NCBI GenBank assembly: GCA_031268855.1
Contig: JAIRWS010000040.1
Coordinates: forward strand, 1-39,052
Reading direction: 5' to 3'
Length of the DNA stretch: 39,052 nucleotides
From: Candidatus Margulisiibacteriota bacterium
GTDB taxonomy: Bacteria; Margulisbacteria; Termititenacia; Termititenacales; Termititenacaceae
Shown: piece after piece, positions 1 to 39,052 of the stretch
Layout of the letters: the number at the start of each line of letters is the position of its first letter
Numbering within the stretch: position 1 is the first letter of the stretch
Position numbers and translations under genes: made by a program
Notes under the pieces: model-generated
Database searches by the model: none
The model's input: only the letters and a program-made list of their open reading frames with translations
What the model was told of the DNA's origin: nothing

Positions 1-72
1 GAGGTTTTTCATTGGTATCTCATTCCCTAAAACACTCCATTTTCAACAATGTTTGCATCGCTATTTCTATAT

Positions 73-1824
73 TTAAAGTTTATCAATTCTATCTTTAAGA
101 TGGCTTATAAAATCTCCATATTCAGTTTTAATATCATTTTTACTGACAGCTTTCATGATTTCATTTTTCATACTCTGCTTCTCTTCTTTGTTTCCATTAG
201 TTACAGTTTCGATATTCTCAATGGCACTTTTTTTCTCATTGTATACAAAAGTTGAACCGTCTTTGTTTATGTAATTAGTAATTAATTTCGAAGATATAAA
301 ATCTTCCATCGTTGAAATATCTTTTACAACGTCAGCATATGCTAACCACGATTCCGAAAACTCAGGATAAGCATTAACAAATTCATTCCGTTTACTATTG
401 GATACTGTATCAGAATCCGACACAATAATAAATTTCTTATGTGCGAGAATTAAAAGTTGCACTAGACACTCTACACCGGAAATACCCTTTAAATAAACCA
501 TGCCAATGTTTTTAAAATCGTTCACTTTTTTATTAAAAGCACAATATTTTTGAAAAAGCTCTTTATCAAGCCATCCTTCAAAAATAATATTTTTGTCTTG
601 TATACATTCAAAAATACTTGCGCCAATAGCATTCCGCAGTAATTCATCACTACTAAACGGCGCTTTCCGATCTGGTTTTACTGCTGTAGTAACATCATCT
701 TTTTTTTCAACAACCAAATGTCGATCTATGCAATTTGAATCTATCATATATTGTGAATGAGTAGAGTAAATCATCTTTGCATGTTCGCTTATTTTTAATA
801 ATTCATCCCGCAAATATCGCGCACTTGTAGGGTACAAACTCTGATCGGGTTCATCTATTAAAATAATATCTCGTTCACTCATCATATTGGAACGATCTTT
901 GGTAGATAACATCAACAATATACTAATGAATTTTTTAAATCCATCGCTCCTGTCTTCAAAAGAGTATTTCGTCTCATTAACTACTTTTATAGAAATTTCA
1001 TCGCCATTTGGGCGTAGCTCAATAGAAGTGTCTTTAAAGTCTTTCCATATCTTACGGAATGTCTGTGTTACGGTTTTTGATATTTGGCTTAATAAATTTT
1101 CATAATCTCCATCCTGTGATTTTGCATCTGAAAATTCGTTCTTAATATTTTCACGTTTGCACAAGACAAAAATATTTTCTAAAGATCTGTATTTGGTAGG
1201 ACTTGCGATGAAATCAGCAATAACTACACTATTTGATAACAAGGTCTTCTCATCATATTGCCAATAATGGCATCGATATACATTTTCCTTGTACAGTTCT
1301 TCGATTACTTCAAGGATACATGCCTGTAAGTTTTGTTCTGCGCCTACTACCTCTGTAGTAAACGATTTTCCACTAAGATACACCTCTTTTTCACATTCAA
1401 AATCTGTTCCAGAATAGCTCCCATAACTAAAATGTACTTTTTCATTATTCGCAATATCAATTTGAATTAAATATTCATAAAAAACAGATTTTATAAAATC
1501 TCGAATCGATTTATGACTTTTAAAAACAATACATTCTGTATTTACATACTTCGCTTTGAATCGACTCAATACGTCATCAATATCTTTTTCCGACAATTTC
1601 AGTATTGCTCGAACAAAATAATTCTCTATTTTTTCATTATTTATTCGTTTTCTTCTATCTTTATCTGATACTATATATTGTCCAAACACTGCCGCGATTG
1701 CTTTCAAAATATTACTCTTACCTGCTTCATTCTTGCCAAGCAAAATCAAGCAGTTATTATCAAATATGATAGTCTGTGATTTAATAGAACGAAAATTTTC
1801 AATCTCTATTTTAGTTAGTTCCAT
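73..1824 (-). CDS. OLD-family ATP-dependent nuclease (N-terminal ABC-type ATPase + C-terminal Toprim; GajA-like architecture)
   Basis: 583-aa ORF with AAGGAG about 8 nt upstream of the ATG. Walker A LLGKNEAGKS. Walker B/D-loop IILIDEPDQSLYP followed by STHS. C-terminal Toprim-like acidic motifs IIFEGWLD and FIIVSDSD. The gene is visibly far more AT-rich than the rest of the window. Confidence 0.75.
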   Translation of the reverse strand: MELTKIEIENFRSIKSQTIIFDNNCLILLGKNEAGKSNILKAIAAVFGQYIVSDKDRRKRINNEKIENYFVRAILKLSEKDIDDVLSRFKAKYVNTECIVFKSHKSIRDFIKSVFYEYLIQIDIANNEKVHFSYGSYSGTDFECEKEVYLSGKSFTTEVVGAEQNLQACILEVIEELYKENVYRCHYWQYDEKTLLSNSVVIADFIASPTKYRSLENIFVLCKRENIKNEFSDAKSQDGDYENLLSQISKTVTQTFRKIWKDFKDTSIELRPNGDEISIKVVNETKYSFEDRSDGFKKFISILLMLSTKDRSNMMSERDIILIDEPDQSLYPTSARYLRDELLKISEHAKMIYSTHSQYMIDSNCIDRHLVVEKKDDVTTAVKPDRKAPFSSDELLRNAIGASIFECIQDKNIIFEGWLDKELFQKYCAFNKKVNDFKNIGMVYLKGISGVECLVQLLILAHKKFIIVSDSDTVSNSKRNEFVNAYPEFSESWLAYADVVKDISTMEDFISSKLITNYINKDGSTFVYNEKKSAIENIETVTNGNKEEKQSMKNEIMKAVSKNDIKTEYGDFISHLKDRIDKL

Positions 1825-1847
1825 ATCAAAATTCTCCTTTATAAATA

Positions 1848-2331
1848 TTAAATTTTAGCATTTTCTCCCTCAAACACCTCTCCCAGCACCGCCTGCTTCA
1901 GGCCCTCTACCTGCCCTCTACGTTCTTTCACCTGCATTTCCAAATCATCAACCCAATTCAGCAATTTTTCAACCCGCTCAACAATGACACGCTGTTCAGC
2001 AACCGATGGGAGAGGGAGAATAGCCGTTGAAAGCAATTTTTGATTCAAATTGTCCATTGTCTGCCCTATCGAATTTTGTAATAAATACGTTTGAAAAAAC
2101 TTTGGCAGCAACAAAAATAGTTCCTAGAGCAAATTTGCTTTCTTGGTAATGAACATGGTTTAGAGCTTTCTTGTCATGTCCGGTTGATGACACTAACGGT
2201 ATGCAAACCGCTTCCGTATCGAATTGAGTTGTTACTAAAGAATATTTTCCTGGTATTGCACTTGCCAGACCGGTTTTACCTTTTATAATATTGCAAGGAG
2301 AGCCTATTGGGCATGTCTCCCACTCACTCAT
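1848..2331 (-). pseudogene. hsdS: Type I restriction-modification specificity subunit remnant (half-size, frameshifted)
   Basis: Two overlapping ORF fragments lie in different frames (1996..2352 and 1848..2114). The first reads like an HsdS target-recognition domain (SEWETCPIGSPCNIIKGKTG...). The second reads like the conserved HsdS helical region (LPLPSVAEQRVIVERVEKLLNWVDDLE). One frameshift near 2100-2114 is needed to join them. Only one TRD is present. Confidence 0.65.
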
Positions 2332-3703
2332 TCCCCGCCGCCTTTGCCACATATTTCTGCCTACGGCTATTCGGCTTATCGGGAATAGTGCGAATTAGTA
2401 ATCCTTCCTGTAATAACGGCTGAAGAATTTCTAAACGAAAATGTTCACGATGTTTCAAGCCAAGATACGCCTGGATTTCTTCCCTGCTCCTTGGGATAGA
2501 ACAAAATTCAAGTATCGTATTTTTTTTGCCCTCATCGACTTGCGCGGTGACTTGCGCGGTGACTTGCGCGGTATTTTTGTCAGCATCAGGATACCGATAA
2601 AATATCGCGTGGACAAAAGTGGAAAACTCATACTGCAAGGGCGGCAGACCGGCATCGGCAAGCATTTTCTGCATCCGCAAAATACCCGTTCCCATTTTTT
2701 CGATATATTCGAGACGCTGCATTAAGTTGGCAATATTCGGATTACGCAAAACACTTTCTTTGCCAAAATTTTCCACTTTTAATCCCCTGGGCAGGCCGCC
2801 CGGACTAACGATTTCCACACGGTCATCAAAAATTTCCACCATCACATTGGCGCCTTTTTCAAAATAATCGCGATGGATCACAGCATTGATGACAGCTTCA
2901 CGCAGCGCTTCGTAAGGGATTTCCGGTATTTCGATACGCGCCGGCGAGCCGTCAAACTCATAACGCAAATTAAGATGCCGTTTCAAAAAAATCATCGCCT
3001 GGTCAATGTTATCGACAATATCGGCATTAAAATCTTTACGGTCGAGGACTGTAACCTTATCGCGCCCCTTAAACAGCACGCAAGTTACCGTGGTATGAAA
3101 GAAATGATGCTCAAGGTTTTTGGCAAAAAACAATACAGCGGTGTTGTAATAATAACACTGGTCAAATTGCGTTTCTGCCGCGTGTAGATTTTTGAGTATT
3201 TCATTGGTGGCCAGCACAGACGAAATACCGGCAAGTTTCAGGAAACGGTGAAATTTTTCCCCATCAAAATCTTTCTTTTGAAAATCACGATTAACGAGTT
3301 CATCAAAACGGATTTTCCCCTCGGACTTTACAAACTCGATAATTTCATCGCGCTTCATTTTTTGGGAGTTTGGGCCAACCCGGTTATAAAAGCCTGAAGT
3401 GCAGCGATACGGTTTATCCGTCCCTTCCCGGACTTCAATAATGAGTATGTTTTTATACTTGCGGGAGATGATCTTCACCGGCGGGTCGCAATTTTGCGCA
3501 ATGTCCTGGATCTGCGACAATAATTTGTTATCTATTTCCAGACCGACAACCTTGTTTTTATCGCCGATGCCAAGATAAATGAATCCACCTGATCCATTGG
3601 CAAAAGCGACCATTTCTTTATCAAGATTGGCGCATTGTTCCTTAAATTCAATGCGGTAACCTTCGCCCTGCTCCAGTATATATTTCAATTCCTGCTCGTT
3701 CAT
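2324..3703 (-). CDS. AlbA_2 (Schlafen-like) domain / HATPase_c_4 / C-terminal wHTH putative DNA-binding protein (COG2865-type)
   Basis: 459 aa. N-terminal AlbA_2-like EGYRIEFKEQ...VAFANGSGGFIYLGIGD. Central REAVINAVIHRDYFEKGANVMVEIFDDRVEIVSPGGLP. Winged-helix-like tail. Its start codon abuts the hsdR remnant stop, and its stop overlaps the hsdS remnant. Confidence 0.7.
   Translation of the reverse strand: MNEQELKYILEQGEGYRIEFKEQCANLDKEMVAFANGSGGFIYLGIGDKNKVVGLEIDNKLLSQIQDIAQNCDPPVKIISRKYKNILIIEVREGTDKPYRCTSGFYNRVGPNSQKMKRDEIIEFVKSEGKIRFDELVNRDFQKKDFDGEKFHRFLKLAGISSVLATNEILKNLHAAETQFDQCYYYNTAVLFFAKNLEHHFFHTTVTCVLFKGRDKVTVLDRKDFNADIVDNIDQAMIFLKRHLNLRYEFDGSPARIEIPEIPYEALREAVINAVIHRDYFEKGANVMVEIFDDRVEIVSPGGLPRGLKVENFGKESVLRNPNIANLMQRLEYIEKMGTGILRMQKMLADAGLPPLQYEFSTFVHAIFYRYPDADKNTAQVTAQVTAQVDEGKKNTILEFCSIPRSREEIQAYLGLKHREHFRLEILQPLLQEGLLIRTIPDKPNSRRQKYVAKAAGNE
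2537..2572. repeat. Perfect 3 x 12-bp tandem repeat (gacttgcgcggt), in frame inside the AlbA_2 gene (encodes AQVT x3)
   Basis: Read directly from the sequence. The translated product shows NTAQVTAQVTAQVDEG in the linker before the C-terminal wHTH. Confidence 0.95.
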
Positions 3704-4044
3704 TAGGCCGCCTTATACAATTCTGTTTCCAGTTCCCAGATCGCCTGAAGGTAATTTTCCTTACTGCCAAAGACACTAATAATTTCCGCAGGAGTGCCAT
3801 AATCATTAAAAAGAATAATGTCCGCCCGTTTGCGCTCCCCCCTGGCGGTTTTGTTTCCTTTAACGAAAATGCGGCCATCAGTAAAATAGACTTCTTCACG
3901 GACTTGAGTTTCGAGATCCCAACCCGCATGAACAATATTCGGGATAATAAATTGAGTTACAATATCTCTTTCAGACAGGTCTTTTTTGTTTGTCACCTTA
4001 TTTATAGCCTCTTTAAGTAAGAATAACATTGATAGTATAAACAA
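3703..4044 (-). pseudogene. hsdR: Type I restriction enzyme R subunit remnant with the motor/helicase core deleted
   Basis: 113-aa ORF. SERDIVTQFIIPNIVHAGWD...RGERKRADIILF matches the HsdR N-terminal nuclease-fold region. The last ~25 aa (FGSKENYLQAIWELETELY) resemble the extreme HsdR C-terminus. The several hundred residues of helicase core expected between them are absent. Confidence 0.6.
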
Positions 4045-4119
4045 AAAAGATAGTCTTTATTAATTATAAAGAAAGCAAGGCGCTCGTCAGTTAATCCGGG
4101 CTGCTATCGATTTTCTTCG

Positions 4120-4908
4120 CTACACGCCCACGCTGACCGTTTCCGGCAGAGTGCTGCCGCCGTCAATGACGAATTGCGCGCCGGTCAGATAATTGGCTTT
4201 GGCGGAAGATAAAAAAGCCGCCAAATACCCGACTTCTTCCGGATCGGCCAGCCGTTTGAGCGGAACAGCGCTGGCAATACCTTGAATGACCGCGTCGGGA
4301 TTATCGGGATTAGACTGCTTGGCGATACTCTGCGCCATAGGCGTCAGGACATAACCCGGACAGATCGCATTGACGTTTATTTTATACGGCGCTAATTCCA
4401 CCGCCAGCGATTTGGTAAAGCCGACGAGCGCGGCTTTGGTCGTGGCGTAGGCCACTTCGCCGGGGTCGGCCACCATATCGCCGGTCACGGAAGACATTAT
4501 CACAATCTTGCCGCCGGCTTTCTGCAAATATGGCAAAACAATTTTGGTGACATTCCACACGCCTTTGATATTGACATCGAGATGCAAATTACGATCGGCA
4601 TCGCTCAACTCCGCGAAAAGACCGAGTTTGCAGACACCGGCATTATTGACCAGTATGTCGATACCGCCGTAAGTCTGCGCAGTTTTCTCCACTCCGCTTT
4701 TGATACTGGCCGGATCGGTCACATCCATTTTGAGCGCTAGCGCTTCCGCGCCGGATTTTTTTAATTCCGCCGCCAGCAGATCCGTCTGTGCGGAGCGGGC
4801 GGCTAGAGCGAGTTTCGCGCCTTCGGCGGCAAACACTTTGGCAATGCCGCTGCCGATACCCATCGACGCTCCGGTAATTAACGCAACTTTTCCAGCCAGT
4901 ATTCCCAT
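4120..4908 (-). CDS. Short-chain dehydrogenase/reductase (SDR, FabG-like)
   Basis: 262 aa. Cofactor motif TGASMGIGSG, NNAG, and catalytic YATTKAAL (YxxxK). Confidence 0.85.
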   Translation of the reverse strand: MGILAGKVALITGASMGIGSGIAKVFAAEGAKLALAARSAQTDLLAAELKKSGAEALALKMDVTDPASIKSGVEKTAQTYGGIDILVNNAGVCKLGLFAELSDADRNLHLDVNIKGVWNVTKIVLPYLQKAGGKIVIMSSVTGDMVADPGEVAYATTKAALVGFTKSLAVELAPYKINVNAICPGYVLTPMAQSIAKQSNPDNPDAVIQGIASAVPLKRLADPEEVGYLAAFLSSAKANYLTGAQFVIDGGSTLPETVSVGV

Positions 4909-4919
4909 AATAATCTCCT

Positions 4920-6335
4920 TTAATATTCTTGATCGCCGTCCGGAGTTTTCATCCAGACTTTGTCTTTACGCCATTTGAAAATCAGCATATAGCCCCACAA
5001 CAGCAGACCGACACCCATATAGCCGATGAAGCCGAACCAGGTCACAGGCGTAATACCAATCGTGCAGAAAAAGGCGATCACTATGGACACGGCCAGCGAA
5101 ATCCAGCGCAGCACATTGCCCCACGGCAGGACAAAAGGCCGTTTCCACTCCGGATGTTTTTTGGCCAGCGCCATAGAGGAAATCGTGCTGATCGCGTAGC
5201 AAAGCGCGCAGGCAAAAGCCATGAGATCAAAAAATGAACGAATGCTCTGCATCATAATAAACAAAATGCTGATGCCCAAAATTAAGAGATTCGGCAAAAT
5301 AGGCTGAGCGTGTTTGTTGGTGTACGAAAATGCTTTCGGCAGAAAGTTTTGCCGTCCCATAGCGTAGATCATCCGCACACCGGAATACCAGAAACCCAGC
5401 ACGCTGGTGGCGATAGGCAGCAGCACGCCGACCACGCCGAGTAGCAAGGCATACGCTGTCCAGCCGGGAAAAATTGTCAGGAACGCTTTGATCGAAACGA
5501 ACGGCGAGCAGTCGCCGTTATTGGTCAACTGCGCCCAAGGCATCACACCAGCCACTGCGAAATAAAATATCGCGTAAATTATGCCGCAAGTGAGAACCGA
5601 ACCCAGTATCGCTTTTTTCTGATCGTGGATCGGAAAAGTACCTTCCTCAACCAGCGCCGGCACGGTTTCAAAACCAAAGTACGGCGTGATCAGGAACGCC
5701 GCGCCGATGCACCAGCCTATCCATTGCGGCTTGAGCGTGTCCGCACCACCCAGAGCGGTAGAGAAAAAGCCGCCAAAATTGGCCAGCGACCACGAACCGG
5801 AGAAAAACAATAACAGCGAAGTCAAAACAATGCCGCCAATTGCGGAAAACAACATATAAGTCTGGACTTTACCGGCGATCACATTTTTCAACATCGACAA
5901 GGCAAACCAGAACAGCAGAGAAACCACGCCGATGCCCAGCATCACACCGTCCGACCAGCCGAGATTAAACTGAAAATTGATCCAGTCAATAATACCCAGC
6001 GTGCCAGCGGCTGGCACTGCTATCCACGCGCACATAATCAGCCAGCTCGACCAGAAACCAGCGTGTTTGTTCAGACCGATAGTATTGAACACCAGCGAAG
6101 AACCGGCGCTGGGCAGCATCGTCGAGAGTTCCGCATACACATAAGCGATCGGCAGACACATCAAAGTCATCATAATATAAGCCAGAAATGTCGCGGGGCC
6201 GCAGTAGGACAGGAAAATACCGTCCCAGTAACACATAAACGTAAAAATCGCGCCGGTAGCCAGCGCATAGACATACAACAGGCTCAGCGATTTACGCAGA
6301 GCATTCTGTCCACCTTCTACAATATTTTTTACCAT
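4920..6335 (-). CDS. APC-superfamily amino acid/amine permease
   Basis: 471 aa, about 12 hydrophobic segments, APC-like N-terminal region (SLLYVYALATGAIFTF...). Lies 11 nt upstream of the SDR gene. Confidence 0.8.
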   Translation of the reverse strand: MVKNIVEGGQNALRKSLSLLYVYALATGAIFTFMCYWDGIFLSYCGPATFLAYIMMTLMCLPIAYVYAELSTMLPSAGSSLVFNTIGLNKHAGFWSSWLIMCAWIAVPAAGTLGIIDWINFQFNLGWSDGVMLGIGVVSLLFWFALSMLKNVIAGKVQTYMLFSAIGGIVLTSLLLFFSGSWSLANFGGFFSTALGGADTLKPQWIGWCIGAAFLITPYFGFETVPALVEEGTFPIHDQKKAILGSVLTCGIIYAIFYFAVAGVMPWAQLTNNGDCSPFVSIKAFLTIFPGWTAYALLLGVVGVLLPIATSVLGFWYSGVRMIYAMGRQNFLPKAFSYTNKHAQPILPNLLILGISILFIMMQSIRSFFDLMAFACALCYAISTISSMALAKKHPEWKRPFVLPWGNVLRWISLAVSIVIAFFCTIGITPVTWFGFIGYMGVGLLLWGYMLIFKWRKDKVWMKTPDGDQEY

Positions 6336-6368
6336 TTTTATTTACCTCCTCTAAATTTTTTTTGCCGT

Positions 6369-7418
6369 TCACAAATACTTGCCGAGATACTCTTCCGCCA
6401 GCCGCACACTGCCGTCCGCATAACCGACGCTCAACGCCTTTACCGGAGTGCTTCCGCTATGGCTGGTCAGCCAAGCCAGAAGCTGCAGCCTGCGCTGCAT
6501 AATAAAGGTGTTAATTTCCGCCAGATCCGTTTTGGCTAGAGGCAGCACTTTTTGATAACCGGACAGCCAATTCTCGACCAGGTGTTTGGTGATCGATTTG
6601 TGCTCGATGAAACTCACAGCGGAAGCCAGATCATGCAGATACCAGCTAAAACCGCAGTCATCAAAATCAATGACTTTGATAGTCATGCCGTCCACCAACA
6701 GATTGGCCAGCCGCAGGTCAGCGTGGATCAAGCCGAAATTCTTTTTAGTCTGCCCGTATTTTTTCAAGCGTTTTTCAATAATGCCGGAAACTCTCGCCAA
6801 AATATCGATGCCCTCGCCGGTGAGATCCGGCGCATCCTGCCAGCGTCCCCAGCGAGGCTTGGCGCCAAGCATTGTGTCATGGTTCCAGACAAAACGATCC
6901 AGCGCGCGCGCCGTCGGCCAAGTGCGCGTGTTGCGGTGCAGATAGGCTGTTATCTCGCCCAGATCGCTAAAACTGCGTAACATTTCGGCTTCGTCATTTT
7001 CATCAGGCGCGCGGCCTTCCATAAATTCATACAGCACGCTGGTGTAGGTGTCTTGGGTTAGAGAGCTTTTTAAGAATTGAATATACTCGCCGTCCAGCCC
7101 TTTGAGCGGCTCGGCGACCACAACCGCCGTGTATTTTTTGACGTACTCCACCCACGTTAATTCCGCTTTTAATTCGCCAAGCGTGTGATAACCCGGACGG
7201 CTGATGCGCAACACCGCGCGGTCGCGGCTCAATTTATTCGTGACCAGATAAGTGATGTTCTCGGACAACTGCAACAACCCGGCCTCCCAGTACGGCTCTT
7301 TAAAATACTGGCGTATCGCATCCCGCGCCAGATCGTCAAATAATTCCTCATCCAGCGCGACGGCGACAGCTTGTTCCGCTTTGGTTATTTCCGGCATTTT
7401 TGTTTTTGTCCCAGCCAT
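6369..7418 (-). CDS. APH-fold phosphotransferase (aminoglycoside/choline/amino-alcohol kinase family)
   Basis: 349 aa. Brenner-type catalytic loop LIHADLRLANLLV and metal-binding IDFDDCGFSWYLHDLA. Confidence 0.75.
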   Translation of the reverse strand: MAGTKTKMPEITKAEQAVAVALDEELFDDLARDAIRQYFKEPYWEAGLLQLSENITYLVTNKLSRDRAVLRISRPGYHTLGELKAELTWVEYVKKYTAVVVAEPLKGLDGEYIQFLKSSLTQDTYTSVLYEFMEGRAPDENDEAEMLRSFSDLGEITAYLHRNTRTWPTARALDRFVWNHDTMLGAKPRWGRWQDAPDLTGEGIDILARVSGIIEKRLKKYGQTKKNFGLIHADLRLANLLVDGMTIKVIDFDDCGFSWYLHDLASAVSFIEHKSITKHLVENWLSGYQKVLPLAKTDLAEINTFIMQRRLQLLAWLTSHSGSTPVKALSVGYADGSVRLAEEYLGKYL

Positions 7419-7434
7419 ACGGCCGCTCCTTTTT

Positions 7435-8694
7435 TTAAGCCTGCGACAAAATATCCGCTCTGGACGTTTTGATACCCGCGCTCAAGCGTTCTAATAATTC
7501 GTCACAATATTCCTTGGTGCAAAGCACGCCAGGCTTGAATTGCAAAACGCTGTTATTGAGCATCGAGTAGATCGCCCAGACGCCGTGCTCGTTATACAGA
7601 CGCTGCATCACCGGTAACGCGCCTTTTGCTCCGGCGAAAACTAAGCCCATGATGAGGCCGTTTTGGCGAATATCGAGAAAGGTGTCTTGGTTTTCGGCTT
7701 TAATTTTTTCTAAACCAGCGCGCAGGTATTGCGCAACAAACGCGACATTAGCGACGGTTTCCTGACGCTGCAAAATTTCCAAAACTTTGTGCGCCACAAT
7801 GCAGCCCAGTTCTGTGCCACCGTAGGTGGACATATGCGCGCTGCCGTCCAGATGTATCCACTTGGCCGCCTGATCGTTCATTACCACCGCGGAGATAGGG
7901 TAGATACCGCCGCTGAAACCTTTGGAAGTCACGATCATATCCGGCGCGACATCATAAGTAGAAATGCACCACATCCGGCCGCTGCGCAAAAGCCCCGTCT
8001 GTATCTCGTCAGCGATATACAGCGCGCCGTATTTTTCGCACAGCTTTTTGACCGCCGATAAATAGCCGGCTGCCGGCAGCGGAAATCCGTAAGTCGCCGG
8101 TATCGTTTCCATAATCACGCAGGCCGCGTCGCCTTTGCTAAATTCTTTTTCCATAGCGTCAAGATCATTGAAAGGCACTTTGGCGTTTTCGTCCGCGTCT
8201 TTCTCCAAAAGAAAAGGCCGCGCAAATCTTTCCGCGCCGGCGGACACCGCTAAGCCCGTGTGTCCGTGATAGCAGTTCTCCACCGAGATGATTTTTTTGC
8301 GGCTGGTGGCGCAGCGCGCGCTTTTCAAAGCCAGATCCACAGCCTCCGCGCCAGCCGCGCCAAATATCGCGTGTGTCATACCCGCCGGCGAAACCTTGAT
8401 CAATTCTTTGGCTAGAGCGGCCTTGTGCGGCGAAGGAAAATGATGATTACCGATGTCGTAATTTTCCAGTCCCTTGACCAGTGTTTCCATAATTTCCGGA
8501 TTGCGGTGGCCAAGACTGAATGTTCCGCCGTTGATATGCACATCCATCAGCCGCTTGCCGTCCATGTCCCAGAAGTAATAACCCTCTCTTTTGCCCATTA
8601 CAAAATTTATGCCTAAATCCTGCCACTCCTGCGTTTTACCGGTGTTCCAGTAGCACAGAGAATCCGCAATAACTTGTTCTTTGACTGAAACCAT
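7435..8694 (-). CDS. Class-III PLP-dependent aminotransferase-fold enzyme (transaminase or phospho-lyase)
   Basis: 419 aa. IADEIQTGLLRSGRMW followed by the PLP-lysine context VTSKGFSGG. First gene of a tightly spaced four-gene operon (gaps of 16, 33 and 11 nt). Confidence 0.85.
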   Translation of the reverse strand: MVSVKEQVIADSLCYWNTGKTQEWQDLGINFVMGKREGYYFWDMDGKRLMDVHINGGTFSLGHRNPEIMETLVKGLENYDIGNHHFPSPHKAALAKELIKVSPAGMTHAIFGAAGAEAVDLALKSARCATSRKKIISVENCYHGHTGLAVSAGAERFARPFLLEKDADENAKVPFNDLDAMEKEFSKGDAACVIMETIPATYGFPLPAAGYLSAVKKLCEKYGALYIADEIQTGLLRSGRMWCISTYDVAPDMIVTSKGFSGGIYPISAVVMNDQAAKWIHLDGSAHMSTYGGTELGCIVAHKVLEILQRQETVANVAFVAQYLRAGLEKIKAENQDTFLDIRQNGLIMGLVFAGAKGALPVMQRLYNEHGVWAIYSMLNNSVLQFKPGVLCTKEYCDELLERLSAGIKTSRADILSQA

Positions 8695-8856
8695 CTTTTT
8701 CTCCTTTATTACATTTTTGCAGTTTATTATATTTTATATACTTTTTTGTATAAAATTTGCGCGGAGTATACATAACTGCATTATTGTTGTCAAGCAGTTT
8801 TTCACGCTTTTACAACCGCGTAAAAACAACAAAAATTAAGAAAGAAAAAACGGGAG

Positions 8857-11034
8857 CTAATTTACGCGGTAAACGTCATAAACATCTTTGACTTTTTTCA
8901 GGGCGCCTATCAAACGCAGCAGCCGCTCGAGATCGGCGATATCCACAATCAAATGGATTTTACATTCGCCCTGTCCGCTCCGGCGCGCCGTGGCCTCCTG
9001 CACATTGAAACCGCTGTCAGAAACAACATTGAGTATATCTTTGAAAATACCGACGCGGTCAAAACCGGCAACTTCCAGCGACGCCGCGTAAGTATTCTGC
9101 GGCGTGTTCTGCCAAAACACTTCGATTTTTCTTTCTTTTAGTTTGCTGATGTTTTTGCAGTCCGCGCGGTGTACGGTAATGCCGTAACCCATCGTTACAA
9201 AACCGACTATCGCATCGCCGGGCAGCGGGTGGCAGCAGTTGGCCAGGCGGATCAGCACCGAATCCACGCCGTCTACGACCACGCCGGCGCTGTTAGACTT
9301 GCGCGCGCTGCGGCTACGCTGACTGGCCTCCGGCGCGGTATGCTCCGCCGGCTCCTCAACCGGCTTGTTTTTTTCTTTGTAATTTTCCTGAAAAATTCGC
9401 GCGACAGCCCGGGAGGCCACATTGCCGTGGCCGATGCCAGTATATAAATCGTCGAGATTATAAAAAGTGTAGCGTTTCAAAACCGGCTCAGTGTATTTTT
9501 CGTTATTTAAAATCAGCGCCGGATCGAGCAGCAATTCTTTAAGCGCGGCCTGTAGCATCTCGCGGCCGGTTTCCAAATGCTGCTGCTTATTCTGCTTGGC
9601 AATCCAGCTTTTGATCTTGGTTTTGGTGCGCGGACTCTGCACAAAAGACAGCCAGTCACTGTTTGGCCGGCCGATCTTGCTGGTCAGGATCTCCACCACA
9701 TCGCCGTTGTGCAGCGCGGAATCCAGCGGCACAATTTTGTTATTGACTTTGGCGCCGACGCAGCGGTTGCCGACCTCGGTATGCACCTGATAAGCAAAAT
9801 CCACCGGTGTCGCGCCGTGGCAGAGCGAGTAAATATCGCCTTTGGGCGTAGACACATACACTTCATCGAAAAGGATTTCCGTTTTTAGATCCGCCATGAA
9901 TTCCGCGCTGTCCTTTTTTTCCTCGGCGAGCTGGCGCAGCCAGGTCATTTTACCGATATAATCAATATCTTTTTGTTTGGAGCGCTGCTTGCCGGCTTTA
10001 GTTTTGTCCGTCTGCTTGTACAGCCAGTGTGAAGCGACGCCGTATTCCGCCTGACTGTGCATGGCAAAAGTGCGGATCTGTATCTCCACCTGTTTGCCTT
10101 CCGGCCCGATAACCGTCGTGTGCAGCGACTGATAATTATTTTCTTTGGGCATGGCAATATAATCTTTGATCTTGCCGGGGATCGGCTTCCATTGGGCGTG
10201 GATCAGCCCCAGCAGACCGTAACACTCGCGCTCGGTATCTAGCAGCACACGCACCGCCGAGAGATCATAGATCTGCTCGAACTCCAGATGCTGTGTCTGC
10301 ATTTTGCGGTAAATGGAATAAAAATGTTTGGCGCGGCCGGACACTTCGCCGTGAATATTATTCCCGCGCAAAATCTCCCGCACCTTTTCGCAAAAATCCT
10401 GAATATAGGCTTCCCGCTCGCGGCGTTTTTCCGCCACCTTGTCGCGGATCTGCCAAAATTTATCCGGCTCCAGATAACGGAAAGACAAATCCTCCAGCTC
10501 CCACTTGATCAGCCCCAGACCCAGCCGGTGCGCCAGCGGCGCGAAAATATCCATCGTCTCCTGCGCGTTTTCGATCTGCTTGGCGCGCGACAGATACTCC
10601 AGCGTGCGCATATTGTGCAGGCGGTCAGCCAGCTTGATGAACACGATGCGAATATCCTTAGCCATGGCCAGCAGCATATTGCGTGTGTTCTCGGCATGGA
10701 TCTCCTCGCGCGAACGGGAAATTTTCAGCTCGGTCAGCTTGGTTACGCCTTTGACCAGGAACAAAACTTCCGCGCCGAAAAGCTCCTGGATTTTTTCTTC
10801 CGGCGTGGCGGTGTCCTCCACCACATCGTGCAGGAGAGCCGCGCAGAGCGTGTCCACGTCCTGCTTCAGCCCGGCCAAAGTCAGCGCGACCTCCAGAGGG
10901 TGCGCCAAATACGGCTCACCGGACAAACGCTTTTGCTTGCCGTGCGCGGCGGCCGCAAACTGATAAGCCTGCCGGACTTTATTTTGGTTTCTTTGGGAAA
11001 GATAGGCGCTGTGCTGCAAAAGTTTATCAAGCAT
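8857..11034 (-). CDS. rel: Bifunctional (p)ppGpp synthetase/hydrolase, RelA/SpoT family
   Basis: 725 aa. HD hydrolase motifs (HPLEVA, LLHDVVEDT), RelA/SpoT synthetase core, TGS region and an ACT-like C-terminus. Confidence 0.92.
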   Translation of the reverse strand: MLDKLLQHSAYLSQRNQNKVRQAYQFAAAAHGKQKRLSGEPYLAHPLEVALTLAGLKQDVDTLCAALLHDVVEDTATPEEKIQELFGAEVLFLVKGVTKLTELKISRSREEIHAENTRNMLLAMAKDIRIVFIKLADRLHNMRTLEYLSRAKQIENAQETMDIFAPLAHRLGLGLIKWELEDLSFRYLEPDKFWQIRDKVAEKRREREAYIQDFCEKVREILRGNNIHGEVSGRAKHFYSIYRKMQTQHLEFEQIYDLSAVRVLLDTERECYGLLGLIHAQWKPIPGKIKDYIAMPKENNYQSLHTTVIGPEGKQVEIQIRTFAMHSQAEYGVASHWLYKQTDKTKAGKQRSKQKDIDYIGKMTWLRQLAEEKKDSAEFMADLKTEILFDEVYVSTPKGDIYSLCHGATPVDFAYQVHTEVGNRCVGAKVNNKIVPLDSALHNGDVVEILTSKIGRPNSDWLSFVQSPRTKTKIKSWIAKQNKQQHLETGREMLQAALKELLLDPALILNNEKYTEPVLKRYTFYNLDDLYTGIGHGNVASRAVARIFQENYKEKNKPVEEPAEHTAPEASQRSRSARKSNSAGVVVDGVDSVLIRLANCCHPLPGDAIVGFVTMGYGITVHRADCKNISKLKERKIEVFWQNTPQNTYAASLEVAGFDRVGIFKDILNVVSDSGFNVQEATARRSGQGECKIHLIVDIADLERLLRLIGALKKVKDVYDVYRVN

Positions 11035-11117
11035 TTGACAGCTATTTTACAGCGAAGAGCGCGGTTATATCAAATTTCGCGCGCGGAAACGGCCGTGGCT
11101 TAGTTTGCTATATTTTT

Positions 11118-11148
11118 AACTATTTTATACCAGTAGTATAAAATAGTT
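11118..11148. repeat. Palindromic element copy 1 (13-bp arms, 5-nt spacer: aactattttatac-cagta-gtataaaatagtt)
   Basis: Perfect inverted repeat read directly from the sequence. Lies in the divergent rel / DUF4143 intergenic region. Contains TTAACT-17-TAAAAT promoter-like hexamers on both strands. Confidence 0.9.
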
Positions 11149-11152
11149 AAAT

Positions 11153-11187
11153 TTGACTTTTTTATACCAGTAGTATAAAATAGTCAA
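11153..11187 (+). promoter_or_regulatory. Palindromic element copy 2, containing a near-consensus promoter (TTGACT-17 nt-TAAAAT) ending 8 nt before the ATG
   Basis: ttgacttttttatac-cagta-gtataaaatagtcaa, 15-bp arms with 1 mismatch. -35 at 11153..11158 and -10 at 11176..11181. ATG at 11190 with no Shine-Dalgarno, which suggests a leaderless or near-leaderless mRNA. Confidence 0.55.
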
Positions 11188-11189
11188 AT

Positions 11190-12407
11190 ATGGCCAAAGT
11201 TAAAAGAAATATTTTAGCGGAACTCCTTAAAGAATTCGCTTTGCCGCAAATCTCGATCTTGTTGGGGCCGCGGCAGGTCGGCAAAACCTTCCTGCTAAAA
11301 GAACTGCATCGGGAAGCCCAAAAACGCCAGCTGCGCTGCAGCTATTACAATCTCGAACTGCCGTCCGATAATTTAAAATTCAACCAAGATGAGGCCGGTG
11401 TGTACAAAATGCTGACCACCAATACCGCTGTGCTTTTTATTGACGAATTTCATTATTACCCGAATATTTCCAAACTATTCAAAGCCATTTACGACAGCAA
11501 TAAAAAAATAAAAATTTTTGCGTCCGGCTCGTCATCAATAGAAATACATAAACACCTCAAAGAAAGTCTGGCTGGCCGGCGGCTGGTCACTAAAATAAAT
11601 CCGCTGACCCTGACTGAATACGCGCAAAAAAACAAAACCCGAAATCCCGCTAAAACGCTTGACGAATATCTGGTCTATGGCGGGCTGCCCGGATTGGTGC
11701 ACGCCGATAACAAAGAGCACAAAATACGGCTGTTAAACGAACTGCTGGAAACTTATATCCAAAAAGACATCAAATCCCTGCTCAAGGAAGAAAATATCCG
11801 CGCTTTTAATAATTTGCTGTATTTGCTGGCCGAACGACAGGGCTCGCTGATCTCCGTCAATAACCTGGCCAATGAAATCGGCCTGACCAGCCGCACTATC
11901 GAAAAATATCTAACGCTTCTGGAAAACACTTATACTTGTTTCCCGCTCGGCTCATATTCCAAAAATATCGGCAACGAATTAAAAAAATCCCGCAAGTTTT
12001 TTTTGTACGATTTCGGCATTCGGAATACTATACTGAAAGATTTTTCCGCCAGCCGCAGCAGAAAAGATTTTGGCGCTATTAACGAGTCTTTTGTCTTTTT
12101 GAATTTGCTCTGGCAATTGCAGCCTAATATGGAGCTGCGTTTTTGGCGGGACAAATCCGGCAACGAGGTGGATTTTGTCCTGCTCGTTGACCGCCAGCCA
12201 ATACCAATAGAAGTAAAAACAACCTGGTCGGACGCCGGCATCCCGCAAGGTCTTAAAGCCTTTCTCAAACGTTACCCCGCCACAACCCAAGCGTTTGTCC
12301 TATCAACGAATTATATTGGCGTGGCTAAATATAAGAATACCAAAATCATTTTTATGAAAACCGTGGCTTGCCTGAATTTGCAAAACTTCACCAAGGAGCA
12401 TTTTTGA
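11190..12407 (+). CDS. AAA+ ATPase with C-terminal DUF4143 (PD-(D/E)xK-like) domain
   Basis: 405 aa. Walker A GPRQVGKT, Walker B LFIDEF. C-terminal EVDFVLL...IPIEVKT, typical of AAA_14 + DUF4143 proteins. Confidence 0.8.
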   Translation: MAKVKRNILAELLKEFALPQISILLGPRQVGKTFLLKELHREAQKRQLRCSYYNLELPSDNLKFNQDEAGVYKMLTTNTAVLFIDEFHYYPNISKLFKAIYDSNKKIKIFASGSSSIEIHKHLKESLAGRRLVTKINPLTLTEYAQKNKTRNPAKTLDEYLVYGGLPGLVHADNKEHKIRLLNELLETYIQKDIKSLLKEENIRAFNNLLYLLAERQGSLISVNNLANEIGLTSRTIEKYLTLLENTYTCFPLGSYSKNIGNELKKSRKFFLYDFGIRNTILKDFSASRSRKDFGAINESFVFLNLLWQLQPNMELRFWRDKSGNEVDFVLLVDRQPIPIEVKTTWSDAGIPQGLKAFLKRYPATTQAFVLSTNYIGVAKYKNTKIIFMKTVACLNLQNFTKEHF

Positions 12408-12438
12408 CTTTTTTATACTACTAGTATAAAAAAGTCAA
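12404..12438. repeat. Palindromic element copy 3 (perfect 15-bp arms: ttgacttttttatac-tacta-gtataaaaaagtcaa), overlapping the DUF4143 stop codon
   Basis: 32 of 35 nt identical to copy 2. Sits between the convergent DUF4143 and acyl-CoA ligase genes and could also serve as a hairpin terminator. Confidence 0.9.
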
Positions 12439-12447
12439 AAGGGGGAA

Positions 12448-14055
12448 TTAGTCTTTCTTTTGATTTGCCGGATTTTCCTTAATCGCATACTCTCCCGCTT
12501 CAAGTTTAGCGATGACCTCATGCACTTTGACCTTCTGCGTGGAAGTACGCGGCAGCGGCTCGGCAGACACGGCAAAGTCACCGATACGTTTGTAAGTCGG
12601 CAGGCCATGGCTCAAATGTTTTAATTCCGTTTTGACTTTGGCATAGGCGTTTTCCGTGTTTTCCGGCGGGTAGATTACGGCAAAAACAGTTTCATGCCGG
12701 TCTACGTAGCGGCCAAAAACCGTGATCTCCTCGATCAACGGCGATCTCAAATAGTGCGCTTCCAAATCTTCCGGGTAAACATTTTTGCCGGAAGCCATCA
12801 CGATCACATTTTTACGGCGGCCGCGGATGTGCAGCTCGTTATTTTTGTCAATGAATCCCAGATCACCACTGTTAAACCAGCCACGCTCATCAAAAGCATT
12901 TTTAGTCGCTTCCGGATTTTTGTAATAACCCGGCGTCACCGCGTCTCCCTTGAGCCAAATATCGCCGATGCCGTCGGAATTGAGATCGCGCACCTCGACA
13001 AAATTATTACCCAGCGGCTTGCCCACGCAAATCGGCGTAGGATTGTGATATTTGCCGCCACAGATCGGCCCGCAGGTCTCGGTCAAGCCGTAGCCTTCGA
13101 CCACCCGAAAACCCATATTTTTATAATAAATGCAGTAACGCCAGCCGAAACGGGAACCGCCGCTCAAAAGCATGCGCAGCCGCAAGCCAAATGTTTTGTG
13201 CACCGGATAAAAAATTTTATCAACCAGGCGTCCCAGACCCAGATGCCGCAGATCCGGCGCATACCGGACAAAGAACATGAACAAACGGTATTTGAACATC
13301 GATTCATTTTTGAGTGTTTTGACCAGACGGTCAAAGAATATTTCCCACAATTGCGGCACCGCTGACAGCACCGTCACCGGATATTTGGCCAGCGTGCCCA
13401 GAATATCCGGACCTTTAAGCGAATTTTGAAAAATCAATCCGCAGCCCGCCAGATACGGCGCGTAAAATCCGGCCAAAATACCATACACATGATACAGCGG
13501 CAGCACCGTCATAAAAATATCCTGCGACACGGCATAGACGTGCTTGACGCAGGCCAAAGATATAGAGATCAAATTTTTATGCGTAAGCTGCACAACCTTG
13601 GGCACGCCAGTGGTGCCGGAAGTATAAACCAGAATAGCCACATCTTCCTCCGCCACTGTTTCCGCCGGCGCAAAATCGCGGGGGAGATCTGTTGCTTCGA
13701 TACTCAATTTTTCCACGCCGTAATCCTCAGCGGCAAAATCCCTGGAAACATACAGCAGCTTCGTATCCACAAAATCAAGCATTGTCCGGTGCAGGTCAGG
13801 TTTGAGATTGGTGTCCAGCACCAGAACCAGCGCGCCCAGCGACGCAATCGCCATAAAAGTAATGCACCATTCCGGAGAATTTTTGCTCAAGATGCCGATG
13901 ACATCGCCTTTTTTGACGCCTCTGGCCTGCAAAGCCGCGGCACGGGACAAGACTCTCCGCCAGGCCTCACTGTAAGTGATACCCTCAACGACAAAAGCTA
14001 CGCCATCAGCATGTTCCAGCGAGGAGCGTTGGCATTCCTCAAAAATGTTGGACAT
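12448..14055 (-). CDS. AMP-dependent synthetase/ligase (long-chain acyl-CoA synthetase-like)
   Basis: 535 aa. AMP-binding signature YTSGTTGVPKVVQLTHKNL, then GYGLTE and the downstream adenylation motifs. Confidence 0.85.
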   Translation of the reverse strand: MSNIFEECQRSSLEHADGVAFVVEGITYSEAWRRVLSRAAALQARGVKKGDVIGILSKNSPEWCITFMAIASLGALVLVLDTNLKPDLHRTMLDFVDTKLLYVSRDFAAEDYGVEKLSIEATDLPRDFAPAETVAEEDVAILVYTSGTTGVPKVVQLTHKNLISISLACVKHVYAVSQDIFMTVLPLYHVYGILAGFYAPYLAGCGLIFQNSLKGPDILGTLAKYPVTVLSAVPQLWEIFFDRLVKTLKNESMFKYRLFMFFVRYAPDLRHLGLGRLVDKIFYPVHKTFGLRLRMLLSGGSRFGWRYCIYYKNMGFRVVEGYGLTETCGPICGGKYHNPTPICVGKPLGNNFVEVRDLNSDGIGDIWLKGDAVTPGYYKNPEATKNAFDERGWFNSGDLGFIDKNNELHIRGRRKNVIVMASGKNVYPEDLEAHYLRSPLIEEITVFGRYVDRHETVFAVIYPPENTENAYAKVKTELKHLSHGLPTYKRIGDFAVSAEPLPRTSTQKVKVHEVIAKLEAGEYAIKENPANQKKD

Positions 14056-14163
14056 ACACCTATATAATAACTCAAAATCTGGAGATAAGCATCAAGTATT
14101 ACAAATATACCAACCCGCCAAATTTACGCTATAATTGCCGCTAAATAAACCAAAGGATAAATT

Positions 14164-15174
14164 ATGTCGAAATACAATGTCGCGGTCGTCGGCGCAACCG
14201 GCGTGGTCGGCCAGGAAATGCTCAAAGTGCTGGAAGAAAGAAAATTTCCGGTCAATAAGATAATTCCGCTGGCTTCAGCACGCACCGCCGGCTCACGTGT
14301 GGAATTTCAGGGACAGGAAATCGTTGTGCGGGAGTTAAAAGAAACTTCTTTTCAAGACGCGCAGATCGCTTTATTTTCCGCTGGCTCGGCGGTCTCGGAA
14401 AAATTTGCGCCAATAGCCGCGGCGGCGGGAGCCGTGGTCATCGACAATACCGCTTTTTTCCGCATGGACCCGCAGGTGCCGCTGGTCGTGCCGGAAGTTA
14501 ACGCTCGTGAAGTAAAAAATCGCCCCAAAGGCATTATCGCCAATCCCAACTGCTCCACGGCGCAAATGGTCGTCGCGCTCAAACCGATTTACGACGCGGC
14601 AGGCATCGCGCGGCTGGTCATCTCGACCTATCAGGCGGTGTCCGGCACCGGCAAAGAAGCGATCGACGAATTGCAGCAAGAAGTTGTGGATATTCTGCAG
14701 TTCAAGCCAGTGCGGCCAAAAGTTTACCCGTATCAGATCGCCTTTAATATCCTGCCGCACATTGATAGTTTTTTGGACAGCGGCTACAGCAAGGAAGAAA
14801 TGAAAATGGTCAATGAAACCCAAAAGATTTTTGGTGACGCCGACCTACGTGTGACCGCGACAACCTGCCGCGTGCCGGTGTTTTACTGCCACTCGGAATG
14901 TGTCAATGTGGAAACGAAAAAGAAACTCAGCGCGGACGAAGCGCGGCGGCTTTTGCGCCAGGCGGAGAATGTAATCGTTTTGGATGAACCTCAAAAAAAT
15001 ATTTATCCCATGCCGCTACTGGCCGCCGGCAAAAACGAAACTTTGGTCGGGCGCATCCGCGAAGACATCTCGCTCGACAACGGACTGGAGCTTTTTATCG
15101 TGGCGGACAATCTGCGCAAAGGCGCGGCTTTTAACGCTGTGCAGATCGCGGAAGAGGTAATCAAAGATTTATAA
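14164..15174 (+). CDS. asd: Aspartate-semialdehyde dehydrogenase
   Basis: 336 aa. N-terminal Rossmann VAVVGATGVVGQ. Active-site context IANPNCSTAQMVVALKP. Confidence 0.92.
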   Translation: MSKYNVAVVGATGVVGQEMLKVLEERKFPVNKIIPLASARTAGSRVEFQGQEIVVRELKETSFQDAQIALFSAGSAVSEKFAPIAAAAGAVVIDNTAFFRMDPQVPLVVPEVNAREVKNRPKGIIANPNCSTAQMVVALKPIYDAAGIARLVISTYQAVSGTGKEAIDELQQEVVDILQFKPVRPKVYPYQIAFNILPHIDSFLDSGYSKEEMKMVNETQKIFGDADLRVTATTCRVPVFYCHSECVNVETKKKLSADEARRLLRQAENVIVLDEPQKNIYPMPLLAAGKNETLVGRIREDISLDNGLELFIVADNLRKGAAFNAVQIAEEVIKDL

Positions 15175-15181
15175 AGAATTA

Positions 15182-15784
15182 TTGAAATTTTACCGCGGTT
15201 TGATCCGGCGGCACGGCGGACAGTCGGTGCTTTCTGTTTCTTACAACGACCGCTCGACCCAATACACGCGCTTTGACACGCTGGTCAAATATACCGTGCC
15301 CGATAAAACGGAAAAACTCACTTTGCTGGACATCGGCTGCGGTCTGGGCGATCTGTATGATTATTTGCAGACCAGCGGCTACCAAAATGTGGATTATACC
15401 GGCCTCGACATCGTGCCAGAAATGCTCAGCGCGGCGCAGCAGAATTATCCGGCGGCCAAATTTAAGAATGAGAATTTTGTCACCGCGAAACTGGAAAATT
15501 ACGACATTATTTTGGCGTCAGGCAGTTTGAATATTATTTTTGACCGGCCGGACGATCAGGCGCAGTACATCCAAAATGTCATCGAAAAAATGTACGCCAG
15601 CTCGCGGCTGGCCTGCGCTTTTAATCTGCTGGATCAAGACGCGATGCATTTATATGCACAAGACCCGCGGTTTTACTATGCGGACAAAAGGCGCTTTTTG
15701 CAGTTCTGCCGTTCCTTTTGTCCGCAGGCTTTACTGGTCTACGGTTACTTGCTCAACGATTTCTCGCTGATCCTCAAACACTAG
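15182..15784 (+). CDS. Class I SAM-dependent methyltransferase
   Basis: 200 aa. Motif I LLDIGCGLGDL. The start is an apparent TTG and is uncertain. Its stop overlaps the convergent DUF975 stop in a CTAG. Confidence 0.7.
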   Translation: MKFYRGLIRRHGGQSVLSVSYNDRSTQYTRFDTLVKYTVPDKTEKLTLLDIGCGLGDLYDYLQTSGYQNVDYTGLDIVPEMLSAAQQNYPAAKFKNENFVTAKLENYDIILASGSLNIIFDRPDDQAQYIQNVIEKMYASSRLACAFNLLDQDAMHLYAQDPRFYYADKRRFLQFCRSFCPQALLVYGYLLNDFSLILKH

Positions 15785-16470
15785 GCAATTTTCTTGCCGG
15801 ACAATTTACCATACACATACATCGAAGCGTAATACGAGGTCGGCACACTTATTAGCAAGCCGAGGCCAAAGCATAACGTACCCAATATATTTATGCCCAG
15901 CAGCGCCAGCGACCAGACGAATAAATTCAAACGCTGACCGGCCACTAATTTACGGCTGGCGGCCAGAGCTTCGGTCGGGCTTAATTTTTTGTCCACCACA
16001 AGCAGCTGCGTGAACATATAAGTGTAAGACCAAACGATGCCCGGGATCACGAACAAAATCAGGCCGGCTGTAATGATCAGCGCACGTAAAATACACGCGC
16101 CGATATATTGCCAGAAATACTGATGATTGTCCGCGTCAAGGAAATGCTCCAACGCAGGAGCTCTGCCGGAAAGCACGGCCAACAGCACACGCCGCCAGCC
16201 CAGCGCGATCATCACAGACACATAAATCGAAAGAGCGGCTATGAGCAACATTACCAGCATGCACACCAAAACACCGCCATTCAAAGAAAGGCCCAGCACA
16301 ACGCCGCCGGCCAAACTCACAAGGTACGTGGCCAGCTCAGCCAAAACATACAAACCCAGCGTTATCCAGAAAAACTTCTTGGTTTTAGCAAAGCCATAAC
16401 TCAGAGATTCGACTATTGAAAACTTCCAATCACCGTTATCTATATTTTCAACACGTTCCAATTTTTCCAT
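15781..16470 (-). CDS. Integral membrane protein, DUF975-like
   Basis: 229 aa with multiple TM segments. The loop LSPTEALAASRKLVAGQRLNLFVW resembles the DUF975 conserved region. Confidence 0.55.
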   Translation of the reverse strand: MEKLERVENIDNGDWKFSIVESLSYGFAKTKKFFWITLGLYVLAELATYLVSLAGGVVLGLSLNGGVLVCMLVMLLIAALSIYVSVMIALGWRRVLLAVLSGRAPALEHFLDADNHQYFWQYIGACILRALIITAGLILFVIPGIVWSYTYMFTQLLVVDKKLSPTEALAASRKLVAGQRLNLFVWSLALLGINILGTLCFGLGLLISVPTSYYASMYVYGKLSGKKIA

Positions 16471-16599
16471 TTCTGCCTCCTTATTAAAAAGTTATTAAAA
16501 TTATAACAAGCTTTAATTTTTTTTAAAGTACTATTAAAAATATCAGTCAATATCTTGGCAATCCTTTAGTAACGGCTGGACTGTATTATTACTTCATCA

Positions 16600-16664
16600 G
16601 AAAATCAAATGACTTACTTTATAGTATTATCTTTTCGGTCACCAATATACAGCGGATTATTGTC
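16600..16664 (-). repeat. Displaced duplicate of the yhaM-like gene 3' end (16 codons + stop + 14 nt)
   Basis: 58 of 65 nt identical to 16715..16779. On the minus strand it reads DNNPLYIGDRKDNTIK-stop, against DNNPLYIGDQKDNTIK-stop in the intact gene. The copies are 115 bp apart. Confidence 0.9.
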
Positions 16665-16728
16665 TCTCACTCAACTTCGCTTCGCTTGTTAAGTTCGAGC
16701 AAAAATGTGTTTCCGAAAATCAAACGAC

Positions 16729-17697
16729 TTACTTTATAGTATTATCTTTTTGATCACCAATATACAATGGGTTGTTGTCAAACATAAAAGCTCTGGCTGT
16801 CCAATTGCCGTCCGCCGGATTTTTTTCGACAAATTCAGCAAAGCCAACCAGTTTAGCGTCAATATTATCGATGTGATGCAAAGCAATGGCTTCTCTGGTC
16901 ATGGGCGTTTTGGGCGAACCAAATTCCTGCTGGCCGTGATGCGAAAGTATCAAATGTTCCAGCAGCATTTTTTTCTCCAGCGGAAACCCGGGCAGCTGGC
17001 GGATCTTTTCCTGCAAAATCTCCAGCCCCAGACTGATATGCCCGACCAGCCGGCCGGTATCCGTGTAGCCAAAAGACATTCCGGCGTAATCAAGCTCGCG
17101 GGTTTTGCCGATGTCGTGAAGAAACACGCCGAGCAGAAGCAGGTCTTTATTCAACGGATACTGCGCCGCGACAAACAAAGCCAAATCCAGCAGCGCCGCG
17201 GTGTGCTCGAGCAGACCGCCGAGACAGGCCGAGTGGACATTTCGCGCGGCGGGGGCTTTGGCAAAATCAGCCAGAAGTTTGGCGTCAGACAAAAATAATT
17301 CGGCCAGTTTGCGCAAATCCGCGTCGCCAAGCCCTAGCAGAATATCCTTTACTTTTTGCAGGGTCTGCGGAATGTCTTTTTTGGTCTGGCGGATAAAATC
17401 GCCAGGGTCATATTCGTCTGCCGCGGCCAGCCTGACCTGGCCAATATTGAACTGCCGCTTGCCTTTGTATTCACCCAGCGCGCCGCGGACTTTGATCACG
17501 GAGTTTTCCTGTATCCGCGGAAATAACTCCGTGTGCTCTTTCCAAATATTGGCTTCCGTCTCGCCGCTGGCATCGACCAAATGGACATTGAGATACGGCT
17601 CACCGTTTTTGGTGGTTTTTTCCTGCCGCCGCGCCACGGCCAAAAAAGTATCCGTTGTTTCGTTCAATTTTAGATCTTTGAGCAGAGGCTTGGTCAT
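16729..17697 (-). CDS. yhaM: 3'-5' exoribonuclease YhaM-like (OB-fold + HD domain)
   Basis: 322 aa. N-terminal OB-fold (KNGEPYLNVHLVDASGE...IKVRGALGEYKG). HD domain with FLHDIGK and SHHG. Confidence 0.8.
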   Translation of the reverse strand: MTKPLLKDLKLNETTDTFLAVARRQEKTTKNGEPYLNVHLVDASGETEANIWKEHTELFPRIQENSVIKVRGALGEYKGKRQFNIGQVRLAAADEYDPGDFIRQTKKDIPQTLQKVKDILLGLGDADLRKLAELFLSDAKLLADFAKAPAARNVHSACLGGLLEHTAALLDLALFVAAQYPLNKDLLLLGVFLHDIGKTRELDYAGMSFGYTDTGRLVGHISLGLEILQEKIRQLPGFPLEKKMLLEHLILSHHGQQEFGSPKTPMTREAIALHHIDNIDAKLVGFAEFVEKNPADGNWTARAFMFDNNPLYIGDQKDNTIK

Positions 17698-18004
17698 AAT
17701 TATTTTGATTTTAGCTCAAGCGGCGTTATTTTTATAGCCTGAATCTTCTTTTTAGCCGGCGGCGGCTAATAATGTATCCTTTTTCCGCCGCCGAAATATT
17801 CAAAGCTCCGGGCACATTAGTGGACAAGCTATGTCGAGAATTTGTGGCAGCTATAAACCAAACACCCCTGTTCAATGTTTTTCTTGAGCCGCTTTTTTAA
17901 TCAGCGCTCTGGCCAGGGACAGCACTACTTCTTGAGAGCCAAGGTCTAACCGCTGTCCTGACACAGAGCCGCCAGTTTTTTGCTCATTTGAAAATAGCGC
18001 GCAG

Positions 18005-18328
18005 CTAAAGCCGTTTTAGTATTTTTTCCGCAGTGCGATCCAGCTGACGCTGGATATCGTCTTTTAAAATTTTATATAGAGCGCCCTTGTTGATGTTTTT
18101 TTTCAGCGGCTTTTTGGTATTGCGAAAAAGCAAGTCTGGAGTGAGCTGTAAAGCCTGCGCCATTTTTTCGATCATTTCCACCGAGGGAAATCTTTTGCCC
18201 AGCTCTATCTCGCTGATGTAGTTGGTGGCTGTGTTGCAGATGTCAGCCAGCTTGGTCTGGGTCAAGCCGGATCCCTTGCGGGCATTGCGTAAATTGCGGA
18301 TAAATATTTCACGTAAAGTCATTAGCAA
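18005..18328 (-). CDS. XRE-family helix-turn-helix transcriptional regulator (module 1)
   Basis: HTH_3-like GLTQTKLADICNTATNYISEIELGKRFPSVEMIEKMAQAL. The track start is TTG at 18328; the ATG at 18322 is the more likely start. Divergent from the tail-fibre-like gene. Confidence 0.8.
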   Translation of the reverse strand: MLMTLREIFIRNLRNARKGSGLTQTKLADICNTATNYISEIELGKRFPSVEMIEKMAQALQLTPDLLFRNTKKPLKKNINKGALYKILKDDIQRQLDRTAEKILKRL

Positions 18329-18350
18329 ATGCTAATGTCTGAGGCCATGC

Positions 18351-18411
18351 TTGACAAATGTCTAACTGATAGTATACTAAATATGTCTTTTAGATAGAGT
18401 CATCTAAAAGC
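18351..18411 (+). promoter_or_regulatory. Promoter (TTGACA-16 nt-TATACT) plus a 10-bp inverted repeat at the start of the 5' UTR of the module-1 fibre-like gene
   Basis: -35 at 18351..18356 and -10 at 18373..18378. The -10 lies within the palindrome AGTATACT, so a -10-like hexamer also exists on the minus strand. Inverted repeat gtcttttagat-agagtc-atctaaaagc at 18386..18411. Confidence 0.5.
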
Positions 18412-18447
18412 TGATTATTGTTACCGCAAGAAAAGGGGGTATTTTTT

Positions 18448-19452
18448 ATGGTAAACGCAAGCAATTACACGGACACGACAGACACGGATTTCAAAGCGGG
18501 GAGTTATAATATCGATACGGGCAAACCTCTTTCGTCCACAGGCGTGAGAGCGGCTTTGCACACCAAAGAAAAAATCGCCAACAAGCAGGTCTCTTCAGCG
18601 GACGCCACGGCGGATACTTTGACCGCTAATTCCAGTGATAGCTATTATCCAACAGCCAAGCTGGCCGGGAAAAATCTCGACGCGCTGAGGAACGGCAAGC
18701 AGGATAAGCTCGCCGCCGGCATAGCCAAAAATATCGTGGCTTATTCCGGGACGGCGGGAACACCTGGCACGCTAACCAGAACCACGACTATAGACACCGC
18801 GGCGAACGCCAGCGACGACAGGATACCCACGGAAAAAGCGGTGGCTACCGCTTTGTCTGGAAACGAAAACACGAGCAATAAAGCTACGTCAATTACTGCT
18901 GCCAACAAAAACGATGTGGTCAAGTATCCAACGATCGGGGCGGTGACAGCCTGGGCGACCACTACGTTAATGGATTTACTTTTGCCTATAGGGACGATAA
19001 TAGCTATGGAAACTATGGCTTATTACAACAACGCCGACGCTACATTCAAAAGCAAATGGAAAGTCTGCGACGGCAGCAGCAGCAACGCGCCGAATCTGAA
19101 ACATAGATTCTTGCGCGGTTTCGAGTCCGGCGACAGTACGACCGGCGGCGCGAACAGCGTGGAGGTGGATGTACCCTTAAAAAAGCATAGCCATACCTTT
19201 ACTGGCGCAACGGCAAGTGGTTCTCTTAATCTATATCACTATGGCGACGGCTTAGACAGAACAATTTTTACCAATAGCGGGGATAGTAGTACTTCACTGC
19301 CCAATAATAATGGAGAAACTACCGGAGAAGGAATTAATTTTTCCCTTACCCCTTCCGGCACGATCAGCAGTGAAGGCGCGGATAGTTCAACCATTACCGT
19401 AAGTACGTTGCCAAGTTATTACACTGTAATTTATATTATGAAAATAGCTTGA
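18448..19452 (+). CDS. Orphan phage tail-fibre-like protein with C-terminal tail-collar (MdpB-like) domain
   Basis: The ATG at 18448 has AAGGGGG 8 nt upstream; the track start at 18418 is an upstream TTG. The N-terminal half has 3-4 degenerate fibre-type repeats (YYPTAKLAGKNL, RIPTEKAVATAL, KYPTIGAVTAW). Collar-like core: IGTIIAM...WKVCDGSS...NLKHRFLRG...GGANSVEV...KKHSHTF. C-terminal strand LPSYYTVIYIMKIA. No signal peptide is evident. Confidence 0.7.
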   Translation: MVNASNYTDTTDTDFKAGSYNIDTGKPLSSTGVRAALHTKEKIANKQVSSADATADTLTANSSDSYYPTAKLAGKNLDALRNGKQDKLAAGIAKNIVAYSGTAGTPGTLTRTTTIDTAANASDDRIPTEKAVATALSGNENTSNKATSITAANKNDVVKYPTIGAVTAWATTTLMDLLLPIGTIIAMETMAYYNNADATFKSKWKVCDGSSSNAPNLKHRFLRGFESGDSTTGGANSVEVDVPLKKHSHTFTGATASGSLNLYHYGDGLDRTIFTNSGDSSTSLPNNNGETTGEGINFSLTPSGTISSEGADSSTITVSTLPSYYTVIYIMKIA

Positions 19453-19458
19453 TATACT

Positions 19459-19496
19459 GATGAAGTGTCGGTCGCTGACTGCACCTCATCTTCTTT
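19459..19496. terminator. Putative hairpin terminator between the convergent fibre-like gene and ymdB
   Basis: gatgaagtg-14 nt-cacctcatc (9-bp stem, 1 mismatch) followed by ttcttt. Confidence 0.35.
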
Positions 19497-20277
19497 AATC
19501 CGCCTGCCTAACCACGCGCTCTATTTTTGTGCATTTACCGCGTGTGTCAATCTCCAGATACACCGCGTTAAAAACCGCCGCGCCGATTTCGACCACTTCA
19601 AATTTGGTTTTAAGACCGGAGAGAAATCTTTTTTGCGCGGCCTCGACGCTCATGCCGAGATTGGATTTTCGCGCGCCGACCATGCCGGCGTCCGTAATAT
19701 AACCAGCGCCGTTTTCCAGTATCTGTTCATCCGCGGTCTGCACATGCGTGTGCGTGCCAAGTACAGCGGAGACGCGGCCGTCGAGATAAAATCCCAGCGC
19801 TTTTTTTTCCGACGTCGCCTCGGCATGCATGTCCACGATCACCGCGTCGGTTTTTATCCGGCGCAGTAAATTATCCAGCGTTTGGAATGGACAATCCAGC
19901 GGCGTCTCAATAAATGTGCGCCCCAGAACATTGGTCACCAGTACCTGCATACCCTCGATGTCCAGCAGGACATAACCCGCGCCGTACTCGCAGCGCGGAT
20001 AATTGAGCGGACGCGCCAGCAGCGGCATCTGCGCAATGTCCTTAAAAATTTCTTTCTTGTCCCAGATATGATTGCCGCCGGTCAACGCTTGAATGCCCAG
20101 TTTGTCCGTCAGCTCTTGATACACTGGCAGGGTCAGGCCAAAACCGCCGGCGGCGTTTTCAGCGTTGGCGATGATCAGATTGGGTGCGTATTGCGCGCGC
20201 AGCTCCGGCAGGACTTTGGCCGCGGCTTTGCGCCCCGCTGAGCCGATGATATCGCCGATAAAAAGAACTTTAAGCAT
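19495..20277 (-). CDS. ymdB: YmdB-family metallophosphoesterase (2',3'-cyclic-nucleotide phosphodiesterase, TIGR00282-like)
   Basis: 260 aa. N-terminal MLKVLFIGDIIGSAGRKA and NAENAAGGFG. Lies 3 nt downstream of rny, as in Bacillus. Confidence 0.85.
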   Translation of the reverse strand: MLKVLFIGDIIGSAGRKAAAKVLPELRAQYAPNLIIANAENAAGGFGLTLPVYQELTDKLGIQALTGGNHIWDKKEIFKDIAQMPLLARPLNYPRCEYGAGYVLLDIEGMQVLVTNVLGRTFIETPLDCPFQTLDNLLRRIKTDAVIVDMHAEATSEKKALGFYLDGRVSAVLGTHTHVQTADEQILENGAGYITDAGMVGARKSNLGMSVEAAQKRFLSGLKTKFEVVEIGAAVFNAVYLEIDTRGKCTKIERVVRQAD

Positions 20278-20280
20278 TGC

Positions 20281-21819
20281 TTATTTCGCAATATCCTGCA
20301 CCCGGGTCTCGCGGATGACCGAAACTTTGATCTGTCCCGGATATTCCAGCTCGGCTTCGATCTTGCGGGCAATGTCGCGCGCGGTCTTGAGCGCGGCGGC
20401 GTCATCGACCACATCGGGCTTGACCATGACACGAATCTCGCGGCCGGCCTGAATAGCAAAACTTTTTTCCACGCCATTGAAAGCGTTGGCGATCTGCTCC
20501 AGTTTTTCCATGCGCTTAATGTAGGACTCGACCGCCTCGCGGCGCGCGCCCGGCCGGGCCGCGGAGATAGCGTCAGACACCATGACAATGATCGCCTCAA
20601 CGGTATTGGGCTGTATTTCCTCGTGATGCGCCAGCACCGCGTGGATCACTTCGTCGGATTCGCCGAGTTTTTTCAAAACCGCGCCGCCGAGTTTGGCGTG
20701 CGTGCCTTCATTCTCAAAATCGATGGCTTTGCCGATGTCGTGCAGCAGGCCGGCACGCAAAGCCAGCCGGTGATTGACGCCCAGCTCCTGCGCGATCAGG
20801 CCGGAGATCCGCGCGACCTCGATCGAATGCTGCAAACAATTTTGGCCGTAACTGGTGCGGTAAGCCAGGCGGCCGATCAAATCGTAGGCCTTGGGTGAAA
20901 GATTTTGCACGTCGAGCTCCAGCGCGGTTTTTTCGCCGATCTCCTGTACTTTTTTGCCCAAATCTTTGCGCATTTTCTCGACGGTTTCCTCGATGCGCGC
21001 CGGATGAATACGGCCGTCGGAGACCAGTCTTTCCAGAGTCAGCCTCGCAATTTCGCGGCGGATCGGGTCAAAGCCGGACAACACGACAACTTCCGGCGTG
21101 TCATCGACCACAACGTCAATGCCGGTCAACTGCTCAAACGTGCGGATATTGCGTCCCTCGCGGCCGATGATGCGGCCTTTCATGTCGTCGCTGGGCAGCT
21201 CGACTATCGAAGTGGTATTCTCCACAATATTGTCGATCGCGCAGCGCTTGATCGCCAGCGCGACAATGTCCCGCGCTTTTTTCTCGCTCGTGCGTTTGGT
21301 CTCCTCTTCGTAATCATTAATCATTTTCGCGGACTGGCTTTTTAATTCCTGCTCGAGGCTGTCCATTAATTGTTTTTTGGCTTCTTCTTTGGACAGGGAA
21401 GCGATTTTTTCCAGACGATCCGCGCTTTCACGGTAGAGAGCATCCAGCTTTTGCTGTTTGGTTTCCAGGTTAGTCCTGGACTCGGTAATTTCTTTGTCCT
21501 TGTTCAGCAGCGTTAATTCTTTTTCGTCGATGCGGACTTCTTTCTGCGTCAAACGCTGTTCGATCTGATTCAACTCATGCCGGCGTTCCCTGATCTCGTG
21601 CTCAAAATTATTGCGCAATTTGAGCAGCTCGTCTTTGTTTTTGATCTCCGCGCTTTTGACAATATTTTCCGCCTGCAGTTTCGCCTCGGTCAGTACTTTT
21701 TTGACCTCGAGATCGGCATTTTTCAATTCCGAATCCGAAAGATATTTGGTATACAGCAAAACTATTACGCCGCCTAAAACCAATCCACCCAAACCTAATA
21801 ATAATCCATACGCTATCAT
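20281..21819 (-). CDS. rny: Ribonuclease Y
   Basis: 512 aa. N-terminal TM helix, long coiled-coil, KH domain (GRIIGREGRNIR), HD domain (LLHDIGK). Confidence 0.92.
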   Translation of the reverse strand: MIAYGLLLGLGGLVLGGVIVLLYTKYLSDSELKNADLEVKKVLTEAKLQAENIVKSAEIKNKDELLKLRNNFEHEIRERRHELNQIEQRLTQKEVRIDEKELTLLNKDKEITESRTNLETKQQKLDALYRESADRLEKIASLSKEEAKKQLMDSLEQELKSQSAKMINDYEEETKRTSEKKARDIVALAIKRCAIDNIVENTTSIVELPSDDMKGRIIGREGRNIRTFEQLTGIDVVVDDTPEVVVLSGFDPIRREIARLTLERLVSDGRIHPARIEETVEKMRKDLGKKVQEIGEKTALELDVQNLSPKAYDLIGRLAYRTSYGQNCLQHSIEVARISGLIAQELGVNHRLALRAGLLHDIGKAIDFENEGTHAKLGGAVLKKLGESDEVIHAVLAHHEEIQPNTVEAIIVMVSDAISAARPGARREAVESYIKRMEKLEQIANAFNGVEKSFAIQAGREIRVMVKPDVVDDAAALKTARDIARKIEAELEYPGQIKVSVIRETRVQDIAK

Positions 21820-21853
21820 GCCCTCTACCTCCTAATTTTCTATTGACCTGTTT

Positions 21854-22975
21854 TTACTTTTCCGCTTTGGCCAATTCTTTTTCCGCCGCTTTTTCGTCTG
21901 CTGAGTCGTCGTCCTTCGGCGTATCGTCCTTCGGCGTGTCGTCAAATGTGTCCGGCTTGATCGCCACGCGGACTTTATCCTCCAGCTCCTGGAACACGGC
22001 TGGATTTTCACGCAAAAACTTGCGCGCATTGTCACGCCCCTGCCAGCGCGACTCGCCGTAAATAATCCACGAGCCGGATTTTTCCAGCACGCCCAGTTTC
22101 ACGCCCAGATCGAGAACATCGCCCTCGCGCGAAATGCCGCTGCCGAACAAAATGTCGAACTCCGCGGTCTTGAAAGGCGGCGCGACTTTGTTCTTGACGA
22201 CTTTAACTTTCACGCGGTTGCCCAGGAAATTCTCGCCGTCCTTGAGTATCTCTGAACGCCGCACATCTAGCCGCACCGAAGAATAAAATTTCAGCGCGCG
22301 GCCGCCCGGCGTCGTCTCTGGACTGCCAAACATCACGCCGATTTTTTCACGCAGCTGATTGACGAAAACCACCACGCAGCTGGATTTATTGACGATAGCC
22401 GTTAATTTGCGCAGAGCCTGCGACATGAGCCGCGCCTGCAGACCCATGAATTGATCGCCCATTTCGCCCTCGATCTCGCTTTTCGGCACCAGCGCGGCCA
22501 CCGAGTCCACCACAATAATATCCACCGCGCCGCTGCGCACCAGCGTCTCGCAAATATCCAGCGCCTGTTCGCCATAGTCCGGCTGGGAGATCAGGAGATT
22601 GTCCACATCCACACCCAAATTTTTGGCGTACACCGGATCCATCGCGTTTTCCGCGTCGATGTAAGCCGCCACGCCGCCGCGTTTTTGCGCCTCGGCAACG
22701 ATATGCAGACAGACCGTCGTCTTGCCGGAACTCTCCGGCCCAAAAACCTCCATGATACGGCCTTTGGGCACGCCGCCGATACCCAGCGCATAGTCCAGCG
22801 ATATCGAACCAGTCGGTATCGCATCGAGCAGCATTTTGGTCGCCTCGCCCATTTTCATGATCGCGCCTTTGCCGTGATTTTTTTCGATCTGCCCCAGCGC
22901 AATTTTGAGGGCTTTTAATTTATCACTGCCCACTTCCTGTTTCACTTCCGGTTTTTCTTCTTTTTTCTCTCGCAT
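21854..22975 (-). CDS. recA: Recombinase RecA (with charged N- and C-terminal extensions)
   Basis: 373 aa. Walker [10 protein letters not shown], plus [20 protein letters not shown] and the L1/L2 regions. The acidic tail contains [13 protein letters not shown]. Confidence 0.95.
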
Positions 22976-23016
22976 AAATCCTCCTAAAATTTTATTTATC
23001 CTTAGCAGAACAAAAT

Positions 23017-23544
23017 TTAATTTTCTTTATCTTTTAGATATAACCAAAGCATACCCAGAGCGGCCTGCGCGGCTTTTTTTTGGATCTCCTCGCGCCCGCC
23101 GTCAAAAGCAAATTCCTTAACTATCTCCCGCTCTTTGTCGACCAGCCCGATAAAAATCGTGCCGACCGGACGGCCAGCATGCGCCCGGGGACCGGCTGCC
23201 CCCGTGATACCCAGACCCACCTGCGCAAAGAGCCGTTTGGTTATCCCCCGCGCCAAACCCAGCGCCGTCTGCTCGGACACCAGACCATGTTTAGCAATGA
23301 TCTTGGGGTCAATGCCGGTCTGGATCACTTTGGCGCGCGGCGTGTAGCATACCGCGCCCCCGACAAAATATTCCGAGCTACCCGCCTGCGAGGTCAGCAT
23401 CCGGCTGACCAGTCCGCCCGTGCAGGACTCCGCCACCGCCAGCAAAATTTTCCGCTGCCGCAGAGTTTCGCAGACGCGCCGCTCAAGATTGGCGTCAAAC
23501 TCCAGGCCGGCGCGGTCCATAAACTGCTGAAACTGCTCGACCAT
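23017..23544 (-). CDS. cinA: CinA-family nicotinamide-nucleotide amidohydrolase (PncC domain only)
   Basis: 175 aa. [33 protein letters not shown]. Confidence 0.85.
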
Positions 23545-23547
23545 AAC

Positions 23548-24054
23548 CTATCTCAAATAACTCCGGTTGTCCCGAAAATATTTTATCCCCGAAACAACCG
23601 CCAAAATAAACGCCGCATAATAAATTTCCTGCGCCAGCGGCCAATCCGCCAGCAGTAAAAACAAAGCGACTAACTGCGCCGCGGTTTTCCATTTGGCCAA
23701 TCTGCTCGCCGCGATCACCGCGCCGCCTTTTTCCAGCACAGCGCAGCGCAGACCCATAACGGCAAATTCACGGACGATCAGCGCCAGCACCGAAAAAACT
23801 TCCACGCGCAGCTGCACGGCCAGCGTGACCAGCACAGACAAAACCAAAATTTTGTCAGCCAGCGGATCGAGAAATTTGCCCAGCTCCGTGCCCTGACTGT
23901 ATTTCCGCGCGATAAATCCGTCCAGCCAATCGGTCGCCGCGGCCAGCGCAAAAACCAACGCCGGGATCCAGGCCGGCACGCGCGCATACATCAGCAATAT
24001 TACGACAGGAACAAACAGGACACGCAGCAGAGTTAACGCCAGCGCGTAATTCAA
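23548..24054 (-). CDS. pgsA: CDP-diacylglycerol--glycerol-3-phosphate 3-phosphatidyltransferase
   Basis: 168 aa. CDP-alcohol phosphatidyltransferase motif DWLDGFIARK...GKFLDPLADK. The TTG start overlaps the rimO stop (TTGA). Confidence 0.88.
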   Translation of the reverse strand: MNYALALTLLRVLFVPVVILLMYARVPAWIPALVFALAAATDWLDGFIARKYSQGTELGKFLDPLADKILVLSVLVTLAVQLRVEVFSVLALIVREFAVMGLRCAVLEKGGAVIAASRLAKWKTAAQLVALFLLLADWPLAQEIYYAAFILAVVSGIKYFRDNRSYLR

Positions 24055-25340
24055 GTCAGCAGTTTCGCTTTCAGAATATAGCCTTCCGCGCCAACGATCT
24101 TAGCGTCAGCAAACTGACCTGGAACACAGCGGGACGTGAGATTCACACCGCCGTCAATATCCGGCGCTTCGCACTGTGTGCGGCCAAAAAAAGGCATATC
24201 CATTAAAATTTTCACTTGCTTACCCAGCATCTTTTTATTCTTCCTATCTGTTACTCTGCTTTGCGCATCCGTTAATTCGGCCACGCGGTTTTCTTTCACC
24301 GTCCGCGGCAGCTGTCCTGTCAGAGCCGCCGCTTTCGTGCCTTTTTCCCGGCTATAGGCCAGAACGCCTACTTTACTAAACTCATACTCCTCAACAAAAT
24401 TTTTTAATCTGGCAAAATCGGCCTCGTCTTCCCCCGGATACCCGACAATAAAATTAGTGCGAATGGCAATGTCAGGAATAAACTCCCGGAGCAGCTTGAT
24501 CTTTTGTTTGATCAATTTCTCCGAACTATCCCGCCCCATGCGCGTCAAAATTTTGTCCGCGATATGCTGCAGAGGCATATCGAGATAATGGCAGACCTTG
24601 CTGCTTTCCGCCATTACCTGTAATATTTCCGGCGTAACCCGTTCGGGATACGCGTACATGACCCGTATCCATTCCAGCCCCGCGATTTTCTCCAGAGACC
24701 GCAACAAATCCGCCAGACGATATTCGCCGCAAAGATCTATACCATAAGAGGTAGTATCCTGCGCCACCAGAGAAATTTCGCGCACTCCTCTGGCAACTAA
24801 ACATTCAGCTTCTTTGATAATATCATTTTTTTGCTTCGAGCGGTAGCCCCCTCGCAGGCGCGGTATCGTGCAAAAAGCGCAGGCATTGTCGCAGCCGTCA
24901 GCGATCTTGAGATAGGCGCTGTGCGGCAAAGTCGCGGGGAAGCGGAACTCCTGTCTGGTCAAAATTTTCGGCAGGGACGCCAAAAACTGGCCGTCTTTCT
25001 CGACAGCCTCAACGATATTTTGCGCCGAACCGACGCTGACTATAGCGTCGATCTCTGGATATTTTTTGAGCAGTTTGGCTTTTTCGCGCTGCACCAGACA
25101 GCCAGCCGCAATGATTTTGCCAAAGTAGCCCTGTTTTTTGAGCGCGATCAATTTCTCTATCTCCGCCTGGGCTTCCCGCACGGCGGAATCAATGAACGCG
25201 CAGGTATTGATGAGGGCAATATCCGCTGGCGGCTCGCCGGTCACGATACGGTACCCGCGCGCCCGCAATGCGCCCAGCATCTCCTCGGTATCGGTGAGAT
25301 TTTTCGGACAGCCAAGACTGATGGGGAAGACGGAGGGCAT
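24051..25340 (-). CDS. rimO: Ribosomal protein S12 methylthiotransferase RimO (radical SAM MTTase)
   Basis: 429 aa. N-terminal ISLGCPKNLTDTE, radical-SAM cluster CDNACAFCTIP, C-terminal TRAM-like region. Confidence 0.85.
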   Translation of the reverse strand: MPSVFPISLGCPKNLTDTEEMLGALRARGYRIVTGEPPADIALINTCAFIDSAVREAQAEIEKLIALKKQGYFGKIIAAGCLVQREKAKLLKKYPEIDAIVSVGSAQNIVEAVEKDGQFLASLPKILTRQEFRFPATLPHSAYLKIADGCDNACAFCTIPRLRGGYRSKQKNDIIKEAECLVARGVREISLVAQDTTSYGIDLCGEYRLADLLRSLEKIAGLEWIRVMYAYPERVTPEILQVMAESSKVCHYLDMPLQHIADKILTRMGRDSSEKLIKQKIKLLREFIPDIAIRTNFIVGYPGEDEADFARLKNFVEEYEFSKVGVLAYSREKGTKAAALTGQLPRTVKENRVAELTDAQSRVTDRKNKKMLGKQVKILMDMPFFGRTQCEAPDIDGGVNLTSRCVPGQFADAKIVGAEGYILKAKLLT

Positions 25341-25729
25341 TACAGTAATTCTTTTTTTATGCTTCTTTCTAGCTCTCTGGCAAACTCCAAAAAATCACCA
25401 GCCTGTTGAACGGACGGTATACCATCAGGCAATATTCCAAGTTCGCCGGGGTAGCGTTCTTCAATATAGGTTTTATTTATGAGAGCTAGTAAATCTTCAT
25501 TAATTTTCAAATCTTTTATCTCTTTAATCATGCCATACAACAAAATCAAATCATGAGTTTTGATTATCGGTTTATCTTTCTCCAGTAAATAGGCCTTAAA
25601 GTATTTTTCTATTGCCTGCTGACAATGAAACGCTACAATATTTGTCAGGGACTGGCCTTTGTTTGTTTCTATGGCAGCTGCTATGTCTTTTTCCGCGTAT
25701 AGAATCCAGGCTTCAACAAACTTTTTCAT
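25340..25729 (-). CDS. HEPN-domain protein (toxin partner of MNT), copy 1
   Basis: Likely start is MKKFVEAW at 25729; the track ORF extends to 25753. HEPN-like FHCQQAIEKYFKAYL...KTHDL...EERYPG. Overlaps the upstream NTase gene by 17 nt. Its TAA stop shares one nt with the rimO ATG (TAATG). Confidence 0.75.
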   Translation of the reverse strand: MKKFVEAWILYAEKDIAAAIETNKGQSLTNIVAFHCQQAIEKYFKAYLLEKDKPIIKTHDLILLYGMIKEIKDLKINEDLLALINKTYIEERYPGELGILPDGIPSVQQAGDFLEFARELERSIKKELL

Positions 25730-26054
25730 ACAACACCTTTCCCGTGTTTTCAATTTCTTTAAGAAAAAAACTGCCGTTATTTTTTAGCACAGCCAATTCT
25801 CCTCTGGAATAAACTAAAAGGTCTAAAGCTTTTTCATAATTTATTTTTCGCACCAATTTATGCACTGCCAAAAATCTTTGCGCTCTTTCTCCATAAGTCC
25901 GCGCGACATTATTATCATCAAGCACGACCATTAAATCCACATCGCTGTCCGGCCCGGGATTGCCTCTGGCATAGGAGCCAAATAAGACGATCTTGTAGGG
26001 ATCAGAGGCTTTGAGCTGGCGCACTAGATCATTGATAATAGTCTGGGTTTTCAT
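25713..26054 (-). CDS. Minimal nucleotidyltransferase (MNT antitoxin-type), copy 1
   Basis: 113 aa. Pol-beta-type NTase motif LFGSYARGNPGPDSDVDLMVVL. Confidence 0.8.
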   Translation of the reverse strand: MKTQTIINDLVRQLKASDPYKIVLFGSYARGNPGPDSDVDLMVVLDDNNVARTYGERAQRFLAVHKLVRKINYEKALDLLVYSRGELAVLKNNGSFFLKEIENTGKVLYEKVC

Positions 26055-26112
26055 AATTTATATTATACACTAAATGTAACGGCTCGCTGTTCAATAACCG
26101 CTTTAAAAGCAA

Positions 26113-26138
26113 ACGCGCGGCAAAAAACCGCGCGTTTT
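26113..26138. terminator. GC-rich hairpin flanked by A/T tracts (bidirectional rho-independent terminator candidate)
   Basis: acgcgcgg-caaaaaa-ccgcgcgt followed by tttt on the plus strand and by ttgctttt on the minus strand. Lies just downstream of the minus-strand orphan gene. Confidence 0.5.
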
Positions 26139-26178
26139 AAAAAACTCTGCTAAAAAGCAGATCTAATCTGTGATAATT

Positions 26179-26616
26179 TTATCTCGTCGCCATATAATAA
26201 CCTACTAATAACCTACTCCCTGGGCATGTCGGACAATTGACACCGGGATTATGCGCAGCGCGCTTTAAACTCTCACCCAAACGAGAAACACTCCTTGATT
26301 CGGCTGGAGTGTTTGCGCCGTTACTCTGGAGAACAAGAGTCCTGCGCCCAACGGTGATCGGCGCCCATGCCGCTGCAGGATGCGGCGGAGCAACAACTCC
26401 AACGACAAAACGCAAATAAGCGTCCGCCTCTTCCGCGGAAACTCCGGAAAATTTTGCTTCGGCTATTTCAGAAACATTTTTGGCCGCGGCTAATTTTTCC
26501 TCGTCGGTGTCGATAAGCCCATTATTGCTCTTTTGTCCCTCGATAGCATCCGCCTGTCTTAGAATTGGCTGATACTGCGGCCTGGCGCTCAAAATGTCTA
26601 ATGATAAACTACTCAT
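26179..26616 (-). CDS. Hypothetical protein (no recognisable family)
   Basis: Start taken at MSSLSLDIL (ATG 26616), which has AAGGAG 8 nt upstream; the track start at 26661 is unlikely. 145 aa. C-terminal NCPTCPGS. Terminator hairpin downstream. Confidence 0.45.
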   Translation of the reverse strand: MSSLSLDILSARPQYQPILRQADAIEGQKSNNGLIDTDEEKLAAAKNVSEIAEAKFSGVSAEEADAYLRFVVGVVAPPHPAAAWAPITVGRRTLVLQSNGANTPAESRSVSRLGESLKRAAHNPGVNCPTCPGSRLLVGYYMATR

Positions 26617-26743
26617 AACTTTTACTCCTTTTATTTTTTTATTTTTTGAATACAGGCACAAATTTACCGGAAAGAAGTTTTATCCATAGGCATCACCTCT
26701 GGCTGCAAATATCAAGAAAAATTCTATTCGCTCAGCTGGCAGT

Positions 26744-26760
26744 GGGGGGGGGGGGGGGGG
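26744..26760. repeat. Homopolymeric poly-G tract, 17 nt
   Basis: Counted directly: 7 G at 26744..26750 and 10 G at 26751..26760, immediately followed by TATAAA. Lies in the divergent intergenic region between the two orphan genes. Confidence 0.95.
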
Positions 26761-26942
26761 TATAAACAACAATTACACACGCGTTTAATATCCTTTTATT
26801 TATTTTGACAGCGCTTCTTTTCTAAAATCTAGCATTTATTGCAGAAGCATGTCAATAGCAATTATTTATCATCAGTTGGCCGCCAGTGTTGCATTTTTTA
26901 GCCTGATTACACATTTTGATTTTATCTGCTAAAATAAACCAT

Positions 26943-27371
26943 ATGTCTATGAGGTTACATACATACCCATCAGGAATAAGCAATTTCTCTTGGGGGCAGG
27001 CAAGGCCATCTGTTCGGAATATTCAGTATTCGCCGGAACTTTCAACATCAACAATAGAACAGAGAGTTGAGAAATTTCAAAAAAACTGCGCGGAAAAATA
27101 TTCGCTGGCCATCGCGCAAATAAAAAAAGATTTTGGCTGGGATTTGCCTGAGGATGAGCAGAACGAGAACGATTATCAAATCGCTTACCAGGCGGATTGG
27201 TATGAGTATGCTCTAGCACAGCCGCTCAAAAATACGATATTTCTTAACATGCACAGCGCGGAGCAGAAAATTCGCGCTCTAACCGCATGGGAAGAAAAAA
27301 TACAGGATTTTATTCGGAACTTCGAGGAGGGTCCCGCCGACCGCAAGCAAAACAGCGTTAGGGAGAAATAG
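26943..27371 (+). CDS. Hypothetical protein (no recognisable family)
   Basis: ORF 26916..27371 in the track. The first ATG is at 26943 (MSMRLHTYPSG) and no clear Shine-Dalgarno precedes it. Its 3' end overlaps the convergent 85-aa ORF by 14 nt. Confidence 0.4.
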   Translation: MSMRLHTYPSGISNFSWGQARPSVRNIQYSPELSTSTIEQRVEKFQKNCAEKYSLAIAQIKKDFGWDLPEDEQNENDYQIAYQADWYEYALAQPLKNTIFLNMHSAEQKIRALTAWEEKIQDFIRNFEEGPADRKQNSVREK

Positions 27372-27615
27372 CATTATTTATAAAATCTCTTAGCCTGTCC
27401 ATCTCCCGCTCCAGTTTAGCCAATTCCGCCGCGCTATTCCTGTAGAGTCTAAAAGCAGATCTAACCGTATTCACCATAATGTTCAATTCCTGGCTGTAGT
27501 TAGAGATCATTGCTACCTGCGCCTGACCGCCGTCAATCCACGAGTGCCATTCTGATGACAGGCGCTGATATTTTTCCTGCAACTGGGCATCATTAGCTAT
27601 CATTTTACAAAACAC
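27358..27615 (-). CDS. Hypothetical small helical protein
   Basis: 85 aa. GTG start with GGGGGAG 4 nt upstream. The sequence suggests two long helices. No family recognised. Confidence 0.35.
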   Translation of the reverse strand: MFCKMIANDAQLQEKYQRLSSEWHSWIDGGQAQVAMISNYSQELNIMVNTVRSAFRLYRNSAAELAKLEREMDRLRDFINNAISP

Positions 27616-27684
27616 GCAGCTCCCCCGGCCAGGCTAAATTATTACTGTTCCGTGTATTCACCGCTAATTCTTTACAGCGCGGTA

Positions 27685-28182
27685 TTAACGGTAATTTGTA
27701 AACGTCAGAGCAAGCCCCAGGCTGCCGCTTGCGCCACGCAAAGCCTGAATGACTTTTTGCAGATCGTCCTTGTTTTTGCCGGAAACGCGCACGGCCTCGC
27801 CCTGTATTTGGGAATTAACTTTTAATTTTAAATCTTTAATATACTGATTTAGCTCTTTGGCTTTTTCGCGGTCAATGCCTTTTTTGATTTTTACATTCTG
27901 CTTGACCGTCCCGCCCAGCGCGTCCTCGGTCTTTTGGCCAAAATCAAAAAACGCCAGATCCACGCCCTGCTTGATCGCCTTTTGTTTGAAAATATCGAGC
28001 ATCGCGCCGACTTTGTAATCATCCTCGGCTTTAAACAGCAACTCGAGATTGTTTAATTCGATAGAAGCGGCGCTCCCGCGAAAATCATAACGCGCGGCAA
28101 TTTCTTTGCGCGCCGTATTCAGCGCGTTATTGATGAGCTGCAGATCCGGCTCGGAAACCACATCAAAAGAACTATCCGCCAT
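27685..28182 (-). CDS. yajQ: YajQ-family nucleotide (cyclic-di-GMP)-binding protein (UPF0234)
   Basis: 165 aa. SFDVVSEPDLQLINNALNTARKEIAARYDFRGS is the typical YajQ N-terminus. Confidence 0.88.
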   Translation of the reverse strand: MADSSFDVVSEPDLQLINNALNTARKEIAARYDFRGSAASIELNNLELLFKAEDDYKVGAMLDIFKQKAIKQGVDLAFFDFGQKTEDALGGTVKQNVKIKKGIDREKAKELNQYIKDLKLKVNSQIQGEAVRVSGKNKDDLQKVIQALRGASGSLGLALTFTNYR

Positions 28183-28194
28183 AAGTAAATTATA

Positions 28195-28239
28195 TCACAA
28201 AATTATTGTCCGGCTGCCGCAGACGAACAGCCAGTCATA
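28195..28239 (-). pseudogene. Displaced duplicate of the purU 3' terminus (14 codons + stop)
   Basis: The minus strand reads YDWLFVCGSRTIIL-stop, against HDRLFVCGKRTIIL-stop at the real purU end. 28201..28238 is 33 of 38 nt identical to 28935..28972. Confidence 0.85.
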
Positions 28240-28275
28240 AACATGTTATGTTATAATTATAGGCGAGGTGTTCTA

Positions 28276-28542
28276 GTGCGCGAAGTGAGTTTTACTAATT
28301 TTTCTCAGAATTTACAAAAGTATCTGGGAAATACAGAGGCGGATAATGTGACTATCGCCAAAAATGGAGTGCCCGTATTGAGGATTGTTATGGATGACGC
28401 ATACCATAAAAACAAATTAGTCAAACCAGAAAATAATCAGGTTTCCATATCTCAGCAATTACTTGGCGTAGCGGCAGGCATCAACATGTCTTTAGAGGAA
28501 TTAAAAGCTGAGCGCCTAGCTAAATATGAACATACTGCTTGA
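28276..28542 (+). CDS. Phd/YefM-like antitoxin (partner of the PIN toxin)
   Basis: Start taken at GTG 28276, which has GAGGTG 5 nt upstream; a TATAAT at 28252..28257 lies inside the longer track ORF. N-terminal VSFTNFSQNLQKYL...VTIAKNGVPVLRIV resembles Phd/YefM. Overlaps the PIN gene by 17 nt. Confidence 0.6.
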   Translation: MREVSFTNFSQNLQKYLGNTEADNVTIAKNGVPVLRIVMDDAYHKNKLVKPENNQVSISQQLLGVAAGINMSLEELKAERLAKYEHTA

Positions 28543-28939
28543 TACAAACATTATTCTGGATGTACTGCTAAAACGTTCTCCGTTTTATATTGAGGCTCTA
28601 AAGATTTTTGAACTGGCGGAAACTGGCAAAATAAATGGTTTTATTTCCGCAACAACATTTACCGATATTTATTACCTCGTGCGTAAGGCGGTTGGCAATA
28701 AAAACGTACAAAAAATTTTACACCAGCTTACAACCATTTTTACAATTTTAGCAGTGGCCGAGCCGGAAATTTTGAACGCTCTTAATTTGCAATGGAAAGA
28801 TTTTGAAGATGCGGTGCAATATGCAACTGCGCTGGGCGCTCAAATGGACGGCATTGTCAGCCGCAATAAACAGGATTATCAGAACAGCAAAATTCCGTTG
28901 TACGAACCAGCGGAATTTTTACAAAAAACTATAGAATAA
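28526..28939 (+). CDS. vapC: PIN-domain ribonuclease toxin (VapC family)
   Basis: 137 aa. N-terminal ILLDTNIILDVLL with the first PIN acidic residue. Later acidic positions occur in ...TDIYY... and ...FEDAVQ.... Confidence 0.8.
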   Translation: MNILLDTNIILDVLLKRSPFYIEALKIFELAETGKINGFISATTFTDIYYLVRKAVGNKNVQKILHQLTTIFTILAVAEPEILNALNLQWKDFEDAVQYATALGAQMDGIVSRNKQDYQNSKIPLYEPAEFLQKTIE

Positions 28940-29738
28940 TTGTCCTCTTGCCGCAGACGAACAGCCGGTCATGCAGAAAACAGCGCGCGGCTGCGGACAA
29001 AACCTGTCTTTCCAGATCGCGGCCTTTGGTGATCAGATCCGCGACCGTGTCGCGGTGGGAGATCTGCGCGACGTTTTGCTGAATGATCGGCCCTTGATCC
29101 AGATCCGCGGTGGCAAAATGCGCTGTCGCGCCGATGATCTTCACGCCGCGCTGGTAGGCCTGATGATACGGCTTCGCGCCTTTGAAAGCCGGCAGGAACG
29201 AATGATGAACGTTAATTATCTTATACGGATAAGCCTTGATGAACGCCGGACTTAAGATCTGCATGTAACGCGCCAGAATTATTAGATCCGCTTTTTTGGC
29301 TTTGAGCAGAGTGAGCTGTTTTTTTTCGTCCTGCGGCAGGCAGTAAAACTCCTGGCCAAAAGTCTCGGCGACATAGCGCAAATCCTCATGATTGCTGACG
29401 ATCGCCGCGATGTCGCAATTCAATTCGCCGCTTTTGTTGCGCAGCAGCAGATCATATAAACAATGGTCGTATTTGGAAACAAAAATCACCGCGCGTTTTT
29501 TTTGATCGGAAAAAGAAACCGCGATATCGCCGAATTTTTTTAAAGCGCCGGGGATTTTTTCGCGCGGCAGTTTGAAACCAGCAAGGTCCCACTCCAGCCG
29601 CATGAAAAACCGCCTGGCCGCCGGATCGGTGTATTGGTCGAGATTGACTATATTGCCGTTATTTTGCGCGATAAAATTTGTTACGGCGGCGACAATGCCG
29701 CGGCGGTCACGGCAGGTCAGCCTCAGTATGGCGTTCAC
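28929..29738 (-). CDS. purU: Formyltetrahydrofolate deformylase
   Basis: ACT domain (ILRLTCRDRRGIVAAVTNFIAQNNGNIV) plus formyltransferase core (INVHHSFLPAFKGAKPY). Likely start is GTG at 29738, with GGAGA 7 nt upstream, overlapping the dapB TGA stop (GTGA). The track ORF extends to 29819. Confidence 0.85.
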   Translation of the reverse strand: MNAILRLTCRDRRGIVAAVTNFIAQNNGNIVNLDQYTDPAARRFFMRLEWDLAGFKLPREKIPGALKKFGDIAVSFSDQKKRAVIFVSKYDHCLYDLLLRNKSGELNCDIAAIVSNHEDLRYVAETFGQEFYCLPQDEKKQLTLLKAKKADLIILARYMQILSPAFIKAYPYKIINVHHSFLPAFKGAKPYHQAYQRGVKIIGATAHFATADLDQGPIIQQNVAQISHRDTVADLITKGRDLERQVLSAAARCFLHDRLFVCGKRTIIL

Positions 29739-30469
29739 AGTAGTTTCTCCAAACCATAGAGCAGGCCGATCCGACCGCTGATTTTTTTGCAGGCTAGAAG
29801 CACGCCGGGCATAAAACATTCTCTGTTGATAGTCTCATGGCGCAAGACCAAACGCTGACCCTGCGCGCCCAGCAAGACTTCCTGTGTGGCGACAAAACCG
29901 GGCAGACGCACGGCATGAATACGCACATTGCCGAGGCTTGCCCCCTGCGAACGTTCAGGCAGAAACTCCTTGCTTTCCACCGCTGGCGGATTGGTTTGGC
30001 CAACCGCTTCATTTATTAACTGAGCAGTTTTGAGCGCTGTGCCGGAAGGCGCGTCGGCTTTGTGGTCATGATGATACTCGACGATTTCCACCGCTGGCAT
30101 ATACCGCGCGGCCTGCGCCGCAAACTGCATCATTAGCACCGCGCCAATAGCGAAATTGGGCGCGATGAGCACGCCGCGTTTAAGTTTTTGACTTTCCGCG
30201 TCGATAGCCTTCAGATCGTCCTCGGTGAAACCGGTCGTGCCGATCACCGCCTGTGCGCCGTTATTGATAATCGCGCGGACATTTTCCATCCGCGCGCTCG
30301 GCTGCGTAAAGTCCACCACGATTTGCGCGCCGGATTTTTTTATCGCGCCGGCTAAATCAGCACCGGCATCGGTCTGGCCGACCAGTTCTAATTCCGCGTC
30401 GGCCTGCACCGTGGCGACCACCGTCTGCCCCATTTTGCCTTGCGCGCCATTGACGAGGATTTTTAGCAT
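29735..30469 (-). CDS. dapB: 4-hydroxy-tetrahydrodipicolinate reductase
   Basis: 244 aa. NGAQGKMGQ nucleotide-binding start and EIVEYHHDHKADAPSGTA signature. Confidence 0.92.
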   Translation of the reverse strand: MLKILVNGAQGKMGQTVVATVQADAELELVGQTDAGADLAGAIKKSGAQIVVDFTQPSARMENVRAIINNGAQAVIGTTGFTEDDLKAIDAESQKLKRGVLIAPNFAIGAVLMMQFAAQAARYMPAVEIVEYHHDHKADAPSGTALKTAQLINEAVGQTNPPAVESKEFLPERSQGASLGNVRIHAVRLPGFVATQEVLLGAQGQRLVLRHETINRECFMPGVLLACKKISGRIGLLYGLEKLL

Positions 30470-30654
30470 ACAGCCTCTACAATAGCGATAGTCGTTTCCG
30501 CCGCCTTCGGACTTTTTAATATAGTGGCCAGCATGTACAGGCCTTTTTCGGTAAAAGCGGTGGGTAAAGCAGGAGAAAATTTAAGTTTAGGGTTATCGAA
30601 AATTTCGATAACCTCGTTTTTCTCGACACCGTCATACGGCACAACATTGTTCAT
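30463..30654 (-). pseudogene. ORF6N-family C-terminal fragment (N-terminal DNA-binding half missing)
   Basis: LPTAFTEKGLYMLATILKSPKAAETTIAIVEAV matches the conserved C-terminal block of ORF6N proteins. The part of the 130-aa track ORF upstream of M68 is not ORF6N-like. Its stop overlaps the dapB start by 7 nt. Confidence 0.5.
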
Positions 30655-30850
30655 GAAATTATTATAACACCGAAATATCTTTAAGCCACTTTCATCACAT
30701 AGATGACCGCAAAATATTTTGGTACTATGGGAACAGCTGTCTGCGGACTGCCGCCGCTGAAAGCTGGCTGCCTTTTTCAATAAAATATGGTTCCTCTGCA
30801 AAACTGTCTGTGTAATCGCTGGCCATAAAAATCCCCCTAAATATATTGAT

Positions 30851-30896
30851 GTCATTTGACATAGTCATATGACATCGGCATAGGACATATTATAAT
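30851..30896 (+). promoter_or_regulatory. Promoter with two 10-bp palindromic operator-like sites upstream of the XRE gene
   Basis: GTCATTTGAC (30851..30860) and GTCATATGAC (30864..30873). ATGACA (30869..30874)-16 nt-TATAAT (30891..30896). The ATG at 30910 implies a very short leader. Confidence 0.5.
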
Positions 30897-30909
30897 CTAG
30901 AATTCTGCC

Positions 30910-31164
30910 ATGTCAAGCGGCATTTATAGTTTGAAAGAAGACCTTGGCTTGAAATATGACACCAAAGACATCGGACGCCATATTACCAAATTGCGCCTAC
31001 AGAAAAAACTAAGTATGCACCGGCTGGCTTACGAAGCCTGCGTCGACGCCACAGTGCTCATGCGCATTGAAAAAGGCGAACGGATACCCATGCTGGACAC
31101 TTTGTTAAAAATCATCGATGGGCTGAAAATACTGCCGGCTGATTTTTTTAAAGCGTTTAATTAA
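30910..31164 (+). CDS. XRE-family helix-turn-helix transcriptional regulator
   Basis: 84 aa. LRLQKKLSMHRLAYEACVDATVLMRIEKGERIPMLDTLLKI is HTH_3-like. Confidence 0.8.
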   Translation: MSSGIYSLKEDLGLKYDTKDIGRHITKLRLQKKLSMHRLAYEACVDATVLMRIEKGERIPMLDTLLKIIDGLKILPADFFKAFN

Positions 31165-31927
31165 CAATTATTACCAGGCCGTCATGCGCCAGCCACATAT
31201 TCGGCGGCAGAGTTTTATTCGCCGCCTCATGCTCCAGATTGTGAGCGATATGCGTAAAATAAGTTTGTCGCGCGTCAATGCGCTGCGCCGCGGCGACAGC
31301 CTGCGCCAGCGAGAAATGCGTTGGATGCGGCGTGTCGCGCAGAGCGTCGAGAACTAAAACGTCCAGATTTTTCAGACACGCAAAAGTTCTTTCGGGAATT
31401 TCTGAACAGTCCGTCAGATAAGCAAAGTTATCGATACGCCAGCCAAAAATCTCCAGAAGTCCGTGCTTGATCGGCAGAGCGGTCACGGCAAATCCGCCGA
31501 TATTTATTTCCTGATAATTTTGCAAAATCTGATTGTCCAGAGCTGTGATGCCGCCGCCCGTCTGGCGCGGAGTTTCATACATGTAACGCAGCGTCGTGCG
31601 CAGCTCTTTGTCCGCGTCAGCGGAAAGATAAACCTTAACGCGCTTCCGATATTTGATATTGAAACGGCGAAATTCATCAAGGCCGAAAACATGGTCGGCG
31701 TGCGTGTGTGTGATCAGCACATTGTCCACATCGAGAATATTATGTGTGAGCGCCTGCTGGCGAAAATCGCTCGAGGCGTCGATGAGCAAAGCGGCGTTGT
31801 CTCTTTCCAGCCAGACCGACGAGCGCAGGCGTTTGTTGCGCGGATCATTTGACCGGCAAACCGCGCAATCACAAGCCACCATCGGAACACCATTGGATGT
31901 GCCTGTGCCTAAAAAAGTAACCCGCAT
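31157..31927 (-). CDS. MBL-fold metallo-hydrolase (PhnP-like phosphodiesterase family)
   Basis: Start taken at MRVTFLGTGTSNGVP (31927); the 340-aa track ORF is an upstream extension. Cys cluster CDCAVCRS and HTHADH zinc motif. Confidence 0.8.
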   Translation of the reverse strand: MRVTFLGTGTSNGVPMVACDCAVCRSNDPRNKRLRSSVWLERDNAALLIDASSDFRQQALTHNILDVDNVLITHTHADHVFGLDEFRRFNIKYRKRVKVYLSADADKELRTTLRYMYETPRQTGGGITALDNQILQNYQEINIGGFAVTALPIKHGLLEIFGWRIDNFAYLTDCSEIPERTFACLKNLDVLVLDALRDTPHPTHFSLAQAVAAAQRIDARQTYFTHIAHNLEHEAANKTLPPNMWLAHDGLVIIVN

Positions 31928-31948
31928 AGTGTATACTATAACGCAATC

Positions 31949-32578
31949 ATGCCGGAGATTAAACTTTTTATCTTTGACGTCGACCACACGATCACCGCCG
32001 GCACGACAATCTGGGAACAGCTGCATCAAGAATGCGGCACATGGGAGACCAACGGCCGGCTTTATCTCCAGCAGTTTCTGGCGCAGGAAATAAATTTTGA
32101 CGAATTTTCCCGCCGTGACGCGCGGTGCTGGGCAGGCCGCGGCCTTTACCATCTGCGGCGCGCGCAAAACAAAATACAACTCACGGCAGGTTTCCCCGAG
32201 TTAATACAGGAATTGCACAAACGCAATATCACCACCGCGATTATTTCCTCGACGGTCGGGCAATTTGCGGAGCATCTCACGCGGACTTACGGGATAGATC
32301 ATTGTTACGCCAATCCGCTGGGGCTAAAAGACAATGTCCTGGACGGGACGATAGACCTGCGCGTCAAGGGCGAAGCCAAAGGAATTTTTGCCAAAGGTTT
32401 GGCCAAAAAATTAAATTTACAAAAAAATGAAATCGCCGCGGCGGGTGACTCGCGTTTCGATCTGCCGATGTTCGAGCACGCGGAACATTCGTTCATTTTG
32501 CAAAATGAAAAATTTAAGGACGCCTGCAAATATTTTGTGCAGGATTTTTTTGAGGTTCTGAAACTGCTGGATTTTTGA
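31949..32578 (+). CDS. HAD-superfamily hydrolase (HAD-IB / SerB-like phosphatase)
   Basis: 209 aa. Motif I FIFDVDHTIT, a later SS(T) motif, and GDSRFD motif IV. Confidence 0.8.
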   Translation: MPEIKLFIFDVDHTITAGTTIWEQLHQECGTWETNGRLYLQQFLAQEINFDEFSRRDARCWAGRGLYHLRRAQNKIQLTAGFPELIQELHKRNITTAIISSTVGQFAEHLTRTYGIDHCYANPLGLKDNVLDGTIDLRVKGEAKGIFAKGLAKKLNLQKNEIAAAGDSRFDLPMFEHAEHSFILQNEKFKDACKYFVQDFFEVLKLLDF

Positions 32579-32604
32579 GAAACCATAATGCCAGTAAACT
32601 TTAA

Positions 32605-33006
32605 TTATTTATTCAAGTTCTCCTCCCGTACTGCAACTATTGGAGTAAAATTTTTGACTCGTTCGGCATATTTGACCGCATGCTCAACATTTTTCTCCGT
32701 AATATCCATTTCATAGGGATAACGCGGCTGTACGCCAAATTGCGTCAAAAAACCGCAAATACCAGCCAATTCGTCGAAAGATTTATCTTTTTCTGAGCAC
32801 AAAGCGCAAAGCTCATCTAACTCATGGGTTTTAGGCGGGCGAACATTTCTAGCTATTAAATAACCTTTCAAATATTTTTCTGCGGCTTGTTCGCAATGAT
32901 AACAAATAATTTCATAATGCCTGGGACGCATCTTGCGCAACAATTGAGCCGTGTCTAAATCGGCATCGGCAAAAGACCACCATTCAGAGCTGTTTTCAGC
33001 TGCCAT
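32605..33006 (-). CDS. HEPN-domain protein (toxin partner of MNT), copy 2
   Basis: Start taken at MAAENSSEWW (33006). HCEQAAEKYLKGYL...KTHELDEL...QPRYPY. Overlaps the upstream NTase gene by 11 nt. Confidence 0.75.
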   Translation of the reverse strand: MAAENSSEWWSFADADLDTAQLLRKMRPRHYEIICYHCEQAAEKYLKGYLIARNVRPPKTHELDELCALCSEKDKSFDELAGICGFLTQFGVQPRYPYEMDITEKNVEHAVKYAERVKNFTPIVAVREENLNK

Positions 33007-33319
33007 AAATTTTAATTCCCTCTGTGGCAATAATATTTTCCAAAGATAGTTCGGCTTTACGCCGCTCAAAAACACTTTTTCTGCCGATCAACAAATCCAA
33101 CGGGATCGTTTTTTTCTTATAAAGCGTGGCGCGGATTTTTGCGCCAAGTTCAACGGTGTCTGTTTCCGCATCGGGAACAACCACATAAATATCCAAATCG
33201 CTGTCATCTCTCGGCTGACCGCCGGCATAAGACCCAAAAAGATATATCGCCTCCGCCGGTGTGCTGGCTATTACCGAGTTTGTAATCAGATCAATCTCTT
33301 TTTTTACAGCATCTAACAT
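32996..33319 (-). CDS. Minimal nucleotidyltransferase (MNT antitoxin-type), copy 2
   Basis: 107 aa. LFGSYAGGQPRDDSDLDIYVVV. Confidence 0.8.
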   Translation of the reverse strand: MLDAVKKEIDLITNSVIASTPAEAIYLFGSYAGGQPRDDSDLDIYVVVPDAETDTVELGAKIRATLYKKKTIPLDLLIGRKSVFERRKAELSLENIIATEGIKIYGS

Positions 33320-33386
33320 AGAAATATTTTAACATACTGCGTCGTTATTAAATATTATAACGATCTGGTTTTGTTCTAACGTTTTT

Positions 33387-35429
33387 CTAGTCCTGCAGCC
33401 GGTAAATATTTTTATCCTCGCCCTCAATAAGCGTGATCAGGCGGAATCTGTCCAGCTCATGGTATTTGGCAAAAGCTTCCTCGTAGCGCGCCTGGATCGC
33501 CAGTTTTTTGTCGCGGCTGACCGCCAGCTCCAGCATATTGAACATTTCCGCCTTGCGGCCGGACAGCGCGTACATCACCGCCAGATTGTAATACACCGAG
33601 GTCGCGCCGGAACTTTTCATGCTCTCGTAGACCTCGATATTTTTCGCAATAAGATAATTGTAGTATTTGCGGATCTTTTCCGATTTGGAAAACTGCCCCA
33701 GCGCCGATTGAAACAAAAGGAACGCCTCGTTGTAGCGCTTTTTAAAAACATAAATCTCGCCGAGATCGAGATAGACCTGCTCGGCCGGCGCGTCACTCTC
33801 CAGCTCCAGCTCCAGCACGCGCTCGTAAAAATCCAAAGCGCGACGCTTGCGCTCCAGTAATTTTTTCGGATCGAGATCGGTGTCTTCCCACGCGGCGATC
33901 TGCCGGATCGCTTTTTTGTAAGCCCGGGTCAAGAGCAGCAAATCCAAATACTCATAACAAATTTCCTCGGCCACTTCCTCAGATTCTAATTTCTGCTCAA
34001 TGCGCTCGATCGCCTCATTACGAATAGCCAGCAGCTCGCGGTCGACAAACCAGTAATCGCTTTTGAGCGTTTTCGATTTTTCAAAATAACGGTAGGCGTC
34101 GGTCAAGCGGTTTTGTTTCTTGCTCAGCAGACCCAAAAAATAATAAATGCTGTGATTGTCTTTGTTTTCCTCCAGCAAATGCTTGAACATATATTCGGCC
34201 TGGCTATCCTCGCCAAGCAAAAACAAAACGGCGGCCTCGTAAATTTTGTACGAGGCAATGCCTGTGGAAAGCTGGTTTAAAATATCCCGCGCGTAAATGT
34301 CCGTCCGCATCTCCAGCATGAGCAGCGCCGCTTTGTCGTACTCTGGCCGTAGCATATACAGATCCAGCAGATCACGTTTGGAAGTTTCGTATTCAAAATG
34401 CTTCAAATAATATTTCTCGGCCAGCTCAAAAGCCTTGTCCAGATTGACGCGCGCCTCGCGGTTGGCCGGCGATTTTTTCAAGACCTCGCGGTAACACCGG
34501 ATCGCCTCAGGATATTTGTTTTCATAAACCAGCATCAGGCCGTAATTAATCTGCGCCTGCACAAAATTGGGCGCGCTGGAAATGATTTTTTCCAGCGCGG
34601 CTTTGGCCGCCGGATAATCCGCTTTGCGAAAATACAAAGTAGCGATCTCCATCAGCGCATCGATATTTTGGGGATCCTGCCGCAGTTTTTCCTCGTTTTG
34701 GCGCAAAATGCCCGCGAAACATTCCGCAATACGCTGTTTGACGCGCGGCGTGCGCTCGCCGCATTTGAAATAATGCTCCAGCGCGCCAGCCAGATCATTT
34801 TGGCGGTAACGCAGCGCGGCCAGATAATAATGCCCGGGCTCGTAGCGCAGATTGAGCGAGAGGGTTTTCTCCAGCGCGGTTTCCGCCGCGGCAAAATCCC
34901 GCCGGCGCAGATGCACGCGCGCCATCAGGTAATGCGCTTCAATATCGTTATCGGTGAGCTTCAGGCATTTCTCCAGCTCTTCGGCAGCCCTGGTATATTT
35001 GCGGCTTTCAAAATTGAGCAGCGCCAGCGCGTAATACGCCTTGGCGTAATTAGGATTGACAACCAGCGCCTTAGTGCACTCGCGGGCAAACGCCGCTTTA
35101 TCGCCCTGTAAATAATAAGTGTAACCCAGCTGATAATGCAGATCGGCGTCGCGGTAATTGATCTCCACGCCCTGCCGCAAAATCTCCGCCGCTTTTTTGT
35201 AATTGCGCCGGATCTGAAAAATCCGCGCCAGCATTTTGAAAGCCGAAGCGTAAGTGTTGTCGATCTGAATGATCTTGCGCAGATAGACGATGGACAAGCG
35301 GTAACGTTTTTCGTTAAACGCTTCCTGCGCCATTTTGAAAAAAGACTGCGCGGACTGCACATCGCCCTGCATTTGCCGGTCGGTTTGGAGCGAGGTGGTC
35401 AGGTCTATACTGCGGTCAATTTCGGACAT
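33387..35429 (-). CDS. Tetratricopeptide-repeat (TPR) protein
   Basis: 680 aa with many degenerate 34-aa TPR units (A..Y..A..L.P.. patterns throughout). Its ATG lies 2 nt after the mazF stop. Confidence 0.8.
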   Translation of the reverse strand: MSEIDRSIDLTTSLQTDRQMQGDVQSAQSFFKMAQEAFNEKRYRLSIVYLRKIIQIDNTYASAFKMLARIFQIRRNYKKAAEILRQGVEINYRDADLHYQLGYTYYLQGDKAAFARECTKALVVNPNYAKAYYALALLNFESRKYTRAAEELEKCLKLTDNDIEAHYLMARVHLRRRDFAAAETALEKTLSLNLRYEPGHYYLAALRYRQNDLAGALEHYFKCGERTPRVKQRIAECFAGILRQNEEKLRQDPQNIDALMEIATLYFRKADYPAAKAALEKIISSAPNFVQAQINYGLMLVYENKYPEAIRCYREVLKKSPANREARVNLDKAFELAEKYYLKHFEYETSKRDLLDLYMLRPEYDKAALLMLEMRTDIYARDILNQLSTGIASYKIYEAAVLFLLGEDSQAEYMFKHLLEENKDNHSIYYFLGLLSKKQNRLTDAYRYFEKSKTLKSDYWFVDRELLAIRNEAIERIEQKLESEEVAEEICYEYLDLLLLTRAYKKAIRQIAAWEDTDLDPKKLLERKRRALDFYERVLELELESDAPAEQVYLDLGEIYVFKKRYNEAFLLFQSALGQFSKSEKIRKYYNYLIAKNIEVYESMKSSGATSVYYNLAVMYALSGRKAEMFNMLELAVSRDKKLAIQARYEEAFAKYHELDRFRLITLIEGEDKNIYRLQD

Positions 35430-35431
35430 GG

Positions 35432-35761
35432 CTATTCGACCAGCATTTCGTTGAGGATATTTTTCACTTCTAATATTTTGTTAGAATTTAAGCGTCCGAG
35501 TTTGCGCACAATTCGGCGCTTGTCCACAGTGCGGATTTGCTCTAAAACAATCCAGCCGTTCTTACCGCGAAAAGTTAGCGGCACCCGCGTCGGAAACGCG
35601 CGGGCTTTGGTCGTTAGCGGCGCAATAATCACCGTGGCGATATTACGGTTCATTTCGTCCGGAGAAACAATCACACAAGGACGCGTTTTTTTTATTTCAT
35701 GCCCGACAGTAGGATCAAGATTGACCAGACAAATTGTGTATTGTTCCATCACCAAACCCAT
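35432..35761 (-). CDS. mazF: MazF/PemK-family endoribonuclease toxin
   Basis: VNLDPTVGHEIKKTRPCVIVSPD...IAPLTT. An alternative ATG at 35749 shares one nt with the mazE stop (TGATG). Confidence 0.85.
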   Translation of the reverse strand: MGLVMEQYTICLVNLDPTVGHEIKKTRPCVIVSPDEMNRNIATVIIAPLTTKARAFPTRVPLTFRGKNGWIVLEQIRTVDKRRIVRKLGRLNSNKILEVKNILNEMLVE

Positions 35762-35997
35762 TCAAAAGACCGGTCATCAATATAGTCGGGCAGTAACAAG
35801 GCGGCGGTTTTGGTTTCAGCCGCTTGGGCAAAAGCCTTCTCCCAGCCCTGCCGCGGTTTTTTTTCCACGCCTTTGATCACCAGCTCGTCAGCGTGGATTT
35901 CCATTTCCACTTCGTCCTCGATACTTAACTCACGTAAAATATTTTTTGGCAGACGGATGCCACGGGAATTGCCAATTTGCACCACCGGAATAAGCAT
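35749..35997 (-). CDS. mazE: AbrB/MazE/SpoVT-family antitoxin
   Basis: 82 aa. SpoVT/AbrB swapped-hairpin signature VQIGNSRGIRLPKNIL. AAGGAG 7 nt upstream of the ATG. Confidence 0.85.
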   Translation of the reverse strand: MLIPVVQIGNSRGIRLPKNILRELSIEDEVEMEIHADELVIKGVEKKPRQGWEKAFAQAAETKTAALLLPDYIDDRSFEWVW

Positions 35998-36018
35998 AAT
36001 TTGGCTCCTTTTTATGTA

Positions 36019-36047
36019 ATTATAATGTAATTACATAAAGCTGTCAA
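36019..36047 (-). promoter_or_regulatory. mazEF promoter (TTGACA-17 nt-TATAAT) with a perfect 12-bp palindrome in the spacer
   Basis: On the minus strand, -35 at 36047..36042 and -10 at 36024..36019. The palindrome ATGTAATTACAT at 36025..36036 fills the spacer. A half-copy ATGTAATTA lies at 36014..36022. Confidence 0.6.
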
Positions 36048-36052
36048 ATTAG

Positions 36053-36451
36053 TTATAGCCGCGCCTTGATTTTTTCCGTTTTTCTCACCAGAGATTTGGC
36101 CGTGTCCAGCAGCACTTCCTGAAAACGCACATCCAGGCGACGCAGCAGCAAGACAATTTGTCCTTCCAGATTCTTGCTTTGCAGGCGCAACATCTGGCGT
36201 TGCGCCATTGGCGGCACCATTTCAACCCCGTCAAACCACCAGTCCAGCGTCACACCGTATTTCCGGCTGAAGCGCAGCAATGTGAGTAAATGCGGCAGAT
36301 TTTTACCGCACAACATTCGATAATACTCGCTGGGATCCATATCTAAACTGTCCGCTGTAGCCTCAATAGTTTGACCGCTCTTTTTGCGCAACAAAGCCAA
36401 TTTACGGCTTAACAACCGCTTTAAACGCTCATTGGTAATATCGTCTATCAT
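36053..36451 (-). CDS. Helix-turn-helix transcriptional regulator (module 2)
   Basis: Start taken at MIDDITNERL (ATG 36451), which has GGGAG 6 nt upstream; the track start is a GTG at 36490. HTH-like SGQTIEATADSLDMDPSEYYRMLCGKNLPHLLTLLRFSRKYGV. Divergent from the second fibre-like gene. Confidence 0.7.
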   Translation of the reverse strand: MIDDITNERLKRLLSRKLALLRKKSGQTIEATADSLDMDPSEYYRMLCGKNLPHLLTLLRFSRKYGVTLDWWFDGVEMVPPMAQRQMLRLQSKNLEGQIVLLLRRLDVRFQEVLLDTAKSLVRKTEKIKARL

Positions 36452-36493
36452 TCTTGTCTCCCTGAGTTTGTAAAGTCTAATTTTTAGCACCCC

Positions 36494-36534
36494 TTGACTT
36501 TAGGCTAGATATGCATATAATAGATTTATGCATA
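36494..36534 (+). promoter_or_regulatory. Promoter (TTGACT-16 nt-TATAAT) with two copies of the palindrome TATGCATA
   Basis: -35 at 36494..36499 and -10 at 36516..36521. TATGCATA occurs at 36510..36517 (overlapping the -10) and at 36527..36534, 17 bp centre to centre. GGGAGG lies 8 nt before the ATG at 36567. Confidence 0.55.
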
Positions 36535-36566
36535 ACTATCAATAAACAAAATGGGAGGAATTTATT

Positions 36567-37349
36567 ATGACCATAGCCACAGGCCAACCAATGCTGGCAA
36601 GCGACATTCTCAATCTGACTTTTTTTCCGAAAGGCACGATACTGACTTTCAGTTCTGAAGCGTGGAACAACGCAACCTACCCGGGATTTAAAGATATTTG
36701 GAAAGTCTGCAACAAAACAAATCACGTCGCTAATCCAAACATACCGGATCTGACCGATAAATTTCTGCGCGGTGCGGAGAGCTCAGATTTTACCACCGCG
36801 CGCGGCGCGGACAGCCAGAACATAACCCTGACCAGCACGCATCTCCCTTCACACACTCATGGAACGACAAGCTTATCTTTAAGCGGACTGTCCACGAGTG
36901 GTCTCATAATAGGTTCAGACGGGGTGCACACACATACACTCAGCGGCGGCACGTCGGAAAGTGGCTCACATAAGCATGACCTCTCTGACGGCAAAGCGGC
37001 CTCGGATGGCGCACATACGCATACGTATGAAAAATCTTTCAAAGTTGCTCCATCTGATACAGATAATTATGGCGGCATGAGTAATCTTAAGTACGAAACA
37101 ACAGACACTTCTACAAGTGGAAGTCATACACATTCTGTATCAGGCACTATATCCACCATCGGAACACACACGCACGATTTTTCATCGACTTCAAGCGCGG
37201 CGGCAGCCGGCACGCATAATCATACGATCAGTGGCAGTATTACCGGCAGCATCGCTGGCTCGATAGATAGTACTGGCGACGGCCAAGCGTTCAGCGTCAA
37301 CACCGTCCCGTCTTATTACACTGTCATTTACATAATGAAAACAGCTTAA
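36567..37349 (+). CDS. Orphan tail-collar-domain protein with a seven-fold HxH repeat array
   Basis: 260 aa. Collar-like GTILTF...WKVCNK...IPDLTDKFLRG...QNITLTSTHLPSHTHG. Seven HxH motifs in Gly/Ser/Thr-rich spacers. C-terminal VPSYYTVIYIMKTA is nearly identical to that of the 18448..19452 product. Confidence 0.7.
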   Translation: MTIATGQPMLASDILNLTFFPKGTILTFSSEAWNNATYPGFKDIWKVCNKTNHVANPNIPDLTDKFLRGAESSDFTTARGADSQNITLTSTHLPSHTHGTTSLSLSGLSTSGLIIGSDGVHTHTLSGGTSESGSHKHDLSDGKAASDGAHTHTYEKSFKVAPSDTDNYGGMSNLKYETTDTSTSGSHTHSVSGTISTIGTHTHDFSSTSSAAAAGTHNHTISGSITGSIAGSIDSTGDGQAFSVNTVPSYYTVIYIMKTA

Positions 37350-38455
37350 ATCAAAACCCGCTGTGTCACCGCGTCGAAGATATGCATTTTTTTGAGATTG
37401 AGATACAGGTCTAGATCCTGATTTTCGCGGCACTCGATGTGCGAATCCACACGCGCGGTGATTTGCTGGGTTCCGGCATGCACATAGACATAATTTTCCA
37501 TACCGAGTTTTTCGCTGAAATCCACCTTGACCGGCACCGGCTGTTCTTTTTCCAGATGCAACCACGGCAGCGCGGTTTTGTCATAAATGTCTGTCGGGCG
37601 AATACCCAGCGTCAGGTCTTTGTCCAGCAGCCGGTCGTACTCAGCGGTCAAATCCTTGGGCAGCTGCAGTTTAAAATTTTCCGCCTCAAACTCATAAACG
37701 CGGCCGGATTTGAGAATACGGCCTTTGATGAAATTCATCGACGGCGAACCGATAAATCCGCCAACAAAAATATTGGTCGGCTGATCGTAAACAGTGATCG
37801 CTGGCGCGCATTGCTGAATAATGCCGCCGTCCATCACGGCAATGCGGTCGCCGAGCGTCATGGCTTCCACCTGGTCGTGCGTCACATACACTATCGTCGC
37901 GCTAAGGCGGTTATGCAGTTTTTTAATCTCGCCGCGGGTCTGCACGCGCAGTTTAGCGTCAAGGTTGGACAGCGGCTCGTCCATCAAAAACACTTTGGGG
38001 TGGCGGACGATCGCGCGTCCCAGAGCCACGCGCTGCCTCTGGCCGCCGGAAAGCTGTTTGGGCTTGCGGTCGAGATATTCACCCAAACCCAAAATTTCCG
38101 AAGCTTCGTCAACCCTCTCCTTGATAAGATTCGGCGGGATCCTGCGCAGTTTCAGGCCAAAAGACATATTCTCCCGGACACTCATGTGCGGATAGAGCGC
38201 ATAGTTTTGGAAGACCATAGCGATATCGCGGTCTTTGGGCGGCACATCATTGACCACTTTGCCGTCGATCAAAACCTCGCCAGCTGTAATTTCTTCAAGA
38301 CCGGCGATCATGCGCAGCGAGGTCGTTTTGCCGCAGCCAGACGGCCCGACCAGCACTAAAAACTCGCCGTCTTTGATCGTGAGGTCGATGTTTTTTACGA
38401 TAAGATTTTTGCCATCGTAGGACTTGACCAAATCTTTAAGCTGCACACTTGCCAT
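37346..38455 (-). CDS. Carbohydrate-type ABC transporter ATP-binding protein (MalK/UgpC/MsmX-like), with no adjacent permease genes
   Basis: 369 aa. Walker A GPSGCGKTT, signature LSGGQRQRV, Walker B FLMDEPLSNLD, C-terminal regulatory (TOBE-like) domain. Confidence 0.88.
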   Translation of the reverse strand: MASVQLKDLVKSYDGKNLIVKNIDLTIKDGEFLVLVGPSGCGKTTSLRMIAGLEEITAGEVLIDGKVVNDVPPKDRDIAMVFQNYALYPHMSVRENMSFGLKLRRIPPNLIKERVDEASEILGLGEYLDRKPKQLSGGQRQRVALGRAIVRHPKVFLMDEPLSNLDAKLRVQTRGEIKKLHNRLSATIVYVTHDQVEAMTLGDRIAVMDGGIIQQCAPAITVYDQPTNIFVGGFIGSPSMNFIKGRILKSGRVYEFEAENFKLQLPKDLTAEYDRLLDKDLTLGIRPTDIYDKTALPWLHLEKEQPVPVKVDFSEKLGMENYVYVHAGTQQITARVDSHIECRENQDLDLYLNLKKMHIFDAVTQRVLI

Positions 38456-38465
38456 CAGCGATTCC

Positions 38466-38930
38466 TTATTTTAATTGCTTCAACAAATCGGCCATCTCGA
38501 TCGCCGTCAGCGCCGCTTCAAAACCTTTGTTGCCGGATTTCACGCCGGCACGCGCCAGCGCCTGCTCGGTCGTCGCCGTGGTCAGCACGCCGTTCACCAC
38601 CGGCACGCCAGTCTCCAAAGAGGCCAGGGTGAGTCCCTTGGCGGACTCCGCGGCCACGATATCAAAATGCGCCGTCTCACCCTGGATCACCGCGCCCAGC
38701 GCGATCACCGCGTTGTATTTGCCGGAAGCGGCCAGCTGTTTGGCCACGACTGACAATTCCAAAGCGCCGGGCACCCAGGCCACCACGCCGTTTTTCTCAG
38801 CAAAACCGTGACGGCCCAAGCAGTCCAGCGCGCCATCCAGCAATTTTTGAGAGATCAATTCGTTGAAACGGCTGACCACCAAAGCGATCTTCAGCTCCGC
38901 CGCTTCGTACTTGCCGGTAATTTCTTGCAT
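38466..38930 (-). CDS. ribH: 6,7-dimethyl-8-ribityllumazine synthase
   Basis: Start taken at [10 protein letters not shown] (38930), which has GGAG 9 nt upstream; the track ORF is an upstream extension. [12 protein letters not shown] and GVLT motifs. Confidence 0.9.
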
Positions 38931-38972
38931 AGGATACGCTCCAATCTTTAAGGACTTAGAATCAGGATTTAG

Positions 38973-39001
38973 ATTATAGGCAATTACGCGGGTTTTGACA
39001 A
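38973..39001 (-). promoter_or_regulatory. ribH promoter candidate (TTGTCA-17 nt-TATAAT)
   Basis: On the minus strand, -35 at 39001..38996 and -10 at 38978..38973, about 40 nt upstream of the ribH ATG. Confidence 0.5.
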
Positions 39002-39052
39002 ATCGAATTTTCTGAAACCTCTGCAAAAATCTAAAAGCGAGCCGTATCCGCT

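Follow-up and report, generated by a model that had tools for sequence, protein, structure and literature searches.

What does a gene for a tail-fibre-like protein do when it stands, paired with a regulator gene, among housekeeping genes? The question is raised by positions 18005..19452 of a 39,052-nucleotide stretch of DNA from a Candidatus Margulisiibacteriota bacterium (referred to as the window), where a gene for an XRE-type helix-turn-helix (HTH) regulator on the minus strand and a gene for a 334-amino acid tail-fibre-like protein on the plus strand are arranged divergently. Three candidate roles had been proposed for the pair (an adhesin, a spare fibre for a tailocin or prophage elsewhere in the genome, or a phage-exclusion decoy), and the decoy role finds no support in our results. 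We found that the two-gene unit occurs in dozens of copies among housekeeping genes in termite-gut Margulisbacteria of the Candidatus Termititenax lineage, to which the source of the window belongs, and these cassettes probably provide the cell with a large, fast-shuffling set of binding fibres.

The gene pair, its control region and its surroundings

Both divergent ORFs were confirmed where the original prediction had placed them. The regulator of this pair (module 1; 18005..18322, minus strand) is a 105-amino acid XRE/Cro-C1-type HTH protein that matches Pfam HTH_3 at 4e-13 and 49.6 bits, compared with a curated cut-off of 23. Its likely start is ATG 18322, the longest ORF beginning at TTG 18328, and it is 89-91% identical to the regulators that T. 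aidoneus (L029) and Gx481_bin108 (L042) carry in this slot. The fibre gene (18448..19452, plus strand) likely starts at ATG 18448, with the family-wide Shine-Dalgarno (SD) sequence AAAAGGGGGT upstream; the SD of module 1, GGGGG, lies at 18435-18439.

The two genes share a control region of 125 bp (18323..18447), which was analysed by a promoter scan and by comparing inverted repeats with shuffled sequences. The near-consensus promoter and palindromic -10 box expected between the genes were both recovered: the scan detected TTGACA-16-TATACT at 18351..18378, matching 11 of 12 sigma-70 consensus positions (-35 TTGACA, 18351-18356; -10 TATACT, 18373-18378), and the -10 falls within AGTATACT (18371..18378), a perfect palindrome. 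An inverted repeat had also been predicted and is present, albeit with perfect arms of 9 bp rather than 10 (CTTTTAGAT, 18387..18395; ATCTAAAAG, 18402..18410); none of 30 shuffles reached its score. Three direct repeats of ATGTCT start at 18335, 18358 and 18383. From the HTH ATG to about +20 the sequence hardly varies across three species, whereas the downstream leader diverges, and the orthologues keep only part of the inverted repeat. Further, the scan found a weak minus-strand promoter (18357..18329), which would yield a leaderless HTH mRNA. A role of the leader repeats at the RNA level was rejected, the folds being no more stable than those of shuffles (z = -1.0, +1.0).

The neighbours of module 1 encode a YhaM-like OB+HD protein, YmdB, RNase Y and RecA, in agreement with the predicted yhaM and ymdB-rny-recA flanks. 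Reading of the ~45 larger ORFs of the window (~30 by Pfam match, the rest by eye) revealed no capsid, tail, baseplate, lysis, integrase or reverse transcriptase gene, which bears out the view of a 39-kb stretch free of phage structural, lysis and integrase genes; sheath, tube and tRNA genes were likewise absent from the window, and Rfam gave no matches to it. Defence and toxin-antitoxin genes are plentiful in the window (AAA_15 ATPase, Schlafen/AlbA_2, MazEF, a PIN toxin and HEPN/nucleotidyltransferase pairs). We excluded the edge of a degraded prophage because the window, probably a whole contig, holds no phage structural gene and the two-gene unit sits in the same, syntenic housekeeping slot in other species. 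The fibre gene as target of a diversity-generating retroelement (DGR) was also rejected, as the window contains no reverse transcriptase and 17700..19600 no template-like tip repeat.

Fibre homology, architecture and the further copies in the window

The same two-gene arrangement recurs, as predicted, at 36053..37349 (module 2), so that two fibres from the window could be searched against the databases. Pfam Collar (PF07484) did not match either at E<=1, NCBIfam gave no match, and the precomputed Pfam assignment is empty for almost all fibre relatives. However, the module 1 fibre matches PHROG 1800 ("tail collar fiber") at 2e-7, and the family profile matches four PDB entries: 9qgo ("tail fiber protein"; 9e-11), 6ov6 (1.2e-6; C24 of Bizionia argentinensis, reported to be the tip of a prophage long tail fibre), 9nxk (the tail fibre of Pseudomonas phage Pa223; 1.5e-5) and 8kec (3.7e-5). 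The assignment as a phage receptor-binding protein of tail-collar type is therefore upheld by homology to PHROG tail-fibre families and PDB tail fibres, but not by a Pfam Collar match. As expected for monomers of a putative obligate trimer, the AlphaFold models were poor (pLDDT 60.6 and 61.7). A Foldseek search with the first model returned 6ov6 as the best match of the module 1 fibre (6e-5), with TM-scores of ~0.2, at which the fold search is merely concordant with the sequence result.

All motifs listed in the original prediction were located in the module 1 fibre: YYPTAKLAGKNL at residue 66, RIPTEKAVATAL at 125, KYPTIGAVTAW at 159, WKVCDG at 204, NLKHRFLRG at 216, KKHSHTF at 245 and PSYYTVIYIMK at 322. 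They fall into a layout, read along the plus strand, of a conserved N-terminal part or putative adaptor (residues 1-47; 18448-18588), shaft repeats (residues 48-176, within 18448..19452), a collar core that carries the HxH motif KKHSHTF (residues 177-250; 18976-19197), a hypervariable tip (residues 251-318; 19198-19401) and the conserved last strand PSYYTVIYIMK (19411-19443). The majority-residue frequency is 0.72 in the adaptor, 0.67 in the shaft, 0.56 in the collar, 0.32 in the tip and 0.66 in the last strand, which makes the tip the least conserved region of the fibre, and the two histidines of the HxH motif (H247/H249) are invariant in alignment A1.

The module 2 regulator (36053..36451, minus strand; 132 amino acids from ATG 36451, with the SD GGGAG upstream) is again an XRE HTH protein, matching Pfam HTH_31 at 9e-7 and HTH_3 at 4e-6; the best matches of both regulators (HTH_3 at 4e-13 for module 1, HTH_31 for module 2) lie above the Pfam cut-off. 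Its control region (36452..36566) contains a promoter with 11 of 12 consensus positions in the promoter scan (-35 TTGACT, 36494-36499; -10 TATAAT, 36516-36521), and a palindrome, TATGCATA...TATGCAT (36510-36517 / 36527-36534), overlaps the -10 and outscores all 30 shuffles. In the orthologous slot L002 a different palindrome occupies the same position; the two regulators are 82% identical, with five differences in the stretch taken as HTH helix 2-3. The fibre of module 2 (36567..37349, plus strand) is of a short type of 260 amino acids and matches the PHROG 2097 tail fiber at 1e-16. It consists of a collar core followed by at least six HxH motifs and the last strand PSYYTVIYIMK, without adaptor or shaft. 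In Pfam it matches a phage fibre repeat and YmaF (HxH repeats; 2.6e-4, below the cut-off), and phmmer against the PDB gave nothing meaningful. Compared with the module 1 fibre, it is 38% identical in the collar and 61% in the final 33 amino acids, and we reproduced the earlier finding that the final 37 nucleotides of the two fibre genes are identical at 32 of 37 positions.

The two modules of the original prediction thus both exist, but the window holds a third, decayed copy at 30681..31164. Its regulator (30910..31164, plus strand; XRE HTH of 84 amino acids, found with an HTH HMM and Pfam HTH_3, and a member of alignment A2) is 93% identical to its ortholog at L017. Translations and blastn against L017, where the fibre gene is intact (316 amino acids), revealed that the control region and collapsed fibre gene on the minus strand (30681..30909) have kept the promoter, a palindrome (GATGTCATATGAC/GTCAAATGACATC, 30848-30876) and the SD. 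The fibre remnant (30681..30826) retains the first ~33 codons, from ATG 30826, and the last ~25 codons (...VPKYFAVIYVMKVA*, stop 30681), the latter out of frame, and has lost ~860 bp of the interior.

A lineage-specific family in conserved slots

The pair had been predicted to be duplicated; the recurrence holds, but its scale is that of a lineage-specific family. When 185,579 species genomes were scanned, 114 matches were obtained, and the 80 loci retained all belong to six genomes of termite-gut Margulisbacteria, with at least 29 loci in Gx481_bin108 and at least 24 in T. aidoneus, the two best sampled. In total, 93 fibre ORFs were recovered from six related genomes; the fibres of the family are 180-400 amino acids long. 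The module 1 fibre has 98 relatives and the module 2 fibre 174, the named source organisms being without exception Candidatus Margulisbacteria or Termititenax (for the module 2 fibre, all of them termite-gut Margulisbacteria) and the remaining matches metagenome proteins. Our literature searches on Margulisbacteria in combination with tail fibres or contractile injection systems found nothing relevant.

The pairing of HTH and collar genes is conserved: a divergent HTH ORF is present at 64 of the 65 loci with readable upstream DNA, and 64 of 67 cassette HTH ORFs match Pfam HTH_3. Counted by fibre ORFs away from contig edges, the pairing holds in 74 of 81, and four of the seven exceptions are coordinate artefacts. 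Among 650 neighbouring ORFs, the fibre family and three HTH subfamilies recurred and nothing else, with no third recurrent gene and no export system, anchor or chaperone gene linked to the cassettes. The regulators contain no sensor domain.

Across the family, sigma-70 matches of at least 11/12 were detected in 31 of 65 control regions, compared with 0.35 expected, and 14 of the 65 have the perfect consensus; the consensus SD is the AAAAGGGGGT noted above. At the -10 or beyond it are palindromes or direct repeats that differ from slot to slot. Compared with shuffles, the control regions are enriched in inverted repeats (mean best score of 8.1 against 6.7), the repeat beating all 30 shuffles in 12 of 65 cassettes and its score being reached by at least one shuffle in the other 53. 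A common master operator was rejected, as the cassettes of one genome share no 8-9-mer beyond the promoter hexamers.

All three units of the window occupy slots that are conserved between species. Slot orthologues show 84-95% identity in the flanking proteins and 81-93% in the HTH proteins, whereas the fibres are 28-37% identical; for Gx481 compared with Gx485, identity is 96-99% in the HTH proteins and 51-90% in the fibres. In two close genomes the DNA similarity breaks within the fibre gene and returns in the last ~45 nt, which indicates that tips are replaced by recombination and agrees with the mosaic pattern, typical of receptor-binding proteins, that had been noted for the pair. Segments of 120-900 bp with 88-96% identity are common to otherwise divergent paralogues. 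Overall, these sequence comparisons directly support homologous recombination between paralogues as the way in which the fibre repertoire is renewed. The cassettes were rejected as mobile elements, because they have no terminal repeats, transposase or integrase, their slots are syntenic and paralogue similarity ends at the gene borders.

Proposed role, alternatives and known systems

We tentatively favour, at somewhat less than an even chance, the explanation that the pair fills one slot in a library of domesticated, repressor-gated phage receptor-binding fibres on the chromosome. Within this explanation we favour partner-recognition adhesins displayed by the cell, because a member of the lineage, Candidatus Termititenax, is attached to spirochaetes according to the title of Utami et al. 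2019 (cited in PMC7608387). Each slot would comprise a small XRE repressor gene, a shared control region of ~115 bp and a fibre gene, the control region providing a near-consensus sigma-70 promoter, a consensus SD and, at the -10 or shortly after it, a putative operator-like repeat peculiar to the slot. From this layout we infer that the regulator would act as a repressor that holds the intrinsically very strong fibre promoter off, and that it probably autoregulates. When repression lapses, the fibre would be made in quantity and, judging from solved trimeric tail fibres, would trimerise through its collar/HxH core. The N-terminal ~47 residues, common to most long-type paralogues, would attach it to one shared carrier, for which the cell surface or a phage-tail-like particle are candidates, and the hypervariable tip would bind a surface ligand on another cell; binding of other cells is probably the function of the fibres. 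In the renewal by recombination, which the sequence comparisons directly support, the conserved 5' part of the gene and its conserved last ~45 nt serve as anchors, the regulator and putative operator staying put while the tip is swapped. That the dozens of slots, each with a private repressor/operator and all with one docking site, form a combinatorial adhesin library with gene-converted tips is possible but doubtful; if true, reshuffled tips and private gating would allow single cells or lineages to change the partner surface they recognise.

The choice of carrier bears on the strongest alternative, in which the cassettes encode interchangeable receptor-binding proteins for a tailocin, an eCIS- or T6SS-like particle or a resident phage elsewhere in the genome, the conserved N-terminal adaptor plugging into the baseplate and each repressor selecting the fibre that is loaded. 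Both fibre types are free of signal peptide, lipobox and hydrophobic segment, including any at the N terminus (the maximum 15-amino acid hydropathy of the module 1 fibre is 0.01), which fits cytoplasmic assembly onto a phage-like particle; the adaptor-shaft-collar-tip layout is exactly virion-fibre-like, and a consensus promoter and SD under a repressor resemble phage or tailocin burst expression. Longer fibre-like repetitive metagenome proteins (407-572 amino acids) also contain the shaft module (KQDKIAAGTANxIVAYSGTAGTxxTLTR...IPTEKAV). However, there is no sheath, tube, baseplate or capsid gene in the window and no sheath-tube-baseplate cluster there or in ~0.5 Mb of related loci, and no particle gene adjoins any of the 80 loci, around which matches to phage tail-fibre neighbourhoods come from the fibres alone and only fibres and HTH genes recur. 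The collar domain was matched in 21 viral contigs (large phage contigs, 25-31% identity), but the adaptor is absent from the 2.9 million viral contigs searched, and tblastn of both fibres against 50,697 GenBank phage records gave no match. To our knowledge, no tailocin or eCIS has its fibre genes scattered over dozens of loci that each carry a separate regulator, and we consider a particle of this kind unlikely.

Far less probable is an anti-phage or competitive device that inactivation of the repressor would release or induce: a fibre that acts as a decoy or poisons assembly, or a lectin-like bacteriocin. The abundance of defence and toxin-antitoxin genes in the window would suit such a device, as would the PADLOC matches of the regulators, whose likeness to CapH and to the controller proteins of restriction-modification systems is of the generic HTH kind only. 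In contrast, the fibres match none of the 5,027 PADLOC defence models, no toxin domain or lysis gene is present, and the slots that the cassettes occupy are among housekeeping genes (such as rpmA|cassette|obg and yhaM|cassette|ymdB), not in defence islands. A decoy, in particular, would need an adaptor that matches phage baseplates, and no viral contig carries it. Least plausible, and barely so, is non-functional debris, whether left over from degraded prophages or from the spread of a selfish two-gene element that is decaying: although one of the three window copies has collapsed and several loci hold fibre fragments, 55 of 64 regulator-linked fibre genes are complete ORFs of >200 amino acids, the slots persist between species in which the flanking DNA is down to ~77-87% nucleotide identity, promoters and SD are kept at consensus far above chance, the N terminus, collar and last strand are conserved while the tip alone varies, and terminal repeats, transposase and integrase are absent, with paralogue similarity stopping at the gene ends.

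Compared with known systems, a library of repressor-gated fibres, as favoured here, combines familiar parts. The C-terminal ~170 amino acids are homologous at profile level to phage tail fibres (9qgo, 6ov6, 9nxk, T4 gp10/gp12, PHROG 1800/2097), with which they have in common the core LPxGTI...W..CDG...PNL..FLRG...LP.H.H, HxH motifs and a closing hydrophobic strand. The modular adaptor, shaft and variable tip and the mosaic, recombination-driven evolution are also like those of phage fibres. Unlike them, the cassette genes lie outside any virion or tail cluster in dozens of housekeeping copies, each with an XRE regulator, and have no linked chaperone gene, no Pfam Collar match and an adaptor not found in viral contigs.

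Small XRE genes divergent from the gene they control are also known from cI/Cro switches and from the C proteins of restriction-modification systems, and here too the putative operators overlap a strong promoter and the regulator mRNA may be leaderless. The cassettes differ in that a single structural fibre gene would be controlled, in having no antirepressor, protease or sensor partner, and in that dozens of such arrangements exist, with different putative operators. Some family members are named COG4675 or "microcystin-dependent protein" (MdpB) by source annotations, and the likeness lies in being stand-alone chromosomal collar-domain proteins. MdpB-type proteins, however, have ~170 amino acids and clear Pfam Collar matches, and we know of no MdpB-type families that are paired with HTH genes in dozens of copies.

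A conserved N terminus joined to alternative receptor-binding C termini is likewise found in the invertible tail-fibre segments of Mu and P1, in the PilV shufflon of R64 and in a PilV-tail-collar fusion reported as a repurposed adhesin, so that the collar domain is reused outside the virion in that fusion as well as in the cassettes (PMC9881135). In contrast to Mu, P1 and R64, the cassettes have no invertase and no inverted-repeat crossover sites; each of their variants is a whole gene with a locus to itself, and it is apparently transcription factors that choose among them and homologous recombination, instead of programmed inversion, that renews them.

Partner recognition by bacteria attached to bacteria is poorly understood and hard to study in uncultured lineages. 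The family provides concrete candidate recognition molecules for the Termititenax-spirochaete association, dozens per genome, with tips that can be expressed and tested for binding. We found no description of a repressor-locked fibre family with exchanged cargo in the literature searched. The principle of organisation would be many copies of one structural gene, each with a private small repressor, in which the cargo recombines and the lock stays; if true, this would be a counterpart of shufflons and antigenic variation based on transcription factors and, if confirmed, would offer orthogonal repressor/operator pairs from nature, together with modular binding fibres.

A further parallel is the mosaic adhesive trimer (MAT) family of Bdellovibrio bacteriovorus, a bacterium that must bind other bacteria, with 21 surface-adhesin fibres (PMC10769870). 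Both families consist of many genes for phage-like fibres, trimeric in MAT and putatively so in the cassettes, with a conserved N-terminal part (invariant in MAT) and diverse C-terminal tips, and tip swapping has been proposed for MAT (PMC10769870). MAT proteins have a signal peptide, a ~130-amino acid beta-rich N-terminal domain and, in many cases, an S74 chaperone-protease end, and dedicated regulators, which the cassette fibres have, are not mentioned for them in the passages of PMC10769870 consulted. Compared by description, the Termititenax-lineage fibres are shorter (180-400 amino acids), of collar type and without signal peptide; the module 1 fibre lacks both the MAT signal peptide and the ~130-amino acid domain, its conserved N-terminal part spanning ~47 residues. 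If our explanation is true, the cassettes would join Bdellovibrio MAT as a second and independent example of phage fibres in bacterium-to-bacterium recognition.

The cassettes of the window and their surroundings

All of the fibre motifs listed in the original prediction are present in the 334-aa product of the plus-strand fibre gene (ATG at 18448) of module 1 (18005..19452). On the minus strand of this locus, its divergent partner encodes a 105–107-aa regulator with an XRE-type helix-turn-helix (HTH) domain (Pfam HTH_3, 4e-13). The 125-bp intergenic region contains a promoter at 18351..18378 (TTGACA-16-TATACT, matching 11 of the 12 sigma-70 consensus positions), the palindrome AGTATACT, three direct ATGTCT repeats, the predicted inverted repeat (18387-18395/18402-18410), the arms of which are 9 bp and not 10 bp, and a strong Shine-Dalgarno (SD) sequence, GGGGG, at 18435-18439.

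The prediction of a tail-collar-type fibre held for fibre homology and not for a Pfam Collar match, as neither this model nor NCBIfam matched the fibres. PHROG tail-fibre families matched the C-terminal halves of the module 1 fibre (2e-7) and the module 2 fibre (1e-16), and a profile of 38 long-type family members aligned with the solved tail fibres 9qgo (9e-11), 6ov6 (1.2e-6) and 9nxk (1.5e-5) over the stretch bounded by the LPxGTI strand and the final YYxxIYIMK strand. With a poor AlphaFold monomer (pLDDT 60.6), the best Foldseek match was again 6ov6, followed by 9nxk and T4 gp10, weaker (E ≥ 0.03). The collar domain (aa ∼165-334) was also found in 21 IMG/VR contigs at 25–31% identity, many of these contigs being 95–180 kb long; a tblastn search of 50,697 GenBank phage records gave no match. 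On the PHROG, structure-profile and IMG/VR matches, the C-terminal half truly belongs to the tail-collar fibre superfamily, although as a distant member.

As predicted, the arrangement recurs at 36053..37349 (module 2), where the fibre is of a short type that lacks the adaptor and shaft and contains many HxH motifs. A third module (30681..31164) retains its regulator (30910..31164), promoter, palindrome, SD sequence and the first ∼33 and last ∼25 fibre codons; its fibre gene has collapsed and lacks about 860 bp of internal sequence that the intact orthologue in L017 still has. A 130-aa ORF overlapping this module (30463..30855) has no Pfam match and is probably hybrid or spurious.

Module 1 adjoins genes for a YhaM-like OB+HD protein, YmdB, RNase Y and RecA, and the remainder of the window consists of housekeeping, toxin-antitoxin and defence genes. 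Consistent with the predicted lack of a surrounding prophage, no phage structural gene, integrase or reverse transcriptase was present among the window ORFs read or scanned; the window also has no tRNA and no Rfam match. Positions 1..4044 form a low-GC island (31–33% GC in the first 2 kb compared with ∼50% elsewhere), likely acquired horizontally, with defence-type genes: an AAA_15/AAA_21 ATPase (73..1824), a Schlafen/AlbA_2 + HATPase_c_4 protein (2324..3703) and, at 3703..4044, a fragment similar to the C-terminal end of a type I restriction R subunit. Four toxin-antitoxin-type pairs (two HEPN + nucleotidyltransferase, one Phd-like + PIN and one MazE + MazF) lie within 11 kb, at 25340..26054, 28243..28939, 32605..33319 and 35432..35997; the mazE promoter (36019..36047), a perfect 12/12 sigma-70 match, stands back to back with the 3' end of the module 2 regulator gene. 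Pfam matches none of three ORFs in 26179..27615 (26179..26661, 26916..27371 and 27358..27615). The latter two are kept at 54–65% identity in the syntenic locus L017 and therefore represent lineage-specific uncharacterised genes.

A lineage-specific family of regulator-fibre pairs

Database searches returned 98 relatives of the module 1 fibre and 174 of the module 2 fibre; every named source organism was Candidatus Margulisbacteria or Candidatus Termititenax, the other matches being metagenome proteins. A scan of one genome per species (185,579 species) gave 114 matches, and the 80 loci kept all came from six termite-gut Margulisbacteria genomes, with at least 29 in Gx481_bin108 and at least 24 in T. 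aidoneus. Two cassettes stand within 2–4 kb of each other at nine loci (L001, L005, L016, L019, L027, L031, L063, L068 and L071), either convergently or as tandem pairs, and some of these pairs combine the long and the short type; the family may have expanded partly by local duplication.

The predicted pairing is conserved in relatives: using an HTH model seeded with the three window regulators, we found a matching divergent ORF of 65–141 aa at 64 of the 65 loci that contain the fibre 5' end and have sufficient upstream DNA, and Pfam HTH_3 matched 64 of 67 divergent ORFs. With long and short types pooled, the regulator lies no more than 450 bp away for 74 of the 93 fibre ORFs; another 12 are at contig edges, and four of the remaining seven are coordinate artefacts. 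When 650 ORFs from all loci were clustered, the recurring groups were the fibre family, with 89 members, and three HTH subfamilies of 29, 29 and 19 members, and no others. The window has one regulator from each HTH subfamily. No chaperone, secretion or baseplate gene was linked to the cassettes.

The rplU-rpmA-obg neighbourhood is widely conserved. In T. aidoneus, a short-type cassette (L102 9499..10849; contig BGZN01000001.1) separates rpmA (L27) from obg, which illustrates the depth of the cassettes' integration into core gene clusters; 750 bp away lies the gene for a 528-aa protein with a weak PorP/SprF match. AAA_14/DUF4143 ATPase genes repeatedly lie beside or near cassettes (window 11190..12407; L029 2324..3559; L102 11060..12256; L005 5289..6470), and in the module 1 slot of T. 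aidoneus one separates yhaM from the regulator gene, at a place where the window lacks such a gene; this cluster comprises six ORFs in five loci, and the link may be no more than chance.

Fixed slots and exchanged fibre tips

All three slots are shared with other species (module 1 with L029 of T. aidoneus and L042 of Gx481, module 2 with L002, and module 3 with L017) and no phage structural gene is among the window ORFs read or scanned, which speaks against the edge of a degraded prophage. Between window and orthologues, protein identity is 84–95% for flanking genes, 81–93% for regulators and 28–37% for fibres, except for the module 1 fibre and its L029 counterpart (50%), the N-terminal thirds of which align at 64%. 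The Gx481 fibre in the module 2 slot is of the long type, nearer the module 1 fibre (52%) than the module 2 fibre.

In the closely related genomes Gx481 and Gx485, regulators are 96–99% and fibres 51–90% identical. At two of their slots, DNA similarity of ∼83–94% covers the regulator, the control region and the first ∼115–120 fibre codons, is lost over the collar and tip, and is regained from the last ∼45 nt into the downstream flank. Further, otherwise divergent paralogues of one genome have segments of 120–900 bp in common at 88–96% identity. The 32/37 identity originally noted at the 3' ends of the module 1 and 2 fibre genes therefore marks the right-hand recombination anchor. Majority-residue frequency in the long-type alignment is 0.72 for the N-terminus, 0.67 for the shaft, 0.56 for the collar, 0.32 for the tip and 0.66 for the last strand. 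Among the database relatives and viral contigs searched, the first ∼47 residues occur in this lineage only; the shaft module (KQDKIAAGTANxIVAYSGTAGT..TLTR...IPTEKAV) is also found in longer (407–572 aa) fibre-like repetitive metagenome proteins. Overall, the results show a lineage-specific, multi-copy, two-gene cassette, an XRE regulator with a tail-fibre-like protein, in stable chromosomal slots, with fibre tips that are exchanged by recombination.

Control regions and proposed function

Cassette intergenic regions (median 114 bp) contain a sigma-70 match of at least 11/12 in 31 of 65 cassettes, compared with 0.35 expected from shuffles, and a perfect 12/12 match in 14; the SD and start region has the consensus AAAAGGGGGTATGTTTATG. 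A promoter this near consensus needs no activator, so that repression of a predicted very strong fibre promoter is the simplest role for the divergent HTH protein. Inverted or direct repeats sit between the -10 box and the SD sequence, with a mean best inverted-repeat score of 8.1 compared with 6.7 for shuffles (all 30 shuffles beaten in 12 of 65 cassettes). In module 1, three species share an almost unchanged sequence between the HTH ATG and about +20; the leader diverges further on, and the inverted repeat of the window is only partly conserved in the orthologues. In module 2, the palindrome over the -10 box is ATGCATA-N9-TATGCAT and that of the orthologue, in the same place, is TATCCTAA-N7-TTAGGATA; the two regulators are 82% identical, with five differences in the presumed helix 2-3 of the HTH. 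A common operator was rejected because same-genome cassettes share no 8–9-mer beyond the promoter hexamers. Leader RNA folding was no better than that of shuffles.

We favour the reading that the fibres serve partner-cell recognition by the bacterium itself: with the promoter presumably kept repressed by its regulator, each fibre, once made, would form a trimer, the common N-terminus would dock all long-type fibres onto one carrier, and the variable tip would bind ligands on other cells. The title of Utami et al. 2019, as cited in PMC7608387, describes Termititenax as attached to ectosymbiotic spirochaetes of termite-gut protists. The main weakness of this reading is that the fibres have no export signal, which keeps alive the alternative that they belong to a phage-tail-like particle encoded elsewhere. 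No particle genes were found in the window or in ∼0.5 Mb of related loci. That the fibres are defence or decoy devices, or the cassettes debris, has little support.

The protein fold and regulator class are already known. In the literature searched, we found no description of fibre genes present in dozens of copies in housekeeping DNA, each with a regulator of its own; the apparently new feature is the organisation, in which regulator and putative operator are fixed and the cargo is shuffled, in a lineage described as attaching to other bacteria. This organisation bears on research into bacterial adhesion, symbiosis and phage receptor-binding proteins. A PilV-collar fusion shows that the collar domain is reusable outside virions (PMC9881135), and the closest functional precedent for the proposed partner-cell recognition is the Bdellovibrio MAT family (PMC10769870).

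Follow-up and report, generated by a model that had tools for sequence, protein, structure and literature searches.

How a small toxin–antitoxin (TA) cassette comes to lie between two copies of the end of a single gene is the question raised by the junction of purU and yajQ in the window, the whole 39,052-nucleotide stretch of Margulisiibacteriota DNA analyzed here. A reading made previously from the letters of this stretch (the sequence-only reading) had recognized a Phd-like/PIN gene pair bracketed by a direct repeat of the purU 3' end, and had attributed the arrangement to an incoming element bearing its own version of that end. Here, we dissect the junction, compare it among relatives, and weigh the histories that could have produced it.

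Anatomy of the purU–yajQ junction

The features of the junction are as follows.
27685..28182, minus strand: yajQ (DUF520, YajQ-family cyclic-di-GMP-binding protein), 165 aa; Pfam PF04461 191.9 bits, NCBIfam NF003819 190.8 bits.
28183..28194, minus strand: predicted yajQ -10 box TATAAT (28189-28194) and 6-nt spacer to the ATG.
28195..28239, minus strand: left repeat, displaced and untranslated duplicate of the final 14 purU codons and stop (YDWLFVCGSRTIIL*).
28249..28257, plus strand: predicted promoter of the TA operon, extended -10 TGTTATAAT within a TATAATTATA palindrome, read from the sequence.
28276..28542, plus strand: antitoxin, 88 aa, GTG start, GAGGTG ribosome-binding site, Phd/YefM-like N-terminus.
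28526..28939, plus strand: PIN_3-domain toxin (VapC-like), 137 aa; Pfam PF13470 93.1 bits and PF01850 34.6 bits, both above cut-offs.
28929..28973, minus strand: right repeat, functional and translated copy of the last 14 purU codons and stop (HDRLFVCGKRTIIL*).
28929..29738, minus strand: purU (formyltetrahydrofolate deformylase); NCBIfam PurU TIGR00655 353.9 bits, match reaching the last residue.

A repeat search of the window returned a 38-nt direct repeat (28201-28238 and 28935-28972) with 33/38 (87%) identity and a spacing of 734, in agreement with the sequence-only reading; extended through the stop codons, the copies are identical at 35/45 positions. Chance would provide ~3e-7 repeats of at least 33/38 within 5 kb in the window, and the same structure is present in independent NCBI and JGI assemblies (34 nt, 94% identity and a spacing of 734 in L082; 31 nt and 100% in L081). 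Chance similarity or an assembly artefact, which the short length of the repeat and nothing else would favor, is ruled out by this expectation and these assemblies, and its probability is vanishingly small. The same search also detected a palindromic repeat around a DUF4143 gene, and no other cassette between duplicated gene ends was found in the window.

On the minus strand, the right copy reads cat gac cgg ctg ttc gtc tgc ggc aag agg aca att att cta tag and the left copy reads tat gac tgg ctg ttc gtc tgc ggc agc cgg aca ata att ttg tga. The TIGR00655 match to the last residue confirms the right copy as the true end of purU. The left copy, hereafter the relic, has a stop three codons upstream in its frame, with no start codon following that stop; it reads in frame to its own stop, and its 3' half (ggc agc cgg ac.) agrees with the live purU end of lineage L084, in which the junction is compact, so that its description as a former purU 3' end stands. 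As judged from the sequence, purU probably starts at the GTG at 29738 (269 aa); the purU genes of relatives, called or read, are also of 269 aa, and an alternative ATG ORF of 296 aa, extending to 29819, overlaps dapB.

The relic had further been described as attached to nothing, which is not the case: its stop codon abuts the yajQ TATAAT, the TGA and TATAAT together spelling an extended -10, TGATATAAT, and in the compact relatives the live end of purU occupies that very stretch. In these (L084, L164 and L166), purU stops 7-8 nt short of the yajQ ATG and the Leu-stop codons themselves form the TATAAT (L084: ...cgg acg att gtg tTA TAA Tttagtct ATG, with L166 and L164 of the same build). A TATAAT 6-8 nt upstream of the yajQ ATG is invariant in the 10/10 lineages examined, and likewise precedes yajQ in the more distant L169, where purU is not adjacent. 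The conserved box probably serves as the yajQ promoter, in which the relic would also have a role, and the short TATAAT-ATG spacing implies a leaderless or near-leaderless yajQ mRNA. The suggestion that the left repeat might be a yajQ regulatory region unrelated to purU is therefore half right: it is situated in the yajQ promoter region, but that region is purU-derived. A search of the relic for a terminator-like hairpin gave no more matches than in shuffled sequence.

The toxin–antitoxin cassette

Between the repeats lie one putative promoter and the Phd-like/PIN pair, just as the sequence-only reading had it. The extended -10, which is kept in L081, L082 and L083, is the likely promoter of the TA operon; it went uncalled by a simple sigma-70 scan, which demands a -35 box. 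The antitoxin scores 23.3 bits against Pfam PF02604 (PhdYeFM), under the 29.8 cut-off, and has no match in NCBIfam; the ATG proposed for it by the ORF finder (28243) falls in the promoter, and its relatives begin at the position of 28276. The antitoxin and toxin genes overlap by 17 nt, and the last 11 nt of the toxin gene overlap the end of purU on the opposite strand, where the PIN stop TAA is complementary to purU aTT Att. If Ile were encoded by ATA at this position, as it is in the TA-less L002-L004, the PIN stop would, from the sequence, be abolished. Eight acidic residues of the toxin (D6, D12, D47, E79, D92, E94, D95 and D117) do not vary among 14 homologues and, by analogy with PIN domains in general, probably include the catalytic set. 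In an alignment of PIN homologues, inspected for a C-terminus clipped by the insertion, the tails after P.EF vary by 2-9 residues.

The Phd-like/PIN_3 pair occupies the same junction in four other lineages (L001, L081, L082 and L083). Among four lineages, dN/dS is 0.11-0.22 for the antitoxin and 0.06-0.09 for the toxin, demonstrating that both genes are maintained and nothing beyond that; the pair is best explained as a working type II TA operon, so far as sequence can indicate function. The cassette has a dS of 0.35-0.87 compared with 0.65-1.0 for its flanks, and its nucleotide identity among lineages is 84-90%, compared with 78-95% for the flanks. Only five close PIN homologues were present among 5.8 billion (5.8e9) proteins, all at purU/yajQ, the next best being ~55% identical, and the cassette was found at no other locus among the proteins searched. 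The cassette is of old standing and inherited, and it has not been mobile recently. The G+C content of the TA pair is 0.37-0.41, against 0.51-0.60.

The junction in related lineages

Comparison of the yajQ–purU junction among relatives, which the sequence-only reading had advocated, revealed empty sites in L084, L164 and L166, along with sites holding other cargo: ORF241 lies between 16-nt purU-end repeats in L002 and ORF121 between 14-nt ones in L003. No flanking repeats were found at the homologous Treponema TA loci L167 and L168. From these sequences, the duplication is a property of the site and not of the cassette. The order in L083 is TA, relic fragment, ORF241, and in L002 the relic fragment 'tcc gtttgcgcc' stands right after the purU stop and is followed by ORF241; ORF241 is thus embedded in the relic, and no second complete purU end accompanies it. 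Allelic polymorphism within one T. aidoneus strain, suggested by contig 13 carrying ORF241 and contig 188 the TA genes, was considered and rejected: the purU tails are only 87% identical, so the contigs represent two lineages.

A midpoint-rooted neighbor-joining tree of purU (216-765 nt) places L084 and L166, both compact, at its base and nests the likewise compact L164 among duplication-bearing lineages. The lineages are mosaic, L083 and L001 being 95% identical in the purU tail and ~80% over 525 nt, which, together with the limits of the tree, makes the order of gains and losses uncertain. The compact state of L084 and L166 may be ancestral or the product of repeat-mediated deletion; the more distant yajQ relatives L169 and L170 do not have purU adjacent and are therefore unable to polarize the ancestral state, and a metagenome scan with yajQ yielded a single close relative, L084 itself.

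How the two copies evolved

Over 45 nt, the two copies in the window differ at 10 positions, comprising three amino-acid changes, three synonymous codons (Arg, Ile and Leu) and a stop-for-stop exchange. When 10 changes were placed at random 200,000 times, no more than three amino-acid changes with frame and stop kept were obtained in 0.7% of the trials (P ~0.007), so the silent differences to which the sequence-only reading drew attention are real, as is their bias. The conclusion that it drew from them, that both copies evolved as coding sequence, is not supported, on two counts. The Arg of the DRLF motif is invariant in 12 purU genes, and relic-specific changes replace it by W in the window and by H in L082 and L083; changes at an invariant residue show that the relic is not coding. 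In addition, the differences between copies are clustered, leaving identical tracts of 31/31 (L081), 26 nt (L082) and 18 nt (window), a pattern that fits gene conversion between the copies, or allele replacement or recombination between lineages, as its probable source. Copies within one genome differ at 0/30 to 10/45 positions, whereas the real ends of the window and L082 differ at 14/45. The 3' half of the window relic has 3/21 differences to the live end of L003 and 8/21 to its own, and the 5' half of the L082 relic has 3/24 differences to L002 and L003 and 8/24 to its own real copy. What speaks for gene conversion is the clustering of differences within just 45 nt in three genomes; by our own rough estimate, total relic divergence, taken alone, is not far under the neutral expectation.

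Origin of the duplication

The history that we consider probable, though with ample room for doubt, is that a type II TA operon was inserted long ago exactly at the purU stop in a Termititenax-clade Margulisiibacteriota genome and has been inherited vertically since. The starting point would have been a compact locus, with purU ending 7-12 nt before the yajQ ATG and its last codons on or against the yajQ -10 box, where inserted DNA would spare both the purU C-terminus and the yajQ promoter only if the segment that they share were duplicated; the position of the purU end at the yajQ promoter thus offers a plausible reason for the duplication having been kept. The 44-45-nt direct repeat would be that duplication, a footprint let through by selection rather than a mobile-element att site, the right copy being translated and the left copy persisting beside the yajQ promoter as a non-coding relic. 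The two would stay alike and coding-like as the live copy changes only synonymously, and also via homologous recombination, whether by exchange between copies or by replacement from related lineages. Repeats with dispensable space between them would then make the junction a small hot spot, at which ORF241 would later have been added inside the relic and the cargo lost with a scar in L002; L164 may, as one reading, record a precise loss, and scarred losses may also lie behind L004 and L165. The dS of the TA genes is somewhat below that of yajQ, and the occupied allele may have spread between lineages by homologous recombination. Against this history, no standard insertion mechanism gives a duplication as long as 44 nt.

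The same structure could be read as a small integrative element that brought a purU-like 3' end of its own (attP) and entered by site-specific recombination at the 3' end of purU (attB), the repeats being attL and attR and the recombinase since lost or acting in trans. Such hybrid att sites would be expected to have an identical core with differences on both sides, as the 18-nt tract in the window has; the synonymous bias between the copies, the relic halves that lie nearer the ends of other lineages than their own and the lower G+C of the cassette point the same way. Yet Pfam scans of the ~40 larger ORFs of the 39-kb window detected no integrase, transposase or serine recombinase (RecA only), extending to the whole window the earlier remark that none lies between the repeats, and neither tRNA genes nor Rfam matches that would mark an island site were found there. 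The cassette has never been seen elsewhere and has diverged nearly as much as the host genes; the homologous TA loci have no flanking repeats; and there is no constant att core, as the repeats measure 44-45 nt (TA), 16 nt (ORF241) and 14 nt (ORF121) with differing boundaries. Sequential att integration predicts otherwise than ORF241 within the relic and no full new purU end, and the ATT/ATA Ile difference between the copies is accounted for by the overlapping PIN stop codon. We therefore consider such an element unlikely, although a single ancient integrative event may have taken place. What survives of the incoming element proposed earlier is an insertion of TA genes of lower G+C into a site that exists empty elsewhere; its own purU end and mobilization in trans do not, given the single locus, the flank-like divergence and the missing recombinase and att core. 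Even less credit attaches to the junction as a dedicated attachment site, at which tiny recombinase-less cassettes (TA, ORF241 and ORF121) would be moved by a host or trans-acting recombinase using the purU-end repeats as recombination sites, as in an integron-like array on the 3' end of a protein gene; this we regard as very improbable. Two standard anatomies were also considered and rejected: a transposon or IS, as the cassette ends have no terminal inverted repeats and there is no transposase, and an integron cassette, as the ends have no attC-like inverted repeat and there is no IntI or other integrase. A 44-nt duplication also far exceeds the usual target-site duplications.

Alternatively, the duplication could have come first: a short tandem copy of the end of purU would have uncoupled the purU C-terminus from the yajQ promoter, and the TA and other genes would have entered the dispensable gap later by illegitimate recombination. 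Three unrelated cargos in the same gap and the insertion of ORF241 in the relic itself are what this order would give, as are the early-branching L004 and L165, which, examined by eye, have a real end and a decayed partial relic with neither TA genes nor cargo. A duplicated structure lacking the TA genes, contemplated in the sequence-only reading as a feature of all relatives, is thus found in these two, but the TA genes are present in others. Relic-only states may equally well be deletion scars, however, and L002 has such a scar after TA loss; the boundaries of the L002 (16 nt) and L003 (14 nt) repeats differ from those of the TA repeat, suggesting separate events; and the TA takes up precisely the interval that separates the copies, beginning at the purU stop and reaching the first codon of the relic, with the same 734-nt spacing in the window and L082. 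A duplication preceding the cassette is, on this evidence, unlikely, and insertion of the TA operon together with duplication of the shared segment is the reading that we carry forward.

Comparison with known systems

The cassette resembles VapBC-type operons in its small antitoxin gene overlapping a PIN_3 toxin gene, its own (here predicted) promoter in a palindrome and its purifying selection. It differs in that the Phd/YefM match of the antitoxin is below cut-off, toxicity, neutralization and an RNA target are here predictions from sequence, and the last codons and stop of the toxin lie antisense inside purU.

Certain genomic islands and prophages integrate at gene 3' ends, whether of tRNA, tmRNA or protein genes, and carry a copy that makes the interrupted gene whole again, creating attL and attR. 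Here, too, direct repeats flank the insert, one copy supplying the end of the target gene and the other being a displaced end, but integrase and evidence of mobility are both absent, repeat boundaries vary among cargos, and the cargo, just 0.7 kb long, matches the host lineages in age. Gene-end direct repeats around a small cassette do not, then, necessarily imply an integrase-borne element, and a non-coding relic can mimic coding evolution via exchange with a live copy. TA pairs are common in chromosomal integrons, and small cassettes without mobility genes, in tandem in L083 with repeated sequence between them, recall integron cassettes; unlike those, the cassette has its own promoter and neither an attC-like inverted repeat nor IntI, what is repeated is the end of a gene, and the second cassette sits inside the relic and is not bounded by a new copy.

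No direct precedent for TA pairs flanked by duplicated gene ends emerged from the literature searched. Known counterparts include the TA hot spots between housekeeping genes of Escherichia coli and Salmonella, with ccdO157 in folA-apaH, mazEF in relA-mazG and parDE in the same gap in Salmonella; chromosomal TA loci have been reviewed as residents of plastic gaps between housekeeping genes, the route of TA integration being unelucidated (PMC7167474). Shared with these is an intercistronic TA gap, empty or otherwise filled in relatives and devoid of mobility genes. The purU–yajQ junction differs in its 44-45-nt duplication of the end of the upstream gene, in the likely functional reason for it, namely that this end lies at the promoter of the downstream gene, and in the persistence of the cassette through several lineage splits. 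It is an unusually readable case, in which the site can be seen empty, occupied with a 44-45-nt duplication, scarred by loss and filled with alternative cargos. As biology, a PIN/Phd pair in a hot spot between genes is unremarkable, a common sort of insertion rather than a mobile element that is still active.

Results

The end of purU is duplicated around the toxin–antitoxin cassette

On the minus strand the region runs dapB, purU, the toxin–antitoxin (TA) cassette (itself on the plus strand), a second copy of the purU end (the relic), TATAAT plus 6 nt, and yajQ. A repeat search of the window recovered the direct repeat described in a sequence-only reading by a model (33/38 identical, copies 734 bp apart); the chance expectation for repeats this good is about 3e-7.

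Copies of the purU end in the window
28929–28973, minus: right copy, last 14 codons of purU plus stop, HDRLFVCGKRTIIL-stop
28195–28239, minus: left copy (relic), reads YDWLFVCGSRTIIL-stop

The right copy is the true purU end, as that reading held: the PurU equivalog match (354 bits) extends through the final residue. The longest purU ORF, 296 aa from an ATG at 29819, shares 85 nt (29735–29819) with the 3′ end of dapB; because purU genes of relatives, called or read at 269 aa, start at GTG or ATG with a 4-nt overlap with the dapB stop, the true start in the window is probably the GTG at 29738. The left copy is untranslated, with an in-frame stop 3 codons upstream and then no start codon. The copies show 10 differences over 45 nt, comprising three amino-acid changes, three synonymous codon differences and a stop-for-stop change; the silent differences noted previously are thus present, and their bias relative to random change has P about 0.007 (in L082, a relative's locus, the corresponding copies give about 0.002).

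Between the copies, an extended −10 (TGTTATAAT) within a TATAATTATA palindrome precedes an antitoxin of 88 aa, whose Phd/YefM match is weak and under the cut-off, and a 137-aa PIN_3 toxin (93 bits) whose gene overlaps that of the antitoxin by 17 nt. The final 11 nt of the toxin gene are antisense to the purU end, its TAA stop being the complement of purU aTT Att. The G+C content of the cassette is 0.37–0.41, versus 0.51–0.60 for purU and dapB. The repeat-flanked cassette is real, neatly explained and of modest interest.

The relic adjoins the probable yajQ promoter

All 10 lineages readable there (window, 28183–28194; L002, L003, L004, L081, L082, L084, L164, L165 and L166) have an invariant TATAAT 6–8 nt ahead of the yajQ ATG, mostly with TGn in front of it, and so does L169, a more remote yajQ relative without an adjoining purU. 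Because the gap to the ATG is too short for a ribosome-binding site, the arrangement suggests a leaderless or near-leaderless yajQ mRNA, conserved in the clade. In the window the relic TGA adjoins this TATAAT, so the left copy is not, as had been stated, attached to nothing; moreover, its ggc agc cgg ac. matches the live purU end of L084. Together these observations indicate that the left copy is the former purU end, stranded with yajQ, and that the right copy maintains a whole purU. An insertion occurred at the purU stop, and the 44–45-nt duplication covers the segment at the yajQ promoter.

Relatives carry different cargo at the same junction

The junction was compared in 12 lineages, window included; the closest relatives are Candidatus Margulisiibacteriota, including Candidatus Termititenax aidoneus.

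States of the purU–yajQ junction
Compact, single copy: L084, L166, L164
TA cassette, position and orientation as in the window: window, L001 (contig stops within the antitoxin), L081, L082
TA, then decayed relic fragment, then homologue of ORF241 (a 241-aa cargo ORF): L083
ORF241 alone, relic fragment 'tcc gtttgcgcc' immediately past the purU stop: L002
Unrelated 121-aa ORF: L003
Real end, then partial relic judged decayed by eye, cargo-free: L004, L165

The compact junctions provide the empty sites that the sequence-only reading had proposed looking for. In these lineages the yajQ ATG lies 7–8 nt past the purU end and the TATAAT box is formed by the purU Leu and stop codons (L084: att gtg tTA TAA Tttagtct ATG). 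Repeat searches found flanking repeats in L082 (34 nt, 94%, spacing likewise 734), L081 (31 nt, 100%), L002 (16 nt) and L003 (14 nt); at the homologous TA loci in two Treponema MAG contigs, L167 and L168, they returned no such repeats. The duplication thus characterises the purU–yajQ site rather than the cassette.

The T. aidoneus assembly GCA_003864455.1 holds two junction versions: contig 13 (L002, BGZN01000013) has ORF241, and a contig of 1.3 kb (L081, BGZN01000188) has the TA pair. It appears to mix two related lineages, as the purU tails are only 87% identical.

The cassette is old and cargo turns over at the junction

Only five close PIN homologues were found among 5.8 billion proteins, all five at the purU–yajQ locus. 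The best match after these has about 55% identity, and the nearest PIN relatives outside the locus, those of L167 and L168, align with the window's at 53%.

Divergence among lineages
Nucleotide identity: TA 84–90%; purU tail 78–95%; yajQ 5′ part 83–91%
dS: TA 0.35–0.87; yajQ 0.65–1.0
dN/dS: PIN 0.06–0.09; antitoxin 0.11–0.22; yajQ 0.02–0.08

The cassette has long been kept under selection. These values argue for a functional TA pair, resident since before the split of these lineages; alternatively, it has long been traded among them as a junction allele.

Cargo has turned over at the junction, with readings of loss for L002 and L164. In the purU tree (neighbour-joining, midpoint-rooted), compact L084 and L166 are basal and compact L164 groups with L003 and L082. 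The L164 junction equals the real 5′ part of L082 joined to the L082 relic 3′ part, as recombination between the two repeats would produce; alternatively, L164 may have imported a compact allele from a different lineage. L002 and L083 have in common a derived 'gcc' in the relic fragment beside ORF241, and L002 looks like an L083-type array minus the TA pair by deletion.

Termititenax cells attach to termite-gut spirochaetes and the nearest PIN relatives are Treponema-linked, so the cassette could conceivably have come from a spirochaete; the antitoxins show a weak alignment (30% over 33 aa). L167 and L168 are two contigs of one JGI sample, 3300042615, with an id near those of three of the JGI loci compared here; NCBI names the L167 protein as from a Treponema sp. 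MAG.

Accessory genes and repeats elsewhere in the window

Pfam scans of about 40 larger ORFs over 39 kb show small accessory genes scattered among housekeeping genes (relA/spoT, asd, RNase Y, recA, cinA, pgsA and a radical-SAM methylthiotransferase-like gene). The window has no tRNA genes and no Rfam matches.

Other features of the window
73–1824: AAA_15/AAA_21 (AbiEii-like) ATPase
1996–2352: small ORF between this ATPase and the next protein
2324–3703: Schlafen AlbA_2/HATPase_c_4/Fic-like_C protein; with the nearby ATPase, may form a defence-type pair at the left end
11115–11188 (tandem pair), 12403–12439 (single): 37-nt palindromic repeat (TTTGACTTTTTTATACCAGTAGTATAAAATAGTCAAA), three copies, 92–100% identical
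11190–12407: AAA_14/DUF4143 ATPase gene bracketed by these repeats (tandem pair upstream, single copy just downstream), another small accessory gene with a repeat frame, hairpin-type
16597–16664, 16712–16779: 68-nt direct repeat, 88% identical, 115 nt apart, at the 3′ end of and just downstream of an HD/OB-fold gene (16729–17697, minus)
25340–26054: HEPN and nucleotidyltransferase genes, low-G+C patch beside housekeeping genes; HEPN stop adjoins the radical-SAM gene start at 25340
32605–33319: second such patch, HEPN gene (32605–33075) and adjoining ORF (32996–33319)
30463–30855: 130-aa ORF upstream of dapB, weak match to the ORF6N domain end; may be degraded, the 186-aa homologue in L001 (238–798, abutting dapB) being longer, with a common C-terminal part ...FTEKGLYMLATILKSP.AA.TTIAIVE

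Discussion

Why the relic resembles coding sequence

The sequence-only reading took both copies to have evolved as coding sequence. However, the Arg of DRLF is invariant in 12/12 purU genes and is replaced by relic-specific changes (W in the window, H in L082 and L083), indicating that the relic is free of coding constraint. Within genomes the copies differ at 10/45 (window), 9/45 (L082) and 0/30 (L081) positions; between window and L082, the live ends differ at 14/45 and the relics at 12/45, so the relics are not a group of their own. Differences are clustered, 8/10 in the last 20 nt in the window (identical tract 18 nt) and 8/9 in the first 15 nt in L082 (identical tract 26 nt). The 5′ half of the window relic is near its own live copy (2/24 differences) and its 3′ half near other lineages (3/21 to L003), a mosaic with halves reversed in L082. 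The pattern fits patchy gene conversion between the two copies, or recombination with a diverged relative that replaced one of them, beneath which the live purU copy would change synonymously only. We infer gene conversion from 45 nt in three genomes, with total relic divergence near a rough neutral estimate. The ATT/ATA Ile difference arises because ATT supplies the PIN stop codon on the opposite strand.

Origin of the duplication

Only insertions duplicating the purU-end segment would leave purU and yajQ both working, which would explain why the three unrelated cargos all have purU-end repeats, of differing lengths, at their flanks. The sequence-only reading instead proposed site-specific integration by an element bringing its own purU end. 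The flanking repeats that it invoked stand, as does the absence of a recombinase between them, but that same absence extends to the whole 39-kb window, where Pfam finds no integrase or transposase among the about 40 larger ORFs. Nor do the close PIN homologues, all at purU–yajQ, indicate mobility; repeat lengths vary among cargos where a fixed core is called for, and ORF241 is placed inside the relic. We consider this origin, as a single ancient event, possible but unlikely, and give the same low weight to a model in which the duplication came before any cargo and served as a "safe harbour".

Comparison with known systems

Islands that integrate at gene 3′ ends resemble the locus solely in their flanking repeats, whereas recombinase, mobility and a constant core all separate them from it. 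By its PIN toxin domain and operon layout, the cassette would belong to the PIN/VapC-type type II TA systems, although its antitoxin match reaches only 23.3 bits. In E. coli and Salmonella, TA insertion gaps are plastic, with an integration mechanism stated to be unelucidated (PMC7167474); the purU–yajQ locus is likewise plastic.

Follow-up and report, generated by a model that had tools for sequence, protein, structure and literature searches.

What does a gene resembling the tip of a phage tail fibre do in a bacterial chromosome, where it lies among housekeeping genes and faces a putative repressor gene of its own? The question is raised by positions 36053..37349 of the window, by which we mean the whole 39,052-nt stretch analysed here. 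This interval is a small inserted two-gene cassette, in which a repressor gene stands opposite a gene for a miniature phage-tail-fibre tip; we refer to it as module 2, and to a locus of similar layout at 18005..19452 as module 1. Our best explanation of the whole, to which we assign a probability of roughly 60%, is that the cassette combines a repressor with a fibre-tip miniature taken from a repertoire of receptor-binding proteins with swappable tips.

A regulator gene facing a fibre-tip gene

The regulator gene occupies the minus strand (36053..36451). Its full open reading frame extends over 36053..36490, and translation from the ATG at 36451, preceded by a GGGAG ribosome-binding site 8 nt ahead, yields 132 amino acids. 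The product is an Xre/Cro-CI family protein that scores above the cut-offs of both Pfam HTH_31 (7.6e-7; 29.8 bits, cut-off 27) and HTH_3 (3.7e-6; 27.3 bits, cut-off 23). Its HTH covers residues ~14-72 and is followed by a C-terminal extension of ~60 amino acids, which probably serves dimerisation. On the plus strand, the fibre-tip-like gene (36567..37349) encodes 260 amino acids without a signal peptide and has matches in PHROG 2097, 9NXK/2XGF and BFVD, detailed below. The two genes face each other across 115 bp, as the earlier note had described. An exact look-up of the window protein returned no record, and no Rfam family matched anywhere in the window.

To the left of the cassette lie mazF (35432..35761, minus strand; Pfam PemK_toxin, 7.8e-32) and mazE (35749..35997, minus strand; Pfam MazE_antitoxin, 1.3e-6). 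The mazE promoter, TTGACA-17-TATAAT (36047..36019, minus strand), matches the consensus at 12 of 12 positions and stands 6 bp from the regulator stop codon. To the right, the fibre ORF, ending at 37349, shares 4 nt with the 3' end of a convergent malK-like ORF (37346..38455, minus strand), so that the module is wedged, as had been noted, between the mazEF promoter and an ABC ATPase gene. More toxin-antitoxin-like genes, of HEPN/MNT and PIN type, are present within the 39-kb window.

Architecture of the fibre protein

Residues 1-100 (36567..36866, plus strand) make up a collar-like N-terminal domain with a family identity of 0.57-0.85 per block and the conserved motifs FFPKGTIL, WKVC, PDLTDKFLRG and LPSHTH; it is also the best-predicted part of the structural model (pLDDT 70-93). 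The N-terminal ~18 residues are strongly conserved (identity 0.63-0.85). Neither a signal-peptide-like N-terminus nor an obvious anchor was found in any family member, the hydrophobic N-terminal run never exceeding 5 residues.

An array of seven HxH motifs spans residues 96-219 (36852..37223, plus strand), the motifs starting at residues 96, 121, 135, 150, 187, 201 and 217, and the family profile aligns this region to the needle of T4 gp37. Four motifs precede and three follow a hypervariable apex (residues 152-186; 37020..37124, plus strand), where family identity drops to 0.14-0.22, and the profile covers both halves of 2XGF. By analogy, we predict that the array folds into a trimeric needle stapled by metal ions, its outward path carrying four motifs and its return path three. 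The apex is the predicted receptor-binding head and would act like an exchangeable cassette. The C-terminal strand AFSVNTVPSYYTVIYIMKTA (residues 241-260; 37287..37346, plus strand; family identity 0.65-0.72) is predicted to return to the collar, strands in this part being predicted at 242-245 and 253-258.

The conservation profile is V-shaped and lowest at residues 151-180: residues 1-100 and 231-260 are conserved, the centre is variable. In Pfam's description of the Collar domain, a non-conserved insert likewise lies between the N-terminal part and the last strand. We presume the protein to be trimeric because it is analogous to T4 gp37 with its HxH metal sites. By homology, it is a small free-standing version of a phage long-tail-fibre tip, complete with collar, predicted out-and-back needle, variable apex and return strand.

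Relationship to phage fibre tips

The fibre of module 2 matches PHROG 2097 "tail fiber" at 1.1e-16, that of module 1 PHROG 1800 "tail collar fiber protein" at 6.3e-8. Among PDB sequences, the family profile finds the Pseudomonas phage Pa223 fibre 9NXK (9.7e-6) and the T4 gp37 tip 2XGF (1.1e-3), both alignments extending from the collar motif over the HxH repeats; Bizionia prophage C24 6OV6 scores 0.14, with its C-terminus PYYTLAYII included. Foldseek against BFVD gives a "Phage tail collar domain containing protein" (E 2.4e-6, probability 0.97) and, next to it, several MdpB/collar proteins. As the models are extended monomers, the TM-scores of these BFVD matches are low, at about 0.2. Confidence in the AlphaFold monomers is low, with mean pLDDT of 60.6 and 66.9, and as queries against the PDB they gave no significant Foldseek match. 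The term "collar domain", used from the outset, is upheld by the remote homology (PHROG, 9NXK/2XGF, BFVD) and not by the Pfam Collar model (PF07484), which matches neither fibre protein at E<=0.1; NCBIfam and PADLOC models did not match them either.

The order of parts is that of the T4 gp37 tip: collar motif, HxH motifs, a short variable head, HxH motifs again and a C-terminal return, with the collar motif PD-L/M-x-G-x-F/I-x-G common to both. Gp37 coordinates seven iron ions by HxH motifs (PMC11705849), and seven is also the HxH count of gp37 and of our 260-residue protein. Gp37 is a metal-bound trimer, whereas metal sites and trimer are predicted from sequence for the Termititenax fibre. Unlike gp37, the latter is free-standing, with ~18 residues ahead of the collar and no shaft. 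Its gene lies outside any phage genome, in the chromosome, in tens of copies, with a repressor partner of its own and no adjoining chaperone gene of gp38 or gp57 type.

Such kinship raises the alternative that the fibres are interchangeable receptor-binding proteins of a particle resembling a phage tail (a tailocin, an extracellular contractile injection system or a gene-transfer agent, for example) whose genes lie elsewhere in the genome. Assembly would take place in the cytoplasm, the fibres would leave the cell together with the particle, and the many repressed copies would determine which targets it can reach. The missing signal peptide, usual for phage structural proteins, would fit, as would the nearest profile and fold relatives, which are phage tail fibres, the phage-like shaft repeats of the long-type members, and the conserved N-terminal ~18 residues, which could be a docking peptide. 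Yet ~18 residues are all that precedes the collar in the short type, and known baseplate-binding domains are far longer. Moreover, the ~600 kb of DNA flanking ~100 copies contain no recurring gene for a sheath, tube or baseplate. We consider this particle reading unlikely.

The control region

The divergent control region extends from the regulator ATG to the fibre ATG (36452..36566, 115 bp). It contains a sigma-70-type promoter for the fibre gene (36494..36521, plus strand), TTGACT at 36494-36499 and TATAAT at 36516-36521 being separated by 16 nt, with 11 of 12 consensus matches. The ribosome-binding site GGGAGG (36553..36558, plus strand) follows the family-wide pattern and lies 8 nt ahead of the ATG at 36567. 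Two TATGCATA palindromes, previously noted together with the promoter, are present as described, one over the -10 element (36510-36517) and the other just downstream (36527-36534). Each is contained in an arm of a larger dyad (36506..36538; inverted repeat I7, 92% complementary), composed of TAGATATGCATA (36506-36517) and TATGCATAACTA (36527-36538).

These are the only two copies of TATGCATA in the 39-kb window, and an 8-bp palindrome occurring twice in 115 bp was seen in 99 of 20000 dinucleotide shuffles. A generic longest-repeat test was not significant for the module 2 spacer (p about 0.4); of 73 such regions across the family, 19 had a longest repeat beyond that of shuffles at p<=0.05, and 10 at p<=0.01. 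We regard the TATGCATA pair as a candidate operator, its placement being suggestive. The assignment is provisional because the cassettes that have the closest regulators lack TATGCATA and contain other repeats, such as GCTGATTGAC twice in locus L028. Were it correct, the Xre protein would repress the fibre promoter, and probably its own promoter too, by binding the dyad over the -10 element and the transcript start.

Two modules with homologous fibres

In module 1, an Xre regulator gene (18005..18328, minus strand; probable start ATG 18322) faces a long-type fibre gene ending at 19452 (plus strand), whose product has an N-terminal shaft and a single HxH. The start of this fibre is probably the ATG at 18448 rather than the TTG at 18418, because the family-typical leader AAGGGGGTATTTTTTATG is found there. 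As the earlier note had it, module 2 lacks the N-terminal fibre repeats and carries an expanded HxH array instead, with seven motifs against one.

The same note took the two modules for paralogues, and pointed to WKVC, FLRG, the HxH context and the C-terminus as shared; all are indeed present in both products, the context as LPxHxH and the C-terminus as PSYYTVIYIMK. It had tied the relationship to similarity outside the last 14 residues, and BLASTP of the module 2 fibre against the 18418..19452 product finds this: 37% identity over 89 amino acids (E 1e-11), in addition to 59% over the last 32. What does not stand is paralogy of the modules as units. The regulators have nothing in common beyond a generic HTH and fall into different clusters, that is, different Xre subgroups; the module 2 regulator belongs to cluster 1, whose partners are 32 fibre genes. 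As a separate observation, the module 1 regulator is akin to controller and CapH-type regulators.

One could still suppose that the regulator and fibre genes of module 1 were copied together as module 2, considering the same architecture, the homologous fibres and the Xre type of both regulators. Against this, the regulators show no specific similarity, DNA similarity between the modules is confined to the last 35 nt (89%, in the region of the C-terminal strand), and the candidate operators differ, TATGCATA in module 2 against ATGTCT-N-GATAG in module 1. Across 74 modules, the similarity of fibres does not correlate with that of regulators (Mantel rho 0.006). Joint duplication is improbable on these grounds, and we reject it. 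Judging by the alignments, the fibres are homologous, yet the modules are not duplicates of one unit.

Exchange of fibre tips

Compared with the module 2 fibre, the homologue P0033 is 79% identical in the tip and 44% in the collar, while P0003 and P0004 show the opposite pattern, with the collar closer than the tip. Paralogues within a genome are ~90% identical in DNA over the 5' 400-500 nt and the 3' 170-280 nt, with an unalignable middle. Tips are thus exchanged between copies that are otherwise dissimilar.

Fibres also diverge much faster than their partner regulators and flanking genes. At the module 1 locus, the orthologues in L047 and L057 have regulators 89-91% and flanking proteins 84-90% identical, against 39-50% for the fibres. 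Fibre bodies, and tips most of all, move between loci while the regulators stay put.

A lineage-specific family of cassettes

The module 2 fibre has 174 homologues, and those with a named source all belong to Margulisbacteria or Termititenax; the same is true of the genome loci, 78 of 78 being from Margulisiibacteriota or Termititenax. We found 103 fibre ORFs; four genomes contain at least 27, 22, 21 and 16 of them. In termite-gut Ca. Termititenax and related Margulisiibacteriota, a genome carries at least 16-27 such cassettes, of which module 2 is one, and these copy numbers are lower bounds. Sufficient upstream DNA was available for 86 family members; in 77 of them a small ORF runs divergently within 260 bp, and in 72 of these 77 it matches Pfam HTH_3. 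Nearly all of these 77 cassettes have a TTGACA-like -35 element, a TATAAT-like -10 element and an AAGGGGG ribosome-binding site, and across the family the promoter-proximal repeats are cassette-specific.

Copies are placed singly between housekeeping genes, and in the flanks examined no phage or secretion genes recur beside the cassettes. AAA_14/DUF4143 genes (PADLOC candidate PDC-S01) do recur near several of them. Neither a tblastn search of INPHARED (50,697 phage genomes) nor a motif scan of IMG/VR returned a family relative. With housekeeping flanks and no relatives in these phage collections, module 2 lacks the setting of a virion protein encoded among tail genes.

The same findings bear on a further possibility, namely that module 2 is what is left of a decaying prophage: a repressor of cI type and a tail-fibre gene, neither with a present function. 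The pairing of an Xre/cI-like repressor with a tail-fibre homologue and the inserted state of the cassette (see below) would agree with it. Decay is however at odds with the intact state of over 100 ORFs, whose collars are conserved and which come with consensus promoters and strong ribosome-binding sites, and a prophage origin with single copies among housekeeping genes, no other phage genes close by and no relatives in phage collections. Positional orthologues have moreover been kept in three genomes. We hold this explanation to be extremely improbable.

Insertion between malK and a TPR gene

Synteny was drawn from MalK homologues and their contigs. In four relatives (L165, L166, L167 and L168), ribH, malK and a TPR gene are contiguous. 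Because malK directly adjoins the TPR gene there, the comparison supports the view that the module 2 cassette and mazEF, which occupy one interval, are an insertion into the malK-TPR spacer. The earlier note had raised this idea and proposed the interval from mazE to the ABC ATPase gene for comparison. L167 keeps a ~50-nt remnant of the mazF 3' end, and the corresponding insertion slots of relatives are occupied by toxin-antitoxin pairs of Gp49/HI1420 type. A search for direct or inverted repeats at the flanks, as boundaries of a mobile element, found none; base composition is not distinctive. A metagenome scan with MalK gave matches of <=56% identity only, of no use for synteny. In L166, a 267-aa gene beside an Xre gene was considered as a further member and rejected: its product is Cys-rich, and it lies near radical SAM genes.

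The company of toxin-antitoxin genes invites the thought of a selfish or defensive cassette, of toxin-antitoxin or abortive-infection type, in which the Xre protein restrains a harmful or phage-sensing fibre-like protein. Besides the slot shared with mazEF and the Gp49/HI1420 pairs of the relatives, such a reading could draw on the HEPN/MNT and PIN genes of the window, the PDC-S01 genes near several cassettes and the CapH-like affinity of the module 1 regulator. But type II toxin-antitoxin pairs are co-transcribed, while the two genes here are divergent, with no toxin match. No PADLOC model recognises either fibre protein, the fibre homologue is structural, without an enzymatic or pore-forming domain, and a hypervariable apex suits ligand recognition more than toxicity. 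A defensive role seems highly improbable to us.

A repertoire of receptor-binding proteins

Two groups of chromosomal proteins offer precedents. The MdpB proteins of PF07484/COG4675, such as RhiB of Rhizobium and MrpB of Microcystis, are also chromosomal, small and without signal peptide, with a collar motif, a variable insert and a conserved last strand in this order; several family homologues are named "microcystin-dependent protein" by JGI. What sets the Termititenax clade apart from them is the long HxH needle, the pairing with an Xre gene and the exchange of tips within a family very largely expanded in this lineage. We know of no function established for the MdpB/RhiB/MrpB group.

The second precedent comes from Bdellovibrio bacteriovorus, which attaches to other bacteria and has mosaic adhesive trimer (MAT) fibres: PMC10769870 describes about 20 chromosomal phage-fibre-like proteins in which the proximal part is conserved and the tips are diversified and seemingly swappable. 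By the same account, MATs differ in being ~1000 aa long and in having a signal peptide and a conserved N-terminal domain of ~130 aa; many carry an S74 chaperone-protease that the Termititenax fibres lack. The passages drawn on do not mention pairing with individual Xre regulators (PMC10769870). Signal peptide, ~130-aa domain and long trimeric shaft are all missing from the module 2 fibre.

Returning to the preferred reading, the family would be an individually controlled receptor-binding repertoire, by which this epibiont could recognise the surfaces of its partner cells, the spirochaetes to which it reportedly attaches. Utami et al. 2019 describe Termititenax genomes and reportedly observed attachment to spirochaetes. 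For the attachment biology we rely on the title of that work as cited in PMC7608387. Because they have no signal peptide, the fibre proteins must leave the cell by another route or ride on a carrier structure; arrival at the surface would depend on one of these. A bolder version, which we put forward tentatively and think doubtful, is a chromosomal library of at least 20 miniature phage-type receptor-binding trimers. An Xre repressor and operator, orthogonal to those of the other copies, would lock each of them, tips would be exchanged between loci by recombination, and a non-Sec route would lead to the surface, so that the epibiont could choose or switch the surfaces it binds. Phage host-range diversification would then have a counterpart in bacteria.

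If the preferred reading is right, an uncultured bacterium gains a molecular candidate for spirochaete recognition, and a phage fibre-tip design would have been cut to a stand-alone unit of 260 amino acids and domesticated in tens of copies. It would also give a testable role to the poorly understood bacterial "tail collar / MdpB" proteins, and supply synthetic biology and receptor-binding-protein engineering with dozens of small repressor-operator pairs and with compact trimeric binders whose tips can be exchanged. Whatever the function of the fibre genes, the family explains why Termititenax genome assemblies break at them.

Module 2 and its relation to module 1

The minus-strand regulator of module 2 (ORF 36053..36490; 132 aa from ATG 36451, with GGGAG upstream) matches HTH_31 and HTH_3, both exceeding the Pfam cut-offs. 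It faces a plus-strand ORF of 260 aa (36567..37349) with a ribosome-binding site, GGGAGG, at 36553-36558. All motifs described in the earlier note were located: the 115-bp spacer holds the fibre-gene promoter TTGACT-16-TATAAT (36494-36521, 11/12 consensus matches) and two copies of the palindrome TATGCATA (36510-36517 and 36527-36534), which occurs nowhere else in the 39-kb window. The fibre ORF and the convergent malK-like (ABC ATPase) ORF share 4 nt, and the stop codon of the regulator lies 6 bp from the mazE promoter.

An 8-bp palindrome was present twice in 99 of 20000 dinucleotide shuffles of the spacer, and a larger dyad, TAGATATGCATA / TATGCATAACTA, encloses both TATGCATA copies. This dyad is the obvious operator candidate of the cassette; the assignment is provisional, because it is not kept in the cassettes whose regulators most resemble that of module 2. 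The adjacent mazEF toxin-antitoxin cassette (35432..36047) has its own promoter (36047..36019 on the minus strand, 12/12 consensus), with a perfect 12-nt inverted repeat, TTTATGTAATTA / TAATTACATAAA (36011-36022 and 36028-36039), overlapping the mazE -10: likely an autoregulation operator. The start codon of the TPR gene is 2 bp from the mazF stop codon.

The proposed paralogy with module 1 (18005..19452) holds for the fibres, which are homologous; the regulators have only a generic fold in common. The earlier interpretation is supported in part, the observation itself being confirmed. Duplication of one unit was rejected, as the regulators fall in separate clusters and DNA similarity is limited to 35 nt at the 3' end. 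The modules are two members of one cassette type. Module 1 probably starts at ATG 18448 (fibre, leader AAGGGGGTATTTTTTATG) and ATG 18322 (regulator), not at the ORF-finder TTG codons. Its promoter, TTGACA (18351-18356), 16 nt, TATACT, is flanked by two copies of the direct repeat ATGTCT-N-GATAG (18359-18373 and 18383-18397).

A phage fibre-tip homologue

The previous label of a collar-domain gene stands at the level of remote homology: Pfam gave no Collar match to the 260-aa protein, YmaF alone appearing below threshold, but PHROGs assigns it to tail-fibre family 2097 (1.1e-16) and the module 1 product to family 1800, 'tail collar fiber'. A profile built from 38 members matches the Pseudomonas phage Pa223 tail fibre 9NXK (9.7e-6), the T4 gp37 receptor-binding tip 2XGF (1.1e-3) and, weakly, the Bizionia prophage C24 fibre tip 6OV6. 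Confidence in the AlphaFold monomer models is low overall (pLDDT 60.6 and 66.9) and higher for the first 60 residues and the final strands. Foldseek found no significant match to these models in the PDB; in BFVD it retrieved viral proteins named 'phage tail collar domain' and 'MdpB' (best E 2.4e-6, probability 0.97).

Of seven HxH motifs, four precede residues 152-186 and three come after; in T4 gp37, seven iron ions held by HxH motifs are reported (PMC11705849). Conservation across the family follows a V shape: residues 1-100 and 231-260 are well conserved, and the minimum (0.14-0.22) falls at 151-180. Together, matches, predictions, motifs and conservation fit a needle that runs out and back and is variable at its apex, and a collar that the C-terminal strand closes. 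By analogy with its homologues, the protein would form a trimer and bind metal.

A lineage-specific family of regulator-paired cassettes

A search of 5.8 billion proteins returned 174 matches, those with names all being from Candidatus Margulisbacteria or Ca. Termititenax, with several in each metagenome-assembled genome. Scanning 185,579 species genomes gave at least 78 loci, the matches listed all being Margulisiibacteriota or Termititenax, and an HMM over the ORFs of the listed loci found at least 103 members. Four genomes carry at least 27, 22, 21 and 16 copies; the window has two. In an exhaustive profile search, 12,485 representatives were found at E<=1e-3 against 96 at E<=1e-30, so the superfamily is large and this clade small. 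Copy numbers are probably underestimated, since the ends of many contigs from these genomes and metagenomes fall at a fibre gene or shortly before one (loci L160, L161, L051, L053, L073, L075, L040 and L024), as expected if paralogue ends ~90% identical at 5' and 3' break short-read assemblies. Module 2 is a variant within a known kind, the chromosomal phage-fibre-like or tail-collar proteins; a remnant prophage fits poorly.

For 86 members, 450 bp or more of upstream DNA was available, and 77 of these have a divergent ORF (<=200 aa, start within 260 bp). This is a lower bound, as the gene calls do contain at least one partner counted as 'missing'; 72 of the 77 partners match HTH_3. Most of the exceptions are tandem arrays, among them L064:4089-7669 (MAG Pcl387_bin129), where, unlike in the usual single cassettes, six short fibre-family genes (181-204 aa) lie head-to-tail behind one Xre gene. 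Two further loci (L016 and L040) hold three fibre copies each within 7 kb.

Nearly all spacers contain a TTGACA-like -35, a TATAAT-like -10 and an AAGGGGG ribosome-binding site, and each has its own cassette-specific repeats or palindromes across the -10 and immediately after it (ATAACGTATACGTTAT twice in L041; GTCTTATAGCC..GGCTATAAGAC in L039). Of 73 spacers, 19 have a longest repeat exceeding that of shuffles at p<=0.05, where ~3.7 would be expected, and 10 do so at p<=0.01. Each Xre protein would repress locally, at its own operator. A toxin-antitoxin or defence cassette is another way to read such gene pairs, and fits poorly. The sole other recurrent neighbour is a multi-copy AAA_14/DUF4143 ATPase gene (11190..12407, plus strand; PADLOC candidate defence family PDC-S01, 2.2e-89), within a few kb of several fibre cassettes and also seen at L015, L023, L033, L046, L057 and L066.

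Exchangeable tips and possible function

Fibre and regulator similarities are uncorrelated over 74 cassettes (Mantel rho 0.006). At positional orthologues of module 1 in two other genomes, identity is 84-90% for the YhaM-like and YmdB-like proteins on the flanks, 89-91% for the regulators and only 39-50% for the fibres; the operators are nearly identical. Paralogues from the same genome are ~90% identical in DNA over the 5' 400-500 nt and over the last 170-280 nt, with centres that cannot be aligned. The tip of the 260-aa protein recurs at 79-82% identity in two family proteins, P0002 and P0033, the latter otherwise distant (collar 44% identical), while P0003 and P0004 keep its arms (73-84%) and not its tip (16-34%). 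The tip thus behaves as an exchangeable cassette.

We infer that the family serves cell-surface recognition, as a repertoire of receptor-binding trimers that are each under individual repression. According to the title of Utami et al. 2019, cited in PMC7608387, Termititenax is attached to ectosymbiotic spirochaetes. In function, the closest analogue is the Bdellovibrio MAT fibre family, which has a different architecture. The main weakness of the repertoire reading is export: no complete family member has a signal-peptide-like N-terminus. Its main rival is that these are fibres of an unseen phage-tail-like particle. The family is of interest for how far it has expanded, for its layout of one repressor per copy and for its exchangeable tips.

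Insertion among housekeeping genes

The earlier note raised the possibility of an insertion, and relatives bear this out. Four of them have ribH, malK and the 680-aa TPR gene side by side, with malK-TPR spacers of 164 bp (Kf353_bin111), 189 bp (an ENA contig), 20 bp (Ca. T. persephonae) and 80 bp (a JGI contig, MalK 96% identical). The same slot in the window spans 1916 bp and holds the fibre gene, its regulator, mazE and mazF; among these five, the window alone has the fibre cassette. Module 2 is an insertion relative to the four. Because the relative with 96%-identical MalK retains the ancestral spacer start TTTCTGTTATAATCT and ~50 nt from the 3' end of mazF, the slot points to at least two events, with mazEF arriving first and being deleted from that relative afterwards. 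The nearest homologues of the fibre (72% and 64% identical) lie in unrelated contexts, and no terminal repeats or compositional signal were found to mark the module 2 insertion.

At 186 aa from TTG, the listed ribH (lumazine synthase) ORF (38466..39026) exceeds its 154-158 aa orthologues by ~32 residues, and its true start is probably internal; Rfam detected no FMN riboswitch or other RNA family in the window. Small toxin-antitoxin-like genes also occur among the housekeeping genes of the window, in regions 25340..26054 (nucleotidyltransferase, 25713..26054), 28526..28939 (a PIN_3 protein) and 32605..33319 (a HEPN, 32605..33075, and nucleotidyltransferase, 32996..33319, pair adjoining the TPR gene). 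The clpB-ribH slot holds a Gp49/HI1420 toxin-antitoxin pair in one relative (L165). In another (L166:2724-6443) it holds a divergent Xre gene facing a 267-aa C-x-C-N-repeat-rich protein followed by two radical SAM genes, which looks like a peptide-modification cluster.
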